From positions 1-50,014 of the IMG/VR virus record IMGVR_UViG_3300037044_000250: a stretch of 50,014 nucleotides of DNA; one strand, 5' to 3'. Of the stretch, positions 1-50,014 are shown one piece after another. Source of the stretch: a virus. Taxonomy: Duplodnaviria; Caudoviricetes. Both the position numbers and the translations under genes were made by a program. Position 1 is the first letter of the stretch. Every line of letters starts with the position of its first letter. The notes below the pieces were generated by a model. It was not told where the DNA came from, made no database searches, and saw nothing but the letters and a program-made list of their open reading frames with translations.

Positions 1-960
1 ATGATAGCAGAATTATCAGGATCGTGCCCCCCATTTGTTTCGGATTGGATGTTCATAAAGAGAGTGTTTCAGCCTGTATTATTTTCCCCGATAGCAATGG
101 GGACGAGCAGTACGAGGTCAAAGTGTACATTCACGGACGATCTGATCAGGCTTCAAGAGTGGCTGCTGGAGCATGATTGTCCGGCCGTGGCCATGGAGAG
201 CACAGGGATTTACTGGCGAGCGGTGCATAATATTTTGGAGGAATCGTTTCAGGTGGTTCTGGCCAACGCCCGGGATATGAGAAATGTTATCCGGGCGTAA
301 GACAGACATTGGGGACAGCCGGTGGATCGCCGGATTGTTGCGACATGGTCTTTTGAGAGCGAGCTTTATTCCGCCGCAAACGGTTCGGCAGTGGCGCGAT
401 CGGACACGTCTGCGCAAAAAGCACGTTCAGACAGTCAGTGACTACCGGAAACGGACCCATAAGCTTTTTGAATCAGCAAACATCAAGATCGATTCGGTGG
501 TATCAGATTTGTTCGGTGTGGCAGGCCGCAATCTGATGAAACTTCTGATTGCGGATCGAGAACTGGCATGGATGGATATTCAAGCCTGTGTTCGTGGAAA
601 ACTCAAAGGAAAAGAGCCGGAACTGTTTCGGTCCATTCAGGGTTTCTTTACGGGACTTCACCGGTTCATATTGAAGATGCTTTTAAGAACGATTGGCTCT
701 TTGGTATCTCAGATAGAAGCACTTGTGCATCAGATTCGTGATGAGATGAAGGACAATGAGGCGATGTTGGATCGCATGAAGAAGGCCCCAGGGATACCAG
801 ATGTTTCGGCCTGCGACATTCTGGCGGAAATCGGCCACACTTTGGAGCGTTTTCCAACGGATACAGCATTGGTGTCGTGGAGTGGGTTGTGCCCTGGCAA
901 CAACGAAAGTGCCGGGAAGCGCAATAGCGGCCGAAGTCCGGTACGCAAGCATCATCTAAA
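1..960 (+). pseudogene. IS110-family transposase, frameshifted (~284-300) and C-terminally truncated
   Basis: IS110 motifs VAMESTGIYW, VVLANAR, GRKTDIGDSRWIAGLLRHG and LVSWSGLCPGNNESAGKR are split over two frames (1..300, 284..1099); similarity stops near GRSPVRKHHL (~958). Confidence 0.9.
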
Positions 961-1192
961 TAGTTTCCCCTTCATAAAAATACTTATCTGCATAATTAGT
1001 GTTGGGATCAAGTCTTGTGAAGATCTCAATAAGGTGATTATCAAAATCCATACTCAAGGCAGAGGGAGCGTTCTTTTTTGCAGAACTATCCCGCCCTGAT
1101 GAACTGCCATGACCCGTTATCGCAAAAACCGGTGTACAAAGGCCTACCAATAAAAAAACGATACCGATTGCTAAAGCCGAAAATCTCTTCAT
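956..1192 (-). CDS. small secreted protein, probably truncated at the IS110 junction
   Basis: Signal peptide MKRFSALAIGIVFLLVGLCTPVFA, RBS AGGAGG upstream; the stop falls where IS110 similarity ends. Confidence 0.5.
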   Translation of the reverse strand: MKRFSALAIGIVFLLVGLCTPVFAITGHGSSSGRDSSAKKNAPSALSMDFDNHLIEIFTRLDPNTNYADKYFYEGETI

Positions 1193-1506
1193 AAGCACCT
1201 CCTTTTAATTTAATCATGTTGTTCATTCCTGCCTCCTGCCTTTTGTTGCCATCGGCGGCATCAAGGAAAATAATCTTGATCAGGTCATCCGACACGGTGC
1301 AAGAACAATCTGTCTGGTCACCGAGATCGTTGGGGGGCTCCAGATATTGCCGCCAAAGTCCGCAGGCTTCAGGCTACACTATCACAATAACGATACTCCA
1401 ATTTTTGAGTACCTTAAAGTAATCTCCTGTTCTGGAGACCATGAAACGTACCGCCATTTTACGGTTTCGGGGCTTAGCCGCCCCTTCAGCCTTGCGGCAC
1501 AAACGG

Positions 1507-2616
1507 TTAAAGAGGGCGGAATCTCACAAATAGGGCTTTTGTGCCATCCGGCCCTTTAAATCTGCGATTGGCGATTACAATTAAAGGAAGCCAATCGGAA
1601 ACATCATTGATTGATAAATTTCTTATTTTAAAACCAATGGTGTAATATCTTCTGCGGTATCCTGTTCCCATCATTATTGTGTTGGTCAACCGCATTTTAT
1701 TAATTGTCCAATATCCGATGAATTTTGCATATCCGGAAGGCTGCTTTCCGGATCTTCTGGGAAGCTCGTAAGCTTCCACGCGAAAACCATTGAAAGCCGA
1801 TCCAAGGCCGATCTCGGAAAAATACATCATATTGGGAAATAGATAATGGACATAACCTGTTCTTCCATCATGATTTCTTTTCACAAAGGCGCTTATGTAA
1901 GGAGGAAGCGTTAAATCATTCCAGTTTGAAGGTTCAAAATACTGGATGGTATACGCGCCGTCTTGAAGTGAAAACTTTTTTGGGATTATTGCGGAATATG
2001 TCAGCATCGGTTGTGCGGGAAAATTTCCGGTAGGAGATTTGGCATAAGGACGATCATGTGCAAAATCCCATCCTTTGTAAACTATGGAAAGTTGCGAAGA
2101 TAATTGTCTTGTGGTCTCCGCGTATTCAATAATGATGGAATTTCCCGCAGCAACACCCGATCCGGCATTAAATGAAATGTCTGTAATCATATCCGTTGTG
2201 GTATTATCAGGGATATCGTTTTTAAATCTCAGTCTTGATCCAGTAAACGTATTAAACCCCGTCATCGAGGAAAATGGAACGACAGTTTTCAATATGGGTG
2301 TGATCCTTCGATAAACTGTAACAAAGCCTGAATTCCAGTAAATAAATCTTCCCATCTTGACAACAACATTTCCACCATGGTTCACAAATGCAATCAGATC
2401 GATCGATGTTGTTAATTTGGGAAATACACCCAGATCATTTCGTAATGTATCGAGATCCTGGACTTCAGGCGGACCCATTCCGGAGGTTTTTCGATAAAAA
2501 ACACTTCCGCTTGCAACATCCGCCATTTTTTGAAGCGTTACCGCTTTATCCACAAGATCAACAGTGTTGAGGGTCGCATCTTTTACCTGAGTTCCAGGGA
2601 GTTGAGTCCTGCCCAT
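1507..2616 (-). CDS. putative tail fibre / receptor-binding protein
   Basis: Last gene of the late operon; phage-fibre-like N-terminus (DKAVTLQKMADVASG), AT-richer C-terminal region. Confidence 0.5.
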   Translation of the reverse strand: MGRTQLPGTQVKDATLNTVDLVDKAVTLQKMADVASGSVFYRKTSGMGPPEVQDLDTLRNDLGVFPKLTTSIDLIAFVNHGGNVVVKMGRFIYWNSGFVTVYRRITPILKTVVPFSSMTGFNTFTGSRLRFKNDIPDNTTTDMITDISFNAGSGVAAGNSIIIEYAETTRQLSSQLSIVYKGWDFAHDRPYAKSPTGNFPAQPMLTYSAIIPKKFSLQDGAYTIQYFEPSNWNDLTLPPYISAFVKRNHDGRTGYVHYLFPNMMYFSEIGLGSAFNGFRVEAYELPRRSGKQPSGYAKFIGYWTINKMRLTNTIMMGTGYRRRYYTIGFKIRNLSINDVSDWLPLIVIANRRFKGPDGTKALFVRFRPL

Positions 2617-2620
2617 AAGA

Positions 2621-3562
2621 CTATCTCCAATAAGTTACAAGGATGACATCCGTTGCAACCGGTGCGGATGCCGTGGTGATGTTCTGGCCGGCAATGGTGT
2701 AGTCGTTCCCGGCGCCTGAGTTCTGAAGAAGCCCATTCAGGAAAACCATTTCGGTTCCGGCTATGGGCGCATTGGCAAGCGAAAAGGTAACATTAAAGCC
2801 ATCCCGATTACCGGTGGGAACTTCTCGAACCATATATGTGCCCATAAGAAAGGACTTGATTGCGGCCTTGAGGTTTGCCCATGTGAAATTGGCAAGCTTG
2901 TTGGAGTCGGCAGAGTTCATCAGGGCAAAAGCATCTGCATCGGCCGGCGTGGACTTGCTTGCCCCGGAATTGATAAGGGCGCCAATCGATTCAACAGTTT
3001 CATCACCGGTATTCGTCCCCGATGTATTATCAAGAACAGACTTTTGCGCTTCAGTCATGTATCGACGGTTCAACGAATCTGCGATATCAGCCGTCGTTGC
3101 ATCCTCGCCGGTAGTGACCAATCCTTTCGAATCATATGTGATCTTGGTCTTTGTCGCTCCGGTAATCGGCGCATTCGGGACAACGCCGGTGCCTTCTACG
3201 TGTACCACGTCCCACTTTGTACCGACGGTCGCCTGATCACCTGAAGCCGTGCCATCTTCCGTGCAAAGCAGTTCATCGCCGGGGATGACGGAAACTCCGG
3301 AAACTCCGCCGATTTTACCCGCCACCGAGACCTTGTAAGTCCAACCACAATCAGCAGCCGGATAATCGGGGTTGGTCGAACAATCGACCACTCCTTTGAA
3401 CACCATCGCATCAGCGGCCGCTATGATACCGTCCGCATAAGCCTTGTTGACGGCGTCGCCCCCGTCAACCGGAGCTGCAAGATTGGTGATCTTTTTGGCG
3501 TTAAAGTTAAAATTATCATCTGCATAAACCTGTTTGGTCATCCTTAATTTGGTTGTCGTCAT
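2621..3562 (-). CDS. phage tail fibre-like structural protein
   Basis: KKITNLAAPVDGGDAVNKAYAD stalk motif, TKITYDSKGLVTTG fibre repeat, C-terminal VREVPTG...VFLNGLLQ...DYT module. Confidence 0.65.
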   Translation of the reverse strand: MTTTKLRMTKQVYADDNFNFNAKKITNLAAPVDGGDAVNKAYADGIIAAADAMVFKGVVDCSTNPDYPAADCGWTYKVSVAGKIGGVSGVSVIPGDELLCTEDGTASGDQATVGTKWDVVHVEGTGVVPNAPITGATKTKITYDSKGLVTTGEDATTADIADSLNRRYMTEAQKSVLDNTSGTNTGDETVESIGALINSGASKSTPADADAFALMNSADSNKLANFTWANLKAAIKSFLMGTYMVREVPTGNRDGFNVTFSLANAPIAGTEMVFLNGLLQNSGAGNDYTIAGQNITTASAPVATDVILVTYWR

Positions 3563-3615
3563 TTTTTTACTCCTTTATGTAATTCAATTTTGCATTCAAA
3601 ATGATATTCCAGCAA

Positions 3616-3720
3616 GCATTCAGGCTGAGACCGCGAAAGCGAACGAGCAGCGATGAGACTGTACATTTAGTACGTCGAATCGCAGCGCAGTGAAGCTGAC
3701 AAAGGTATCAGCTTGAATGC
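3616..3720. repeat. palindromic intergenic element (MITE/REP-like, second family)
   Basis: Imperfect terminal IR GCATTCAGGCTGAGACC / GGTATCAGCTTGAATGC with central GTAC-N5-GTAC. Confidence 0.6.
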
Positions 3721-4196
3721 GAACTGGAATAAACAATGGTTAGATGATCCGTATAACCGGTATTCATCGGAGCTTCTGAAAACATGATCTCATTAACTCC
3801 TTTTTCCCAATAATCGATACCTGTCCTTTGTTTTAGTCCATTCACAAACACCTGGGTACTCCCCGGCAAATAATCATAGGTGGTAGCAAACACCAGGTTG
3901 GCTCCATTCACCGAGCCGATAAGAACTTCATCCACCATGCTGCCGATGGCTGGTAATCCGGACGGTCCGGGAATGCCCTGGGGACCGGATTCGATAACGG
4001 AAATCTGCTCGATGGCGATCCCAATGCTTTCAATTACCGCGATTTGTTCTATCCCGTCGATGGTAACAGAAACATTCTGATCCGGTTCACTGAGAACGAC
4101 CAGAACAGAATCCTCACCGCCCTCGACGGCAAGGACCTGGTCGCCATCAACAACAACCTCAAGCACCTGGTCTTCAATAACAAGAATTTCGCTCAT
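3708..4196 (-). CDS. phage structural protein with short collagen-like stretch
   Basis: GPQGIPGPSG; C-terminal VFVNGLKQ...DY module similar to that of 2621..3562. Confidence 0.65.
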   Translation of the reverse strand: MSEILVIEDQVLEVVVDGDQVLAVEGGEDSVLVVLSEPDQNVSVTIDGIEQIAVIESIGIAIEQISVIESGPQGIPGPSGLPAIGSMVDEVLIGSVNGANLVFATTYDYLPGSTQVFVNGLKQRTGIDYWEKGVNEIMFSEAPMNTGYTDHLTIVYSSSHSS

Positions 4197-4591
4197 ATTG
4201 CCGCCGCCGCCAGTATGGTTGCCGGCCCGTATTGTCGGAAAACTGCCTCGCCGGCCGGAGAGTAAAGGAACAAATTATAAATCCCGACTATATCTTTGTG
4301 TTGGGCGCAGAGCCCCAGGGTGTCCGCGTCATTGATATACATTTGATAAATCCCGCTCTCCGGCGTATTCAGATAAAGCCCTGTATCGCCGTCCGGCACC
4401 CAGTCGTCCAAAGCATGGGGGATTGCAATCAGGGGGGCGGCATCCGTCAGTTTTGCCCGGATTTGCATCTTGCTGGTGTACCCGGTGATATCGACCGGGG
4501 TTAATGGATTGCCGGACTTCCACTGAAATTTTTGATTGAATGTTCCCCCCTCTGTGATGGTTATCGGGTACAGGAAATTGTAGCAGCTCAT
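4193..4591 (-). CDS. phage baseplate-upper (BppU-like) domain protein
   Basis: ITITEGGTF...PVDITGYTSKMQIR motif typical of phage tail-associated proteins; ATGA overlap with next gene; start trimmed to exclude a repeat. Confidence 0.6.
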   Translation of the reverse strand: MSCYNFLYPITITEGGTFNQKFQWKSGNPLTPVDITGYTSKMQIRAKLTDAAPLIAIPHALDDWVPDGDTGLYLNTPESGIYQMYINDADTLGLCAQHKDIVGIYNLFLYSPAGEAVFRQYGPATILAAAAI

Positions 4592-4613
4592 GTTTTTTCC
4601 CTTGTCACAAGCT

Positions 4614-4700
4614 GTGACGGGTGACGAGTAACGAGTAACGGGCCACCTGTCACTCGTCACTGCTTTTAAAACCCGTCACCAGTCACTCGTTACTCGTCAC
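4614..4700. repeat. heptamer tandem-repeat hairpin (GTGACGR/YCGTCAC)
   Basis: GTGACGG GTGACGA GTAACGA GTAACGG followed by complementary CTGTCAC TCGTCAC ... TCGTTAC TCGTCAC. Confidence 0.8.
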
Positions 4701-6046
4701 TGCTTCATTGCACGAAACGCCCGCTCTTTCCTCAGGGTATCGTAAAGAAAGCTCAATTTGTGGCCGATAGCAAAAGCGGCGCCCATTGTTGCGCCATTGT
4801 TTTTGAGGATTCCGAGGCTGTCGGTCAACACTTGTCCGGCATTGTAAATACTGCGTGTCAGTTCCACGTAACCGTTTACAAGCTGGTCGATCGTCAACTG
4901 TTTGGGCTGATAAACCACATGGCGGTTATCGTAATGCTCCCAGTTGTTGTCCAGGATTCTGCCTTCGCTTTGCAGGCGTTGTCTGAGCGCGGTGTTGGGG
5001 TAGGGCACCAGGACGTTCAGCATGAAGGAATCGATTTTTGTTTTCTGGTAGCAGTCAAAAATCAGTTCGAAAGATTCAGGCCCGTCGCAGTCCAGGCCGC
5101 AGATGAAATTGCCCTGCAAGGCGATCCCGTTGTCATGTGCACGCTGGATGATATCCGTCAGGTTGTCCGTCAGGGTCCCGGCGCCGTGTTTTTTCAGTTT
5201 TGCGCTCAGGGTTTCAACGCCTACCGTAACCCATTTCACGCCGCCGATCGCCAGGTTCTGGATAAACTCACTGTCGTTCATTCTGGCTACGGATGTTTCC
5301 ACAACGATCGTTTTTTTCAAAGGTGCCAACGCTTTCATCAATCTCAGGGTATGCTGTTTGTTCAGGCCGAATGTCGCGTCACAAAGCCAGATGGGTTTCC
5401 GGTCAACCTGGGCAACTTCCTTGCAGATCGTCGTTATGTCGCGCAAAATATAGTCACCGCCCATGTAGGGGCTGCAAAATTCGCACTGATAGGGGCATCC
5501 CAATGAAACGGGAATACAGGGGTACTGAAACCATTTCTTGTTTTTGAAATTCAGAAACAGTTCCTTCGGGTAACGAAAATTTCTTTCCCTGTCGATTACC
5601 AGAAGGGGCCGCCTGCGGTTGGGTCCGATCTTTCCTTCGCTGATGGCGCTGAGTAATACTTTCCACTGGCGTTCACAGATGCTGCTGACAAGAACATCAC
5701 AGTAAGGTGCAGCCTCCGCGAATGTCTCGGGACCCCGGAAATGGGGGCCGCCGAGAATAACGATTTTACCCTCTGCACGTAGCTTTTCAGCGACCCGATA
5801 AGTGGCGTTCGCTGTTTGCGTGTAGACGCTGAATCCGATAATTTCTGCATCGGTATGAATATTCACCGCATCTTCCTTGCAGACGGTGGTGCGGACCTGC
5901 CACCCGATCGCTTCCGCCCATACCTTCAAGGCATCCAGCACGATGGGGTAAGCCAGGTTAATCAGACTGAAACGCCTGTACAGATGGTACAGTTCAAGTA
6001 TCGCCGGTGTTTTCCGGGTTATCATGATTTGCTCTGAGTCATTCAT
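4697..6046 (-). CDS. B12-binding-domain radical SAM protein (class B-like)
   Basis: IIGFSVYT...VILGGPH cobalamin-binding domain; SLGCPYQCEFC CxxxCxxC motif; GVET, FICGLD, PYPNT motifs. Confidence 0.92.
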   Translation of the reverse strand: MNDSEQIMITRKTPAILELYHLYRRFSLINLAYPIVLDALKVWAEAIGWQVRTTVCKEDAVNIHTDAEIIGFSVYTQTANATYRVAEKLRAEGKIVILGGPHFRGPETFAEAAPYCDVLVSSICERQWKVLLSAISEGKIGPNRRRPLLVIDRERNFRYPKELFLNFKNKKWFQYPCIPVSLGCPYQCEFCSPYMGGDYILRDITTICKEVAQVDRKPIWLCDATFGLNKQHTLRLMKALAPLKKTIVVETSVARMNDSEFIQNLAIGGVKWVTVGVETLSAKLKKHGAGTLTDNLTDIIQRAHDNGIALQGNFICGLDCDGPESFELIFDCYQKTKIDSFMLNVLVPYPNTALRQRLQSEGRILDNNWEHYDNRHVVYQPKQLTIDQLVNGYVELTRSIYNAGQVLTDSLGILKNNGATMGAAFAIGHKLSFLYDTLRKERAFRAMKQ

Positions 6047-6471
6047 CTTCCTGCTCCCGGATATTGTTCTCCCGTTTCCGGGAACCTGTAAAAAACAGGC
6101 AGCTTTTTATATCCCTTCCAGCCCCCCAACCTTACACCCCAATACATCGGTTGATATATCCACCACGGGTTACCCCGCGAAATCATGGCCTGTCGGAACA
6201 ATTTGTCGCATTCTGCCCTGGGCAATTCCGGAACGGCCTCAATGCTGTAAAGGTAATCATGCAGGACGGCCTCCCTGTGGGCGCGATCCCCCCATTCCAG
6301 GTAGACGATCGGCAGCCGCGGCACCGAAGCCAAATCCGTTTCAAACCCTGCCGGGACTGTTATGACCTGCTCGCCGCTGTCATAAATAAGGGGCTCCAGT
6401 AGACGATAAACCGTTCTTCCTCTCCAGGGTCCAATGTCCTCTAATCTTAACGTGCTGACAAATCCGGTCAT
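6043..6471 (-). CDS. DUF1353-family phage protein
   Basis: ITVPAGFETDLASVPR, AVLHDYLY, CDKLFRQAM, YWGVRLGG motifs. Confidence 0.88.
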   Translation of the reverse strand: MTGFVSTLRLEDIGPWRGRTVYRLLEPLIYDSGEQVITVPAGFETDLASVPRLPIVYLEWGDRAHREAVLHDYLYSIEAVPELPRAECDKLFRQAMISRGNPWWIYQPMYWGVRLGGWKGYKKLPVFYRFPETGEQYPGAGR

Positions 6472-6517
6472 AATTGCGATTCCCCACTGTTTCAAGAAAA
6501 GCCGGCTCTCTCAGATT

Positions 6518-6922
6518 TCAAATAATTTGCGGCTTTTTTGTTTCGTAAAGCTGAACCCCCTCCAGAATGCCCAGTGCGGCTGTCTTGAACAGCTCCGGAT
6601 CGTACCCGGTCGAATCACCGGGTTTAATCAGTCCGGCCAGGTCAGCGATCGAGGCTGCAAGCAAAGGATCATCTTTGAATTTCTCATTTAAAAACATCTT
6701 TGCCGTATCAAAAACAGCCTGGTCAATATTGCCAATGGCCAGTGATTTACAAAACAACTTCATGGGTTCTATTACGGTTTTGTCTTTCTCGGCCATTTTA
6801 TAGCCAAGCACCCTGGATGACGATTTCACAACCAAAGTTTTCATCGCATCATCTTTTATCGACACGCCGGTGCAACCCACGACAAACAGTGTAATCATGA
6901 GACAAACAACAATCTTTTTCAT
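6518..6922 (-). CDS. lipoprotein (lysis region, possibly spanin-like)
   Basis: MKKIVVCLMITLFVVGC lipobox. Confidence 0.7.
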   Translation of the reverse strand: MKKIVVCLMITLFVVGCTGVSIKDDAMKTLVVKSSSRVLGYKMAEKDKTVIEPMKLFCKSLAIGNIDQAVFDTAKMFLNEKFKDDPLLAASIADLAGLIKPGDSTGYDPELFKTAALGILEGVQLYETKKPQII

Positions 6923-7001
6923 GTTATTTCCCTTTTTCATTTGAGTTATACCAATGTTGGTAAATCAACCCGCTGGTGAAAGACCAACAACCCTGTAAAA
7001 A

Positions 7002-8483
7002 TTATCGCAATCCAAATAATTTCCTAAAATGCAGGCCGTAGAGCGAAAACGATACGGCATCCGCCAGCAAGCGTGGTCTGTGAAACAGCGCCCAGAGCAA
7101 TAACGACCAGTACTGCCACCGGCCCGGATTCTTGATACCGAGAGCATAAAACGATTTAAAAAATGCCCGGAATACCATCGGGCCGACCTTGACCGGGTAT
7201 TTATGCTTCGGGTTGTAGCTGCTCAGGAGCTGCCGGATTCTTATATAAAAAGGCTTTACTGTATATATTTCTCGCAGGATTCTCCTGTAGCCGTTTACAA
7301 GCGTGTCTGGATCCATCACCGGTACGTAGTTCAGCGTCATGTCCGTATTGTTGCCGGTTGCCTCGCAAACGATTCTGCCGGCTTTCCTGTATCTCTCGAA
7401 TAACGCCGTATTTTTGGGGGCGTTCAGAATCCCGACCATGGCCGCAACAATGCCGCTTTGCTGGATGAAATCGATCTGCCGCTGGAAAGTGGATTCCGTG
7501 TCGCTGTCAAAGCCCACTATAAAACCGGCCGACACCTGCAAGCCGGCATTTTGCATTTTTTTGACACTCAGGAGCAGGTCCCGATTGCTGTTTTGTTTTT
7601 TATGGCACTCTTTAAGGGATTCTTCCTCAGGGGTTTCAATCCCGATGAAAACCGAACTGAATCCGGCATCGACCATCAGCGCAAGCAATTCGTCATCATC
7701 CGCCAGGTTCAGCGACGCCTGGGTGTTGAAAGTGAACGGGTAACTGTGTTGCCGCATCCACTCCCGCATGGCAGGCAGCAGGCTGTTCTTGACTTTGTTG
7801 GGGCGTCCGATGAAATTGTCATCGACAATGAGCACATGCCCGCGCCAGTTCAGGTCATAGAGTGCTTGAAGCTCGCTTATGACCTGTTGGGTGGCTTTCA
7901 TCCGGACTTTTCTGCCCAGAAGGGTGGTTATTTCGCAGAACTCGCAGGAAAACGGGCAGCCGCGGGATACCTGGATGCTCATGAACACGTAGTCATCGAG
8001 CGGAAGCAGTTGGTAATCGGGAACCGGCGATTGCGTCATGTCCGCATGCTTATGGGTCCGATACACTTTTTCCGGGGTCCGTCCTGCTTGAAGGTCTTTT
8101 AAAAACAGGGGCAGGGTAATCTCCGCCTCGTTCAGCACGAAATGATCGATTTGAGGGTAGTGTTCGTATTCCTGCGTGAAGAAAGGACCGCCCGCAACTG
8201 TCTTTACGCCGAGTTTCCGGCAGCGGTCTATGATTTCCATTGCAGACGGTTTCTGGATATTCATGGATCCGATGAAAACGTAATCGGCCCAGGTGATGTC
8301 GCAGTCTTTCAGCGGTGCGATGTTCAGATTCACCAGCTTTTTGTTCCAGTCCGCCGGCAGCAAGGCCGAGACGGTCAGCATCCCGAGCGGTGGACATGCC
8401 GCTTTTTTCTCGACAATGGGTAGGATAGATTTAAACGTCCAGAACGAATCCGGATAATGCGGGACCACCAGTAAAATATTCAT
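7002..8483 (-). CDS. B12-binding radical SAM protein, DUF4070/HpnP-like family
   Basis: PDSFWTF...PPLGMLTVSALLP, VAGGP, SRGCPFSCEFC, VDDNFIG, VFIGIETP, AGFIVGFDSD. Confidence 0.93.
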   Translation of the reverse strand: MNILLVVPHYPDSFWTFKSILPIVEKKAACPPLGMLTVSALLPADWNKKLVNLNIAPLKDCDITWADYVFIGSMNIQKPSAMEIIDRCRKLGVKTVAGGPFFTQEYEHYPQIDHFVLNEAEITLPLFLKDLQAGRTPEKVYRTHKHADMTQSPVPDYQLLPLDDYVFMSIQVSRGCPFSCEFCEITTLLGRKVRMKATQQVISELQALYDLNWRGHVLIVDDNFIGRPNKVKNSLLPAMREWMRQHSYPFTFNTQASLNLADDDELLALMVDAGFSSVFIGIETPEEESLKECHKKQNSNRDLLLSVKKMQNAGLQVSAGFIVGFDSDTESTFQRQIDFIQQSGIVAAMVGILNAPKNTALFERYRKAGRIVCEATGNNTDMTLNYVPVMDPDTLVNGYRRILREIYTVKPFYIRIRQLLSSYNPKHKYPVKVGPMVFRAFFKSFYALGIKNPGRWQYWSLLLWALFHRPRLLADAVSFSLYGLHFRKLFGLR

Positions 8484-8507
8484 GGGCTCACAGTCTCTCG
8501 ATTTTGG

Positions 8508-8849
8508 TTACTCTGTTGCAAGTCGCAGTGCCTTTATAGGGTCTGCTGCACTTCCAGGTCTCTTGAATTCGAAAGGGACGAAGGCGGAATACGCCTTACC
8601 CCACACCCCGTTATCAACCACATACCTGATCTGCCAGGTATAACTCCCAACCGCGATATCTTTCAGGTCATAATGAATTGACCCGTCAGGCTGGTTGGCT
8701 TTAACGGCAATGATGACACCGGCTTTATCTTGAATCTCAAATGATCCGCCCACTGCCGACGCTGCCGGATCCGATACCAGAAAGGGCGCCGCTGAAGCTG
8801 GCGCAATGGACAACAAAACAATGACAATTCCCAGAATAATTGCTTTCAT
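8508..8849 (-). CDS. small secreted beta-rich (Ig-like) phage protein
   Basis: Signal peptide MKAIILGIVIVLLSIAPASA-APFLVSDP, RBS GGAG; the upstream ORF extension is repeat-derived. Confidence 0.7.
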   Translation of the reverse strand: MKAIILGIVIVLLSIAPASAAPFLVSDPAASAVGGSFEIQDKAGVIIAVKANQPDGSIHYDLKDIAVGSYTWQIRYVVDNGVWGKAYSAFVPFEFKRPGSAADPIKALRLATE

Positions 8850-8894
8850 GCTTTCGTCTCCTTTTTTAATTATCTTGTAAAAAGTCAAAACTCG

Positions 8895-9038
8895 GACGGC
8901 TTCGAAAAAAGTTCGCAGGCAAGGCGCGCGCACCGGAGCTTTCGGCGACAACTCCTGAGGAGTGAGGCGTACGACCAGTACGCCGCAACGACGAAGGATG
9001 CCGCGCAACGCAGCATCCGGACTTTTTACGAAGCCGTC
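8895..9038. repeat. palindromic MITE/REP-like element, copy 1
   Basis: Terminal IR GACGGCTTCG(T/A)AAAAAGT; core CCTGAGGAGTGAGGCGTAC-N5-GTACGCCGCAACG; also at 13622, 21080, 42912, 44256. Confidence 0.9.
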
Positions 9039-9475
9039 TTTTTTTCAATGTCATGGTCCAGATTGTAAAACCTCAAATTTCCGATCTGCTTGACGAATGT
9101 TTCCGGCGTTGCCCACTTGGGCGGCGGTATGGATATGTCGTAGTATCCATCCGCGCCCGGGACGGGATTTTTCAGTATCCCGTCAACGGCATTGCTTGCG
9201 ACCTGCAAACACTCGATCCAGTCCAGGGCGAACTTCTGCGGCCATGTCGCAAGCTGCTTGTCTTTCGGGTCCGTCAAGGACGAGTATTGCCATTTTTTGA
9301 AGACAACCGAGAGCACGTCATTTCCCCACCATGACGGTCTGGCCACACGGTTCATGATACTGGATGCCACCGCAGCCTTTCCTTCGTAGGATTCCCCCCG
9401 GGCCTCGCGCCAGATCACCAGGGAAAGAAAAACCTTTTCCGTTGCTTCTTGCGTCAATGTTTTAAAGTCCATCAC
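9026..9475 (-). CDS. endolysin, SleB/Hydrolase_2-like cell wall hydrolase
   Basis: IWREARGESYEGKAAVASSIMNRV, KWQYSS, GADGYY, PKWA, QIGNLRFY. Confidence 0.88.
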   Translation of the reverse strand: MMDFKTLTQEATEKVFLSLVIWREARGESYEGKAAVASSIMNRVARPSWWGNDVLSVVFKKWQYSSLTDPKDKQLATWPQKFALDWIECLQVASNAVDGILKNPVPGADGYYDISIPPPKWATPETFVKQIGNLRFYNLDHDIEKKTAS

Positions 9476-9855
9476 TTACCACCTCCCTTCAGCCCTTCGA
9501 ATTTCCCTGTAAGGTTAAAGACCAGCGCCACAAGCTCATCCCGTCTTGACTCAATTCTGGACATCCTGTCTTCATGGCGTTGGTCGGCGCTGTTCAGCAT
9601 GCTTTTTATCTCCGCAAGCCCTGCGACGATAGCAGCCTGTTTTGCAGCACATTCTTTGACCGTTATCAGTCTGTCGTCGCTGCTTATCGGGCTCATCCTG
9701 TCTTTGAGCTTACAGGATTCCTCTCTTAAATCTTCGATCTGCTCCCCGTGCTCTTTGACGGTTTGCACGATCTTTCCAACAAGAAACGCCGTTGCAGACA
9801 GATTAATGACGGTAAATGTCCCTAAAGAAATGGCTATTTGGACCCAGCTTTCCAT
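9472..9855 (-). CDS. putative holin / single-TM membrane protein
   Basis: N-terminal hydrophobic helix plus coiled coil; coupled to the endolysin. Confidence 0.5.
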   Translation of the reverse strand: MESWVQIAISLGTFTVINLSATAFLVGKIVQTVKEHGEQIEDLREESCKLKDRMSPISSDDRLITVKECAAKQAAIVAGLAEIKSMLNSADQRHEDRMSRIESRRDELVALVFNLTGKFEGLKGGGK

Positions 9856-9886
9856 GGCAACAACCTGCCTTTCGTTAACCAGTAAA

Positions 9887-9949
9887 TCAGGGTGCAGGTA
9901 TCAGGGTGTAGATTTTTTTCCTGTCCCCTGCTACCGGTCCCCGGTCCCC
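9887..9949. repeat. heptamer-repeat hairpin (CAGGGTG/CCTGCCC type)
   Basis: TCAGGGTG CAGGTAT CAGGGTG ... CCTGTCC CCTGCTA CCGGTCC. Confidence 0.6.
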
Positions 9950-11569
9950 TTATATTCTTTCAGTCGGCGTATCCACAGCCGACACCCGCCAAAAGGCCCC
10001 GTCTTCATACCGCGGGACAAAGTCGGGTTCCGGGTACGGGTAAAAATTCTGAATCTTCCATTCCCACGTCGTATGCGCCGGGCTCAGTCCGTTTTCGTCC
10101 GTAAAAATGGCAACGGCGCCATTGGGTACCAGTTCGCCAGCCGTGTATTGTGCGGCGAAATCGTCATAAATAGGGTCGCCGAACTCTTCACCAAAATATC
10201 CGGATTCGCACGCATACCACACCCCCCAATTGGGGCACTGAGAGCCTGCCGGATATGATCCCCCACCAAGGTTTGGATAAAACCCTTGCCATACCTGCGG
10301 GTAATACTTTTTATCCGTAACCGATATCAGGTCCCCGCAACCATCATCAGCCAGTTTTTGATAAAGCGTGATCATGAGGATCTTTAGATTCGGGAAATTA
10401 TGCACGGTTGTTAGCTCCGGGGGCTTCGTGAGTGTTGATACATACTGTGCCCGTTCGATCTTTTTTGCGACAACCTCTTGAGTATGCGGGAGCGATTCAT
10501 GCCCCCTGATTCCACCGTAAAGATAACTGCCGAATGGGTATTCATATGGGTAGATACTTGACCCGATATGCATATGATCCGGCGCCCCGTCCGCACAAGT
10601 GCACCAGAACTCAAACAGGGTGTCGCCCGTCCCGTCTATCTTGGCCAGATAGAGTTTTGCCGGAAAATCCACGCCGGAGAAAGGCCCGCACACGTCAAAA
10701 GCGTGCAAAGGGGAGGGCGGGCTGCTCGGGGCGTGACTGCTCGCCGTGTGTACCTTCCCGGATACCTGCTCCACGAGATAAACCGTCTTGATTTTTGTCG
10801 GGGTGATCCCATTTATTTTTATCCGAATGTAGCATTCACAAGGCTTCGGTTCAGTCTCAAACCCAATGACAATGGACGTTTCGTCTGCTTCGGCCGATCG
10901 GTTCCGGTACTCCACAATCACCCGGTCTCCAACCTCGAAAGCCGCGCCGTTACAATTCATATACTCAATCGGTACATCGGTCAGTTCAGTTTCTCCGGTC
11001 ACATCAAGTCCTTGATGGCAGGATATGACGGTATCGACTGTAACACTGCATGTGTCTTCATCGATTGCCGTGATTTCGCCGGCCCGGTATGTCGGCATCC
11101 ACTTTTGCCAGCCGGGCATCATGATAAAATTGTAAATAGCCTGGGCAGGATTCATGGCCATAAAGTGCATGAGTTGCCCGTCGCGTCCTGCGTCAAAATC
11201 CGCCCTGCTGTCATAACCTGGGCGGATAAGCACCTTGCCGGTTTCAAACTGTCCGCCGAGTTCAATCGTTCCCACTTCCCCGGTCAGGTCCTCTGTGAGG
11301 TCCGCGCACCATGCGGGGATTTCCGGATCTTCCGGCAGGGACTCTAAAAGTTCCCTTTCCTGTTCAAGCGCCACCAGTTGCAGTCTGGCCCTGCCCAGTT
11401 CGTCGGGGTCCGGTTCTTCAGCTATGAGCAGTTCGACGATTCTTTCTTCCATCTCGATGATTTTCAAATCGAGCTGGTCAAGTCTTTCTTCGAGTGTCGC
11501 CCGGGAGTATTTCAGCCTCACCTGATACAGGCCGCTGTCGCCGCCGGATATGATTTCGCCTTTACCCAT
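9950..11569 (-). CDS. phage tail tip / baseplate hub-like protein
   Basis: MGKGEIISGGDSGLYQV, AWCADLTEDLTGEVGTIE, PGWQKWMPTYR, VPIEYMNCNGAAFEVGDRVIV; position in tail module. Confidence 0.6.
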   Translation of the reverse strand: MGKGEIISGGDSGLYQVRLKYSRATLEERLDQLDLKIIEMEERIVELLIAEEPDPDELGRARLQLVALEQERELLESLPEDPEIPAWCADLTEDLTGEVGTIELGGQFETGKVLIRPGYDSRADFDAGRDGQLMHFMAMNPAQAIYNFIMMPGWQKWMPTYRAGEITAIDEDTCSVTVDTVISCHQGLDVTGETELTDVPIEYMNCNGAAFEVGDRVIVEYRNRSAEADETSIVIGFETEPKPCECYIRIKINGITPTKIKTVYLVEQVSGKVHTASSHAPSSPPSPLHAFDVCGPFSGVDFPAKLYLAKIDGTGDTLFEFWCTCADGAPDHMHIGSSIYPYEYPFGSYLYGGIRGHESLPHTQEVVAKKIERAQYVSTLTKPPELTTVHNFPNLKILMITLYQKLADDGCGDLISVTDKKYYPQVWQGFYPNLGGGSYPAGSQCPNWGVWYACESGYFGEEFGDPIYDDFAAQYTAGELVPNGAVAIFTDENGLSPAHTTWEWKIQNFYPYPEPDFVPRYEDGAFWRVSAVDTPTERI

Positions 11570-11570
11570 G

Positions 11571-11864
11571 TTATTCCGCCGTCGCCTGAATGGTGATCGA
11601 TTTATTCATTGGACCTTCATCGGTGCGAATACGGGTTACTCTGGCTGTCCCAACCTCTTCCAGTACCCCGTTGATGGTTGCGGATACGACAATATAGCCT
11701 CTGGTCCTGTCTGCAATGGCAGCAGCAAGGTCAAATTTCCGTGTTGTGACCTGTACACCCAATGTCCCATCACGCCGCTTGAAAACCTGGAAAGAACTGA
11801 TGGGGATTATAAGGTCTGCCAATCCCGCCTTTGTCATTTTGCAAACCACATTTGTTGCGTTCAT
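11571..11864 (-). CDS. phage tail protein (hypothetical)
   Basis: Coupled to neighbours; LIIPISSFQ resembles FIVPVSAFS in 11861..13009. Confidence 0.55.
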   Translation of the reverse strand: MNATNVVCKMTKAGLADLIIPISSFQVFKRRDGTLGVQVTTRKFDLAAAIADRTRGYIVVSATINGVLEEVGTARVTRIRTDEGPMNKSITIQATAE

Positions 11865-13009
11865 GCGTCGGACTCCCTGACTTCCATGAAAGACCCAGTT
11901 GAAGAAAAAGAATGTGTGATGGTTCTTGCGGTAAAGCTGTCACCGTCATAGGTAACCGTATCACCGGGCTTCAAGTACAGGTCCGTAACCGCGGCCCGTA
12001 ACGCCAGCTTTCCATACGACAAGCTGCGGTAAACGATCCCGCGCAAAGGCGCTATTTGTGGTCCTGGGTTTTCTTCTGCAGGCCGGGTGCCCGATAACAC
12101 CATGTGCTGGAGAGATTGATTTCCCGTAATGGTCATCTTGTCGATAGGGGCTTTAAAAATGTCTTCTCTCAACAAATCTTTGCCGCCTTTTGAAATGATC
12201 GCCGATACCACAAAATATCCGTCACGCAGTGCAGTCACTGCCGTAAAGTGCTGGAGTCCCGGTATCGTTATTTCCGAATAGGAAGGATATCCAAGGCGCA
12301 GCCGTGACGAGAATGCCGAGACCGGTACGATGAAATCGTCAAAACCATCACATTGAATCCTGCATTCATACCGCCGTTTAACCCCGTTTGTAACAGAAAC
12401 GCACTTGAGGCCCGCTATGCCGCCTGTAATAAGCCCGATTGCAGGCGATGCCGTCAAAAAACAGAGCAAGCCGGATATATCCGCGCCGCTGGCTATCTGT
12501 GCTGGCGGCATGCCGGTTTTATAACTGATTCCTATAACGTCAACCGTGGCGTTTATTTCGCCCGGCGCTGGATTGATAACAGTTGCTTTTGCAACGCTTC
12601 CGCACCTGCCGTCCACATCGGCCCGACCCACAGGCGAAGGAAGCTTCTGCCAGAAGCCTGAAAGCTGTCCAGTCGCTGTCACCATTCCGGCCGGCGGCAA
12701 GATCGTGATTCCACTGAAATCGCCAACCTCGATGTCCCCGCACACGCCGACCGATGTAACCACCCCTGGCGAGCTGGACATTTTGATTTTAATCCCCGTA
12801 AAAACACCGCTTGACGTTATAAGGCCCGGGTCCGGCTGAATCTCGACGTTACTGCCGCCGCCGGGTGCTTCGGTTCCGGAAAACGGCTCCCCATTATAAG
12901 CCGTATCCAGGCCGTCAAGACTGTCGGATCTGGTCGAGATATTGCAGAATGGCTCTCCGTTGAAGGATACGTCCAGGCCTGTTAAATTATTGAAAGTCGG
13001 CAGTGCCAT
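11861..13009 (-). CDS. phage minor tail protein
   Basis: Long ORF in tail module; C-terminal DLYLKPGDTVTYDGDSFTARTI. Confidence 0.6.
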   Translation of the reverse strand: MALPTFNNLTGLDVSFNGEPFCNISTRSDSLDGLDTAYNGEPFSGTEAPGGGSNVEIQPDPGLITSSGVFTGIKIKMSSSPGVVTSVGVCGDIEVGDFSGITILPPAGMVTATGQLSGFWQKLPSPVGRADVDGRCGSVAKATVINPAPGEINATVDVIGISYKTGMPPAQIASGADISGLLCFLTASPAIGLITGGIAGLKCVSVTNGVKRRYECRIQCDGFDDFIVPVSAFSSRLRLGYPSYSEITIPGLQHFTAVTALRDGYFVVSAIISKGGKDLLREDIFKAPIDKMTITGNQSLQHMVLSGTRPAEENPGPQIAPLRGIVYRSLSYGKLALRAAVTDLYLKPGDTVTYDGDSFTARTITHSFSSTGSFMEVRESDA

Positions 13010-13015
13010 ATGGTC

Positions 13016-13573
13016 TTATTTCACCATTGCGCTTTGCGGGGCATATAATTTCTTTACTTCAAAATTCAGCAGGTGATCCCCGGTGATGTTCTCGATCGTC
13101 ATTTTTGGTTCCGTGAGCATCAACAGGTTTCCATTATGCCGAACCGCTGAAACAAAATTGCTTTGGTCTTCCGGCGATACCGTTATTGTCAGCGTTTTGC
13201 TTCTGTTTTTCTCGACGACGAAAAGCTGCCTTGTCGTCGAAGCCGTCCACCCAGTGACAGTATTGGTGATGGTTGCCTTTCCAGTCCCGGTGATTTCCTC
13301 TTTTATGACCGCGCATTCCAGCTCTTCTGAATAGGCGCTTTCATTGCGGCTTGTGTCATAAGCCGTTACAGCAAAGAAAATGGGTTTGTCTTCCGAAACC
13401 CCAGTCAGCACGTAATCCGTTACCTTGCCGGCATCAACGGCAACGTTGTAATTACGGGTAGCCTTGCCATAGTAAAGCTTGTACCCGCTTACCGTTGGTT
13501 CCGTGTTGGCGTCCCATGCCAAGTGCACGGAAACGACAAATAAAAAAATTTGGATCCAGGTTGTTTTCTTCAT
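13016..13573 (-). CDS. fibronectin type III domain protein
   Basis: LAWDANTEPTVSGYKLYYG...FFAVTAYDTSRNESAYSEE. Confidence 0.85.
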   Translation of the reverse strand: MKKTTWIQIFLFVVSVHLAWDANTEPTVSGYKLYYGKATRNYNVAVDAGKVTDYVLTGVSEDKPIFFAVTAYDTSRNESAYSEELECAVIKEEITGTGKATITNTVTGWTASTTRQLFVVEKNRSKTLTITVSPEDQSNFVSAVRHNGNLLMLTEPKMTIENITGDHLLNFEVKKLYAPQSAMVK

Positions 13574-13621
13574 GGTCTTACCTTCGTTAATCATGTTGAT
13601 TTTGTAAAAAATCTAAAATCA

Positions 13622-13746
13622 GACGACTTCGTAAAAAGTTCGCAGGCAAGGCGCGCAAGTCCTGAGGAGTGAGGCGTACGACACAGTACGCCGCAACGAC
13701 GAAGGATGCCGCGTAACGCAGCATCCGGACTTTTTACAAAGTCGTC
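13622..13746. repeat. palindromic MITE/REP-like element, copy 2
   Basis: Same IR and core as 8895..9038, lacking the GCACCGGAGCTTTCGGCGACAAC insert. Confidence 0.9.
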
Positions 13747-15781
13747 ATGCCTGACTGCAATCGATGTCATCAACATAAACGCTGTAAGTCGTTCCACCGT
13801 AAGCCCACGCCTCAATCTCCACCACACCCGCGGCCGTCGGCGTAAAATAGATTGAAAGCTGCTCCCAGGTATCTGCCGCCGCTGTCATCGAGGCGGATAC
13901 GTCCGATTCGGCCCCGGCAATCTGCCCGCCGCGACAAACAAGCTTTCCGGTGATCCCGATATTGGTTCTCCTGAACCAGCATGAAACTGTCACCTGGCTA
14001 TTGGCAGCAACAGCGATTTTTGCCAGCGACATGAAAAGAGGGTAGTAGGCGCTTCGGTTTGCCGAAGTCGGGGACATTTGCCATGCAATCCCGGACTCGG
14101 TATGCCGGACCGACGATTGCGACTTTACGATTCCCCCGTCCGTGTAAATGCTGTTGTTATCCGATGATCCGTCATGGGCACTCAGGCGGATTCTACCATT
14201 CATCCAGGCCGTTTGATTTAGAACCTTGCCGGTTTCGCCGAAAGCACAGCCCCTGAAATACTGGGTTCCGGGTGAAGACGCGGACACGGCCCCGCTGGAG
14301 TTTAATGCGGTGGTTGTCCCGATGATTTTATTGTCCAGGGCAGGGGGAGAATCGAAAGAAAATCCATAGGCCCCCGAGTTTTTGTCATTCGTTATTTTAA
14401 GCGTATTGCGGATCGCATTCGCATTGATTGAAACGTTCGATGATCCGTTGTTGCAGACGTTTTCTGCCGTAATTTTGTTCACGTAGGCCGCCGCAACCGA
14501 CATGCCGGAAGTGGTGTTGTTATTCGCATTGGTCAGGGCTATTTCGTTGCAGACGTTATTTGTCCCGCCATATGAAACACCTGTACCCGTGTTGTTGTTG
14601 GCGTTTTTTACGTCAATTTTGCAGAAACTTGCACCGTAGATATAAATTCCGGCGCTGTCATTTCCGCACATGCTGTGGGCGGTCACTTCACAATAAGAAG
14701 CGGTATAAAGACAAACACCCCGCATTGCCCGAACCACGTTTATTCTGTTGCTCAAAACATTGTTTCTGTTCGTAAAATCAATGCCGTTACCCCTTCCCGA
14801 GCCAACGTCAAAATAGGTTTCGCCATCCTGATACCCGGTAGCCGGGTCGTATCCGCCCTGGAACTCGATCAGGCTTCCGGATGATCCGGAATCCTGAATG
14901 GTGCAGGCGGCGGACAAAACCCTGAAACACTCCCGCTTGTATGTTGTTACGGTTTCGGTCGTTCCGAAATACCCGCGTCCCGCATTTGCGTTTATTGCCG
15001 GTCCGTTATCTAACGTGACCGTTGTGCCGTTGATAGACTGGATCGGGTACCAGCCCTCATCTCCGCCGCTTGCCGCTGAATTCTTTGAAATAAGGCTTGT
15101 CAGGCTCAGGGCATCGGCTGAACCGCTCGCCTTGCAAGCGATGATATTATCAAGCAGGATGGTTACCGTTCCAGGGTCCACGATTGCATAAAGGGCAACG
15201 GATTGAATGGAAGATCCAAGCGCCGATCCTTTGTTTATGGTGAAGGAATACTTATATGCGGTAGAATCAGTCACCGGAATAATGAACTCATCAACAATCG
15301 TATCCCCGGTCGTATCGGAACAAAGGCACAATTTTAATGAATTGGCCGCAACAACCGTGCTTGCAAGAAACCAGAAAGAAAGCTGTTGATACGCCGAATA
15401 ATCAACCGCGCTCCCGAGCGCCTTGTAAGCGATCTTTCCAGTGGTAAATGCCGCGGCAACCGCAAATGACGAAGAGCAAGTACCTGTTTTGAAATTCGAG
15501 GTGTTTGTCGATGCTGTTACGTTTGCAGATGGTGTCCATGCCGCATCGCACAATTCCACATTCGCAGTCAGAGCCGAGGCAAGGGTCACGGTTTTGGACA
15601 GGTTATTCCACGTTGCATTCCAGATGCTGGTGGGGTCCGGGGATTTTGCAACCTTGATCGTATCCCCCGGGGCGATCCTTGCCGCTGTTGCGCCGGAGGT
15701 GATCGATTTCCAGGCCAGCGCCCAGGTGGAACCATCGTTGGCATCATTCCCGTTGACCGGGTCAAGGCAGAATTCTGTCAT
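13745..15781 (-). CDS. tail spike / beta-helix (pectin-lyase-like) protein
   Basis: LDPVNGNDANDGSTWALAWKSI...PGDTIKV start; Asn-rich beta-helix repeats; C-terminal carbohydrate-binding-like domain (TWEQLSIYFTP...VYVDDI). Confidence 0.7.
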   Translation of the reverse strand: MTEFCLDPVNGNDANDGSTWALAWKSITSGATAARIAPGDTIKVAKSPDPTSIWNATWNNLSKTVTLASALTANVELCDAAWTPSANVTASTNTSNFKTGTCSSSFAVAAAFTTGKIAYKALGSAVDYSAYQQLSFWFLASTVVAANSLKLCLCSDTTGDTIVDEFIIPVTDSTAYKYSFTINKGSALGSSIQSVALYAIVDPGTVTILLDNIIACKASGSADALSLTSLISKNSAASGGDEGWYPIQSINGTTVTLDNGPAINANAGRGYFGTTETVTTYKRECFRVLSAACTIQDSGSSGSLIEFQGGYDPATGYQDGETYFDVGSGRGNGIDFTNRNNVLSNRINVVRAMRGVCLYTASYCEVTAHSMCGNDSAGIYIYGASFCKIDVKNANNNTGTGVSYGGTNNVCNEIALTNANNNTTSGMSVAAAYVNKITAENVCNNGSSNVSINANAIRNTLKITNDKNSGAYGFSFDSPPALDNKIIGTTTALNSSGAVSASSPGTQYFRGCAFGETGKVLNQTAWMNGRIRLSAHDGSSDNNSIYTDGGIVKSQSSVRHTESGIAWQMSPTSANRSAYYPLFMSLAKIAVAANSQVTVSCWFRRTNIGITGKLVCRGGQIAGAESDVSASMTAAADTWEQLSIYFTPTAAGVVEIEAWAYGGTTYSVYVDDIDCSQA

Positions 15782-15793
15782 GGCTTTCGGTCC

Positions 15794-16225
15794 TTATCCA
15801 AGGTCCAGGCCAGGTGTCTCAATCAGCAACCCGGTACCGTCTTCAGCCGTTTTATCGACCCCAAAATCAATACAGCAGGCAATGGGATCACCTGTAACCG
15901 TATCGTTATAAATAATCGCCGCGCCGGTTGGCCCGATATCTCCGCCGGAAGCAGTCCAGGATACACTTGCCCATCTGGTTTCTGCTTTGTCCGTGGTGTC
16001 GTTTTCAGTGACCGAGACCCCTGTCAGGGTTTTGCTGTTCTGGGTGTAGCCATTCCCGGTTGTCAATTGGTCCGCCGTCACATCTGCAAGCCCCGCATGG
16101 GCATCTTTATTAAAAGAAAACGTCGTGTTCATCAGGATGATCTTGTAGGTATCACTCGACTCATCTATCTGCTTTGTTTTGAGCAGGTACTTGTAGTGGT
16201 TGGGGACCGTTACCGTTATTGCCAT
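15794..16225 (-). CDS. phage tail-associated protein
   Basis: DTYKIILM...TGNGYTQNSKTL...SWTASGGDIGPTGAAIIYNDT. Confidence 0.65.
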   Translation of the reverse strand: MAITVTVPNHYKYLLKTKQIDESSDTYKIILMNTTFSFNKDAHAGLADVTADQLTTGNGYTQNSKTLTGVSVTENDTTDKAETRWASVSWTASGGDIGPTGAAIIYNDTVTGDPIACCIDFGVDKTAEDGTGLLIETPGLDLG

Positions 16226-16247
16226 TTTTCCCTCTTCAATGTTAGGG

Positions 16248-16297
16248 GTGACGAGTGACGGGCTATGAATACCCGTCACGCGTTACCCGTCACTCGT
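16248..16297. repeat. heptamer tandem-repeat hairpin
   Basis: GTGACGA GTGACGG ... CCGTCAC GCGTTAC CCGTCAC. Confidence 0.75.
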
Positions 16298-16306
16298 CTC
16301 TATTTT

Positions 16307-16648
16307 TTAAGTCAATTTTTCGTAAACCATAAAGCCGATGCTTACACCGGAAGCGGTTATTTTTACTTTTTGCAGGTACCCCGAGAACACGCCCTCCGGG
16401 CAAGACAAATGCACCAGGTCTTGGCTTTGGAACATCGCCCATAGGGTTTCCCGTATATCTTCCGGAACCTGGGCCGCCGTAAAATCCATACTCCTGTCGG
16501 CATCCGTTACACCTCCATCTGTGATGACCGCGCCGCCGTCAAGGGTGGCAGTCCGGGAAAGGCGGCGGCTTCCTTCTCGTGGTGGTGCCATGTTCATGTC
16601 CAGGAAAACAAAATCTCCAGGGTCTATGGTGGAAAAGGATATCAACAT
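16307..16648 (-). CDS. distal tail protein-like
   Basis: RRLSRTATLDGGAVITDGGVTDADR; follows the tape measure gene. Confidence 0.6.
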   Translation of the reverse strand: MLISFSTIDPGDFVFLDMNMAPPREGSRRLSRTATLDGGAVITDGGVTDADRSMDFTAAQVPEDIRETLWAMFQSQDLVHLSCPEGVFSGYLQKVKITASGVSIGFMVYEKLT

Positions 16649-16652
16649 GCCT

Positions 16653-17456
16653 TTATGCAATCCCCAACAAGTAGGTTGACAAGGTTTCGTTGGCCTTAGC
16701 CTGGAGTTTTTGTACAAGATTCATCATAAGATCTTCGAGAGCAGGTTCCAGGCCGGTCGTGTCGATGGTAATCAGCGCACTGCCGGACTCCAATAAGCTT
16801 TTTTTCATCGCCAGCAATTCAAGCTGTTGGTCGATCAGTTTTTTCTGGGCTTCGAATTCTTCATTTTTCAGCGCCATGTCTTCGTCAATTGCAGTTCGCC
16901 ATGCTTCGGCTTCGAATTCTTTGAGCGCCCAAGGTTCATCGGCGAACAGGTCTTCGATTTCCTGCCTTGTGTTATCTACGTTTTCTGAAAAGTCGCTGAA
17001 AATATCCGCGTAATCGCCAGCTTCCACGCCGATATCGAGTTCCACGGATTCGGGCAATTCGTCGATCCCCCCGCTGATATCCATGATATCGCTGTAAGGG
17101 TCTCCCGCAATGTAGATATCAAGTTCATGGTCCGTAGGCATGTCGTCAATCAAGTCACTGACTTCCGCGATGGCGGACGGTTCACAGTCAACAGCGAATT
17201 CTTTCTCTTCGGGAATCTCGCTGATGCCGGTCTGGATATCGATTATGCCGTCGCTTGCGTTGTCCTCAAGGGTGATATCCAGTTCCAGGTCAGCGGGTAT
17301 TGTTTCGATGGCATCGCCCAGGGTGTCTGCTGTTTCGGCGGCATCACCTGCCTTGCCGCCGAAGCCGCTCAGTGCATTGCCCATTTCACCCATGGGGTCC
17401 GTCATGTTGTCGATGGCTTCAAAGATAATCTGGACTGTTTTTTCAAGATCGGCCAC
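16653..17456 (-). CDS. tape measure protein, unusually short (267 aa)
   Basis: Directly after the frameshifting chaperone; TMP-like N-terminus MADLEKTVQIIFEAIDN; helical C-terminus ITIDTTGLEPALEDLMMNLVQKLQ. Confidence 0.65.
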   Translation of the reverse strand: MADLEKTVQIIFEAIDNMTDPMGEMGNALSGFGGKAGDAAETADTLGDAIETIPADLELDITLEDNASDGIIDIQTGISEIPEEKEFAVDCEPSAIAEVSDLIDDMPTDHELDIYIAGDPYSDIMDISGGIDELPESVELDIGVEAGDYADIFSDFSENVDNTRQEIEDLFADEPWALKEFEAEAWRTAIDEDMALKNEEFEAQKKLIDQQLELLAMKKSLLESGSALITIDTTGLEPALEDLMMNLVQKLQAKANETLSTYLLGIA

Positions 17457-17634
17457 GCTGTTGTCTCCTGCGTTTTTCCAGATAGTAGAGGCCCCACAAG
17501 TACATTTCGGCGTCCGTTAAAAAGCCTTGCGGAAACAGATCGGGTCTGACTTCGTATAAGAAACGCCCCCTGGACGCACAAAGATTCATCAGGGTTCTGA
17601 CGTCGGCTCGATTCCAGAGGGCTTCGATTTTCCC
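17443..17634 (-). CDS. -1 frameshift extension of tail assembly chaperone (gpGT-like)
   Basis: Slippery G-GGA-AAA at 17634..17628; -1 frame open to TGA at 17445..17443: GKIEALWNRADVRTLMNLCASRGRFLYEVRPDLFPQGFLTDAEMYLWGLYYLEKRRRQQRGRS. Confidence 0.85.
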   Translation of the reverse strand, partial: GKIEALWNRADVRTLMNLCASRGRFLYEVRPDLFPQGFLTDAEMYLWGLYYLEKRRRQQRGRS

Positions 17635-18056
17635 GGCTCGTAACCCATTCCGGTCAAGGATTCGATTCTTTTTGTCAGTATTTGAAATTCAATCGCGTGC
17701 GTCATGTTCAGTTTGAGGGCCAGGACTATGTCGCAGGTTGGTTCTACGCTGCCGGCAGCCAGAAGTTCTGCCCGCAGGGCGATGTCCATTGGCACCGACC
17801 CGTCGGTACCCGTCAGGCATTTCACGGCTTCGACGACGTCTTCCGATTGTTCTTTTACAAGGGTTTCGAGAACTAACTTGATGGTCTTTCTGTTGCGAAG
17901 TGCCATTTCCTTGCAATGCGCCAGTTCATTGCCGCTGAGTCCTTTTACAGTCCATTCGGGCGGGCCGTCGAACCAGTCTTTTAAATCAGGCAAAGGTACG
18001 GCTTCGGTTCTGTAATTGAACTTGGTTTTCTTGAACTCTTTTGATTTAAAAGTCAT
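17589..18056 (-). CDS. tail assembly chaperone (gpG-like)
   Basis: Between tail tube and TMP; ends ...GMGYEPGKS at the slippery site. Confidence 0.8.
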   Translation of the reverse strand: MTFKSKEFKKTKFNYRTEAVPLPDLKDWFDGPPEWTVKGLSGNELAHCKEMALRNRKTIKLVLETLVKEQSEDVVEAVKCLTGTDGSVPMDIALRAELLAAGSVEPTCDIVLALKLNMTHAIEFQILTKRIESLTGMGYEPGKSKPSGIEPTSEP

Positions 18057-18124
18057 TGTCGCTTCTCTCCTCAATAAAAGGGGGCAGGTAACAGGGTACA
18101 GAGTGCAGGTTTTTTCATGCCCCC

Positions 18125-18463
18125 TTATTTCCCGTCACCGTCCAGGGCCAAAAATTGTTCTTGAATCCAGATCAGTTTCCAATCCCGATAATAAAAGTTT
18201 GCGAAATCCTCTAAGACAACCATGTCCCCGCTGGCGTAAAAATCGTACGTCGCCAGCACAGACCCATCGGCCATCAAGTCCGCTTTTCCGCAGGGGCCGG
18301 GTCCAAAAGGCCCTTGTGTGAAAAGGATTTCATAAACCGTTCCGCTCAGGTTGACGGTGTAAGTGTGACCGGCAATATCCGTTTTGATATCCCCGGCCGA
18401 GGCAAAACTGGTCAGTACAAGCATCAAAGCAATCAGCGTACAGGCAAATAAAGCTTTTCTCAT
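18125..18463 (-). CDS. secreted hypothetical protein (moron-like)
   Basis: Signal peptide MRKALFACTLIALMLVLTSFASA, RBS AGGAG; flanked by heptamer-repeat hairpins at ~18079-18126 and ~18488-18561. Confidence 0.7.
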   Translation of the reverse strand: MRKALFACTLIALMLVLTSFASAGDIKTDIAGHTYTVNLSGTVYEILFTQGPFGPGPCGKADLMADGSVLATYDFYASGDMVVLEDFANFYYRDWKLIWIQEQFLALDGDGK

Positions 18464-18487
18464 GATCGTTCTCCTTTTATGAAATTA

Positions 18488-18561
18488 AGGGTGCAGGGTG
18501 CAGGGTGCAGGCAGAAGGGTCCAGGGTTTGTTCCTGCCCCCTGTTACCTGATACCTGCCCC
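18488..18561. repeat. heptamer-repeat hairpin (CAGGGTG type)
   Basis: AGGGTG CAGGGTG CAGGGTG CAGG ... CCTGCCC CCTGTTA CCTGATA CCTGCCC. Confidence 0.75.
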
Positions 18562-18568
18562 TTTCTTC

Positions 18569-19582
18569 TTATCCGGTTATTCTCTTTCCGGGGTCTAACG
18601 CATTGATGGTGCAGTCCGCAGTGATGCTGCTTCGTGCCGGGTAACTCGGGGTGATTCCGAGGTAACCCTGGGTCAGGATAAAGTTTTCGGTCTGGAGTCT
18701 GTCGGCGTAATACTTGAACCAGATCTTTTTTCCTTCTTTTTTCAGAATAGGGTCCGAAATACCGTTCTCCAGAAAGACTTTGAACTTGCCGTTTTTTAGT
18801 GATGAGCTGACTTCCCCGATGGCGCCTCCGTAAACCGGCTGGGAAGAAGTTGTGAAACTGATTGCAGCCGGTTGAAAGTCCGTTGCCTTTAACACTTCCG
18901 TGAAATCAGGCTCATAATACTGGGCATAAACTTTTTTGGTGATGCTGCCGGTATGGTTGCGTATCAAGGCCGTGCTGAAATCAACACCGGCGGTACCCAG
19001 TATCGTGTCTTGTTCACGGATAAGATCGATCCGGACAATTGACGGGTAATTGGCCATTTCGCGGTGCCGGTTCGGTACGACCTTGATTTCACTGGCGGCA
19101 ACAGGCGCAGCCGTGGTGGATGAAAAGCGTACCTGGGCGATCTCGATACTGCCGGCCGGGATGTAAGGGGGGCCGCCGTCCGCGTCGCGTTCCTCTGAAA
19201 ATGTTGTATGGGCGGAGCCGCCTACAACAGCAACGGCTCCGGCAGATGTAATGGTGATAGAATTGATACGGCAATTGTTGGTATCTGAACCGCGCAGGCA
19301 GGTGTTGTCGGCGCTTGATGTCAAGGTTATTGCAACGCCTGCCAAGTTCAGGGTTCCGGCCGATAGGTCAATCTTGTCGTTAGATCCGGATGCTGCCGGG
19401 GTAACAACCAGCCCGGTCAGAACACCGTCCGCTTTGATAACAGGCGAAAAACCAGCCTCGTCAGACCAGCATTCAGCAGTTGAGTCGAATGACTTATGGT
19501 CCCCAGAATCTGTCAGTTCGGTCATGGGCACGAAGGTTTGTCCATCTTCAAAATATAAAACTGAGTTTTCGGCGGTTGTCAT
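18569..19582 (-). CDS. major tail tube protein
   Basis: Position between tail terminator and chaperone; size 337 aa. Confidence 0.65.
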   Translation of the reverse strand: MTTAENSVLYFEDGQTFVPMTELTDSGDHKSFDSTAECWSDEAGFSPVIKADGVLTGLVVTPAASGSNDKIDLSAGTLNLAGVAITLTSSADNTCLRGSDTNNCRINSITITSAGAVAVVGGSAHTTFSEERDADGGPPYIPAGSIEIAQVRFSSTTAAPVAASEIKVVPNRHREMANYPSIVRIDLIREQDTILGTAGVDFSTALIRNHTGSITKKVYAQYYEPDFTEVLKATDFQPAAISFTTSSQPVYGGAIGEVSSSLKNGKFKVFLENGISDPILKKEGKKIWFKYYADRLQTENFILTQGYLGITPSYPARSSITADCTINALDPGKRITG

Positions 19583-19611
19583 AAATTTTCCTTGATGAAA
19601 CCTTCAACCCA

Positions 19612-20055
19612 TTAAGCATATGGGTCGTTTATTTTCGAAAAGTATTTGATCGTGAAATTCGCTGTGACCGAAACTGAATCATTCTTCGTGTACTCGTTTG
19701 TACCGCCGGAGGTGTATGCTATTTCTTCAACAATGGGTGTAATCGACGCGCCCATGAAAGCTTGCCGCATATCCCCGAGCATCTGCTCCGCAAGAACTGA
19801 GGGGTTTATTATTCCGGTTAAAGCGACAGATTCAGCTCGAAGCGGCATTGTGCAGAGGTATTCTCCGCCTCCGACTCGCTCCGCTGTTTCGGAAAACGGG
19901 TAGACGATACATGCCGGCAGCCTCGATGGATCTATTTTTGATATCGCGCGGAAGGTGTTCAGCCCCATATCCGTGTTAAATCCATTTGCCGTGGTGATGG
20001 ATGCCGTGCGAATAAGGCATGCTTGAATGATCAGTTCACGTTTTGTGTCAGACAT
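19612..20055 (-). CDS. tail terminator-like protein
   Basis: KRELIIQA...ITTANGFNTDMG...LPACIVYP; position. Confidence 0.65.
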   Translation of the reverse strand: MSDTKRELIIQACLIRTASITTANGFNTDMGLNTFRAISKIDPSRLPACIVYPFSETAERVGGGEYLCTMPLRAESVALTGIINPSVLAEQMLGDMRQAFMGASITPIVEEIAYTSGGTNEYTKNDSVSVTANFTIKYFSKINDPYA

Positions 20056-20677
20056 TTGCGAAAACCTCTTCAACGGCTTTTTTGTAACCCGTGATAACGG
20101 CTTCGGCGCCGTCTTCCGTTATCGGATCGATAAAATAAGGTTGCGCCTGGATGTCCTGGATACGAACGGTTTGCAGGCGTTCTATGGGGTATCTGAGAGA
20201 TATGGCCTTCGCTACGTATTTCATCCATGCGTAAACGCGGCTGGCGGCTTCGCCCCCTTTGTTTTTTTGACGGCCGTACATATGGCCTTTTGAAACAAAA
20301 ACATGTCTGAATTCATGTGTAACGCCATCTTTAAATATCTGGACGTTTATCGGTTTCGGGTGCCGCCAGTCCCATCCTGCGGCGTCGATGGCAAAATCGA
20401 TCAACGCGATCGGATTCCCTTTTGAGATGATCTCCGCCTTGTATCCGTCAAGGGTTTCAGTGTCGGGTATTGTCGTTTCGATCTCGGAACGGACACGCAG
20501 CTCATCGACATTCAGCGTATTGACGGTTTCAGTAATAATATCTTTTTGGGTTTGCACTGCGCCTTCGGCGATTGATGTGCAGGCGTGCGTGGGCAGATAC
20601 GATTTCAACAGTTGCAGTGTTGCGATCGCATCATCAAAGGAAGCCCTGTCAATCTTTATGGTAAAGCTATCACTCAC
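20048..20677 (-). CDS. neck / minor tail protein (gpZ-like)
   Basis: AEIISKGNPIALIDF...FRHVFV...RYPIERL; position. Confidence 0.55.
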   Translation of the reverse strand: MSDSFTIKIDRASFDDAIATLQLLKSYLPTHACTSIAEGAVQTQKDIITETVNTLNVDELRVRSEIETTIPDTETLDGYKAEIISKGNPIALIDFAIDAAGWDWRHPKPINVQIFKDGVTHEFRHVFVSKGHMYGRQKNKGGEAASRVYAWMKYVAKAISLRYPIERLQTVRIQDIQAQPYFIDPITEDGAEAVITGYKKAVEEVFANV

Positions 20678-20984
20678 AGACCACCGCCTTAACAACGTAA
20701 CCGTCATTGTTCATAATGGACTGTACGGCGTACGGGGTACCGTCGATCGTAAAGGTTTCTCCGACCATGGCCTCACGCGCCAGGTCCGCAAGAGAATATT
20801 CGATGGTTTTCACCTGTAGCCATGTTTGGGACATGCCGGAAGGCTGCATCTGCATCGATTCGGTAAACAGCACCTTGAAGCTGGATGGCTCGCCGTTTAA
20901 TGGGGTAAATACGGCATCCACTCCCCCGAGTTTTGCCAATACATCCTTCCAAAGTCTGTTTTGCAGTGTGTCGAAGTCAGTCAT
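20670..20984 (-). CDS. head-tail joining protein (gpFII-like)
   Basis: GETFTIDGTPYAVQSIMNNDG; follows the capsid gene. Confidence 0.65.
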   Translation of the reverse strand: MTDFDTLQNRLWKDVLAKLGGVDAVFTPLNGEPSSFKVLFTESMQMQPSGMSQTWLQVKTIEYSLADLAREAMVGETFTIDGTPYAVQSIMNNDGYVVKAVVCE

Positions 20985-21079
20985 TCAATAAATAGCCTAT
21001 CGCCTATAACCTGGCCTGATATATGTCAAAATCACCCATTTTTAGGGGAATCGCTATCCCCCCCAACACAACCATTCAA

Positions 21080-21228
21080 GGCTTCGTAAAAAGCCCGCAG
21101 GCAAGGCGCGCGCACCGGAGCTTTCGGCGACAACCCCTGAGGAGTGAGGCGTACTTTTGTACGCCGCAACGCGTTCGATAGTTGAGCTTGTTACCAGGCA
21201 ACGCAGCATCCGGGCTTTTTACGAAGCC
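21080..21228. repeat. palindromic MITE/REP-like element, copy 3
   Basis: GGCTTCGTAAAAAGCCCG ... CGGGCTTTTTACGAAGCC with the shared core. Confidence 0.88.
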
Positions 21229-21229
21229 G

Positions 21230-22237
21230 CTACGCCACCAGTTTGACCAGCACCCCCGGCCTGAAACACATCGGAAGTGGGTTGGACTGCATGTGTAAAT
21301 TGATACCGCGATTGTACGATCGGTCTTCCTGTTTTGCGTAAAGCGGTATCCCTACGGTATTTACGGTTTCCAGAAAATCGGCCGGTGCATATATGGTTTT
21401 AAAGGTGTCCATCGTTCCCTGGGGGTAGCAATGCCCTTCACCGTCAGTTATAAATTTTCTGGTTGCTCCAGTGGCATCCGTAGCCGTGCCGCGGTATTCT
21501 TCAAAAATAATCCCGCCATAGGAAAACCCCTTTCGAATGTCTCCGCCAATGACTTGTACGGCCAGGGCAGTATTGTCGAAAGTGGCCTTGACGTTCGCAT
21601 GCCCGGTCAGCGCATCAAAAAAGTCGGCGGATACAAGCGCTCGCGGCTGGGTCATTACTTCACCTCGGAGATTGTCTTCAATAAGACGAAGCACTTGCAT
21701 GCATTTGGCCCGGACATCGGTTGTGGGTGTTGTCAAATCAAAATCAACGTAATTCTGATCAATCCCGAATTCCGTATAAAGATTGTACAGAAGGGTTCCG
21801 TCAGCATCCAGAATGATCCCTTTCAGCGCCCCCATCCGCAAATGCTCCAGGGTAATCGCGTACTTGTTTTTGGCCGATTGCATATGGCTGTTGATGATGC
21901 TGGCCAATGTCTGTGCCTGGTTCTCTGTTCCGAACTCACGGACAGCTTCAAACTCGGAAGCCAGGATAATATCGCTCAGGGGGATATGGGGGACGCTGAA
22001 CGCCCTGACTTTCCTTTTGCCCATTCTGTTCTGCTGTTCGGGCGCGCCGACCGGCATCGTTGATAACAGGTTAAGCACCCCGTTTTGCTCCTCTACCAGC
22101 GCCACACGGGTTGTAATCCCCTTATCGGGGAAAACGTCCAACTCTCTCAGTCTGCCGTAATTGTTCGGAAGGATATTGATTGCATTCGTAAGCGAGACCA
22201 AGTTAAATGCATCTGTATCAAAAGGGTTAAGCAGCAT
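21230..22237 (-). CDS. major capsid protein (lambda gpE family)
   Basis: FNLVSLTNAINILP, TLEHLRMGALKGIILDADG, LYNLYTEFG, QSNPLPMCFRP. Confidence 0.93.
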   Translation of the reverse strand: MLLNPFDTDAFNLVSLTNAINILPNNYGRLRELDVFPDKGITTRVALVEEQNGVLNLLSTMPVGAPEQQNRMGKRKVRAFSVPHIPLSDIILASEFEAVREFGTENQAQTLASIINSHMQSAKNKYAITLEHLRMGALKGIILDADGTLLYNLYTEFGIDQNYVDFDLTTPTTDVRAKCMQVLRLIEDNLRGEVMTQPRALVSADFFDALTGHANVKATFDNTALAVQVIGGDIRKGFSYGGIIFEEYRGTATDATGATRKFITDGEGHCYPQGTMDTFKTIYAPADFLETVNTVGIPLYAKQEDRSYNRGINLHMQSNPLPMCFRPGVLVKLVA

Positions 22238-22257
22238 TTTCGTACTCCTTATGATTT

Positions 22258-22329
22258 GGGTCATAGGTAATGGGCTATAGGTAAGGATGGTTTTTTACCC
22301 ATGACCCATCACCTATTACCCATCGCCTG
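22258..22329. repeat. heptamer-repeat hairpin (GGTNATR/TTACCCA)
   Basis: GGTCATA GGTAATG GGCTATA GGTAAGG ... TTACCCA TGACCCA TCACCTA TTACCCA. Confidence 0.75.
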
Positions 22330-22335
22330 TTTTGT

Positions 22336-23247
22336 TTAAACATCCGTTCTGGTAACAATCCCCGCGTTCACCAATTGTGTCAGTGCGGCAGCCTTTTGGG
22401 CATCCGAAGCGCCTGCCGGCCAAGTCAGATAATCGGCAACGATTTGCGCATCACGGACAATTGCAACCGCCTGCCTGTCAGGGCTATAAGCCGATGTGTC
22501 GCTGCCGATCGTACAGATATTGGTCTGCCGGATGCTGTTCAGGTTTTCAGGCTGGAAAGTTCCCTCCTGGTTGTCGAGAATGAGGATGCCTGCCGCAGTA
22601 CCCGCAACAAAGGTTCCGGAATCCAGGGTATATGCAACAACTTGCGCCGTCGCGCCGCTTATTGCACCGGTCAAAGTTTCGCCGGCCAGCAGCTCAGCAA
22701 CGCCACCCGAGGTGTAGGCAACCTGTTTCTGGGTCGAATTTGTCGTATCCGCCCCGGCAGTCAAAATGCCGTGAGCTTCCTGAGACCCATCGATCCCGGT
22801 AAGATTGAGCTCTCTGACTTTTCCGGAACCGGCCGGCACCGTAATGGTGAAAGAATCGCCGAGGGCAAAGTCCGTGGCGCCATCGGCGAGGGTAAAATTG
22901 ATCGCCGGGTTGGTATAAGCGCCCATCACGGCATCCGGCAATGCTTCGCCATCCGGGTCCCGGACCGAAAAAATGCCGCCATTGGCAGCCACCCCGACGC
23001 ATCGCAGGGTATAAACGCCGGTTTTGGTTTTGGCGCCGCCGGTTACGGAAATGCAGGTGCCGTTTCCGGTGTTGCTTCCGGCAGTGCCGGTCGTGGGCAC
23101 CGTTCCGATTTTAATCTTCCCGATCACAGACCCCATGACAAGGTCCTGTCCGGCCAATACGGTGACTTGCTCGCGGGAGTGGTTGTTTTCCATTTCCCAT
23201 TTAAGCAAATCGTTAAGGTATGTTCCTTCAGTCAATACAGTCGGCAT
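22336..23247 (-). CDS. head decoration protein (gpD-like) with two inserted domains
   Basis: SREQVTVLAGQDLVMGSVIGKI, DGSQEAHGIL, AVAIVRDAQIV...LTWP...QKAAALTQL. Confidence 0.85.
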   Translation of the reverse strand: MPTVLTEGTYLNDLLKWEMENNHSREQVTVLAGQDLVMGSVIGKIKIGTVPTTGTAGSNTGNGTCISVTGGAKTKTGVYTLRCVGVAANGGIFSVRDPDGEALPDAVMGAYTNPAINFTLADGATDFALGDSFTITVPAGSGKVRELNLTGIDGSQEAHGILTAGADTTNSTQKQVAYTSGGVAELLAGETLTGAISGATAQVVAYTLDSGTFVAGTAAGILILDNQEGTFQPENLNSIRQTNICTIGSDTSAYSPDRQAVAIVRDAQIVADYLTWPAGASDAQKAAALTQLVNAGIVTRTDV

Positions 23248-23292
23248 GTTCGTTCTCCTTATTGTTCAAAGCGTTACTTGCATCCCAATGTG

Positions 23293-24582
23293 TTATCTGT
23301 TACCTGCACCCTGCGCCCTCATACCTGCCCCCTGTTTTTCAGCACGTTTTTTCGCATCAGCCAAAAGCGGATTGCTTTCACTTGATGCCAGTGGCCCGAT
23401 AGTGGATATAATAGGCGTTTGCGCTGCCGCTTTGGCCTTGGCGTCAAGAATAGCGCTTTTTGCCTCATCGAGCGTCAGTCCATCACGGATCATGGGGCCT
23501 GCAAGTTCCGGCATTCCCGCGACGTCGCATATTTCCACAATGTCTCCCGCCCCGGCAGTCGGGGTCACAGCGCCCGGGTCAGCGGTGTCGGGCGGATCGA
23601 CCACCGGCGCCGGCTCGATCAATCGTGCCTCGATCCCTTCCAGGACGTGACATTGCTCCTCAAGCATCTTTTTTACTTCAGACATGCTTTCCGCCAATGC
23701 ATGGGTAATGAAATCCTTCACTTCGTTGAAATTCATAGTCATGTCTCCTTTGCTTGAACTCATTTTTGTCATGATATCCCTTGCCGACAAAATACCATCC
23801 GCCAGGCCTGCCGCCACTGCATCATCGCCCATATAAAAGCCTGCCTGCGTAGCAATCACTGCCGCTTGCTTCATGCATCTGTTTCGCGCAACCGTTGCAG
23901 TAAGTAGGTCGTAGATCTTATCGACGTGGGCTTGCAGCACTTCCTTGCCATCGGCTTTCAACGTCTCATGTGGGTTGTAGTCATTTTTGTGATCACCGGC
24001 AAAAATGGCGGTATAATGAAGTCCCAGGTTCTTGTCGTAACCGCTTTGGTCAATATGTATGGCGATAACCCCGATCGAACCGACCTGCGCAGTTGTTGGC
24101 AGGTAAACTTCATCCGCCGCGGAAGCAATCGTATAAGCAGCCGAAAAAGCCGCTTCATCAGCAACGGCGATGATGGGCTTGGTTCCCCTTGCATGGTAGA
24201 TTTCATCCACCAAATCAAAAAGGCCCGCAACTTCACCACCCGGGGAATCTATGAGAAACAAAATGCCTTCAGCACGTTCATCGGCCATCGCCGCCCGGAA
24301 ACTGTCGCGAATATCCAGATATGATGTGGTCCACCAACTGTACGCGCGATATGTCAGCCCGCCTGAAATCTCGATCAGGGCAATGCCGTCAATGATCGCG
24401 TATCCTGCATCCACAAACACAACCTCATTTTCAAAATTGGCCAGCGCCTGTAACTTGTCGGTGCTCTTACCAGCAGCCGGTTCCTTTGATGTGATACCCG
24501 CCGTTATTGCAGAAAGAATTTCATCAACAGCTTGCGGCGCCACCATGAGCGCTGCATTAAAAAGTCTGGTCGGTATTTCCAC
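23293..24582 (-). CDS. prohead protease/scaffold (S49 peptidase, gpC-like)
   Basis: IDSPGGEV, AFSAAYTIASAAD, GSIGVIAIH; GTG start after AGGAGG. Confidence 0.92.
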   Translation of the reverse strand: MEIPTRLFNAALMVAPQAVDEILSAITAGITSKEPAAGKSTDKLQALANFENEVVFVDAGYAIIDGIALIEISGGLTYRAYSWWTTSYLDIRDSFRAAMADERAEGILFLIDSPGGEVAGLFDLVDEIYHARGTKPIIAVADEAAFSAAYTIASAADEVYLPTTAQVGSIGVIAIHIDQSGYDKNLGLHYTAIFAGDHKNDYNPHETLKADGKEVLQAHVDKIYDLLTATVARNRCMKQAAVIATQAGFYMGDDAVAAGLADGILSARDIMTKMSSSKGDMTMNFNEVKDFITHALAESMSEVKKMLEEQCHVLEGIEARLIEPAPVVDPPDTADPGAVTPTAGAGDIVEICDVAGMPELAGPMIRDGLTLDEAKSAILDAKAKAAAQTPIISTIGPLASSESNPLLADAKKRAEKQGAGMRAQGAGNR

Positions 24583-26044
24583 TGCTATTTCCTCCTGTTG
24601 CTCCCATCGTTGTCCTTGCGTCCGAATCAAACACAAGGCCGGCCGTATCCGCCCGCTCATTGTCCGCGTGAATTTCTTCCTCAAGCGCTTCAACGTCCAA
24701 TCCCCGCTCAGCCACTTCTTGTGTCCGGGAAGAAAAACCGGAGCGGACAAGACCGGTGGATGCCTTCAAGTCCTTAAGGGGGTCAACCCACGGCCAACCG
24801 TCAATCGTCCATTTGATCCGCATATATGACTTCGGGTCTTTGGCATAACCCGGCAGACGCATGGCATTCGACAGCTCAACCTGGGAAAGCCAATACCTGG
24901 CAACCGGTCTGCAGATCTGATATGCCATGACATTGAAAATAAACTGCTTGCATTGCCGTTGGAATTCCAGGTTCCCGGCACGGATAGAGGAATACGTCAC
25001 TCCGGACAGATCACCGGTAAACTTTTCATATGTCAGTCCGCCGATGCCCCGCGCCGCCCGCTGCTCCTGATGCTTGACAAAAGAGCCATAATTGCCGCCG
25101 ACATCGGCCGGTTCCGAAAACGTTACATTGTATCCGGGAGGAAGCGATGGAAACGTGCCTGGCTCCATCTGGATAACGGGAGAACCGGTTTCATCGGCGT
25201 CCCCCTCGTTTCCAAAGAGCGGGGGCATGTTCCCCTCTTCCGAAGGCTGGGTGATAAACCCCCCGAACATGGCAGCGGTTTTCTTCCTGACAAGTTCCGC
25301 GTCGTTGAATTGGTTAAGCTCATGCATGGTCAGGATCAAGGAAGCGAGCCACGGCCGCCCGCGCTGCTGCCCGGGGCGAAGCGGTTGGAATGAATGCAGT
25401 ATCTCAGGTGCCGGAATCCGAACCCGATCATATGTGTTGATACGGGTCAGGAAAGTCTCGCCTGGATGTTCCCTGAACATCCAGTACGCCTTGCGTTGAC
25501 CCGTCTTGTCAAACTCGATCCCCATGCGAATTTCATTGCCGTTGGGGGCAACCGTATTGTAATTGTGGTCCAGGTGATCCGCTTCCAGTATCTGTAATTG
25601 CAGCGGCACCATAAGACCGTTGCCCGGTCGCTTCGGACAGAACCGAATGAAAACCTCTCCGGATTCAATAATCGCCCGCGCAGCAAGCGTCTGAAGTCCG
25701 TAAAAATCAAGCAGCCTATCCGTGTCCGCTTCCTGGGTCCAGTCAGACCAGAGTTGCTGTAACCCCTTTTTGAGCTTGCTATTGGAAAGCTGCCAGCGGG
25801 GGGAGATCCCCATCCCGACGATATTGGACACCAGACAATCAAGGGCTCCGCATATCTGGGGATCGTTTCGTGACAGCTCGCGGGATCGCGAACGGAGATT
25901 CCCGAGGGACGTGTACAATGTGCTGTTCGGTCCTGACGTGGATGTGCCCCAGTTAGACAGGCGCCGGCCGTTCCCTGCTCCCTCAAAAGCGGTATACGCG
26001 CGGATCTTGCGGCCCGAGGCATCCAATATCTTCAGATAGGCCAT
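24557..26044 (-). CDS. portal protein, lambda family
   Basis: LRSRSRELSRND, PLQLQILEADHL, RPGQQRGRP, YSSIRAG, WPWVDPLKD. Confidence 0.95.
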   Translation of the reverse strand: MAYLKILDASGRKIRAYTAFEGAGNGRRLSNWGTSTSGPNSTLYTSLGNLRSRSRELSRNDPQICGALDCLVSNIVGMGISPRWQLSNSKLKKGLQQLWSDWTQEADTDRLLDFYGLQTLAARAIIESGEVFIRFCPKRPGNGLMVPLQLQILEADHLDHNYNTVAPNGNEIRMGIEFDKTGQRKAYWMFREHPGETFLTRINTYDRVRIPAPEILHSFQPLRPGQQRGRPWLASLILTMHELNQFNDAELVRKKTAAMFGGFITQPSEEGNMPPLFGNEGDADETGSPVIQMEPGTFPSLPPGYNVTFSEPADVGGNYGSFVKHQEQRAARGIGGLTYEKFTGDLSGVTYSSIRAGNLEFQRQCKQFIFNVMAYQICRPVARYWLSQVELSNAMRLPGYAKDPKSYMRIKWTIDGWPWVDPLKDLKASTGLVRSGFSSRTQEVAERGLDVEALEEEIHADNERADTAGLVFDSDARTTMGATGGNSSGNTDQTF

Positions 26045-26277
26045 TAAACCCCCTTGCGCGTTGATATTCGGAAGTGCCGTGGTCTACTGTTCAAGGCGTT
26101 TATCTCCGCGATGAGACTGGACTTGTAATCCTGCAAGTCCCCGAGCTTGGCTTGACCATATTCAGCCATACGGTCGCCGTTTGAGATGCGGATTACGCGT
26201 TCCCCCGACATCAGCTTTGCAATGGCTTCATCTACAGCCGTCAGTAAAACAGTCAACTCTGTTAGTGTCTGTGCCAT
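26044..26277 (-). CDS. head completion protein gpW-like
   Basis: AIAKLMSGERVIRISNGDRMAEY...L; directly upstream of the portal. Confidence 0.85.
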   Translation of the reverse strand: MAQTLTELTVLLTAVDEAIAKLMSGERVIRISNGDRMAEYGQAKLGDLQDYKSSLIAEINALNSRPRHFRISTRKGV

Positions 26278-26719
26278 GGCGGTATTAATGCAAAATTTTT
26301 TCAGGGACGCAAGTTGAGCACCGTACACAGTTCGCAGTATTCGCTTAAAATGCAGGAAAAGGGGGTTTTGTGTGAAGGAAGAAGGAAGTGCGATATTTGC
26401 GAATATCGGATGCTTTCGGGGGAGGCGGTTAGGAAGGTAAGTTATCGGTTATAATGAAAAAATAAGGCAATCTGGGGGCTTGGTGCAAGTAGGGCACCCG
26501 TAAGGATTTGATGGGTTGAAAGGACCCATTTTTTACGTGAAATGAGGGTAAAATGACATGAAAAATGGAAAAAAAAGAAGAGGAAAAGCGTGAATGTCGA
26601 TAGTTGATGATTGATGATGTTAGATGTAAAGTGGGAAAGTGTGACAAGCTGGATGAATTTGTGAGAAACCCAGGTGCAGCTCCACATGATGTACCATGGA
26701 TGCAATCTGAACGGAAGGG

Positions 26720-29700
26720 ATATGGCGTCACGCCCCTTGCAAAAAAAGCCGCAAGGGTCGCGCCGCTGGGTCGTGTGGTGCAAGCCCGGGGGTGTGCTCC
26801 TGGAGTCGCCTTCGGCTCCACCACGAAGCGGATAAAAGCGTTTGATATTTGATGGTGGCAGTTTGGACGTGAGGATGCCGGCGTCACGCCCCTTGCAAAA
26901 AAGCAAGGGTCGCGCCGCTGGGTCATGCTGTGCTTACCCGTTGTTTCTCTCCAGGTGTCGCCTTCGGCTCCATCCTGAAAGGGTAAAGGCATTTGATATT
27001 TGATGTCTAAGCTCCCCGTGAGGTGCTGGCGTCACGCCCCTTGCAGAAAAGCACGCAAGGGTCGCGCCGCTGGGCCATTCAGTGGTTCGCCCGGTATCTG
27101 CTGGCGGTGTCGCTTCGCTCCGTAAAAGGATAAAAGCATTTGATGTTTGATGGTGGCGCCTGGACAAGAGCGCAGGCGGCATGGCCCTTGCAAAAAACCG
27201 CAAGGGCCATGCCGCTGTCCGCGCTTTGGTTCTCGCCACGGTACAACAAAAGCAAAAACAAAAGCCTGTTTCTGTTCGTACTGTTGTTCTGGGTCGTCTG
27301 TTTGTGCTTTTCCGCCACTAGCGCCCCCGCGCGCGTGTTTTATTGTTGGTGGATGCGGGTTTGCATCTGGTGGTGGATATGGTAGTGGTACTACGTGTTT
27401 TGGCTATACGGCTTAATGACATGGGCGTTCCGGCTTCGCCGTCGGGTGTCTTCCGGCTCCGCTTCGCTCCGGTCCCGCCAAAAAACCGGCGGGACTTCCC
27501 TTCAGCCCCCCTAACGCTCGCGGGCCGGTGACGCTATCGGATTCGTGCCCGCGCTCCACATGGGGTGGTTTTGAGGTGCCGTTCGGCCGGTCACTCCCCA
27601 AAAGCGGTCGTGACCGGCCTCAAGGCCACTTTCCTGAAATCGCCACGGAAAAGCCCGGACGCCACGTGCAGTGCCGTTCAGGCGGGCACTCCGCTGCGCT
27701 ACGTGACCACCTTCATGTTGACTATCGGGGAACGCCACGAAAAAGTCCGCATGCCACGTGTGGTGCTGACCGGCGCTCCCCAAAAAGCCGGGGAGCGCCT
27801 AGGCGACGACCTTTTAAACCGACATGAGAAAAGCAAGCGAGGAGGGGCCGGACACTCCGCTACGCTACGTGACCGGCTTCGACATTATTTGATAAAAAGC
27901 CGCCATGCCACTTTCGGGGTTGGCCGCCGCTCCCTGCAAAGGCCAGGGAGCGGCTAGGCGACGACCTTTTCAACCTGGACGGAAAAGCAAAAGCACGCTG
28001 AATCACTGACGGTGCCGACCGACGTGTCCGGACAAAAATCTGCCCGGCCACACTTCGACCTCTTTGGGCGAAATGCGTTCATTCAAAGCGCCAGGAGTCG
28101 CGCGGCCTATGCAAAGTTGCGATGGCTTTGCTGAGGCCGCGCTCCGTCTTTATTTGATAAAAGCAACAGAACAAGGAAGTCGGGCGGCCACATCGCAATT
28201 GAAATGGTTGCTCAGCGGCCGCCCTCCATCTTTATCTGATAATGCCCACCACACCACCCACAGCGGATGGGCGCGGCAGCCGGGGCGGACGCTCCGCGGC
28301 TGGAAATGCCGCCTCCGCACGCGCCCCGACAGCCGCTTGTCCTATTTGATAAAAGCGGGAGCAGTCCATACGTTGGGCGCATGTGGTCCGGTCCCGAAAA
28401 GCACGGGACCGGACCACAGACGACCTATTGAGGAATGCGAACAAAATAAACAGCCGCACTTTGGACGGCCTCCGCGCCCCCTGACGGGAGCGCTCCAGCG
28501 AGTTTCTATCCAAGTTACTGGGGGTCAACCCACAAAAAAAACAGCCGCTGCCTGGGAGTAGGTGCATGTGGTCCGCTCCCTAAAAAAAGTTGCTTGTTCT
28601 TGCGAAGCAAGCCAGGGAGCGGACCACAGATGTTCTATCGGGGAACACGGCAAAAAAAGCAGACTTGCTTCGCAGATCAAGAAGGACGTGGAGTGCACGC
28701 CGGAGCGCTCCCAAAAAGCAGGGAGCGCTCCGGCGACGACCTATTGGGGCGCTCAAACAAAAAGAAAAACAGCAGGCTCCCCAGCCGGGTGCTGGCCGGC
28801 GCTCCCCAAAAAAGCCGGGGAGCGCCTAGGCGATGACCTTTTAAACCGACATGAGAAAAGCAAGCGAGGAGGGGCCGGACACTCCGCGAAAAGCCTACAT
28901 GACCGGCCCCGACATTATTTTGATAAAAGCCGTAGCGCCACATATGGTGTTGACCGGCGCTCCCTGCAAGGGCCAGGGAGCGCCTAGTAGACGACCTTTT
29001 CAGTTTGGACGAAAAAGTAAAAAGGAGGCGCTGGACACTCCGCTCCGCTACGTGACCGGCTTCAACATTATTTGATAAAAAGCTGCCATGCCGCGTTCGG
29101 TGCTGACCGCCGCTCCCTGCAAGGGCCAGGGAGCGGCTAGGCTACGACCTTTTCATTCTGGACGAAAAAACAAAAGCACGCTGAGTCACTGACGGTGCCG
29201 ATCGGCGCGCCCGGACAAAAATATGCCCGGCCGCACCTCGACAAATTTGGGAAAAGTACATTCATTCAAAGCGCCAGGAGTCGCGCGGCCTATGCAAAAT
29301 TGAAATGGTTTTGCTGAGGCCGCGCTCCGTCCTTATCTGATAATGCCCACCCACCACCCACTGCGGATGGGCGCGGATGGGCGCGGCAGCCGGGGCGGAC
29401 GCTCCGCGCTGAAAATGCCGCCTCCGCACCCGCCCCGACAGCCGCTGAATCAATTTGATAAAAGCGGGAGCATTTCGGACGTGTGGCGCAGTGCAACCCG
29501 GTCACTCCGCAAGGGCCTACGTGACCGGGTTGCATTCCGACGTGGAGAGGAGCGACGAGAAAAAACCGCACCCGGTATGTTCGGTGCAGCCGAAGCGCTC
29601 CCCAAAAAACCGGGGAGCGCTTCGGCGACGACCTTTCAGGAAATTCGAACGAAAAACAGAGGTGCAGTCCGACGTGCGGTTCTGATCGCCGCTCCCCAAA

Positions 29701-32700
29701 AAGCCGGGGAGCGGCTAGGCGACAACCTGTGTGACGCATCCATTCAAAACGCGGAAGGTAAGGGGTTGGGATGGCCACTGTTTCGACGTTTAGTGCTGCC
29801 GTAACGCACCTCAAAAAACCGGGGAGCGTTACGGAGATGACCTATCGGGGAACGCCAAGAAGAACAGCCGCCAGGCCCACGGCCTACGCGCACCCCAAAC
29901 TGCCGGGGAGCGCTTCGGCTGTGCAGTGAAGCCGGTCACTTCGCAAGGGCCTACGTGACCGGCTTCAAATCAGCGATCAGGGTACGCCACAGAAAAACAA
30001 AAGCAGAATGCCATGTTTCGTGATGAACGGCGCTCCCGAAAAGCACGGGAGCGCCTAGAAGACGACCTCTTGAATCTGGACAGAAAAGCAAAAAGACGTT
30101 GGGCCAAGTTCGGTGTTGACCGCCGCTCCCCAAAAAGCCGGGGAGCGGCTATGCGGCGACCTTTTCAGTTTGGGCAGAAAAGAAATATGGAGTCGCCGGT
30201 CACTCCGCTCCGCTACGTGACCGGCTTCAACATCATATGATAAAAAGCCGCAGAGCCACTGCCAGGTGCCGACCGGCGTGGCCGGACAAAAATCTGCCCG
30301 GCCACACCTCGACCTCTTTGGGCGAAATGCATTCATTCAAAGCGCCAGGAGTCGCGCGGCCTATGCAAAATTGTAATGGTTTTGCTGAGGCCGTGCTCCG
30401 TCATTATTTGATAAAAGCAACAGAACAAGGAAGTCGGGCGGCCACATCGCAATTGAAATGGTTGCTCAGCGGCCGCCCTCCATCCGTATCTGATAATGCC
30501 CACCCACCACCCACAGTGGATGGCGCGGCAGCCGGGGCGGACGCTCCGCGCTGAAAATGCTGCCTCCGCACCCGCCCCGACAGCCGCTGAACCAATTTGA
30601 TAAAAGCAAGAGCTGTCCGGACGTTGGGTGCATGTGGTCCGGTCCCGAAAAGCACGGGACCGGACCACAGACAACCTATTGTGGAGCGCGAACAAAATAA
30701 ACTGCCACACTTTGGACGGCCTCCGCGCTCCCTGACGGGAGCGCTCCGGCGACAACCTTTTCAACTTGAACAGAAAAGCAAACAAAGAGGCGCCGGACAC
30801 TCCGCTGCGCTACGTGACCGGCTTCAACATTATTTGATAAAAAGCCGCCATACCACGTTCGGGGTTGGCCGCCGCTCCCTGCAAGGGCCAGGGAGCGGCT
30901 ATGTGACGACCTGTATGACGCATCCATTCAAAACGCGAAAGAAAGGGCTATCATGGCCATTGTTTGGACGTCCAGTGCTGCCATAACGCACCCCAAAAAG
31001 CCGGGGAGCGTTACGGAGGCGAACTATCGGGGTATGCCAAGAAGAACAGCCGTCAGGCCCACGGCCTCCGCGCACCCCAAAAAGCCGGGGAGCGCTTCGG
31101 CGGTGCAGTTCGGCCCGTCACTTCGCAAAGGCCTACGTGACGGGCCTCAAATCAACGATCGGGGGACTCCAAGAAAAAGCCGCACTTTGCACGTCATGTG
31201 CCGGCGTACCGCTCCCCAAACAGCCGGGGAGCGGTACGCAATCGACCTTTCGGATCAAGAAAAAAACCGTAAAGTGCCACGTTCGGTGCTAACCGGCGCT
31301 CCCTGCAAAAGCCAGGGAGCGCCTAGGCGAGTTTCTGTATGACGCCACGGAAGAAGAGGACGAAAAGTCAAACAGCGGAAAAAAGCATTGATATTTGATG
31401 GTGGCAGTCTGGACGTGGGGGAACAGGCGGCGCGCTTCTTGCAAAAACCGCAAGAAGCGCGCCGCTGGAAGCATGGTGAAAGTCGGGAAGATCTGCTGGC
31501 GGATAAAAAGTCAGTTTAATCCCCCGCCTGTTGATATGGCCCGCATGAACTTTTGTGAGTTGCGGCCGGCCGCATAATGCCTTGGGGCAAGTCGCTCCGT
31601 TCGGCACGGCTGATAAGAGCTCTTATCAGCCGTGGCTTTTTGTCATGCAGGCTGCAAAAAAACAGCAGCCTGCCCGCCAAAAACCTCCCCTCACTCCGCT
31701 AGACATAACACGCATTATGTCTCCTTGCCCCAAGGCATTATGCGGCCTCTTTCCCACTCCGCACTATCTTTCTACCGGCCCGACCGGCCGCCCCCAGGGG
31801 CTATTAGCGGAATTCTGCCTTTAAAAGGATAAAAGCATTTGATATTTGATAGTGGCATCTGAACATGAGCGCAGGTGTCACGCCCCTTGCAAAAACCGCA
31901 AGGGGCGCGCCGCTTGCCGCGCTTTGTGTAGTGGCACGGAAAAACAAAAGCAAAAGATTGTTGCAGATCGTTCAGATGCTCTGGTTCGTAATGGCTTTTT
32001 CCGCCACTAGCGCCCCCGCGCGGGTATTATGGTTCTGGATGTGGATATGGATCAGGTGGTGGTAGTGGCGTTACACGTTACGGATCTATGTATTATGGCT
32101 ATACAGCAAAATGAGACGGGCGTTTCGGCAGGGCAAAAAGCGCGCCCTGCCGTCGGGTGTCTTCCGGCTCCGCTTCGCTCCGGTACTGCCGGTCAAGATC
32201 GTGCAAAAATCGACTTATAGAGCGCGGCAGGACTTCCCTCCAGCCCCCCTAACGCTCGCGGTCCGGTGGCCGCTATCAGCTTCGTGCCCGCGCTTCACGT
32301 GACCAGGACGTACGGTGTGCTGCTTCCGCCTCCCGTTCCGGCAGGCCTTCACGGGAGACGGAAGCAGTGGCACTATCCGGATGGTCCCTGACATAACTGC
32401 CTCCCGCCGGGTAAAAAAAACCCCGGCGGTAAGACCTGGCATCCGGTGTGTTGCAGAAGTCTCCCGTTCAGCAAGCTTTCACGGGAGACTTCTGCAATGG
32501 CACTATCGGGGAAGCTCGACGTAAACTGCCTCCCGCCGGGAGAAAAGCACCCGACGGTAAGACCGAAACGTGCCGTGCCGTGCAGCCGGTCACTTCGCAA
32601 GGGCCTGCGTGACCGGCTGCAAGTCCACTATCGGGGAATGCCACGGAAAAACAAAAGCCGCATGCCATGTTTCGTGCAGACCGGCGCTCCCTGCAAGGGC

Positions 32701-34390
32701 CAGGGAGCGGCTAGACGACGACCTTTTCAACTTGGACGAAAAAACAAAAGCCGCTGGGTCACTGGCGGTGCCGACCGGCGCGGCCGGACAAAAATCTGCC
32801 CAGCCGTATCTCGACAAATTTAAGGAAAGTGCATTCATTCAAAGCGCCAGGAGTCGCGCGGCCTATGCAAAATTGCAATGGTTTTGCTGAGGCCGCGCTC
32901 CGTCCTTATCTGATAATGCCCACCACACCACCCACAGCGGATGGGCGCGGCTGCCGGGGCGGACGCTCCGCGGCTGAAAAATACCGCCTCTGCACCCGCC
33001 CCGACATCCGCTGAACAAATTTGATAAAAGCGGGAGCATTCCGGACGTGTGGCGCGGTGCAACCCGGTCACTCCGCAAGAACCTACGTGACCGGGTTGCA
33101 ATCCGACATGGAGTGGTGCGTCGAGAAAAAACCGCAACCGGTCGTTTGGAGCAGCCGAAGCGCTCCCCGAAAAACCGGGGAGCGCTTCGGCGACGACCTT
33201 TCAGGAAACTCGAACGAAAAAACAGAGGTGCAGTCCGACGTTCGTTTCTGGTCGCCGCTCCCCAAAGGGCCGGGGAGCGGCTAGGCGACGACCTGTATGA
33301 CGCATCCATTCAAAACGCGGAAGGAAAGGGGTTAGGATGGCCACTGTTTAGACGTCCAGTGCTGCCGTAACGCACCCCAAAAAGCCGGGGAGCGTTACGG
33401 AGGCGACCTATCGGTGTACGCCAAGAAGAACAGCCGCCAGGCCCACGGCCTCCGCGCACCCCAAACTGCCGGGGAGCGCTCCGGCTGTGCAGTTCAGCCC
33501 GTCACAAAAAACCGTGACGGGCTTCAAGTCCACATGGGGGAAAGGGCGAAAAAAAACAGCCGGACCCTGGGCGTGGGGAACTGGTAGTCCGCTCCCTGCA
33601 AAAGCTACTTGTTCTTGCGAAGCAAGCCAGGGAGCGGACTACAGACGACCTATTGAGGCGCTCAAACGAAAAAACAGCAGACTCCCCAGCCAGGTGCAGA
33701 CCGGCGCTCCCCAAAAAGCTACTTGTTCTTGCGAAGCAAGCCGGGGAGCGCCTAGGCGACGACCTTTTAGGCGCCACGAAAAAGAAAAGGAGGCCGGTCA
33801 CTCCCAAAAAGCGGTCGTGACCGGCCAGCCATAATCAGCGGATAAAAGCATTTAATATTTGATGGCGATATCCCACATGGAGTGCATGGCGTCACGCCCC
33901 TTGCATGAAAACCGCAAGGGTCGCGCCGCTGGGAGCAGGTTGAAGGGTGGAAGAACGCTCCAGGACGAAAAGTCAAAAAAGGATAAAAGCATTATTCGAT
34001 ATTGCCCGCCCACCACCCACTGTTGAAAGCAAATAAAACTGAAGACCTCAGGAAAAACCTATCGTGCTCCGGAAACCTCACAAAAGCCCTCGGTATCCGT
34101 CGCATGGGACGAAAAGCCGGAACAGGGAGTCCGGAGGTGAGGAGTGCGGCGCCGATCACCTGTCGGTCATCGGCACCGGTGGACAGGAGGGGAAACGCGA
34201 CGAAATACTTTCAACCGGGGACGGCAAGGGATCGTCTGGACGTTGGGCGGGACGCGAACAGCGGGGCTGTCGGCACGTTTTACTAACAAAGGATTGAATA
34301 AAAAGCGACGAGTAGAGGGCCGGGTGCTGGTGGGACGTGGGAATCTGGTGTCACGCCCCATGCAAAAAGAGCATGGGGCGCGCCACTGGG
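26720..34390. repeat. ~7.7 kb non-coding modular hairpin array with internal segmental duplications
   Basis: About 29 CGCTCCC-loop-GGGAGCG type hairpins, about 14 CCGGTCAC...GTGACCGG, 8 CCCTTGC-A(n)-GCAAGGG, 4 identical 38-mers; no credible ORFs. Confidence 0.9.
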
Positions 34391-34610
34391 CAGTTGAAGC
34401 AAAAGCGGGAGGGTGATCCATGAAATAAACAAGGAAAGAAAAAACGTTTTTAAAAAATGACAAAAAACTGATAGCTGCCGGGGCTGCAGCGTTCAATACC
34501 TGAAGTAAGGAAACATGAAAAAGGAAAAAACAGATGAACCCAAATATGTGACAAAATAATGGAAGGGATTTTCATTTGTGTTCTTATATAAAAATATATA
34601 TAATTAAATA

Positions 34611-34982
34611 ATGGATGAGGCAGAACTTAAAGAACTTGAATGGATCGGATCAGCCCGTAAGGATTTACTGGCTTTGCCGCTTCCTGTTCGCCGTGCCTTT
34701 GGATATGCGCTTTATGCCGTTCAATTGGGTGTGAAGCCGCCGGAAGCAAAGCCGCTTAAGGGCTTTGGAGGTGCGGGAGTTTTAGAACTGATCGAGGATT
34801 TTAAGGGCGACACATACCGTGCCGTTTACACCGTTCGGTTTGCTGCCAAGGTTTATGTTCTGCATGTGTTTCAGAAAAAGGCAAAACACGGTATTGCAAC
34901 ACCAGATCATGAATTAGACTTGATCCGAAAACGGTTAAAGCGAGCCGAGATACTTTATTTCGGCAAGAGCAAGGAGACCTGA
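34611..34982 (+). CDS. RelE/HigB-like toxin (phage Gp49/DUF891 family)
   Basis: WIGSARKDL, KPLKGFGGAGVLEL, YRAVYTV, VYVLHVFQKK. Confidence 0.9.
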   Translation: MDEAELKELEWIGSARKDLLALPLPVRRAFGYALYAVQLGVKPPEAKPLKGFGGAGVLELIEDFKGDTYRAVYTVRFAAKVYVLHVFQKKAKHGIATPDHELDLIRKRLKRAEILYFGKSKET

Positions 34983-34984
34983 AT

Positions 34985-35320
34985 ATGAAAAAAGATTATG
35001 AAAAAAGCAGTGGGAATGTGTTTGCCGATTTGGGGTTTCCAGATTCCGAACAGGAACTTGTTAAGGCTAAATTGACGGTGCAGATTTATCGTCTGCTGAA
35101 AGACCGGGATTTAAACCAAACCGAGGCTGCGAAATTGTTGGGGACCACACAGGCGCAGGTGTCATCTCTTATGCGGTGTCGTCCAGTTTCGGTATCAGTA
35201 GGCCGTCTGATGGAATTTTTAACGATACTCGGGCAGGATGTTGAGGTTACCGTTAAACCGGCTTCACGTTGCAGCAAAGGGCAGCATGGGCTTATGTCTG
35301 TAAATGTGCATCAAGTCTGA
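34985..35320 (+). CDS. XRE-HTH antitoxin (HigA-like)
   Basis: SSGNVFADLG, LNQTEAAKLLGTTQAQVSSL, RLMEFLTILGQDVEV. Confidence 0.9.
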   Translation: MKKDYEKSSGNVFADLGFPDSEQELVKAKLTVQIYRLLKDRDLNQTEAAKLLGTTQAQVSSLMRCRPVSVSVGRLMEFLTILGQDVEVTVKPASRCSKGQHGLMSVNVHQV

Positions 35321-35332
35321 TGAATGATCGAA

Positions 35333-35671
35333 TCAAAGGATCGTTTCGATTCCCTTGCGATGAATTACGGTTAACAGTGCAAGTGCTGCACCGGTTGGAC
35401 GCTTTTTGCCTCGCTCCAGTTGTGACACATAACCGGCCGTTAAATTCAGATAATGAGCAAACACCGCTTGGCTCATGTGAGCTTGCTCACGCATCGCACG
35501 AATGTCTTCACCGGTCAGCGGTTCAGTAACGATTTTTTCTTTCACGCCAAGGTGGCGCAAGGTGATTTTCCCATAATCCGCATCATCCATCAGTCCGATA
35601 TCTCGCATGTCTTTCGCAGTCTCAAGCATCGCTTTTGCCAATCGACTGGGCTTTTTATTTTCCGTTGCCAT
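35333..35671 (-). CDS. XRE-HTH antitoxin
   Basis: IRAMREQAHMSQAVFAHYLN...VSQLERGKKRPTGAALALL. Confidence 0.9.
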   Translation of the reverse strand: MATENKKPSRLAKAMLETAKDMRDIGLMDDADYGKITLRHLGVKEKIVTEPLTGEDIRAMREQAHMSQAVFAHYLNLTAGYVSQLERGKKRPTGAALALLTVIHRKGIETIL

Positions 35672-36035
35672 AGTTTACCTCCTGTAAAAAACCCTTCCCT
35701 ATCGCGTTTTCAAGGTGTTTGTCATCTGCCTCAAGCCAGCCTGCTGCGATTTCCCTCAGCGTTGTCAGTTCATCGTCGTCGATATTTTCGCGTTCGTTTT
35801 TTGCAAAGCCATACAAGAATACCGCCCGATCTCCGGAGCGGTAGGCGATCAGCAGCCGATACCCACCTGAGCGGCCTTGTCCTGTCCGTGCAACCCTCTG
35901 TTTGATAACACCGCCGCCTAAATCAGCATCAACAATCCCATGTTCAGCCCTTTCGATTGCGCCGCATAAGTTGCGATCTCCGATTTGTTCCCGCCGCGCA
36001 AAGCGCACGAACCACTTTGTTTTAAATATCCGCAC
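35655..36035 (-). CDS. RelE/ParE-family toxin (DUF1044-like)
   Basis: FKTKWFVRFARRE, DADLGGGVIKQRVAR, GRSGGYR, FLYGFAKNERENI. Confidence 0.9.
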   Translation of the reverse strand: MRIFKTKWFVRFARREQIGDRNLCGAIERAEHGIVDADLGGGVIKQRVARTGQGRSGGYRLLIAYRSGDRAVFLYGFAKNERENIDDDELTTLREIAAGWLEADDKHLENAIGKGFLQEVNYGNGK

Positions 36036-36055
36036 ACTTCCTCCCCATTTTTTAA

Positions 36056-36084
36056 ACTATAGCACTATAAACTATATATTTCAA
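36056..36084 (-). promoter_or_regulatory. sigma70 promoter of second TA operon
   Basis: TTGAAA-17-TATAGT on the minus strand with overlapping ACTATA repeats (possible operator). Confidence 0.55.
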
Positions 36085-36663
36085 GCTGCCCGGGCTGGGT
36101 ATCTGTTCGGGTCCAGGCGCCCGTGCGCCAGAGGTCTAAGTACATATAAATAAACCAATAACATACTGTTTTTGTTATATAGTTAATAAAAATAAACCTA
36201 TTTTTGGTATATCGTTCATTTTCTTGTACAATAGCTTCATTGCTTATTTTGTGTTATTATAATATTTTATATAACTGATATTATTGCATATATTATATAT
36301 AATATGGCATAAATTGGCATGTAGCTTGCATTTTCTTATGGTGCCTGGGCGTGTTGGCCAGGCGCAACTTTTCACCATAGGGGGGGTCTTATGTCGCTCA
36401 ATTTTTGTATGCCGTCCGTTCATTCGCCGCGCGTTCCCTGCATCATGCTGCCTCCGTTCGATATCCGGTCCGAAGGCACATCTTTCAAACAATTTGTTTA
36501 TCAAGGCGTTAACTCAGGTCAAGCTCCATCTACCACAGATCCTTCTGTTCAGCGCGCCGCGTTGCCCGATGCTCAGCAGTGTTAATTCCCGCAGCGCTCC
36601 CGGGTGGCCTGGGGCGCTTTTTCAATCCGTGCATTTTGCGCGTTTACCTTCAGGAGGTGCCTT

Positions 36664-37050
36664 ATGCAGCTATCTTTTTTTCGCGATTCATTGCCGGCCG
36701 GTTATGTCCGTTTTTATCCAGATATTCCCACGGAAATTTTTCTTGCCTTGGGCGGCGCGCAGGCGCTCGAAAAAGTTGGGGCGCACAATATCCTCAGCAG
36801 CCACAATGCCCTGCAGATCGATCTGTGTGCAGTCAATGGCGTTACCATGATTCATGTCACCCAAAACGTTCACAAGGCATACAATATTTATTTTTATAAC
36901 AGCAAGGGGGCGTGCATGTCGTATGCTTATCATGTCTATCACCGCGAGCTTGCAGGCGTGTTCCGGGCCGGCACCGGGCTGGTTTCTTTCAAGAAAAAAT
37001 ACATCGGCCTCGATCCGGCGGTTTGCTGTGATGAAGCCGCAGCCGCGTAG
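36664..37050 (+). CDS. hypothetical mobile-element protein
   Basis: RBS AGGAGG; IFLALGG...VGAHNI...YNIYF...VY...LAGVFRAGTGL pattern; has its own terminator. Confidence 0.65.
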   Translation: MQLSFFRDSLPAGYVRFYPDIPTEIFLALGGAQALEKVGAHNILSSHNALQIDLCAVNGVTMIHVTQNVHKAYNIYFYNSKGACMSYAYHVYHRELAGVFRAGTGLVSFKKKYIGLDPAVCCDEAAAA

Positions 37051-37065
37051 GTCAGTCTGTCTGTC

Positions 37066-37098
37066 AGCGGCACCCTCTCCAGGGTGCCGCTTTTTTTT
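37066..37098 (+). terminator. rho-independent terminator
   Basis: AGCGGCACCCT-ctcc-AGGGTGCCGCT followed by a T run. Confidence 0.85.
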
Positions 37099-37396
37099 AT
37101 CTATTCAAAATAAGTATAATTATATTCTAAATTAGAATATTGTTTATATGTCAAGCGATTATGGCCTGCGAAGCCGAAGGCGGGGTTCCCCCATTACCTG
37201 TGCATAGATGCCGCGTTCCCCCAGCCCAGTCACAGACGTCAAAACGGTCCTGCATCCCGCGCCTAAAAAATATTAAAAAAACACAACAAAAAGGGCTCCA
37301 ATTTGTATATACAAATTTCACGGCAAGATACTGCATGGGAGCCGGTTTGTTAAAGCAGTATCCTTAAGGGATGGCGACGGTCTTTTGTAGGTGTTT

Positions 37397-37756
37397 TCAT
37401 AACGGTAAATGTATAATAAACATATACACTATTCTGATACATTCGTTTTGGTTTCGCTTGATACGCGTTTCTGCCAGTTGTTTGAGTGCATCAGGTGACA
37501 TCTGCTTTTTCCGGCTGGCATCATAAAGCAGTCGATGGGTAACCGGCTTATCCAACCAACTCGCTGTTTTCCGTCGCCGGATAGAAAGCCCTAATACTTC
37601 TGGGGTCGAGCCCTCGGTCAGGACAGCGCCAACAAGGCACCCCCAGATTTTCTCGACTGTTTCCGATTCGCCATGCTGCCAGGGTCTGATAACCTCAACC
37701 GGAACGCCTTGCGGAAAGGAAAGCATGATTTCATCCAGTTCTTTTCGGTTTATCAT
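37397..37756 (-). CDS. hypothetical phage protein
   Basis: ORF continuing the replication operon; G-rich RBS. Confidence 0.5.
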   Translation of the reverse strand: MINRKELDEIMLSFPQGVPVEVIRPWQHGESETVEKIWGCLVGAVLTEGSTPEVLGLSIRRRKTASWLDKPVTHRLLYDASRKKQMSPDALKQLAETRIKRNQNECIRIVYMFIIHLPL

Positions 37757-37789
37757 AACCCCCCCTTGTCTTTGATTTTCGTGTGGGCA

Positions 37790-38140
37790 TTATTCATCAG
37801 TATCCGGCATGGGGTCGCCATGATACACAGTCCCAAACCAATCAAATTGACTTATCGTTTTATTCGCCGCTTTGAAAATTTCCGCCGAAACTATGTCATA
37901 TTGCTGAACGCATGGTTCAAGCTCAATCGTGCATAAACACGCCTTTGAATCGTAGAAAACTTCTCTGATGTAACTATCAACGCCCAATAAAACAGCCATC
38001 ATTGCAAAGTTTATCAACTCGATCATTTCTGAAGCCTTTTCATACCGGCTGATTACGGAAATTCCGAATGCTACGATTGCACCACAATCGACTTGATGTG
38101 ATTTTTCATCAAAATATTTTTCATGGTTTTTAGGATTCAT
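37790..38140 (-). CDS. hypothetical phage protein
   Basis: ORF immediately downstream of dnaB. Confidence 0.55.
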   Translation of the reverse strand: MNPKNHEKYFDEKSHQVDCGAIVAFGISVISRYEKASEMIELINFAMMAVLLGVDSYIREVFYDSKACLCTIELEPCVQQYDIVSAEIFKAANKTISQFDWFGTVYHGDPMPDTDE

Positions 38141-38149
38141 GGATTTTTA

Positions 38150-39460
38150 TCACTTCCCCCGGTGTAAATTCCGGAATGTTGTTGTTTCAGGATTGAACGC
38201 AACCTTTGCAAAGCCGATAGGCCCGTTGCGATGTTTCGCCACGATAATTTCAGCCATGCCCCTGTTCGGATTTTCGGGCGACTTGTCATAGACTTCATCA
38301 CGGTAGAGAAACAGGCAGATATCGCAATCTTGTTCAATTTGACCACTTTCACGCAGGTCAGACAGTTGTGGCCTTTTGTTGTTCCGTTTTTCCAATTCTC
38401 GGTTTAATTGGCTCAGCGCCAGGACAGGAATGCACAATTCTTTTGCAAGGCCTTTCAGCGCCCTGGAAATGCTTGCAATCTCGGCTTCACGGTTCCCCTT
38501 TGCTGCATCGCCGCGCATCAATTGCAGATAGTCAATAACCACAAGGCGGATTCCGTGCCGCTTATACGCTATCCGCGCCCGCCGTCTGACTTCCGAAAAA
38601 TGGAGCGCCGGACTGTCATCAACGTAAATCGGCAATTCTGACATCTCCCCGGCTGCCCGGTTCAGCCGGTCCCAATCATCGGCATACAGTTTGCCGGTGG
38701 TCAGCCGGGAAAGGTTTATTCTTGCCCGCCCGGATAACGACCGGTCAGACAACTGGTTTTTTGACATTTCAAGGCTGAACACAAGCGCCGGAACGCCGCA
38801 CCGCTCGGCGATGTTCAAGGCAAGAGCGGTTTTGCCCATACTCGGCCTTGCTGCCAAAATTATCAGGTCAGAAGGCTGAAGACCCCCCAGCACCGCGTCA
38901 AGGTCACAAAGGCCCGTAGGAAGGCCGGTAACCCCGCCCTTTGTCGCTGCCAGCTCATAACGGTCAAGGCTCTCGTTCACCAGCTCGCTGATACTGGACG
39001 CTTCACACGCAGCCCCGCCGAAAATTTCGATTGAAAGAATCTTCCGCTGATAGTCGTCAATGATTTCAGTGGCATCGAAGCTGCATGTCTTCATGGCCTT
39101 GATTCCGGCCAATGATGTTTCGATGGTTCTTCGCAGAACGGCATTTTCTTTAATGATCCCGGCAACCCTTGCGATATTGACGGCCATCGGCTCCGCTTCA
39201 AGCTCGGGAATAACAGCCAGGGAAATGCCTTCTCGTTGTAACGCGGTTATCACCTCTGCCATTTCAAGCGGTTTTTCCGGATTACTGGATGCGCATTCCA
39301 TAAAGACTTTGAAAACTTTCCCATTCCTGGACGAATAGAAATCGCCTGGAGAAAGCAGATCACCCGAATCGCTCAAGCTTTGGGGATCGAGTAAACATGC
39401 AGATAACAAACTCAGCTCAGCCGTTTCGTTATGCGGTAATGATTCTGAAATCATGGTCAA
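38150..39460 (-). CDS. dnaB: replicative DNA helicase DnaB (phage-encoded)
   Basis: ILAARPSMGKTALA, FSLEMS, VIDYLQLM, LSQLNRELEKR, DLRESGQIEQD, AKHRNGP. Confidence 0.96.
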   Translation of the reverse strand: MTMISESLPHNETAELSLLSACLLDPQSLSDSGDLLSPGDFYSSRNGKVFKVFMECASSNPEKPLEMAEVITALQREGISLAVIPELEAEPMAVNIARVAGIIKENAVLRRTIETSLAGIKAMKTCSFDATEIIDDYQRKILSIEIFGGAACEASSISELVNESLDRYELAATKGGVTGLPTGLCDLDAVLGGLQPSDLIILAARPSMGKTALALNIAERCGVPALVFSLEMSKNQLSDRSLSGRARINLSRLTTGKLYADDWDRLNRAAGEMSELPIYVDDSPALHFSEVRRRARIAYKRHGIRLVVIDYLQLMRGDAAKGNREAEIASISRALKGLAKELCIPVLALSQLNRELEKRNNKRPQLSDLRESGQIEQDCDICLFLYRDEVYDKSPENPNRGMAEIIVAKHRNGPIGFAKVAFNPETTTFRNLHRGK

Positions 39461-39750
39461 TCCTTTGGGTCGGCGTTAAAAGAAGGGTCATCCGCCCGGA
39501 ATTCGCGCATGGGATTCTTCGTCTGAACCCCTGAAGGCGTGTATCCACCCAACGCCTCGACAAATGCGGAAGGGTCAGGAAACTTATATCTGTTTGTTGC
39601 AAGAACCTGCCGGAAAGCGGTTTCAATATCTTCAGCCGGGTAGCCCTTCAGGACATCCGCGTAAAGGTTCACAAGTCTGGGGGTGACTTCACGCGGCCAA
39701 ACCTCGGCAAAGTCAACCAGCATTTCCAAAAGCCGTTTCTTGTTAATCAT
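39457..39750 (-). CDS. putative helicase loader / replication accessory protein
   Basis: Small helical ORF coupled between the initiator and dnaB (LYADVLKGYP...KFPDPS). Confidence 0.5.
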   Translation of the reverse strand: MINKKRLLEMLVDFAEVWPREVTPRLVNLYADVLKGYPAEDIETAFRQVLATNRYKFPDPSAFVEALGGYTPSGVQTKNPMREFRADDPSFNADPKD

Positions 39751-40720
39751 CGCTGAATTCCTCCATCATTTTTTTGATGTTCGCCGCATTGTCATATTTT
39801 TTGAACCCTGGATTGACCCGTTGCGCCCGGTCTTGTTCTTTCGATAGCCAGGAGGAGATGAATTTTCGGACTCCCCGTGAAGTTTTCCGGTTCTTCGGAT
39901 TGTCATCACACCAAAGCGCCATGCGTTTAAGCTGCGCCATTACATCAACAGCCGGAAAAGTATCCTGCCATTTGTCGTAATCTTTTTGTGTGATTCCAAA
40001 TTCTGTTTTGTCGTTAAGGGGAATTTTAAAAATGAAAACTTCTGTTGAGATTTCCGGATCCGGTGAGCTGGAGTTTTTTTCCAGCTCGGCGGAAGAAAAT
40101 ACGCTAGTATTTTCTATTCTTTTTTCTTTATTATTCTTTACTTCTTGTATGTGTTGCTTTTTAAAAGTTTTTGCTGTTGGTTTTGTTGTTGGTTCGCTGT
40201 TGGTTTTGTTGTTGCTTTTTTTATCGCAATAGTTACAAGTATCTGTGTTTTCAGCTATATATTGATGATTTTTGTTGTTGATATTGCCGTTGCTTTTGCT
40301 GTTGTTTTTGTTGTTGGTTTTGCTGTTGCTTTGCTGTTGGTTTTTTTCGTCCATGTTCTCGCTGTTGCCAATTCCGGTGCAATCTTGATAAGTGATCCAT
40401 TTTACAATGGTAATAATTGAAAATCTGTTGTTGCTTTCGACGGTGATGTTCCCGGAATTTTTCAATTTTTGAATTCGTTCGTAAAGTCCGCCTTCGGTCA
40501 TTTTAAGTTCAAGCGCTGCCGTTTTTCTTCCAAAAATAAATTGACCCGGTTCCAAATCAATGACAGCAGTACCTTTGCCCGCTGGTATGCTATAGGAATA
40601 TTTCTTATAGCTTGCCTTTAACAAACACCATATCCAAACCTTGAACAGCGCATCGTTTTGAAATACCTCCGAATTAAGAATTGCCCGGTGTAGCTTGATG
40701 AATCCGGTTCCTATTGGCAT
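39743..40720 (-). CDS. phage replication initiator
   Basis: GFIKLHRAIL...KVWIWCLLKA N-terminus; N/K/T-rich linker; C-terminal FPAVDVMAQLKRMALWCDDNPKNRKT...FISSWL. Confidence 0.85.
   Translation of the reverse strand: MPIGTGFIKLHRAILNSEVFQNDALFKVWIWCLLKASYKKYSYSIPAGKGTAVIDLEPGQFIFGRKTAALELKMTEGGLYERIQKLKNSGNITVESNNRFSIITIVKWITYQDCTGIGNSENMDEKNQQQSNSKTNNKNNSKSNGNINNKNHQYIAENTDTCNYCDKKSNNKTNSEPTTKPTAKTFKKQHIQEVKNNKEKRIENTSVFSSAELEKNSSSPDPEISTEVFIFKIPLNDKTEFGITQKDYDKWQDTFPAVDVMAQLKRMALWCDDNPKNRKTSRGVRKFISSWLSKEQDRAQRVNPGFKKYDNAANIKKMMEEFSDD
40150..40345. repeat. iterons of phage replication origin within the initiator gene
   Basis: About 10 near-12-bp repeats of TTTGYTGTTGGT in two clusters, next to AT-rich 40100-40170. 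Confidence 0.7.
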
Positions 40721-40742
40721 GCTGCCGCCCTCGATGCTGAAA

Positions 40743-40824
40743 ATGACAAGTAACGAGTAACAGGTGACGAGTGACAAGCCACCCGTCATCCGTTACCCGT
40801 CACTCATTGCCCGTCATCCGTCAC
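40743..40824. repeat. heptamer tandem-repeat hairpin
   Basis: TGACAAG TAACGAG TAACAGG TGACGAG ... CCGTCAT CCGTTAC CCGTCAC. Confidence 0.75.
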
Positions 40825-41012
40825 CTGTTAGATACCTTGAGCATGTTCTTCTTGATGTACTTATCAATGGAGCCTTTTGACACACGCAAGCCACGAGGCC
40901 CGAGCCTGATGGCTTTAAGCTTTCCGGATTTGATCAAATCGTAAATGTGGCGCTCGGTGCAGCAAAGCTCCTGTGCGGCTTTGCGAACATAAATAAATTT
41001 TCCGATGGTCAT
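40821..41012 (-). CDS. excisionase-family HTH protein
   Basis: VRKAAQELCCTERHIYDLIKSGKLKAIRLG. Confidence 0.85.
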   Translation of the reverse strand: MTIGKFIYVRKAAQELCCTERHIYDLIKSGKLKAIRLGPRGLRVSKGSIDKYIKKNMLKVSNR

Positions 41013-42871
41013 GGTTTCCCCTTTTGCCGCTCCATGAAGGAGCTGATCACGGTAACTTTCTTTTTCCTTTTAGTGGGGTCCTGAGAGGCGGCGGTCTTCT
41101 TCTGGTTTTTGGGATTCCCAAGCCAGAGAAGACCGGCGCGGATGGCGGCGGCGTATGCGTAAATTTCTGCATCGAGTGCATCGTTTCGATCCCGCGTTTT
41201 CACCCATTCCAGGTAGGGGAACCCGCCTTTTATATGCGTTTCGATTTTTTCAGCAGTCAGTTGCAGAAAATACTCATCCGTTACGGATTCATACCAGTGG
41301 TAACAGCAGGGTCCGGGCGTGGTAATGTTTTTCAGCCGGCCGTAAAGGGTGGATTTTGCCGTATCGGTTCCAACAGGCCATAATTTGACGCCTTTGGGTA
41401 TGAGTTTGCCTTTCCAGTTCAGATCCTGGAGCGATGGTTTTCCAAGCACGGGTTTATTGCGGGCGCGCTCGCCTTTTACAGCGAAGATACGGCTGTCCTT
41501 TTTCCGGCAATAATTATAAACCTGTTGTGTTTTGTAACCAGAATCTATTGCAACACCGACAACGGGGATGCCAGCGTCATCGCGTGTGAAGTTAAAAGCA
41601 ATCAAGTCGTCAAGCTGCGTTTCCCATTCCCCGTATATCTCTCCATGCCAGATAAGCCATGATTCTTCACCCACACCCCATCCACGGATCACAATCACAA
41701 TGCGGTTTTCCTGTACGTCAACGCCAAACGTGATGAACACAACACCCGGGGGCGGCTTCATCGGCGAGTAAGGTTCACATCTCAGCCGGAGGTTTTCCCA
41801 TTCCGGTTGTTCCCCGGCAACTTCATAAGGTTCGCCCAGCCGTGTATTTACCCAGACCTTCAGGGCCATGGGGTCATTTTTTGCGTCGATGTATTCCTGG
41901 GCGATCTGGCGCCAGGATACAAAACCCAGGGGAGACAGGAGCCCGCTGATGTGATATCCGCGTTTTTTCCGGTTGGGTTGCAGGGGAATCCATTTTCCCT
42001 TTTTCAGCATCCTGCTTTTGTAATGCTCGTTGATTCTTTCCCGGCAGCGCATGCAGGTGTACCAGACATCGGTTATCTCTCCGTTTTCCGCTGTGTAATG
42101 CAGCCCGTGCTCCTCGTTGTTTGTGGAGAAAATAAGGATTTGCAGGGTCTCGCAAAAAGGGCAGGGCACGTGGTAATACCGCTGGTCGGATTTCTGGAAT
42201 TCTTTTTCGATCAGGGATCCGCCTTTTTGCGTAGGCGTGCTGATCTTTAATATTTTTTTCCGGCTGGAGTAAGTATCGGTCCGGCGTTCGGCCAGGCTCA
42301 CGGGGCTTCCTTCGCCGCCGATATCCGGTTCAAAACCGTCGATATCATCCAGGATCAGATATCGTATGGAGATATTTCTGAAAGCCGCGCCGGAGTTGCT
42401 GCCGGCCATGTACAGCGCGCCGCCGACAAAATTTTTGGCAAGTACTGTGTTTCCGCCGGTGCGGCTTTTTGTCGGGTGGACCTTTGTAGCGATCGCGGGA
42501 ATGCTTTCGATCATGGGTGCGATACGGTTCCGGCTGTGGCGTTCCGCCAGCTCAACCGTGGGAAGCATGTATAAAATAGGGCCGGGTGCACAGTCGATGA
42601 TATAACCGATAAAATTGTTTGCCACTTCAGATCCGCCAATCTGCGTGGCTTTCATAACAACTACGTCGTTTACCTCTGTTTCGGTTACCGAGAGTGCCTG
42701 CATGATCTCCCGCAGATATGGCGTGCGTTTTGTGCGGTAGTTGCCGGCCTCACGGGAGGCAACGGTATTTAAAACCCTTTTCTCATCCGCCCACTCGTCA
42801 ACAGAGATAAGGGGGTCCAGTTCAAGGCCGGCACAGGCAGCTTGGATAAAAAAAGTGTGGCCATCAATCAT
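41009..42871 (-). CDS. terL: terminase large subunit (lambda gpA family)
   Basis: RTPYLREIM, MKATQIGGSE, LILDDID, ISTPT, YYHVPCPFC, GVDVQENR, RNDALDAEIYAYAA. Confidence 0.96.
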   Translation of the reverse strand: MIDGHTFFIQAACAGLELDPLISVDEWADEKRVLNTVASREAGNYRTKRTPYLREIMQALSVTETEVNDVVVMKATQIGGSEVANNFIGYIIDCAPGPILYMLPTVELAERHSRNRIAPMIESIPAIATKVHPTKSRTGGNTVLAKNFVGGALYMAGSNSGAAFRNISIRYLILDDIDGFEPDIGGEGSPVSLAERRTDTYSSRKKILKISTPTQKGGSLIEKEFQKSDQRYYHVPCPFCETLQILIFSTNNEEHGLHYTAENGEITDVWYTCMRCRERINEHYKSRMLKKGKWIPLQPNRKKRGYHISGLLSPLGFVSWRQIAQEYIDAKNDPMALKVWVNTRLGEPYEVAGEQPEWENLRLRCEPYSPMKPPPGVVFITFGVDVQENRIVIVIRGWGVGEESWLIWHGEIYGEWETQLDDLIAFNFTRDDAGIPVVGVAIDSGYKTQQVYNYCRKKDSRIFAVKGERARNKPVLGKPSLQDLNWKGKLIPKGVKLWPVGTDTAKSTLYGRLKNITTPGPCCYHWYESVTDEYFLQLTAEKIETHIKGGFPYLEWVKTRDRNDALDAEIYAYAAAIRAGLLWLGNPKNQKKTAASQDPTKRKKKVTVISSFMERQKGKP

Positions 42872-42911
42872 AATGAACCCGTACCGGCGTAACCCGCCTG
42901 TCAGAATTGGA

Positions 42912-43034
42912 ATGGCAAAGCAAAAAGTTCAAGATCAAGGCGAGCAAGTCCTGAGGAGTGAGGCGTACAACCAGTACGCCGCAACGACGAAGGATGCAGC
43001 TCAACGCAGATATTGGGCTTTTTGAGAAGCCATC
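42912..43034. repeat. palindromic MITE/REP-like element, copy 4 (diverged)
   Basis: Core GTCCTGAGGAGTGAGGCGTACAACCAGTACGCCGCAACGACGAAGGATGC between terS and terL. Confidence 0.85.
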
Positions 43035-43677
43035 AATCATCGGAACCGTCTCGGATATGCGTTAACGCGTTTCGTATTTCATTCTCCAGGATGATCCGTA
43101 TATTGGCTTCCTTCTTTTCAGCGGCAAGCTGGGCGCTGATTCTGTCAATGATGTTAATCAGACTGTCGCGGGTTTTCCGGTACATTTCAAAGGCGCCTTT
43201 CCTGACATCTTCGTCCCGGAGCAATTTCCCAGCCCGCTCCTCATAATCCAGCTTTTTCATTTCGGCGTTATACTGTTCTTTTAACGTCCGAGCCGCGCTG
43301 AAGGACATTCCCGCCAACTCAATGGTTTTTGCTGTTTCTGTCTTCTGTCCTCCGTCATCAGCCCTCTGCCTTCTGTCATCCGTCCTCTGTTCATCCTGTG
43401 CCGGTAGGCACAGCCTGGCGATCTTGTTTTTATGTCCGCGGGCCACGGGGTCTGAATATTTTTTGACATTTTCAACGGCAGCTTCAATATCGATGATGTA
43501 TCGCCTGTTGTTGAGCCTGGTAAAAGTATCGCCGAAAGCGCCTTTCTGGTGGAGTTGAGAAACACGTCCCTTGGTGATGCCAAGGCGTTTTGCCAGATCG
43601 GTAACATTCCCGTAACCAGCCGGTAAAGATTTCAGATTACTTTTTCCCCGAGGTTTGTTTCTTGATTTTTTTGGCAC
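43033..43677 (-). CDS. terS: terminase small subunit (Nu1-like)
   Basis: N-terminal HTH (TDLAKRLGITKGRVSQL); C-terminal ARTLKEQYNAEMKKLDYEERAGKL...ENEIRNAL; upstream of terL. Confidence 0.8.
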   Translation of the reverse strand: MPKKSRNKPRGKSNLKSLPAGYGNVTDLAKRLGITKGRVSQLHQKGAFGDTFTRLNNRRYIIDIEAAVENVKKYSDPVARGHKNKIARLCLPAQDEQRTDDRRQRADDGGQKTETAKTIELAGMSFSAARTLKEQYNAEMKKLDYEERAGKLLRDEDVRKGAFEMYRKTRDSLINIIDRISAQLAAEKKEANIRIILENEIRNALTHIRDGSDD

Positions 43678-43758
43678 AGGGAGCTCCCTGGAAATTGAAA
43701 CCTCTTAGATGTGTTCATCCTGATTGCTTTTCATTTTCACTTCCCGACATCGATGCCA

Positions 43759-44229
43759 TCATATGGGAAATCGGCGCTTGGCGAATAAAGACATGAGAAG
43801 TGAATCGCTGCGGCCGTGTTGAGACTTTTTCAGTTGAAGGTTTGGGAAATGCCTGCGAGCAGAAACCAGAGATCGCGACTTGGTATCGGGTCCATCAGCA
43901 TTGTGAAGCATGGCACGTTGCCAGGTTAAGGGGGGAACAAGTTCAGTATCTACTTTAAGTGCCGCTAAAACGCCTCTGATCAAGCCGTAACTGGTACCAA
44001 ATTTGAACACACTCGAAACGCCCTGCTTCGGCATGGAATGCTGTGCTTCCACAACAGCAATGGTGATGTTGTAAATCTCTTTCCAATCTGCAATGGTGTT
44101 TGCAAAAACAAACTCGTCTTCCCAATCCTCAATATCAAAGCTGCCATTTTCGCGCAAAATTGCGTAAGCACCCGTAGCGCCCGGGTCGATACCGACCCAG
44201 GCGCTAAGTTTTGGATCTGTATATTCCAC
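43759..44229 (-). CDS. RuvC-like Holliday junction resolvase
   Basis: VGIDPGATGA, VVEAQHSMPKQGVSSVFKFG, PLTWQ, GRSDSLLM. Confidence 0.88.
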   Translation of the reverse strand: MEYTDPKLSAWVGIDPGATGAYAILRENGSFDIEDWEDEFVFANTIADWKEIYNITIAVVEAQHSMPKQGVSSVFKFGTSYGLIRGVLAALKVDTELVPPLTWQRAMLHNADGPDTKSRSLVSARRHFPNLQLKKSQHGRSDSLLMSLFAKRRFPI

Positions 44230-44255
44230 AATTTCTCCAATTCATTTAGGATTTT

Positions 44256-44399
44256 GACGATTTTGTAAAAAGTTCGCAGGCAAGGCGCGCGCACCGGAGC
44301 TTTCGGCGACAACGCCTGAGGAGTGAGGCGTACGACCAGTACGCCGCAACGACGAAGGATGCAGCGCAACGCAGCATCCGGACTTTTTGCGAAGTCGTC
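44256..44399. repeat. palindromic MITE/REP-like element, copy 5
   Basis: Nearly identical to 8895..9038. Confidence 0.9.
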
Positions 44400-44401
44400 A
44401 C

Positions 44402-44656
44402 CTATAGGCTGCATCGCTTCGCCTTATGGCTGATCCTGGAGCAAACCCACTCGATATAGTCGGCGGTTGGATAGGCGATTTTTCGGCCAATAAAAAAGGC
44501 TCCTTTTGGCCCGATTCCAGCAGAATCAAAATTTGCCATGACACCCACCGAATTACCGTCAAGCGCCTGCCGTGTTTTGTCAGTGCGGAAAAGATAGGGC
44601 CTTCCCGCCAAAGCTTTTTCTAGCTCAATTCGAATTTTCTCTTGTGATTCTGTCAT
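44402..44656 (-). CDS. small DNA-binding protein (AlpA/excisionase-like)
   Basis: MANFDSAGIGPKGAFFIGRKIAYPTADYIEW. Confidence 0.6.
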   Translation of the reverse strand: MTESQEKIRIELEKALAGRPYLFRTDKTRQALDGNSVGVMANFDSAGIGPKGAFFIGRKIAYPTADYIEWVCSRISHKAKRCSL

Positions 44657-45029
44657 TTGAATCCTTTCCAAGGCTCCACCTAACTCCAATTTTTGCAGCT
44701 ACGCTCACCAGCGGGCTTGCCGTGCTGCTGATTAGGAAAGTAACATTTATAAAACTTGCAAAATGCCCAACCATATTCAGGATCGCAAGTTTTCCGAGGC
44801 ATGAAACAATATGAATGGCATGTGTAACACCTTCCGTCATCATTTGGTTTTTCATAGTTCATAATTCAAAAAGACCCGGCCTTGATTCTGTTTCCCAGAA
44901 ATGATTTTTCCTGACCGGAACTGGATTGCGACAGAATCTTTTTTATTGCCGTTGACGGACCGGGTCGCCAGCGGGGAGGCATCCAGCCAGGTTTACGTGA
45001 AAAGACTTCTCCGAAAACCATAAAATCAG

Positions 45030-45064
45030 TCCCCCCCTTGGCAAAGGGGGGGCAGGGGGGATTT
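45030..45064. repeat. short GC palindrome CCCCCCTT-N4-AAGGGGGG (second copy ~46580-46614)
   Basis: CCCCCCCTTGGCAAAGGGGGGGCAGGGGGGATTT and CCCCCTTTGTAAAAGGGGGATCGAGGGGGATTT. Confidence 0.6.
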
Positions 45065-45094
45065 CAGACGTCAAACCATTCATAACTGTTGGCC

Positions 45095-46468
45095 TTAAAA
45101 CTTTTCAAACCCCTCCGGACCTGCTCCATCCGGAATTCCGTAGTCTTTGTCTATTTGAGCTTCAACCATTTCCATCATGCGAGACAGTATTTTATCGCAG
45201 TCCTCAACTGTGTTCGGCATGGATCCGAGTTCTTTTTTTGCCGCAGCATACTCGTTGGGGAACTCAGCCTTTCGAGTCATCAGGTTTTTGTACTGGGGGG
45301 TGTAACTCAGGGGCATGGCGCTTTCAGTTTTTTCAGACGCCGGTGTTTCAGGTGCAGGCGCTTGTGTGCCCGCAAGCGGCCAGGGCTGATTCGGGTACAA
45401 TTTTACCCACTTTTCAATGGCTTCCATCAGCAGGTCTTTCGGGCAATGTCGGAATAAATCCATGTTCTGGAAAACAAAAGTTGAAAAACCGGGGCCTTTC
45501 AGGTTTATGTACCGGGTCCGGAAATTATTCCATACCGCGGCATCACTCGGGGGGGCCTGGTGTCCAGCCACGTTTGCCGGATCCGGTGTCGCTGTTTTCG
45601 GGGCAGCAGGGGTCTCTTTTTCCTTATCCGATTCTTTTTTTGCCGAGGCTTGCTTCGACATCCAGGTCTCAAACGCTTTGATAAATTCACTCCAATTCCC
45701 GACTGCCCGGCTTTTAAGATCGTCAACGCTGGCGCCGTTGGCTTTTGCCGTAAGGGCAACAAATTCAATGAGCTTTTCCCGGCCTTCCGGGTACTGCTCT
45801 GCAGCAAGAATATCAAAAGCGTTTTCGTCAATACTTCCGCTTCCCGACAATTCAGTTTCTGCCGGGACTTTTAACTGATACTGTTCATGCCCGTCATTTC
45901 CGACTGTAGATTCCAAAACAATCGCGTCGCTGTTTTCTTCGATGGTCCGGATTCCCTTCAGGAAATCCGCGAATTGATCCCGCATGGCGAAATTGCGGGC
46001 CTTGAACTGCATCATGCGATTCGTCCATCTTTTCCACGGGCTTTCAGGTTTCACCTGATCAAAGCCGGCCTCTAACGCCTCGGCCCACGAATATGAACCG
46101 GTAACCGCTTCACAGCCCTTTCTTTTAACCCGACAGTGGTACGTCCAATTGGGTTTTTTCCGATCACCTTCCGACCATTCCTTGAATTCTTCAAGCAGTC
46201 CGGAAGACCGGACAATCGCCAGGGCCGCATCGCCGTAAATACCTGGGCGTCCGTTTATTACAGCAATGTTTTGGACGCTCGCCATCGGTGACAGCCCGAT
46301 TTCCGCGCCCATTTGCATGGCCACGAAAACTGCTTCCGGGGTCTCGATCGATTTCGGCATCAACCCGGATGCTGCCATGATTTTGGCAAGCCGGATAGCT
46401 TCCTCAATACCGTGAGGCGTAATACCAAATGATCTCTTTTCTACTGCTGGTAAATTTTGACTGTCCAT
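45095..46468 (-). CDS. RecT-like single-strand annealing recombinase with long C-terminal extension
   Basis: SGLMPK...MQMGAEIGLSPMASVQNIAVINGRPGIYGDA, PWKRWTNRMMQFKARNFAMRDQFADFLKG. Confidence 0.85.
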   Translation of the reverse strand: MDSQNLPAVEKRSFGITPHGIEEAIRLAKIMAASGLMPKSIETPEAVFVAMQMGAEIGLSPMASVQNIAVINGRPGIYGDAALAIVRSSGLLEEFKEWSEGDRKKPNWTYHCRVKRKGCEAVTGSYSWAEALEAGFDQVKPESPWKRWTNRMMQFKARNFAMRDQFADFLKGIRTIEENSDAIVLESTVGNDGHEQYQLKVPAETELSGSGSIDENAFDILAAEQYPEGREKLIEFVALTAKANGASVDDLKSRAVGNWSEFIKAFETWMSKQASAKKESDKEKETPAAPKTATPDPANVAGHQAPPSDAAVWNNFRTRYINLKGPGFSTFVFQNMDLFRHCPKDLLMEAIEKWVKLYPNQPWPLAGTQAPAPETPASEKTESAMPLSYTPQYKNLMTRKAEFPNEYAAAKKELGSMPNTVEDCDKILSRMMEMVEAQIDKDYGIPDGAGPEGFEKF

Positions 46469-46630
46469 TTTTCTTCCCTCCTTTAAAATTTAATGAAATC
46501 GCAAAAAGTCATAACTCAGACGGCTTCGTAAGCTTTCATATGAAGTCCGGGCTTTTCCCCGTCAATGAAAATGGATACCTTCCCCCTTTGTAAAAGGGGG
46601 ATCGAGGGGGATTTTCCCGCTGAATCATCG

Positions 46631-47407
46631 TCATGATTTAATCACGGCCGTTTCCGTCTCATAGATTCGCATACCGGGGATTTCCCTGATCCCGCTTTTG
46701 ATGGCTTGGTTCACGGAAACCTTATCAACCACAAGATACTTTCCTGGGATCAGGCTGATGTCCAAAACATCCCACACCCAGTCTTTCCGGAGATGCACGG
46801 AAGATCCGGTCTCCGAGCGAAACACCGTTTGAACAGGTACAACAGGTGCAACCACAACCGGGGCTATTACTTCGGGCTCCATCGGTGCGGCCGGTTCCCC
46901 CTTTTCAGCCGCTTTCCGCGCCTCGGCTTCCCGCTGGGCGTTCAGTGCCGCTGCCCGTGCATCCAGTTCACGCTGAATTTTTTCAGCCTCGATGCGCGCG
47001 CGCTCCTGGGCTTCCCTTCGCTGCATCTGGCCCTTGGTTATGTGCGCCTGGATCCCTGTCTTTAATTTCCGGTCAATCTCGTCCAAAGCATCCCGAAAAA
47101 CCTTGACGAAGTTGTTAACGGTCTTTACAAACTCACCCGGCGCCTCGATTACCTCTTTGCGCTTTTTCTCGATCGCTGTTGCCAGTTTTTTTGCCTGGCC
47201 GGCCATTGTGATCGCCTCGTTCTGGCTGGCTTCATCTGTTACGACATGCGCCATGGCCTGAGCCTTCATCCGCTCGATTTCAGGCAGGTACATCCGTCGC
47301 AACACGCGACACGCCTGTTCTGCATCATTGTATCCAATTAATACCGACGGGATATGCACAGCCGCCGGGACTTCCTCAGTTTCTTTCACTGCTGCCATAA
47401 AATCCAT
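46631..47407 (-). CDS. coiled-coil phage protein (Gp157-like C-terminus)
   Basis: Coiled coil; IPGKYLVVD...AIKSGIREIPGMRIYE. Confidence 0.65.
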   Translation of the reverse strand: MDFMAAVKETEEVPAAVHIPSVLIGYNDAEQACRVLRRMYLPEIERMKAQAMAHVVTDEASQNEAITMAGQAKKLATAIEKKRKEVIEAPGEFVKTVNNFVKVFRDALDEIDRKLKTGIQAHITKGQMQRREAQERARIEAEKIQRELDARAAALNAQREAEARKAAEKGEPAAPMEPEVIAPVVVAPVVPVQTVFRSETGSSVHLRKDWVWDVLDISLIPGKYLVVDKVSVNQAIKSGIREIPGMRIYETETAVIKS

Positions 47408-47428
47408 ATCTACCTCTTTGTATGGAAA

Positions 47429-47522
47429 AGGGGGCAGGGGCCAGGTTTCAGGGTGCAGATAAAAGCAGGACGCAATGTGCGTTTTTTCCTGCCCCCTGCC
47501 CCCTGTTACCTGTCACCTGCCC
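47429..47522. repeat. heptamer-repeat hairpin (CAGGGGC/CCTGCCC)
   Basis: GGGGCAG GGGCCAG GTTTCAG GGTGCAG ... CCTGCCC CCTGCCC CCTGTTA CCTGTCA. Confidence 0.7.
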
Positions 47523-48052
47523 TTAAAGTACCTGTAAGCTCCAAGCGCGTTCAGAAATGCCGCCCAGGGTTCTCCGTCGATATCGACCTGTGTCAATATC
47601 GGGCCTGTTCCTTTTTTTCGGAGACGAACGGCAAGTCCTCGCTGGATATCATATCCGCCTTCCCTTGCCAGATGGGCATATGCCGCTATTTGGGGAAGCC
47701 ATGTTTTTGTTGCAGCCATCGGCGTTTTATAATCGATGACTGTCAAACGACTGTCTCCCCACATTCTAACGATCGCATCCGGGTGCCCCATGTAGCCAAG
47801 TTCGGCGTTGACCAGTTCGGTTTCGATGGCCATAAACTCCGTTACGGCACGATCTGCCCAGCCCAGAAAACTCTTAAAAAATCCTTTGTCTTCCTGCCGC
47901 AGAAAACAATCCGCCCACAATCCCTGGGCATGGGCCGCGCATGCCGCATGAACCCGGCTCCCGCGCTCTGCCGCTGCCGCCAGGACGTCCGGCCGTATCC
48001 CCGAGAAATCAGTGAACGGAGAAAGGACTGTTGTTACGGATGGTAATTTCAC
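47513..48052 (-). CDS. PD-(D/E)XK exonuclease
   Basis: PSVTTVL, AERGSRVH, YMGHPDAI, VIDYKT, QIAAYA. Confidence 0.88.
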   Translation of the reverse strand: MKLPSVTTVLSPFTDFSGIRPDVLAAAAERGSRVHAACAAHAQGLWADCFLRQEDKGFFKSFLGWADRAVTEFMAIETELVNAELGYMGHPDAIVRMWGDSRLTVIDYKTPMAATKTWLPQIAAYAHLAREGGYDIQRGLAVRLRKKGTGPILTQVDIDGEPWAAFLNALGAYRYFKGR

Positions 48053-48092
48053 AACGCCCCTGCCTGATCCAGTTGTGCAGGTGCTGTTCCAA

Positions 48093-48290
48093 TCATAGAA
48101 AACTTACCAGTCCGGCTTCATAAGCAAGCCGATTCATTGCTTTGTGGTAAGTTCGGTTCCATGCATCGGTATAATTTTCTCCATCAATATTTTCTTTTGC
48201 ATGTTTTTCATTTGCGATCCTCACAGCGATATCAATCAGTCCATCCCTTTTTTCGACGTAAGTCTGTGTTTCAATCCTATGTTTTGCCAT
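48093..48290 (-). CDS. hypothetical phage protein
   Basis: RBS GGGGAG; early operon. Confidence 0.5.
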   Translation of the reverse strand: MAKHRIETQTYVEKRDGLIDIAVRIANEKHAKENIDGENYTDAWNRTYHKAMNRLAYEAGLVSFL

Positions 48291-48484
48291 TACGATCTCC
48301 CCTTGTAATGTCCACACCCACTCTCTATAATGTTAAAAGAATCATATCTAAGTAGATACCCGTCATGAACATCAAAAAACCTGGAAACGCCACATTGGCG
48401 ACATCCCCGTTGAATTCATTCTTTTTTCACTCCATCTTCCCATTCTTTGCAGTTCCATCTTTGATAAGTCGTAATACCAGTCTC

Positions 48485-48685
48485 TTACTCCTGTTTTATT
48501 GACCCGGACGCTTTTAAAGGTAATAATTTAACCAGGTCGGGATGTGCTGTGATCACTGGGATTCCGATTTCCAGGCAGGCGCGGACCAGTTCGGACAGCG
48601 AACAGTCCAGGGAAATTGTCGCGGTGTTGACGATACCGAGTAGCCGATCGTCAATCTTGATGTTAAGGGGATTGTTTGTCTTCAT
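48485..48685 (-). CDS. small regulator (ribbon-helix-helix-like)
   Basis: LNIKIDD...SLSELVRACLE; RBS GGAGG; directly after cro. Confidence 0.55.
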   Translation of the reverse strand: MKTNNPLNIKIDDRLLGIVNTATISLDCSLSELVRACLEIGIPVITAHPDLVKLLPLKASGSIKQE

Positions 48686-48756
48686 GGCTCTACCTCCAAA
48701 CCCAAACGCGCACTCAGAACATTGCAATTGCATAGGGGCACTCCTGGTTTAAGGAA

Positions 48757-48978
48757 TTATTGTAAATAGGGTTTTGAATTGATGCATTTAAAAAGATCGA
48801 TGGCTCTTTTAATTTCACAGGGAGCACCTTCCATCCAGAGAACAGGGTCGGTGCCGGTCACAAATGCAATTTTCTTGGCGGTCCCCCAAGAAGGGCGCCT
48901 GCGCCCATTGACGATGTTGGACAATGCCTGTTTTGAGATGCCGACTGTTTCAGCAATTTTGGAATAATTCATTTTCAT
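48757..48978 (-). CDS. Cro-like XRE HTH regulator
   Basis: SKIAETVGISKQALSNIVNGRRRPS; divergent from the cI-like gene. Confidence 0.85.
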   Translation of the reverse strand: MKMNYSKIAETVGISKQALSNIVNGRRRPSWGTAKKIAFVTGTDPVLWMEGAPCEIKRAIDLFKCINSKPYLQ

Positions 48979-48987
48979 GCCGTTAAA

Positions 48988-49015
48988 ATTATAACAATAT
49001 GAATACGCTTGTCAA
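48988..49015 (-). promoter_or_regulatory. early lytic promoter (PR-like)
   Basis: Consensus TTGACA-16-TATAAT with TGn extension, about 9 nt upstream of the cro start. Confidence 0.75.
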
Positions 49016-49060
49016 TTATATATTTCACACAGAATACATTTTTTTTTGTAAAATATCGTC

Positions 49061-49567
49061 ATGAGCTACAATGATATTTTTAGAGATTTTTTAAATGATT
49101 GGATAAAGGCAAACTGGAGAGGTAACTATACAGAATTTGCAGAATTCATTGGCTTGTCAAGACAGGGGCTATCAAACATCTTGCGAGGGTACAGGGCGGC
49201 ATCTGAACAAAGACGAATTGCGATATGCAAGAAACTCGGCGTGGATTATAGCTCCTTAATCAAAGATATGGTCGGGAAAGAGGATAAAATCAAGGTGCTC
49301 AACGGCACCGTCACTCAATTCCCGAAGAAAACGATGGATCCAAAACTTGAAGCCTTGAAAGCGGATCTGTCCGAGATATATGAATACGGCAATCCGGCAA
49401 TGATCGCTGCGATTGAAGCGGGATTAGCTTCATTTAAGGCATCTATCCAAATGGAAATAAAAGCCAAAAAAAGGGCAGTGCTGTCATTGGTGGAGGACGG
49501 CGAGTCACTGATAAATCGGCCCTCGCCCAGCAAAAAGCGCGGGCCATCGACCTCAGGGCCAAGTTGA
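49061..49567 (+). CDS. CI-like repressor (XRE HTH, no S24 peptidase domain seen)
   Basis: YTEFAEFIGLSRQGLSNILRG; TAAAAT 6 nt before ATG suggests leaderless mRNA. Confidence 0.8.
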   Translation: MSYNDIFRDFLNDWIKANWRGNYTEFAEFIGLSRQGLSNILRGYRAASEQRRIAICKKLGVDYSSLIKDMVGKEDKIKVLNGTVTQFPKKTMDPKLEALKADLSEIYEYGNPAMIAAIEAGLASFKASIQMEIKAKKRAVLSLVEDGESLINRPSPSKKRGPSTSGPS

Positions 49568-49817
49568 CAGATTGCGACGATCAAGGCTGCGACGAAATAA
49601 AAAAAGGGTGTTATAAAAAATACCAGAACGTGTACATTGTGGTATTCACATGCGACTGGCTGCTTTATTACTGGCCGCAATATGTCGCCACGGAGAAGGC
49701 AGTTAACACGCAATTTGGTTAAATATCGCGCAATCGTAACAGCCCTCCATACAATCTGTTACACCCTACACAACGGATGTGCAAATGGCTGTAAAAGCCA
49801 TACAAAATAGTCTTGTC

Positions 49818-49868
49818 CGGATGGTTCGCCTGGGGCGCTTAACGTGGAAATCGTTGATTATCAATAGG
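49818..49868 (+). pseudogene. 3' remnant of higB toxin
   Basis: Encodes DGSPGALNVEIVDYQ*, matching the HigB C-terminal NVEIVDY motif, directly before higA. Confidence 0.6.
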
Positions 49869-49876
49869 AGGCAACT

Positions 49877-50014
49877 ATGGCGCGACTTATCATTCATCCA
49901 GGGGAACACCTGGCCGACGAGCTAAAGACTCTCGGTATGAGCGCAAACGAACTTGCAAAAGAATTGGGTGTGCCGACGAACTGGCTCACGCAGATCATTG
50001 CTGGCAAGATCTGA
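49877..50014 (+). pseudogene. higA: HigA antitoxin, truncated at 45 aa
   Basis: MARLIIHPGEHLADELKTLGMSANELAKELGVPTNWLTQIIAGKI* (IHPGE motif), RBS AGGAGG, early TGA. Confidence 0.75.

Follow-up and report, generated by a model that had tools for sequence, protein, structure and literature searches.

The window, i.e., the whole 50,014-nucleotide stretch of phage DNA analyzed in this work, carries a modular, non-coding array of hairpins adjoining a predicted lambda-type cos site. Comparison of gene orders indicates that this predicted cos has moved away from terS in the clade bearing the array and, as cos was relocated, the array would be placed where the right end of the virion DNA is predicted. 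The pattern of stem changes supports selection acting on base pairing and not on protein, and the minus strand is likely the folded one. The locus is organized as follows:

26720..34390, minus strand as the likely folded one: modular, non-coding hairpin array of 7.7 kb (relatives, 3.0-7.2 kb)
26487..26527, minus strand: predicted cos, with a 7-nt cosQ-like motif (26527-26521), an 18-nt spacer, a conserved 4-mer and a 12-nt predicted cohesive end (26498-26487)
24557..26328, minus strand: gpW and lambda-family portal, the start of the head operon and predicted left end of the virion DNA
34611..36035, no strand assigned: two RelE-type toxin/HTH antitoxin pairs, an optional cargo missing in L001 and L039
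36080..36335, plus strand: conserved upstream region with a sigma-54-type promoter (36314-36331) pointing away from the array
36391..37100, plus strand: orf64 (36391-36585), orf128 (36664-37050) and a terminator
41009..43677, minus strand: gpA-type terL and terS, separated by the array from cos and gpW
45095..48052, minus strand: RecT-like annealase and two exonuclease-like genes

The array coordinates given in an initial annotation of this DNA were confirmed, together with its estimate of about 55-60 stem-loops and its statement that no credible genes are present between gpW and the toxin-antitoxin genes. Within 26734-34380 there are 39 perfect hairpins (stem of at least 7 bp, loop of 3-14 nt), a density of about 5 per kb, compared with about 1.2 per kb for the 48 counted over the 41 one-kb bins that lie outside 26-35 kb. 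A search tolerating mismatches and bulges called 66 hairpins in the array stretch, some of them weak, and the extended total was about 60; the covarying stems previously cited at 28385, 29801 and 31204 are present in the sequence as written. Relative to dinucleotide shuffles, 150-nt windows of the array had a mean fold z-score of -2.7 to -3.2, as opposed to -0.05 to -0.6 for the genes on either side. Of 680 indels distinguishing the window array from six relatives, 50 were divisible by 3, which gives no coding signal, and a scan of two of the array-overlapping ORFs against Pfam and PHROGs yielded no match. No Rfam family matched the array at the gathering score, with seven matches below that threshold (E <= 1), and the search for tRNA and tmRNA genes found none. 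An assembly artefact, which the initial annotation had named as a possible refutation, was ruled out, as three DNA runs cover 30/30 bins of the region 21000-40900 and contigs with zero differences span 26098-27451 and 34361-36370. Among the contigs listed, none spans the entire array, and thus the precise order of the modules is provisional for this single assembly. In the RNA run X20 (contigs only), 0.07 of the words were found; a single 151-nt contig was listed for the array, and cover was similarly low on the head and toxin-antitoxin genes.

The array was found in a lambda-like prophage family of deltaproteobacteria, which answers the question of conservation in related prophages raised by the initial annotation, and it is present in a circular 48-kb record as well. 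The same annotation had considered that the modules might turn out to be a chromosome-wide REP/BIME family. The array does share with REP/BIME elements the GC-rich imperfect palindromes and mosaic clusters; however, it is confined to the cos locus, is not scattered in the hosts, and has no RAYT-type HUH gene found nearby. Its matches formed two clustered loci in each of two genomes, local matches were obtained in 8/23 family genomes (at most 13 candidates scored per genome), and the best match in 400 kb of host DNA had an E value of 0.06. A RAYT (HUH) transposase was not found among the 59 window ORFs or 34 of the 54 listed ORFs of G026, nor was any primase or HUH nuclease in the window or these 34 ORFs; the scanned window and G026 genes included no reverse transcriptase or RNA-binding partner, and no tyrosine integrase was found in the window record. 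A RepB primase gene, lying near one prophage (G001), was rejected as an array partner, because it was detected in 2/5 host genomes and in none of five virus records, by a search that was silent in controls. BLASTn searches with the array (27400-34400) against GenBank phages and PLSDB plasmids, with element E (described below) against plasmids, and with 30500-34400 against E. coli genomes gave no match.

The predicted cos resembles the cosQ-cosN-cosB site of lambda in several respects: a gpA-family terminase, gpW and a lambda portal are encoded by the phage, the motif is oriented to the head genes, and the 7-mer, which we take to be like lambda cosQ in its letters and spacing, stands at a fixed distance before the 12-nt cohesive end. 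The same motif is found directly upstream of terS in three distant relatives (L022, L033 and L035). It is kept in 12 other array-bearing loci (some of which belong to one record) and takes a variant form in L012 and L018. The flanks of the predicted nick sites fit only partly, since the left one is CG in most loci and the right one is not; in an excerpt of PMC4669245, CG at the cohesive-end flank is called highly conserved. In contrast to lambda, terS and terL lie here across cos, and hairpins fill the 3-8 kb that separate terL from it, whereas relatives with the usual order, in which cos precedes terS, have no array and only 0-3 hairpins in the 1.5 kb preceding cos.

The initial annotation had correctly located the array upstream of the head operon, but the adjoining cos-like site, about 200 nt from the first hairpin, was overlooked. 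Among metagenome loci found via the cos motif alone and long enough to be tested, array modules were present on the array side in 32/33 (first array match 153-304 nt from the motif) and on the gpW side in 0/37, counts which come from related and partly duplicate loci and do not represent independent events; distant array carriers with the variant cos (L012 and L018 type) are under-sampled in this set. In all loci with a match, the first one falls at most 320 nt from cos, and in L011 and L043 a cargo of 5-6 kb is inserted between cos and gpW. Two further candidates were dismissed. In X12, a contig breaks off close to the cos motif, but at a depth of just 3-4 this provides no evidence of a virion end. 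The linker motif following B hairpins, similar to the lambda cohesive end as quoted in an excerpt of PMC12315714, is not a plausible decoy cos, as the predicted end of this phage is different and pairing between the motif and the upstream flank is weak.

Among two-sided stem changes, 198 were compensated and 29 were not, versus 39 expected; counted as distinct events, there were 84 compensated and 18 uncompensated pairs. This covariation, together with the indel pattern, bears out the earlier claim of selection on structure. Divergence from relatives amounted to 11% at stem sites, 17% in linkers, and 31-46% at four-fold sites of the portal and terL genes. Four-fold sites of orf128 differ by just 15% (6/40), and therefore recent exchange may inflate the apparent conservation.

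As for the folded strand, the initial annotation had stressed the A-rich plus strand. The A richness is borne out by the AT skew (+0.07 to +0.29 between 28 and 35 kb), but the mismatch types and the folding of element E favour the minus strand. A first strict mismatch count comprised few cases, mostly A.A, with G.T and A.C at 6 to 10, and was undecided. Among one-sided stem changes, A.C on the plus strand (equivalent to G.T on the minus strand) outnumbered G.T by 45 to 20 (p = 0.014, background bias allowed for), which supports statistically the minus strand as the probable folded one. Wobbles of the G.T type made up only 45/141 one-sided changes. On the minus strand, GNRA and UNCG loops were not enriched, and c(GNA)g triloops showed a mild excess (33 vs. 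22 +/- 4; plus strand, 5 vs. 30), which disappeared with 2-bp stems (83 vs. 93).

Within the array, repeat families D1-D17 were defined, and the following modules were distinguished:

26720..27220, minus strand: four type A hairpins next to cos, with further copies at 31426, 31874, 33890 and 34347
27420..27535, minus strand: block D, a cluster of conserved small hairpins that follows a T/G-rich stretch and has a duplicate near 32140-32290
27560..31330, minus strand: B- and C-type hairpin modules (about 95-155 nt) in shuffled order, together with larger duplicated blocks; more at 32560-33830
31568..31748, minus strand: element E, single copy, with an outer 23-bp inverted repeat, a XerC-like-arm hairpin, a type-A-like middle hairpin and a XerD-like-arm hairpin
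34140..34320, no strand assigned: block F, a conserved motif close to the distal array end

Block D was present in 17/18 arrays examined (G026 is without it), and block F in 8/18, most of the other ten being cut by contig ends; in the complete G017 array block F was undetected. The order of modules varies among relatives. Type A hairpins were studied in 91 distinct copies, chosen for their pairing and for their similarity to 21 seed copies. Their arm length is fixed, their loop length is variable and three mismatches are retained; pairs 4-7 are Watson-Crick in 89-91 of the 91 copies and pair 8 in 29/91. Two-sided changes occurred at 6/9 pairs, a count made on alignment A1, which included one mis-cut row (L012) that the 91-copy set is without. 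The variable loops and kept mismatches argue for hairpins, as read from these alignments, over fixed-spacing dimer sites. B stems presumably resemble type I-C CRISPR repeats, and the linkers, again by our assumption, IHF, Fur, FNR and rolling-circle nick sites and IS605 ends.

Element E occurs once in 8/8 arrays with both ends on the contig, has a fold z-score of -13, shows two-sided changes at 17/42 pairs, and folds better on the minus strand, where it contains many G.T pairs, in 12/13 copies; its inner part is inverted in L007 and L043. Folded-strand recombination sites are known from attC and CTX attP. When the arms of element E were compared with the dif table of PMC2731167, some copies were identical to listed deltaproteobacterial XerC or XerD arms. 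As in dif, XerC-like and XerD-like 11-mers face a short spacer and tyrosine recombinases adjoin E elsewhere; however, instead of a XerC arm facing a XerD arm across 6 bp, C is paired with C and D with D, the spacers are 5-8 nt, and the phage is devoid of the recombinase pair. Stand-alone copies were found in 11 places of nine other genomes of the order (a 29-nt match in L189 and weak matches in G154 and G298 being excluded), beside tyrosine-recombinase and Rhs genes and antisense to the neighbouring recombinase genes. The best matches to the recombinase pair in array hosts had only 30-36% identity. Stand-alone element E is a likely source of the array. Type A hairpins are similar to its middle hairpin.

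Beyond the array, the region 36080..36335 is conserved in 7/7 aligned loci, and upstream of host genes the sigma-54-type spacing was found at 14 sites versus 0-5 at other spacings. The orf64/orf128 unit adjoins the array in 8/8 loci reaching that far. Four paralogs of orf128 are encoded in G026, and the protein has a weak PHROG match, no Pfam match, Atlas scores below 0.8 and a PDB sequence match at E 0.04; the homologues found (26 and 21) included none with an assigned function. Its structural model (pLDDT 77.5) gave no Foldseek match at E <= 0.001, the best being the C-terminal domain of T4 MotA (TM 0.45, E 0.36). Exonuclease and RecT genes lie on that side in 6/6 prophages examined; their carriers, apart from the window, include G001 (two prophages), G024, G025 and G026.

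Our tentative explanation is that the array acts in cis as a platform of folded single-stranded DNA, formed by the 3' tail at the free cos end. If cos is cut as in lambda, the array would be the last-packaged right end, left free while terminase stays on the left end. The phage exonuclease with RecT, or a host helicase-nuclease, would then strip the 5'-ended strand over some kilobases, and the remaining minus strand, whose 3' end is located at the predicted right end, could fold into about 60 hairpins. These would offer double-stranded footholds for host DNA-handling proteins (via the Xer-like arms in E, and possibly for priming proteins) and many interchangeable annealing joints, so that the free end might be re-primed or recombined into concatemers rather than lost; a role in recombination would account for the constant module shuffling. 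The array probably grew from the end of a recombinase element, element E, captured beside cos. According to an excerpt of PMC12315714, lambda leaves open to RecBCD the strand whose 3' terminus lies at the right end. The Chi clusters described there at the right end of the Rec-less lambdoid phages LLS and MD8 are also oriented repeats on the strand with its 3' end at the free end, but these consist of 8-nt words and occur in phages that have no Rec module, whereas here RecT and exonucleases are encoded and the units are hairpins. None of the oriented 5-8-mers of the array qualified as a Chi-like host word (400 kb of a 4.7-Mb host, weak GC skew).

Several observations count against this single-stranded DNA model. 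Lambda cohesive ends anneal fast after entry, which would largely confine the relevance of resection to cells at the packaging stage. The conserved CG is missing from the right flank of the predicted cohesive end, the G.T pairs of element E suit RNA equally well, the minus strand is also the sense strand of the late genes, and the inversion of element E in L043 indicates that its orientation can be lost. Of the two candidates put forward by the initial annotation, single-stranded DNA nevertheless fits somewhat better than non-coding RNA, although the sigma-70 signature of Frpo and the HUH nuclease expected there were not found. Frpo/ssi sites of plasmid leading regions (PMC11541004) present, as the array would, duplex protein sites in one-strand hairpins, next to small genes without known function or of anti-defence type; they differ in that the array has no sigma-70 boxes in its stems (five weak 9-of-12 matches inside it, with no gene following) and no gene per hairpin, and that phage DNA is delivered double-stranded.

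It is possible, though we doubt it, that the minus strand is transcribed, in a late transcript or from the distal type A copy, into a long structured RNA or processed units whose U-rich loops sequester a host or defence protein. The identity of the folded strand with the late-gene sense strand and the G.U-type pairs of element E would suit such an RNA, and the distal type A copies are closest on the minus strand to the sigma-54 consensus, which we assumed for the type A arms and the 36314-36331 promoter alike. ArdC cassettes, moreover, occupy the terL-gpW slot in L023 and L024. The unit size recalls the UG27 reverse-transcriptase ncRNA arrays (10.64898/2026.09.22.753630), which, in the excerpt available, are prophage arrays of structured units of about 100-160 nt gained and lost; by the same excerpt, they differ from the present locus, which has neither a reverse transcriptase nor the two accessory genes, combines several unrelated module types and is tied to cos. 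The Rfam result, with its sub-threshold matches only, the non-dominant wobble pairs, the unenriched RNA tetraloops, the missing protein partner among the scanned genes and the antisense position of element E relative to its recombinase genes speak against RNA.

A bolder reading, which we hold to be rather improbable, is that the clade moved cos and built a kilobase-scale hairpin set from the captured recombinase-element end, the modules of which rebuild duplex sites for XerC, XerD, sigma-54 holoenzyme and others. The leading or resected end might thereby recruit or soak up host machinery without any phage protein, i.e., a takeover by nucleic acid only, combined with end rescue.

In lambda, the right end enters first, and the array could be a decoy or loading field in the first-injected duplex DNA, where palindromes or cruciforms bind sigma-54 holoenzyme, XerC/D or defence sensors ahead of the small-gene cassette driven by sigma-54. 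This is unlikely in our opinion. Minus-strand type A arms do carry a -24 GG and a -12 GC at sigma-54 spacing in 89/91 copies (predicted sites only), and the Xer-like arms of E, the conserved promoter with its small genes beyond the array and the defence-type cargo across cos in L043 and L070 would fit. However, the spacing may be inherited from element E through its middle hairpin, a 13-nt spacing is as frequent across arrays as the 10-nt one (112 vs. 119), B and C modules do not have it, and strand asymmetry of mismatches is unexpected for duplex sites.

Selfish or neutral expansion, in which the captured recombinase-element end was amplified at a recombinogenic cos end, with template switching keeping palindromes perfect without functional selection, likewise has a low probability. 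Template switching does produce two-sided changes, and the stand-alone copies of E, its inversion in one lineage, and the variable size (3.0 to 7.7 kb) and shuffled order of the arrays are compatible with it. On the other side, a fixed framework, made up of a type A cluster, D, E and a terminal type A, persists across phages with 84-95% portal identity and 82% identity of type A hairpins, specific mismatches that palindrome correction would erase survive in most of the 91 type A copies, all clade cos sites with enough flank, bar one, have array modules, and the circular record contains the array too.

It is very improbable that the array signals mechanically to the DNA motor or during ejection, or that it is a stuffer holding the cos-to-cos length in range. 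The array does stand directly before the cosQ-like motif, the point at which packaging would stop (according to an excerpt of PMC4669245, termination requires cosQ and cosN), but packaged DNA is duplex, which leaves the single-strand asymmetry unexplained, and the stuffer was rejected because array length does not offset the length of the remaining genome (r = -0.12 over n = 5 partial spans). The iss region of T5 is likewise a conserved non-coding region rich in repeats and palindromes near a genome end, and, as stated in an excerpt of 10.1101/866236, serves as an injection stop; that region is 1.2-1.7 kb long, of fixed order, with DnaA boxes and long terminal repeats, whereas the array measures 3-8 kb and has shuffled order, covarying stems and cos ends, and no A1/A2-like genes were named in the window ORF scans.

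In the literature searched (main texts, mostly of open papers), no description was found of the array, of the recombinase-pair element or of such use of a phage genome end. Element E points to a type of element composed of tandem tyrosine recombinases, a Toprim gene, Rhs cassettes and a three-hairpin site. Non-coding hairpins at a single, precisely defined position take up approximately 6-15% of the DNA in this clade, even though cos phages have scant spare room. The fixed neighbour cos, the preferred strand and the complete circular record (G026) make the proposal directly testable. Should the array act on the end that is free or enters first, it would constitute a new way of handling phage ends and a phage counterpart of plasmid leading regions.

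The gene-free region of the window, a 50,014-base provirus record, is a real, selected and non-coding array of hairpins, which is linked to a predicted cos site and could be assigned to no known family. The features considered here are:

26720-34390, minus strand likely folded: array of modular hairpin repeats
26527-26487, minus strand: cos site predicted from motif conservation, in which 18 nt of spacer separate a 7-mer from a conserved 4-mer and the 12-mer after it
31568-31748: element E, single-copy core of the array, with an outer stem and three hairpins (fold z -13)

The hairpins reported in the initial annotation were borne out: 39 perfect ones were found at 26734-34380, at four times the density of the rest of the window (66 with mismatches permitted), and fold z-scores were about -3 across the array versus about 0 in genes. 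Its view that no protein is encoded there also held: of 680 indels relative to six relatives, 50 had a length divisible by three. The Rfam search which it had proposed gave no match at the gathering score (seven were sub-threshold). Three DNA runs covered the whole region, and exact contigs confirmed both array ends, with none of the contigs listed crossing the full array.

The window also encodes lambda-type head proteins (gpW, portal, S49 protease, gpD, and gpE), a gpA terminase, RecT, two exonuclease-like proteins and a repressor-like HTH protein. The nearest relatives of its DnaB are deltaproteobacterial, and a pattern derived from the array matched two genomes, those of a delta proteobacterium and a Desulfobacteraceae. 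A replication initiator and DnaB (38150-40789) are located between terL and the small-gene cassette in the window and in genome G025; loci L001 and L039 are without this pair and carry a different initiator-like gene before terS. In the tail region, two B12-binding radical SAM genes (DUF4070; 4697-8483) are common to G001, G024, and G025, and tblastn of the stretches fetched from G026, a circular array-bearing record, gave no match to them; the majority of ORFs at 9950-20707 had no Pfam match, and PHROG matches were few. An IS110-family transposase fragment (284-1099) lies at the left record edge. In L071:268-1173 (G001:C4), a RepB-type primase gene, not found in the five virus records searched, lies some 2 kb away from the repressor gene of the prophage.

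Homologous arrays occupy the same place in related prophages (portal identity 83-95%), a conservation which had been named as a check; they measure 3.0-7.2 kb, and their frame is constant while the order of modules in the middle differs. Every array match in two host genomes was confined to two clusters per genome, eight of the family's 23 genomes had local matches only (at most 13 candidates scored per genome), and 400 kb of host DNA held no significant match; the chromosome-wide REP/BIME family, named initially as refuting, was therefore rejected. BLASTn against cultured phages, plasmids (with 27400-34400), and E. coli (with 30500-34400) gave no array match. REP/BIME, Chi clusters, T5 iss and Frpo (as described in 10.1101/866236 and PMC11541004), and UG27 arrays (10.64898/2026.09.22.753630) each share one trait with the array; REP/BIME, Frpo, and UG27 arrays differ from it in a defining one. 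For Chi, no oriented 5-8-mer of the array was over-represented and skewed in 400 kb of a 4.7-Mb host genome whose GC skew is weak. Pseudo-ToxI repeats are reported for phage TE (PMC3475682). Literature searches, excluding supplements, yielded no account of such an array.

The order of 7-mer, spacer, and 12-mer at 26527-26487 is presumably the lambda cosQ-cosN layout. According to PMC4669245, cosQ is a highly conserved 7 bp and the ends are of 12 bases. The motif is conserved in 12 further array loci, with variant forms in L012 and L018, and it stands directly before terS, the usual place, in L022, L033, and L035; the CG to the right of the predicted nick is not conserved, which counts against the assignment, and no cos was located in L023, L024, or L025. 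A metagenome scan by the cos motif alone gave 37 loci. Of these, 33 extend from cos towards terL for more than 380 nt, and in 32 of the 33 array matches begin 153-304 nt from cos (three of the 32 with a single hairpin). Because the search pattern was derived from loci with arrays and some loci duplicate others, this indicates a clade-wide link and not 32 independent events. The gpW side bore array matches in none of the 37. In relatives whose cos precedes terS, the 1.5 kb in front of it contain 0-3 hairpins. Cos and array are retained as a unit in remnants without head genes; in the head-less L040, L041, L070, L087, L162, and L163, cos is accompanied by the array, whole or in part, or by a single type A hairpin. 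L011 and L043 have insertions of 5-6 kb of cargo between cos and gpW. Defence-type cargo on the gpW side of cos (L070:1374-17017, L043:11333-15365, L045:4628-8032) includes DUF499, DUF1156 methylase, SNF2 helicase, Abi_2, and AAA_21; HEPN/Toprim; and GIY-YIG/DUF4357 genes. In a more distant phage (L018:1-950; portal 82%), type A-like hairpins lie beside the variant cos, as do a tandemly duplicated stretch and a short tandem repeat.

Beyond the array, a predicted sigma-54-type promoter, with a spacing enriched in the host, is present in 7/7 loci, followed by orf64 and orf128, which point away from the array; orf128 adjoins it in all eight loci reaching that far, and G026 has four orf128 paralogs. 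In the array-less relatives L023 and L024, ArdC and small ORFs stand behind repeated sigma-70-type promoter blocks between terL and gpW (L023:6400-9700, L024:4800-9700). Of 91 type A copies, 89 have arms with the sigma-54 spacing; as a 13-nt spacing is equally common and the spacing may be inherited from element E, this is a lead only.

Element E occurs once in each of eight complete arrays and is inverted in one lineage, L043/L007 (G025), where its inner 130 bp are flipped between the outer inverted repeats. Its middle hairpin equals type A in length and anchors, and of 42 predicted pairs in the element 17 show two-sided changes. The arms of element E are similar to dif arms of deltaproteobacteria in the table of PMC2731167, the XerD-like arm in G026 and L187 being that of Myxococcus and the XerC-like arm in L184 that of Anaeromyxobacter. 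A dif site was rejected, because each arm is paired with one of its own kind (C/C and D/D) and the spacers are 5-8 nt long. At 31605-31634, the middle of the XerC-like palindrome is self-complementary in three different versions across prophage copies, a property that several stand-alone copies do not share. Among 301 genomes of the order, 13 matched element E, and 11 of 12 places fetched from ten of them held a stand-alone copy (that of L190 partial), with no phage genes near these 11. Two copies come after a Toprim gene with two recombinase genes in tandem, and a third after a recombinase where its contig begins. Five copies adjoin Pfam-confirmed Rhs genes; others adjoin small gene pairs, toxin-antitoxin-like by eye. 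BLAST of the array against these loci gave three matches outside E (reversed control: six), so descent of modules B, C, D, and F from there is unsupported. The Toprim gene, tandem tyrosine recombinases and a following three-hairpin site whose arms are XerC-like and XerD-like (L186:5292-9714, L187:6-4346, L188:187-1567; further loci L178, L181-L185, L190, L191) form a possible cassette-capture element, of which the literature searched gave no description; the same site also adjoins orphan Rhs C-terminal genes.

On the plus strand, the isolated mismatches were mainly A.C (58), C.T (51), G.T (41), A.A (38), and C.C (32), with G.A (19), G.G (18), and T.T (5) rarer; the minus-strand versions of the prevailing ones are better-tolerated classes. 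One-sided stem changes gave A.C 45 versus G.T 20 (p = 0.014 with background bias allowed for), and with either parameter set the minus strand gave the better fold for 12 of the 13 copies of element E. The minus strand, with T-rich loops, is therefore likely the folded one, contrary to the initial emphasis on plus-strand, A-rich loops. The case for DNA over RNA is weaker: wobbles make up one third of one-sided changes, GNRA loops are depleted and c(GNA)g triloops mildly enriched at 3-bp stems and not at 2-bp stems, while element E has many G.T pairs. In contigs of one RNA run, array and genes alike had low depth. That the array acts as RNA is somewhat doubtful.

Covariation of stems, proposed at the outset, was confirmed. 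Two-sided changes in core stems kept pairing in 198 cases and not in 29 (39 double changes expected by chance), and distinct events were compensated in 84 cases versus 18. Divergence from relatives reached 11% of sites in stems, 15% in loops, and 17% in linkers; four-fold sites diverge by 31-46% in portal and terL and by only 15% in orf128. Template switching can mimic covariation, but three mismatches persist in the majority of 91 distinct type A copies, whose loops differ in length, which argues against it. Neutral expansion, despite the shuffled middles, and a duplex decoy both appear improbable, and a motor or ejection signal, suggested by the place beside cos, is the least credible. A stuffer role found no support, as array length did not offset the size of the remaining genome (r = -0.12, five partial spans).

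Since the head genes lie downstream of cos, the array would form the predicted right, last-packaged end of virion DNA. According to PMC12315714, cutting by terminase leaves this end of lambda DNA exposed to RecBCD, and it is the upper strand that ends there with its 3' terminus. The right-end 3' strand here is the minus, folding strand, which favours, tentatively and with all steps past the anatomy inferred, a cis-acting single-stranded platform left by resection of the right end. Its folded hairpins would offer footholds to host proteins, and the modules would supply many annealing joints for RecT.
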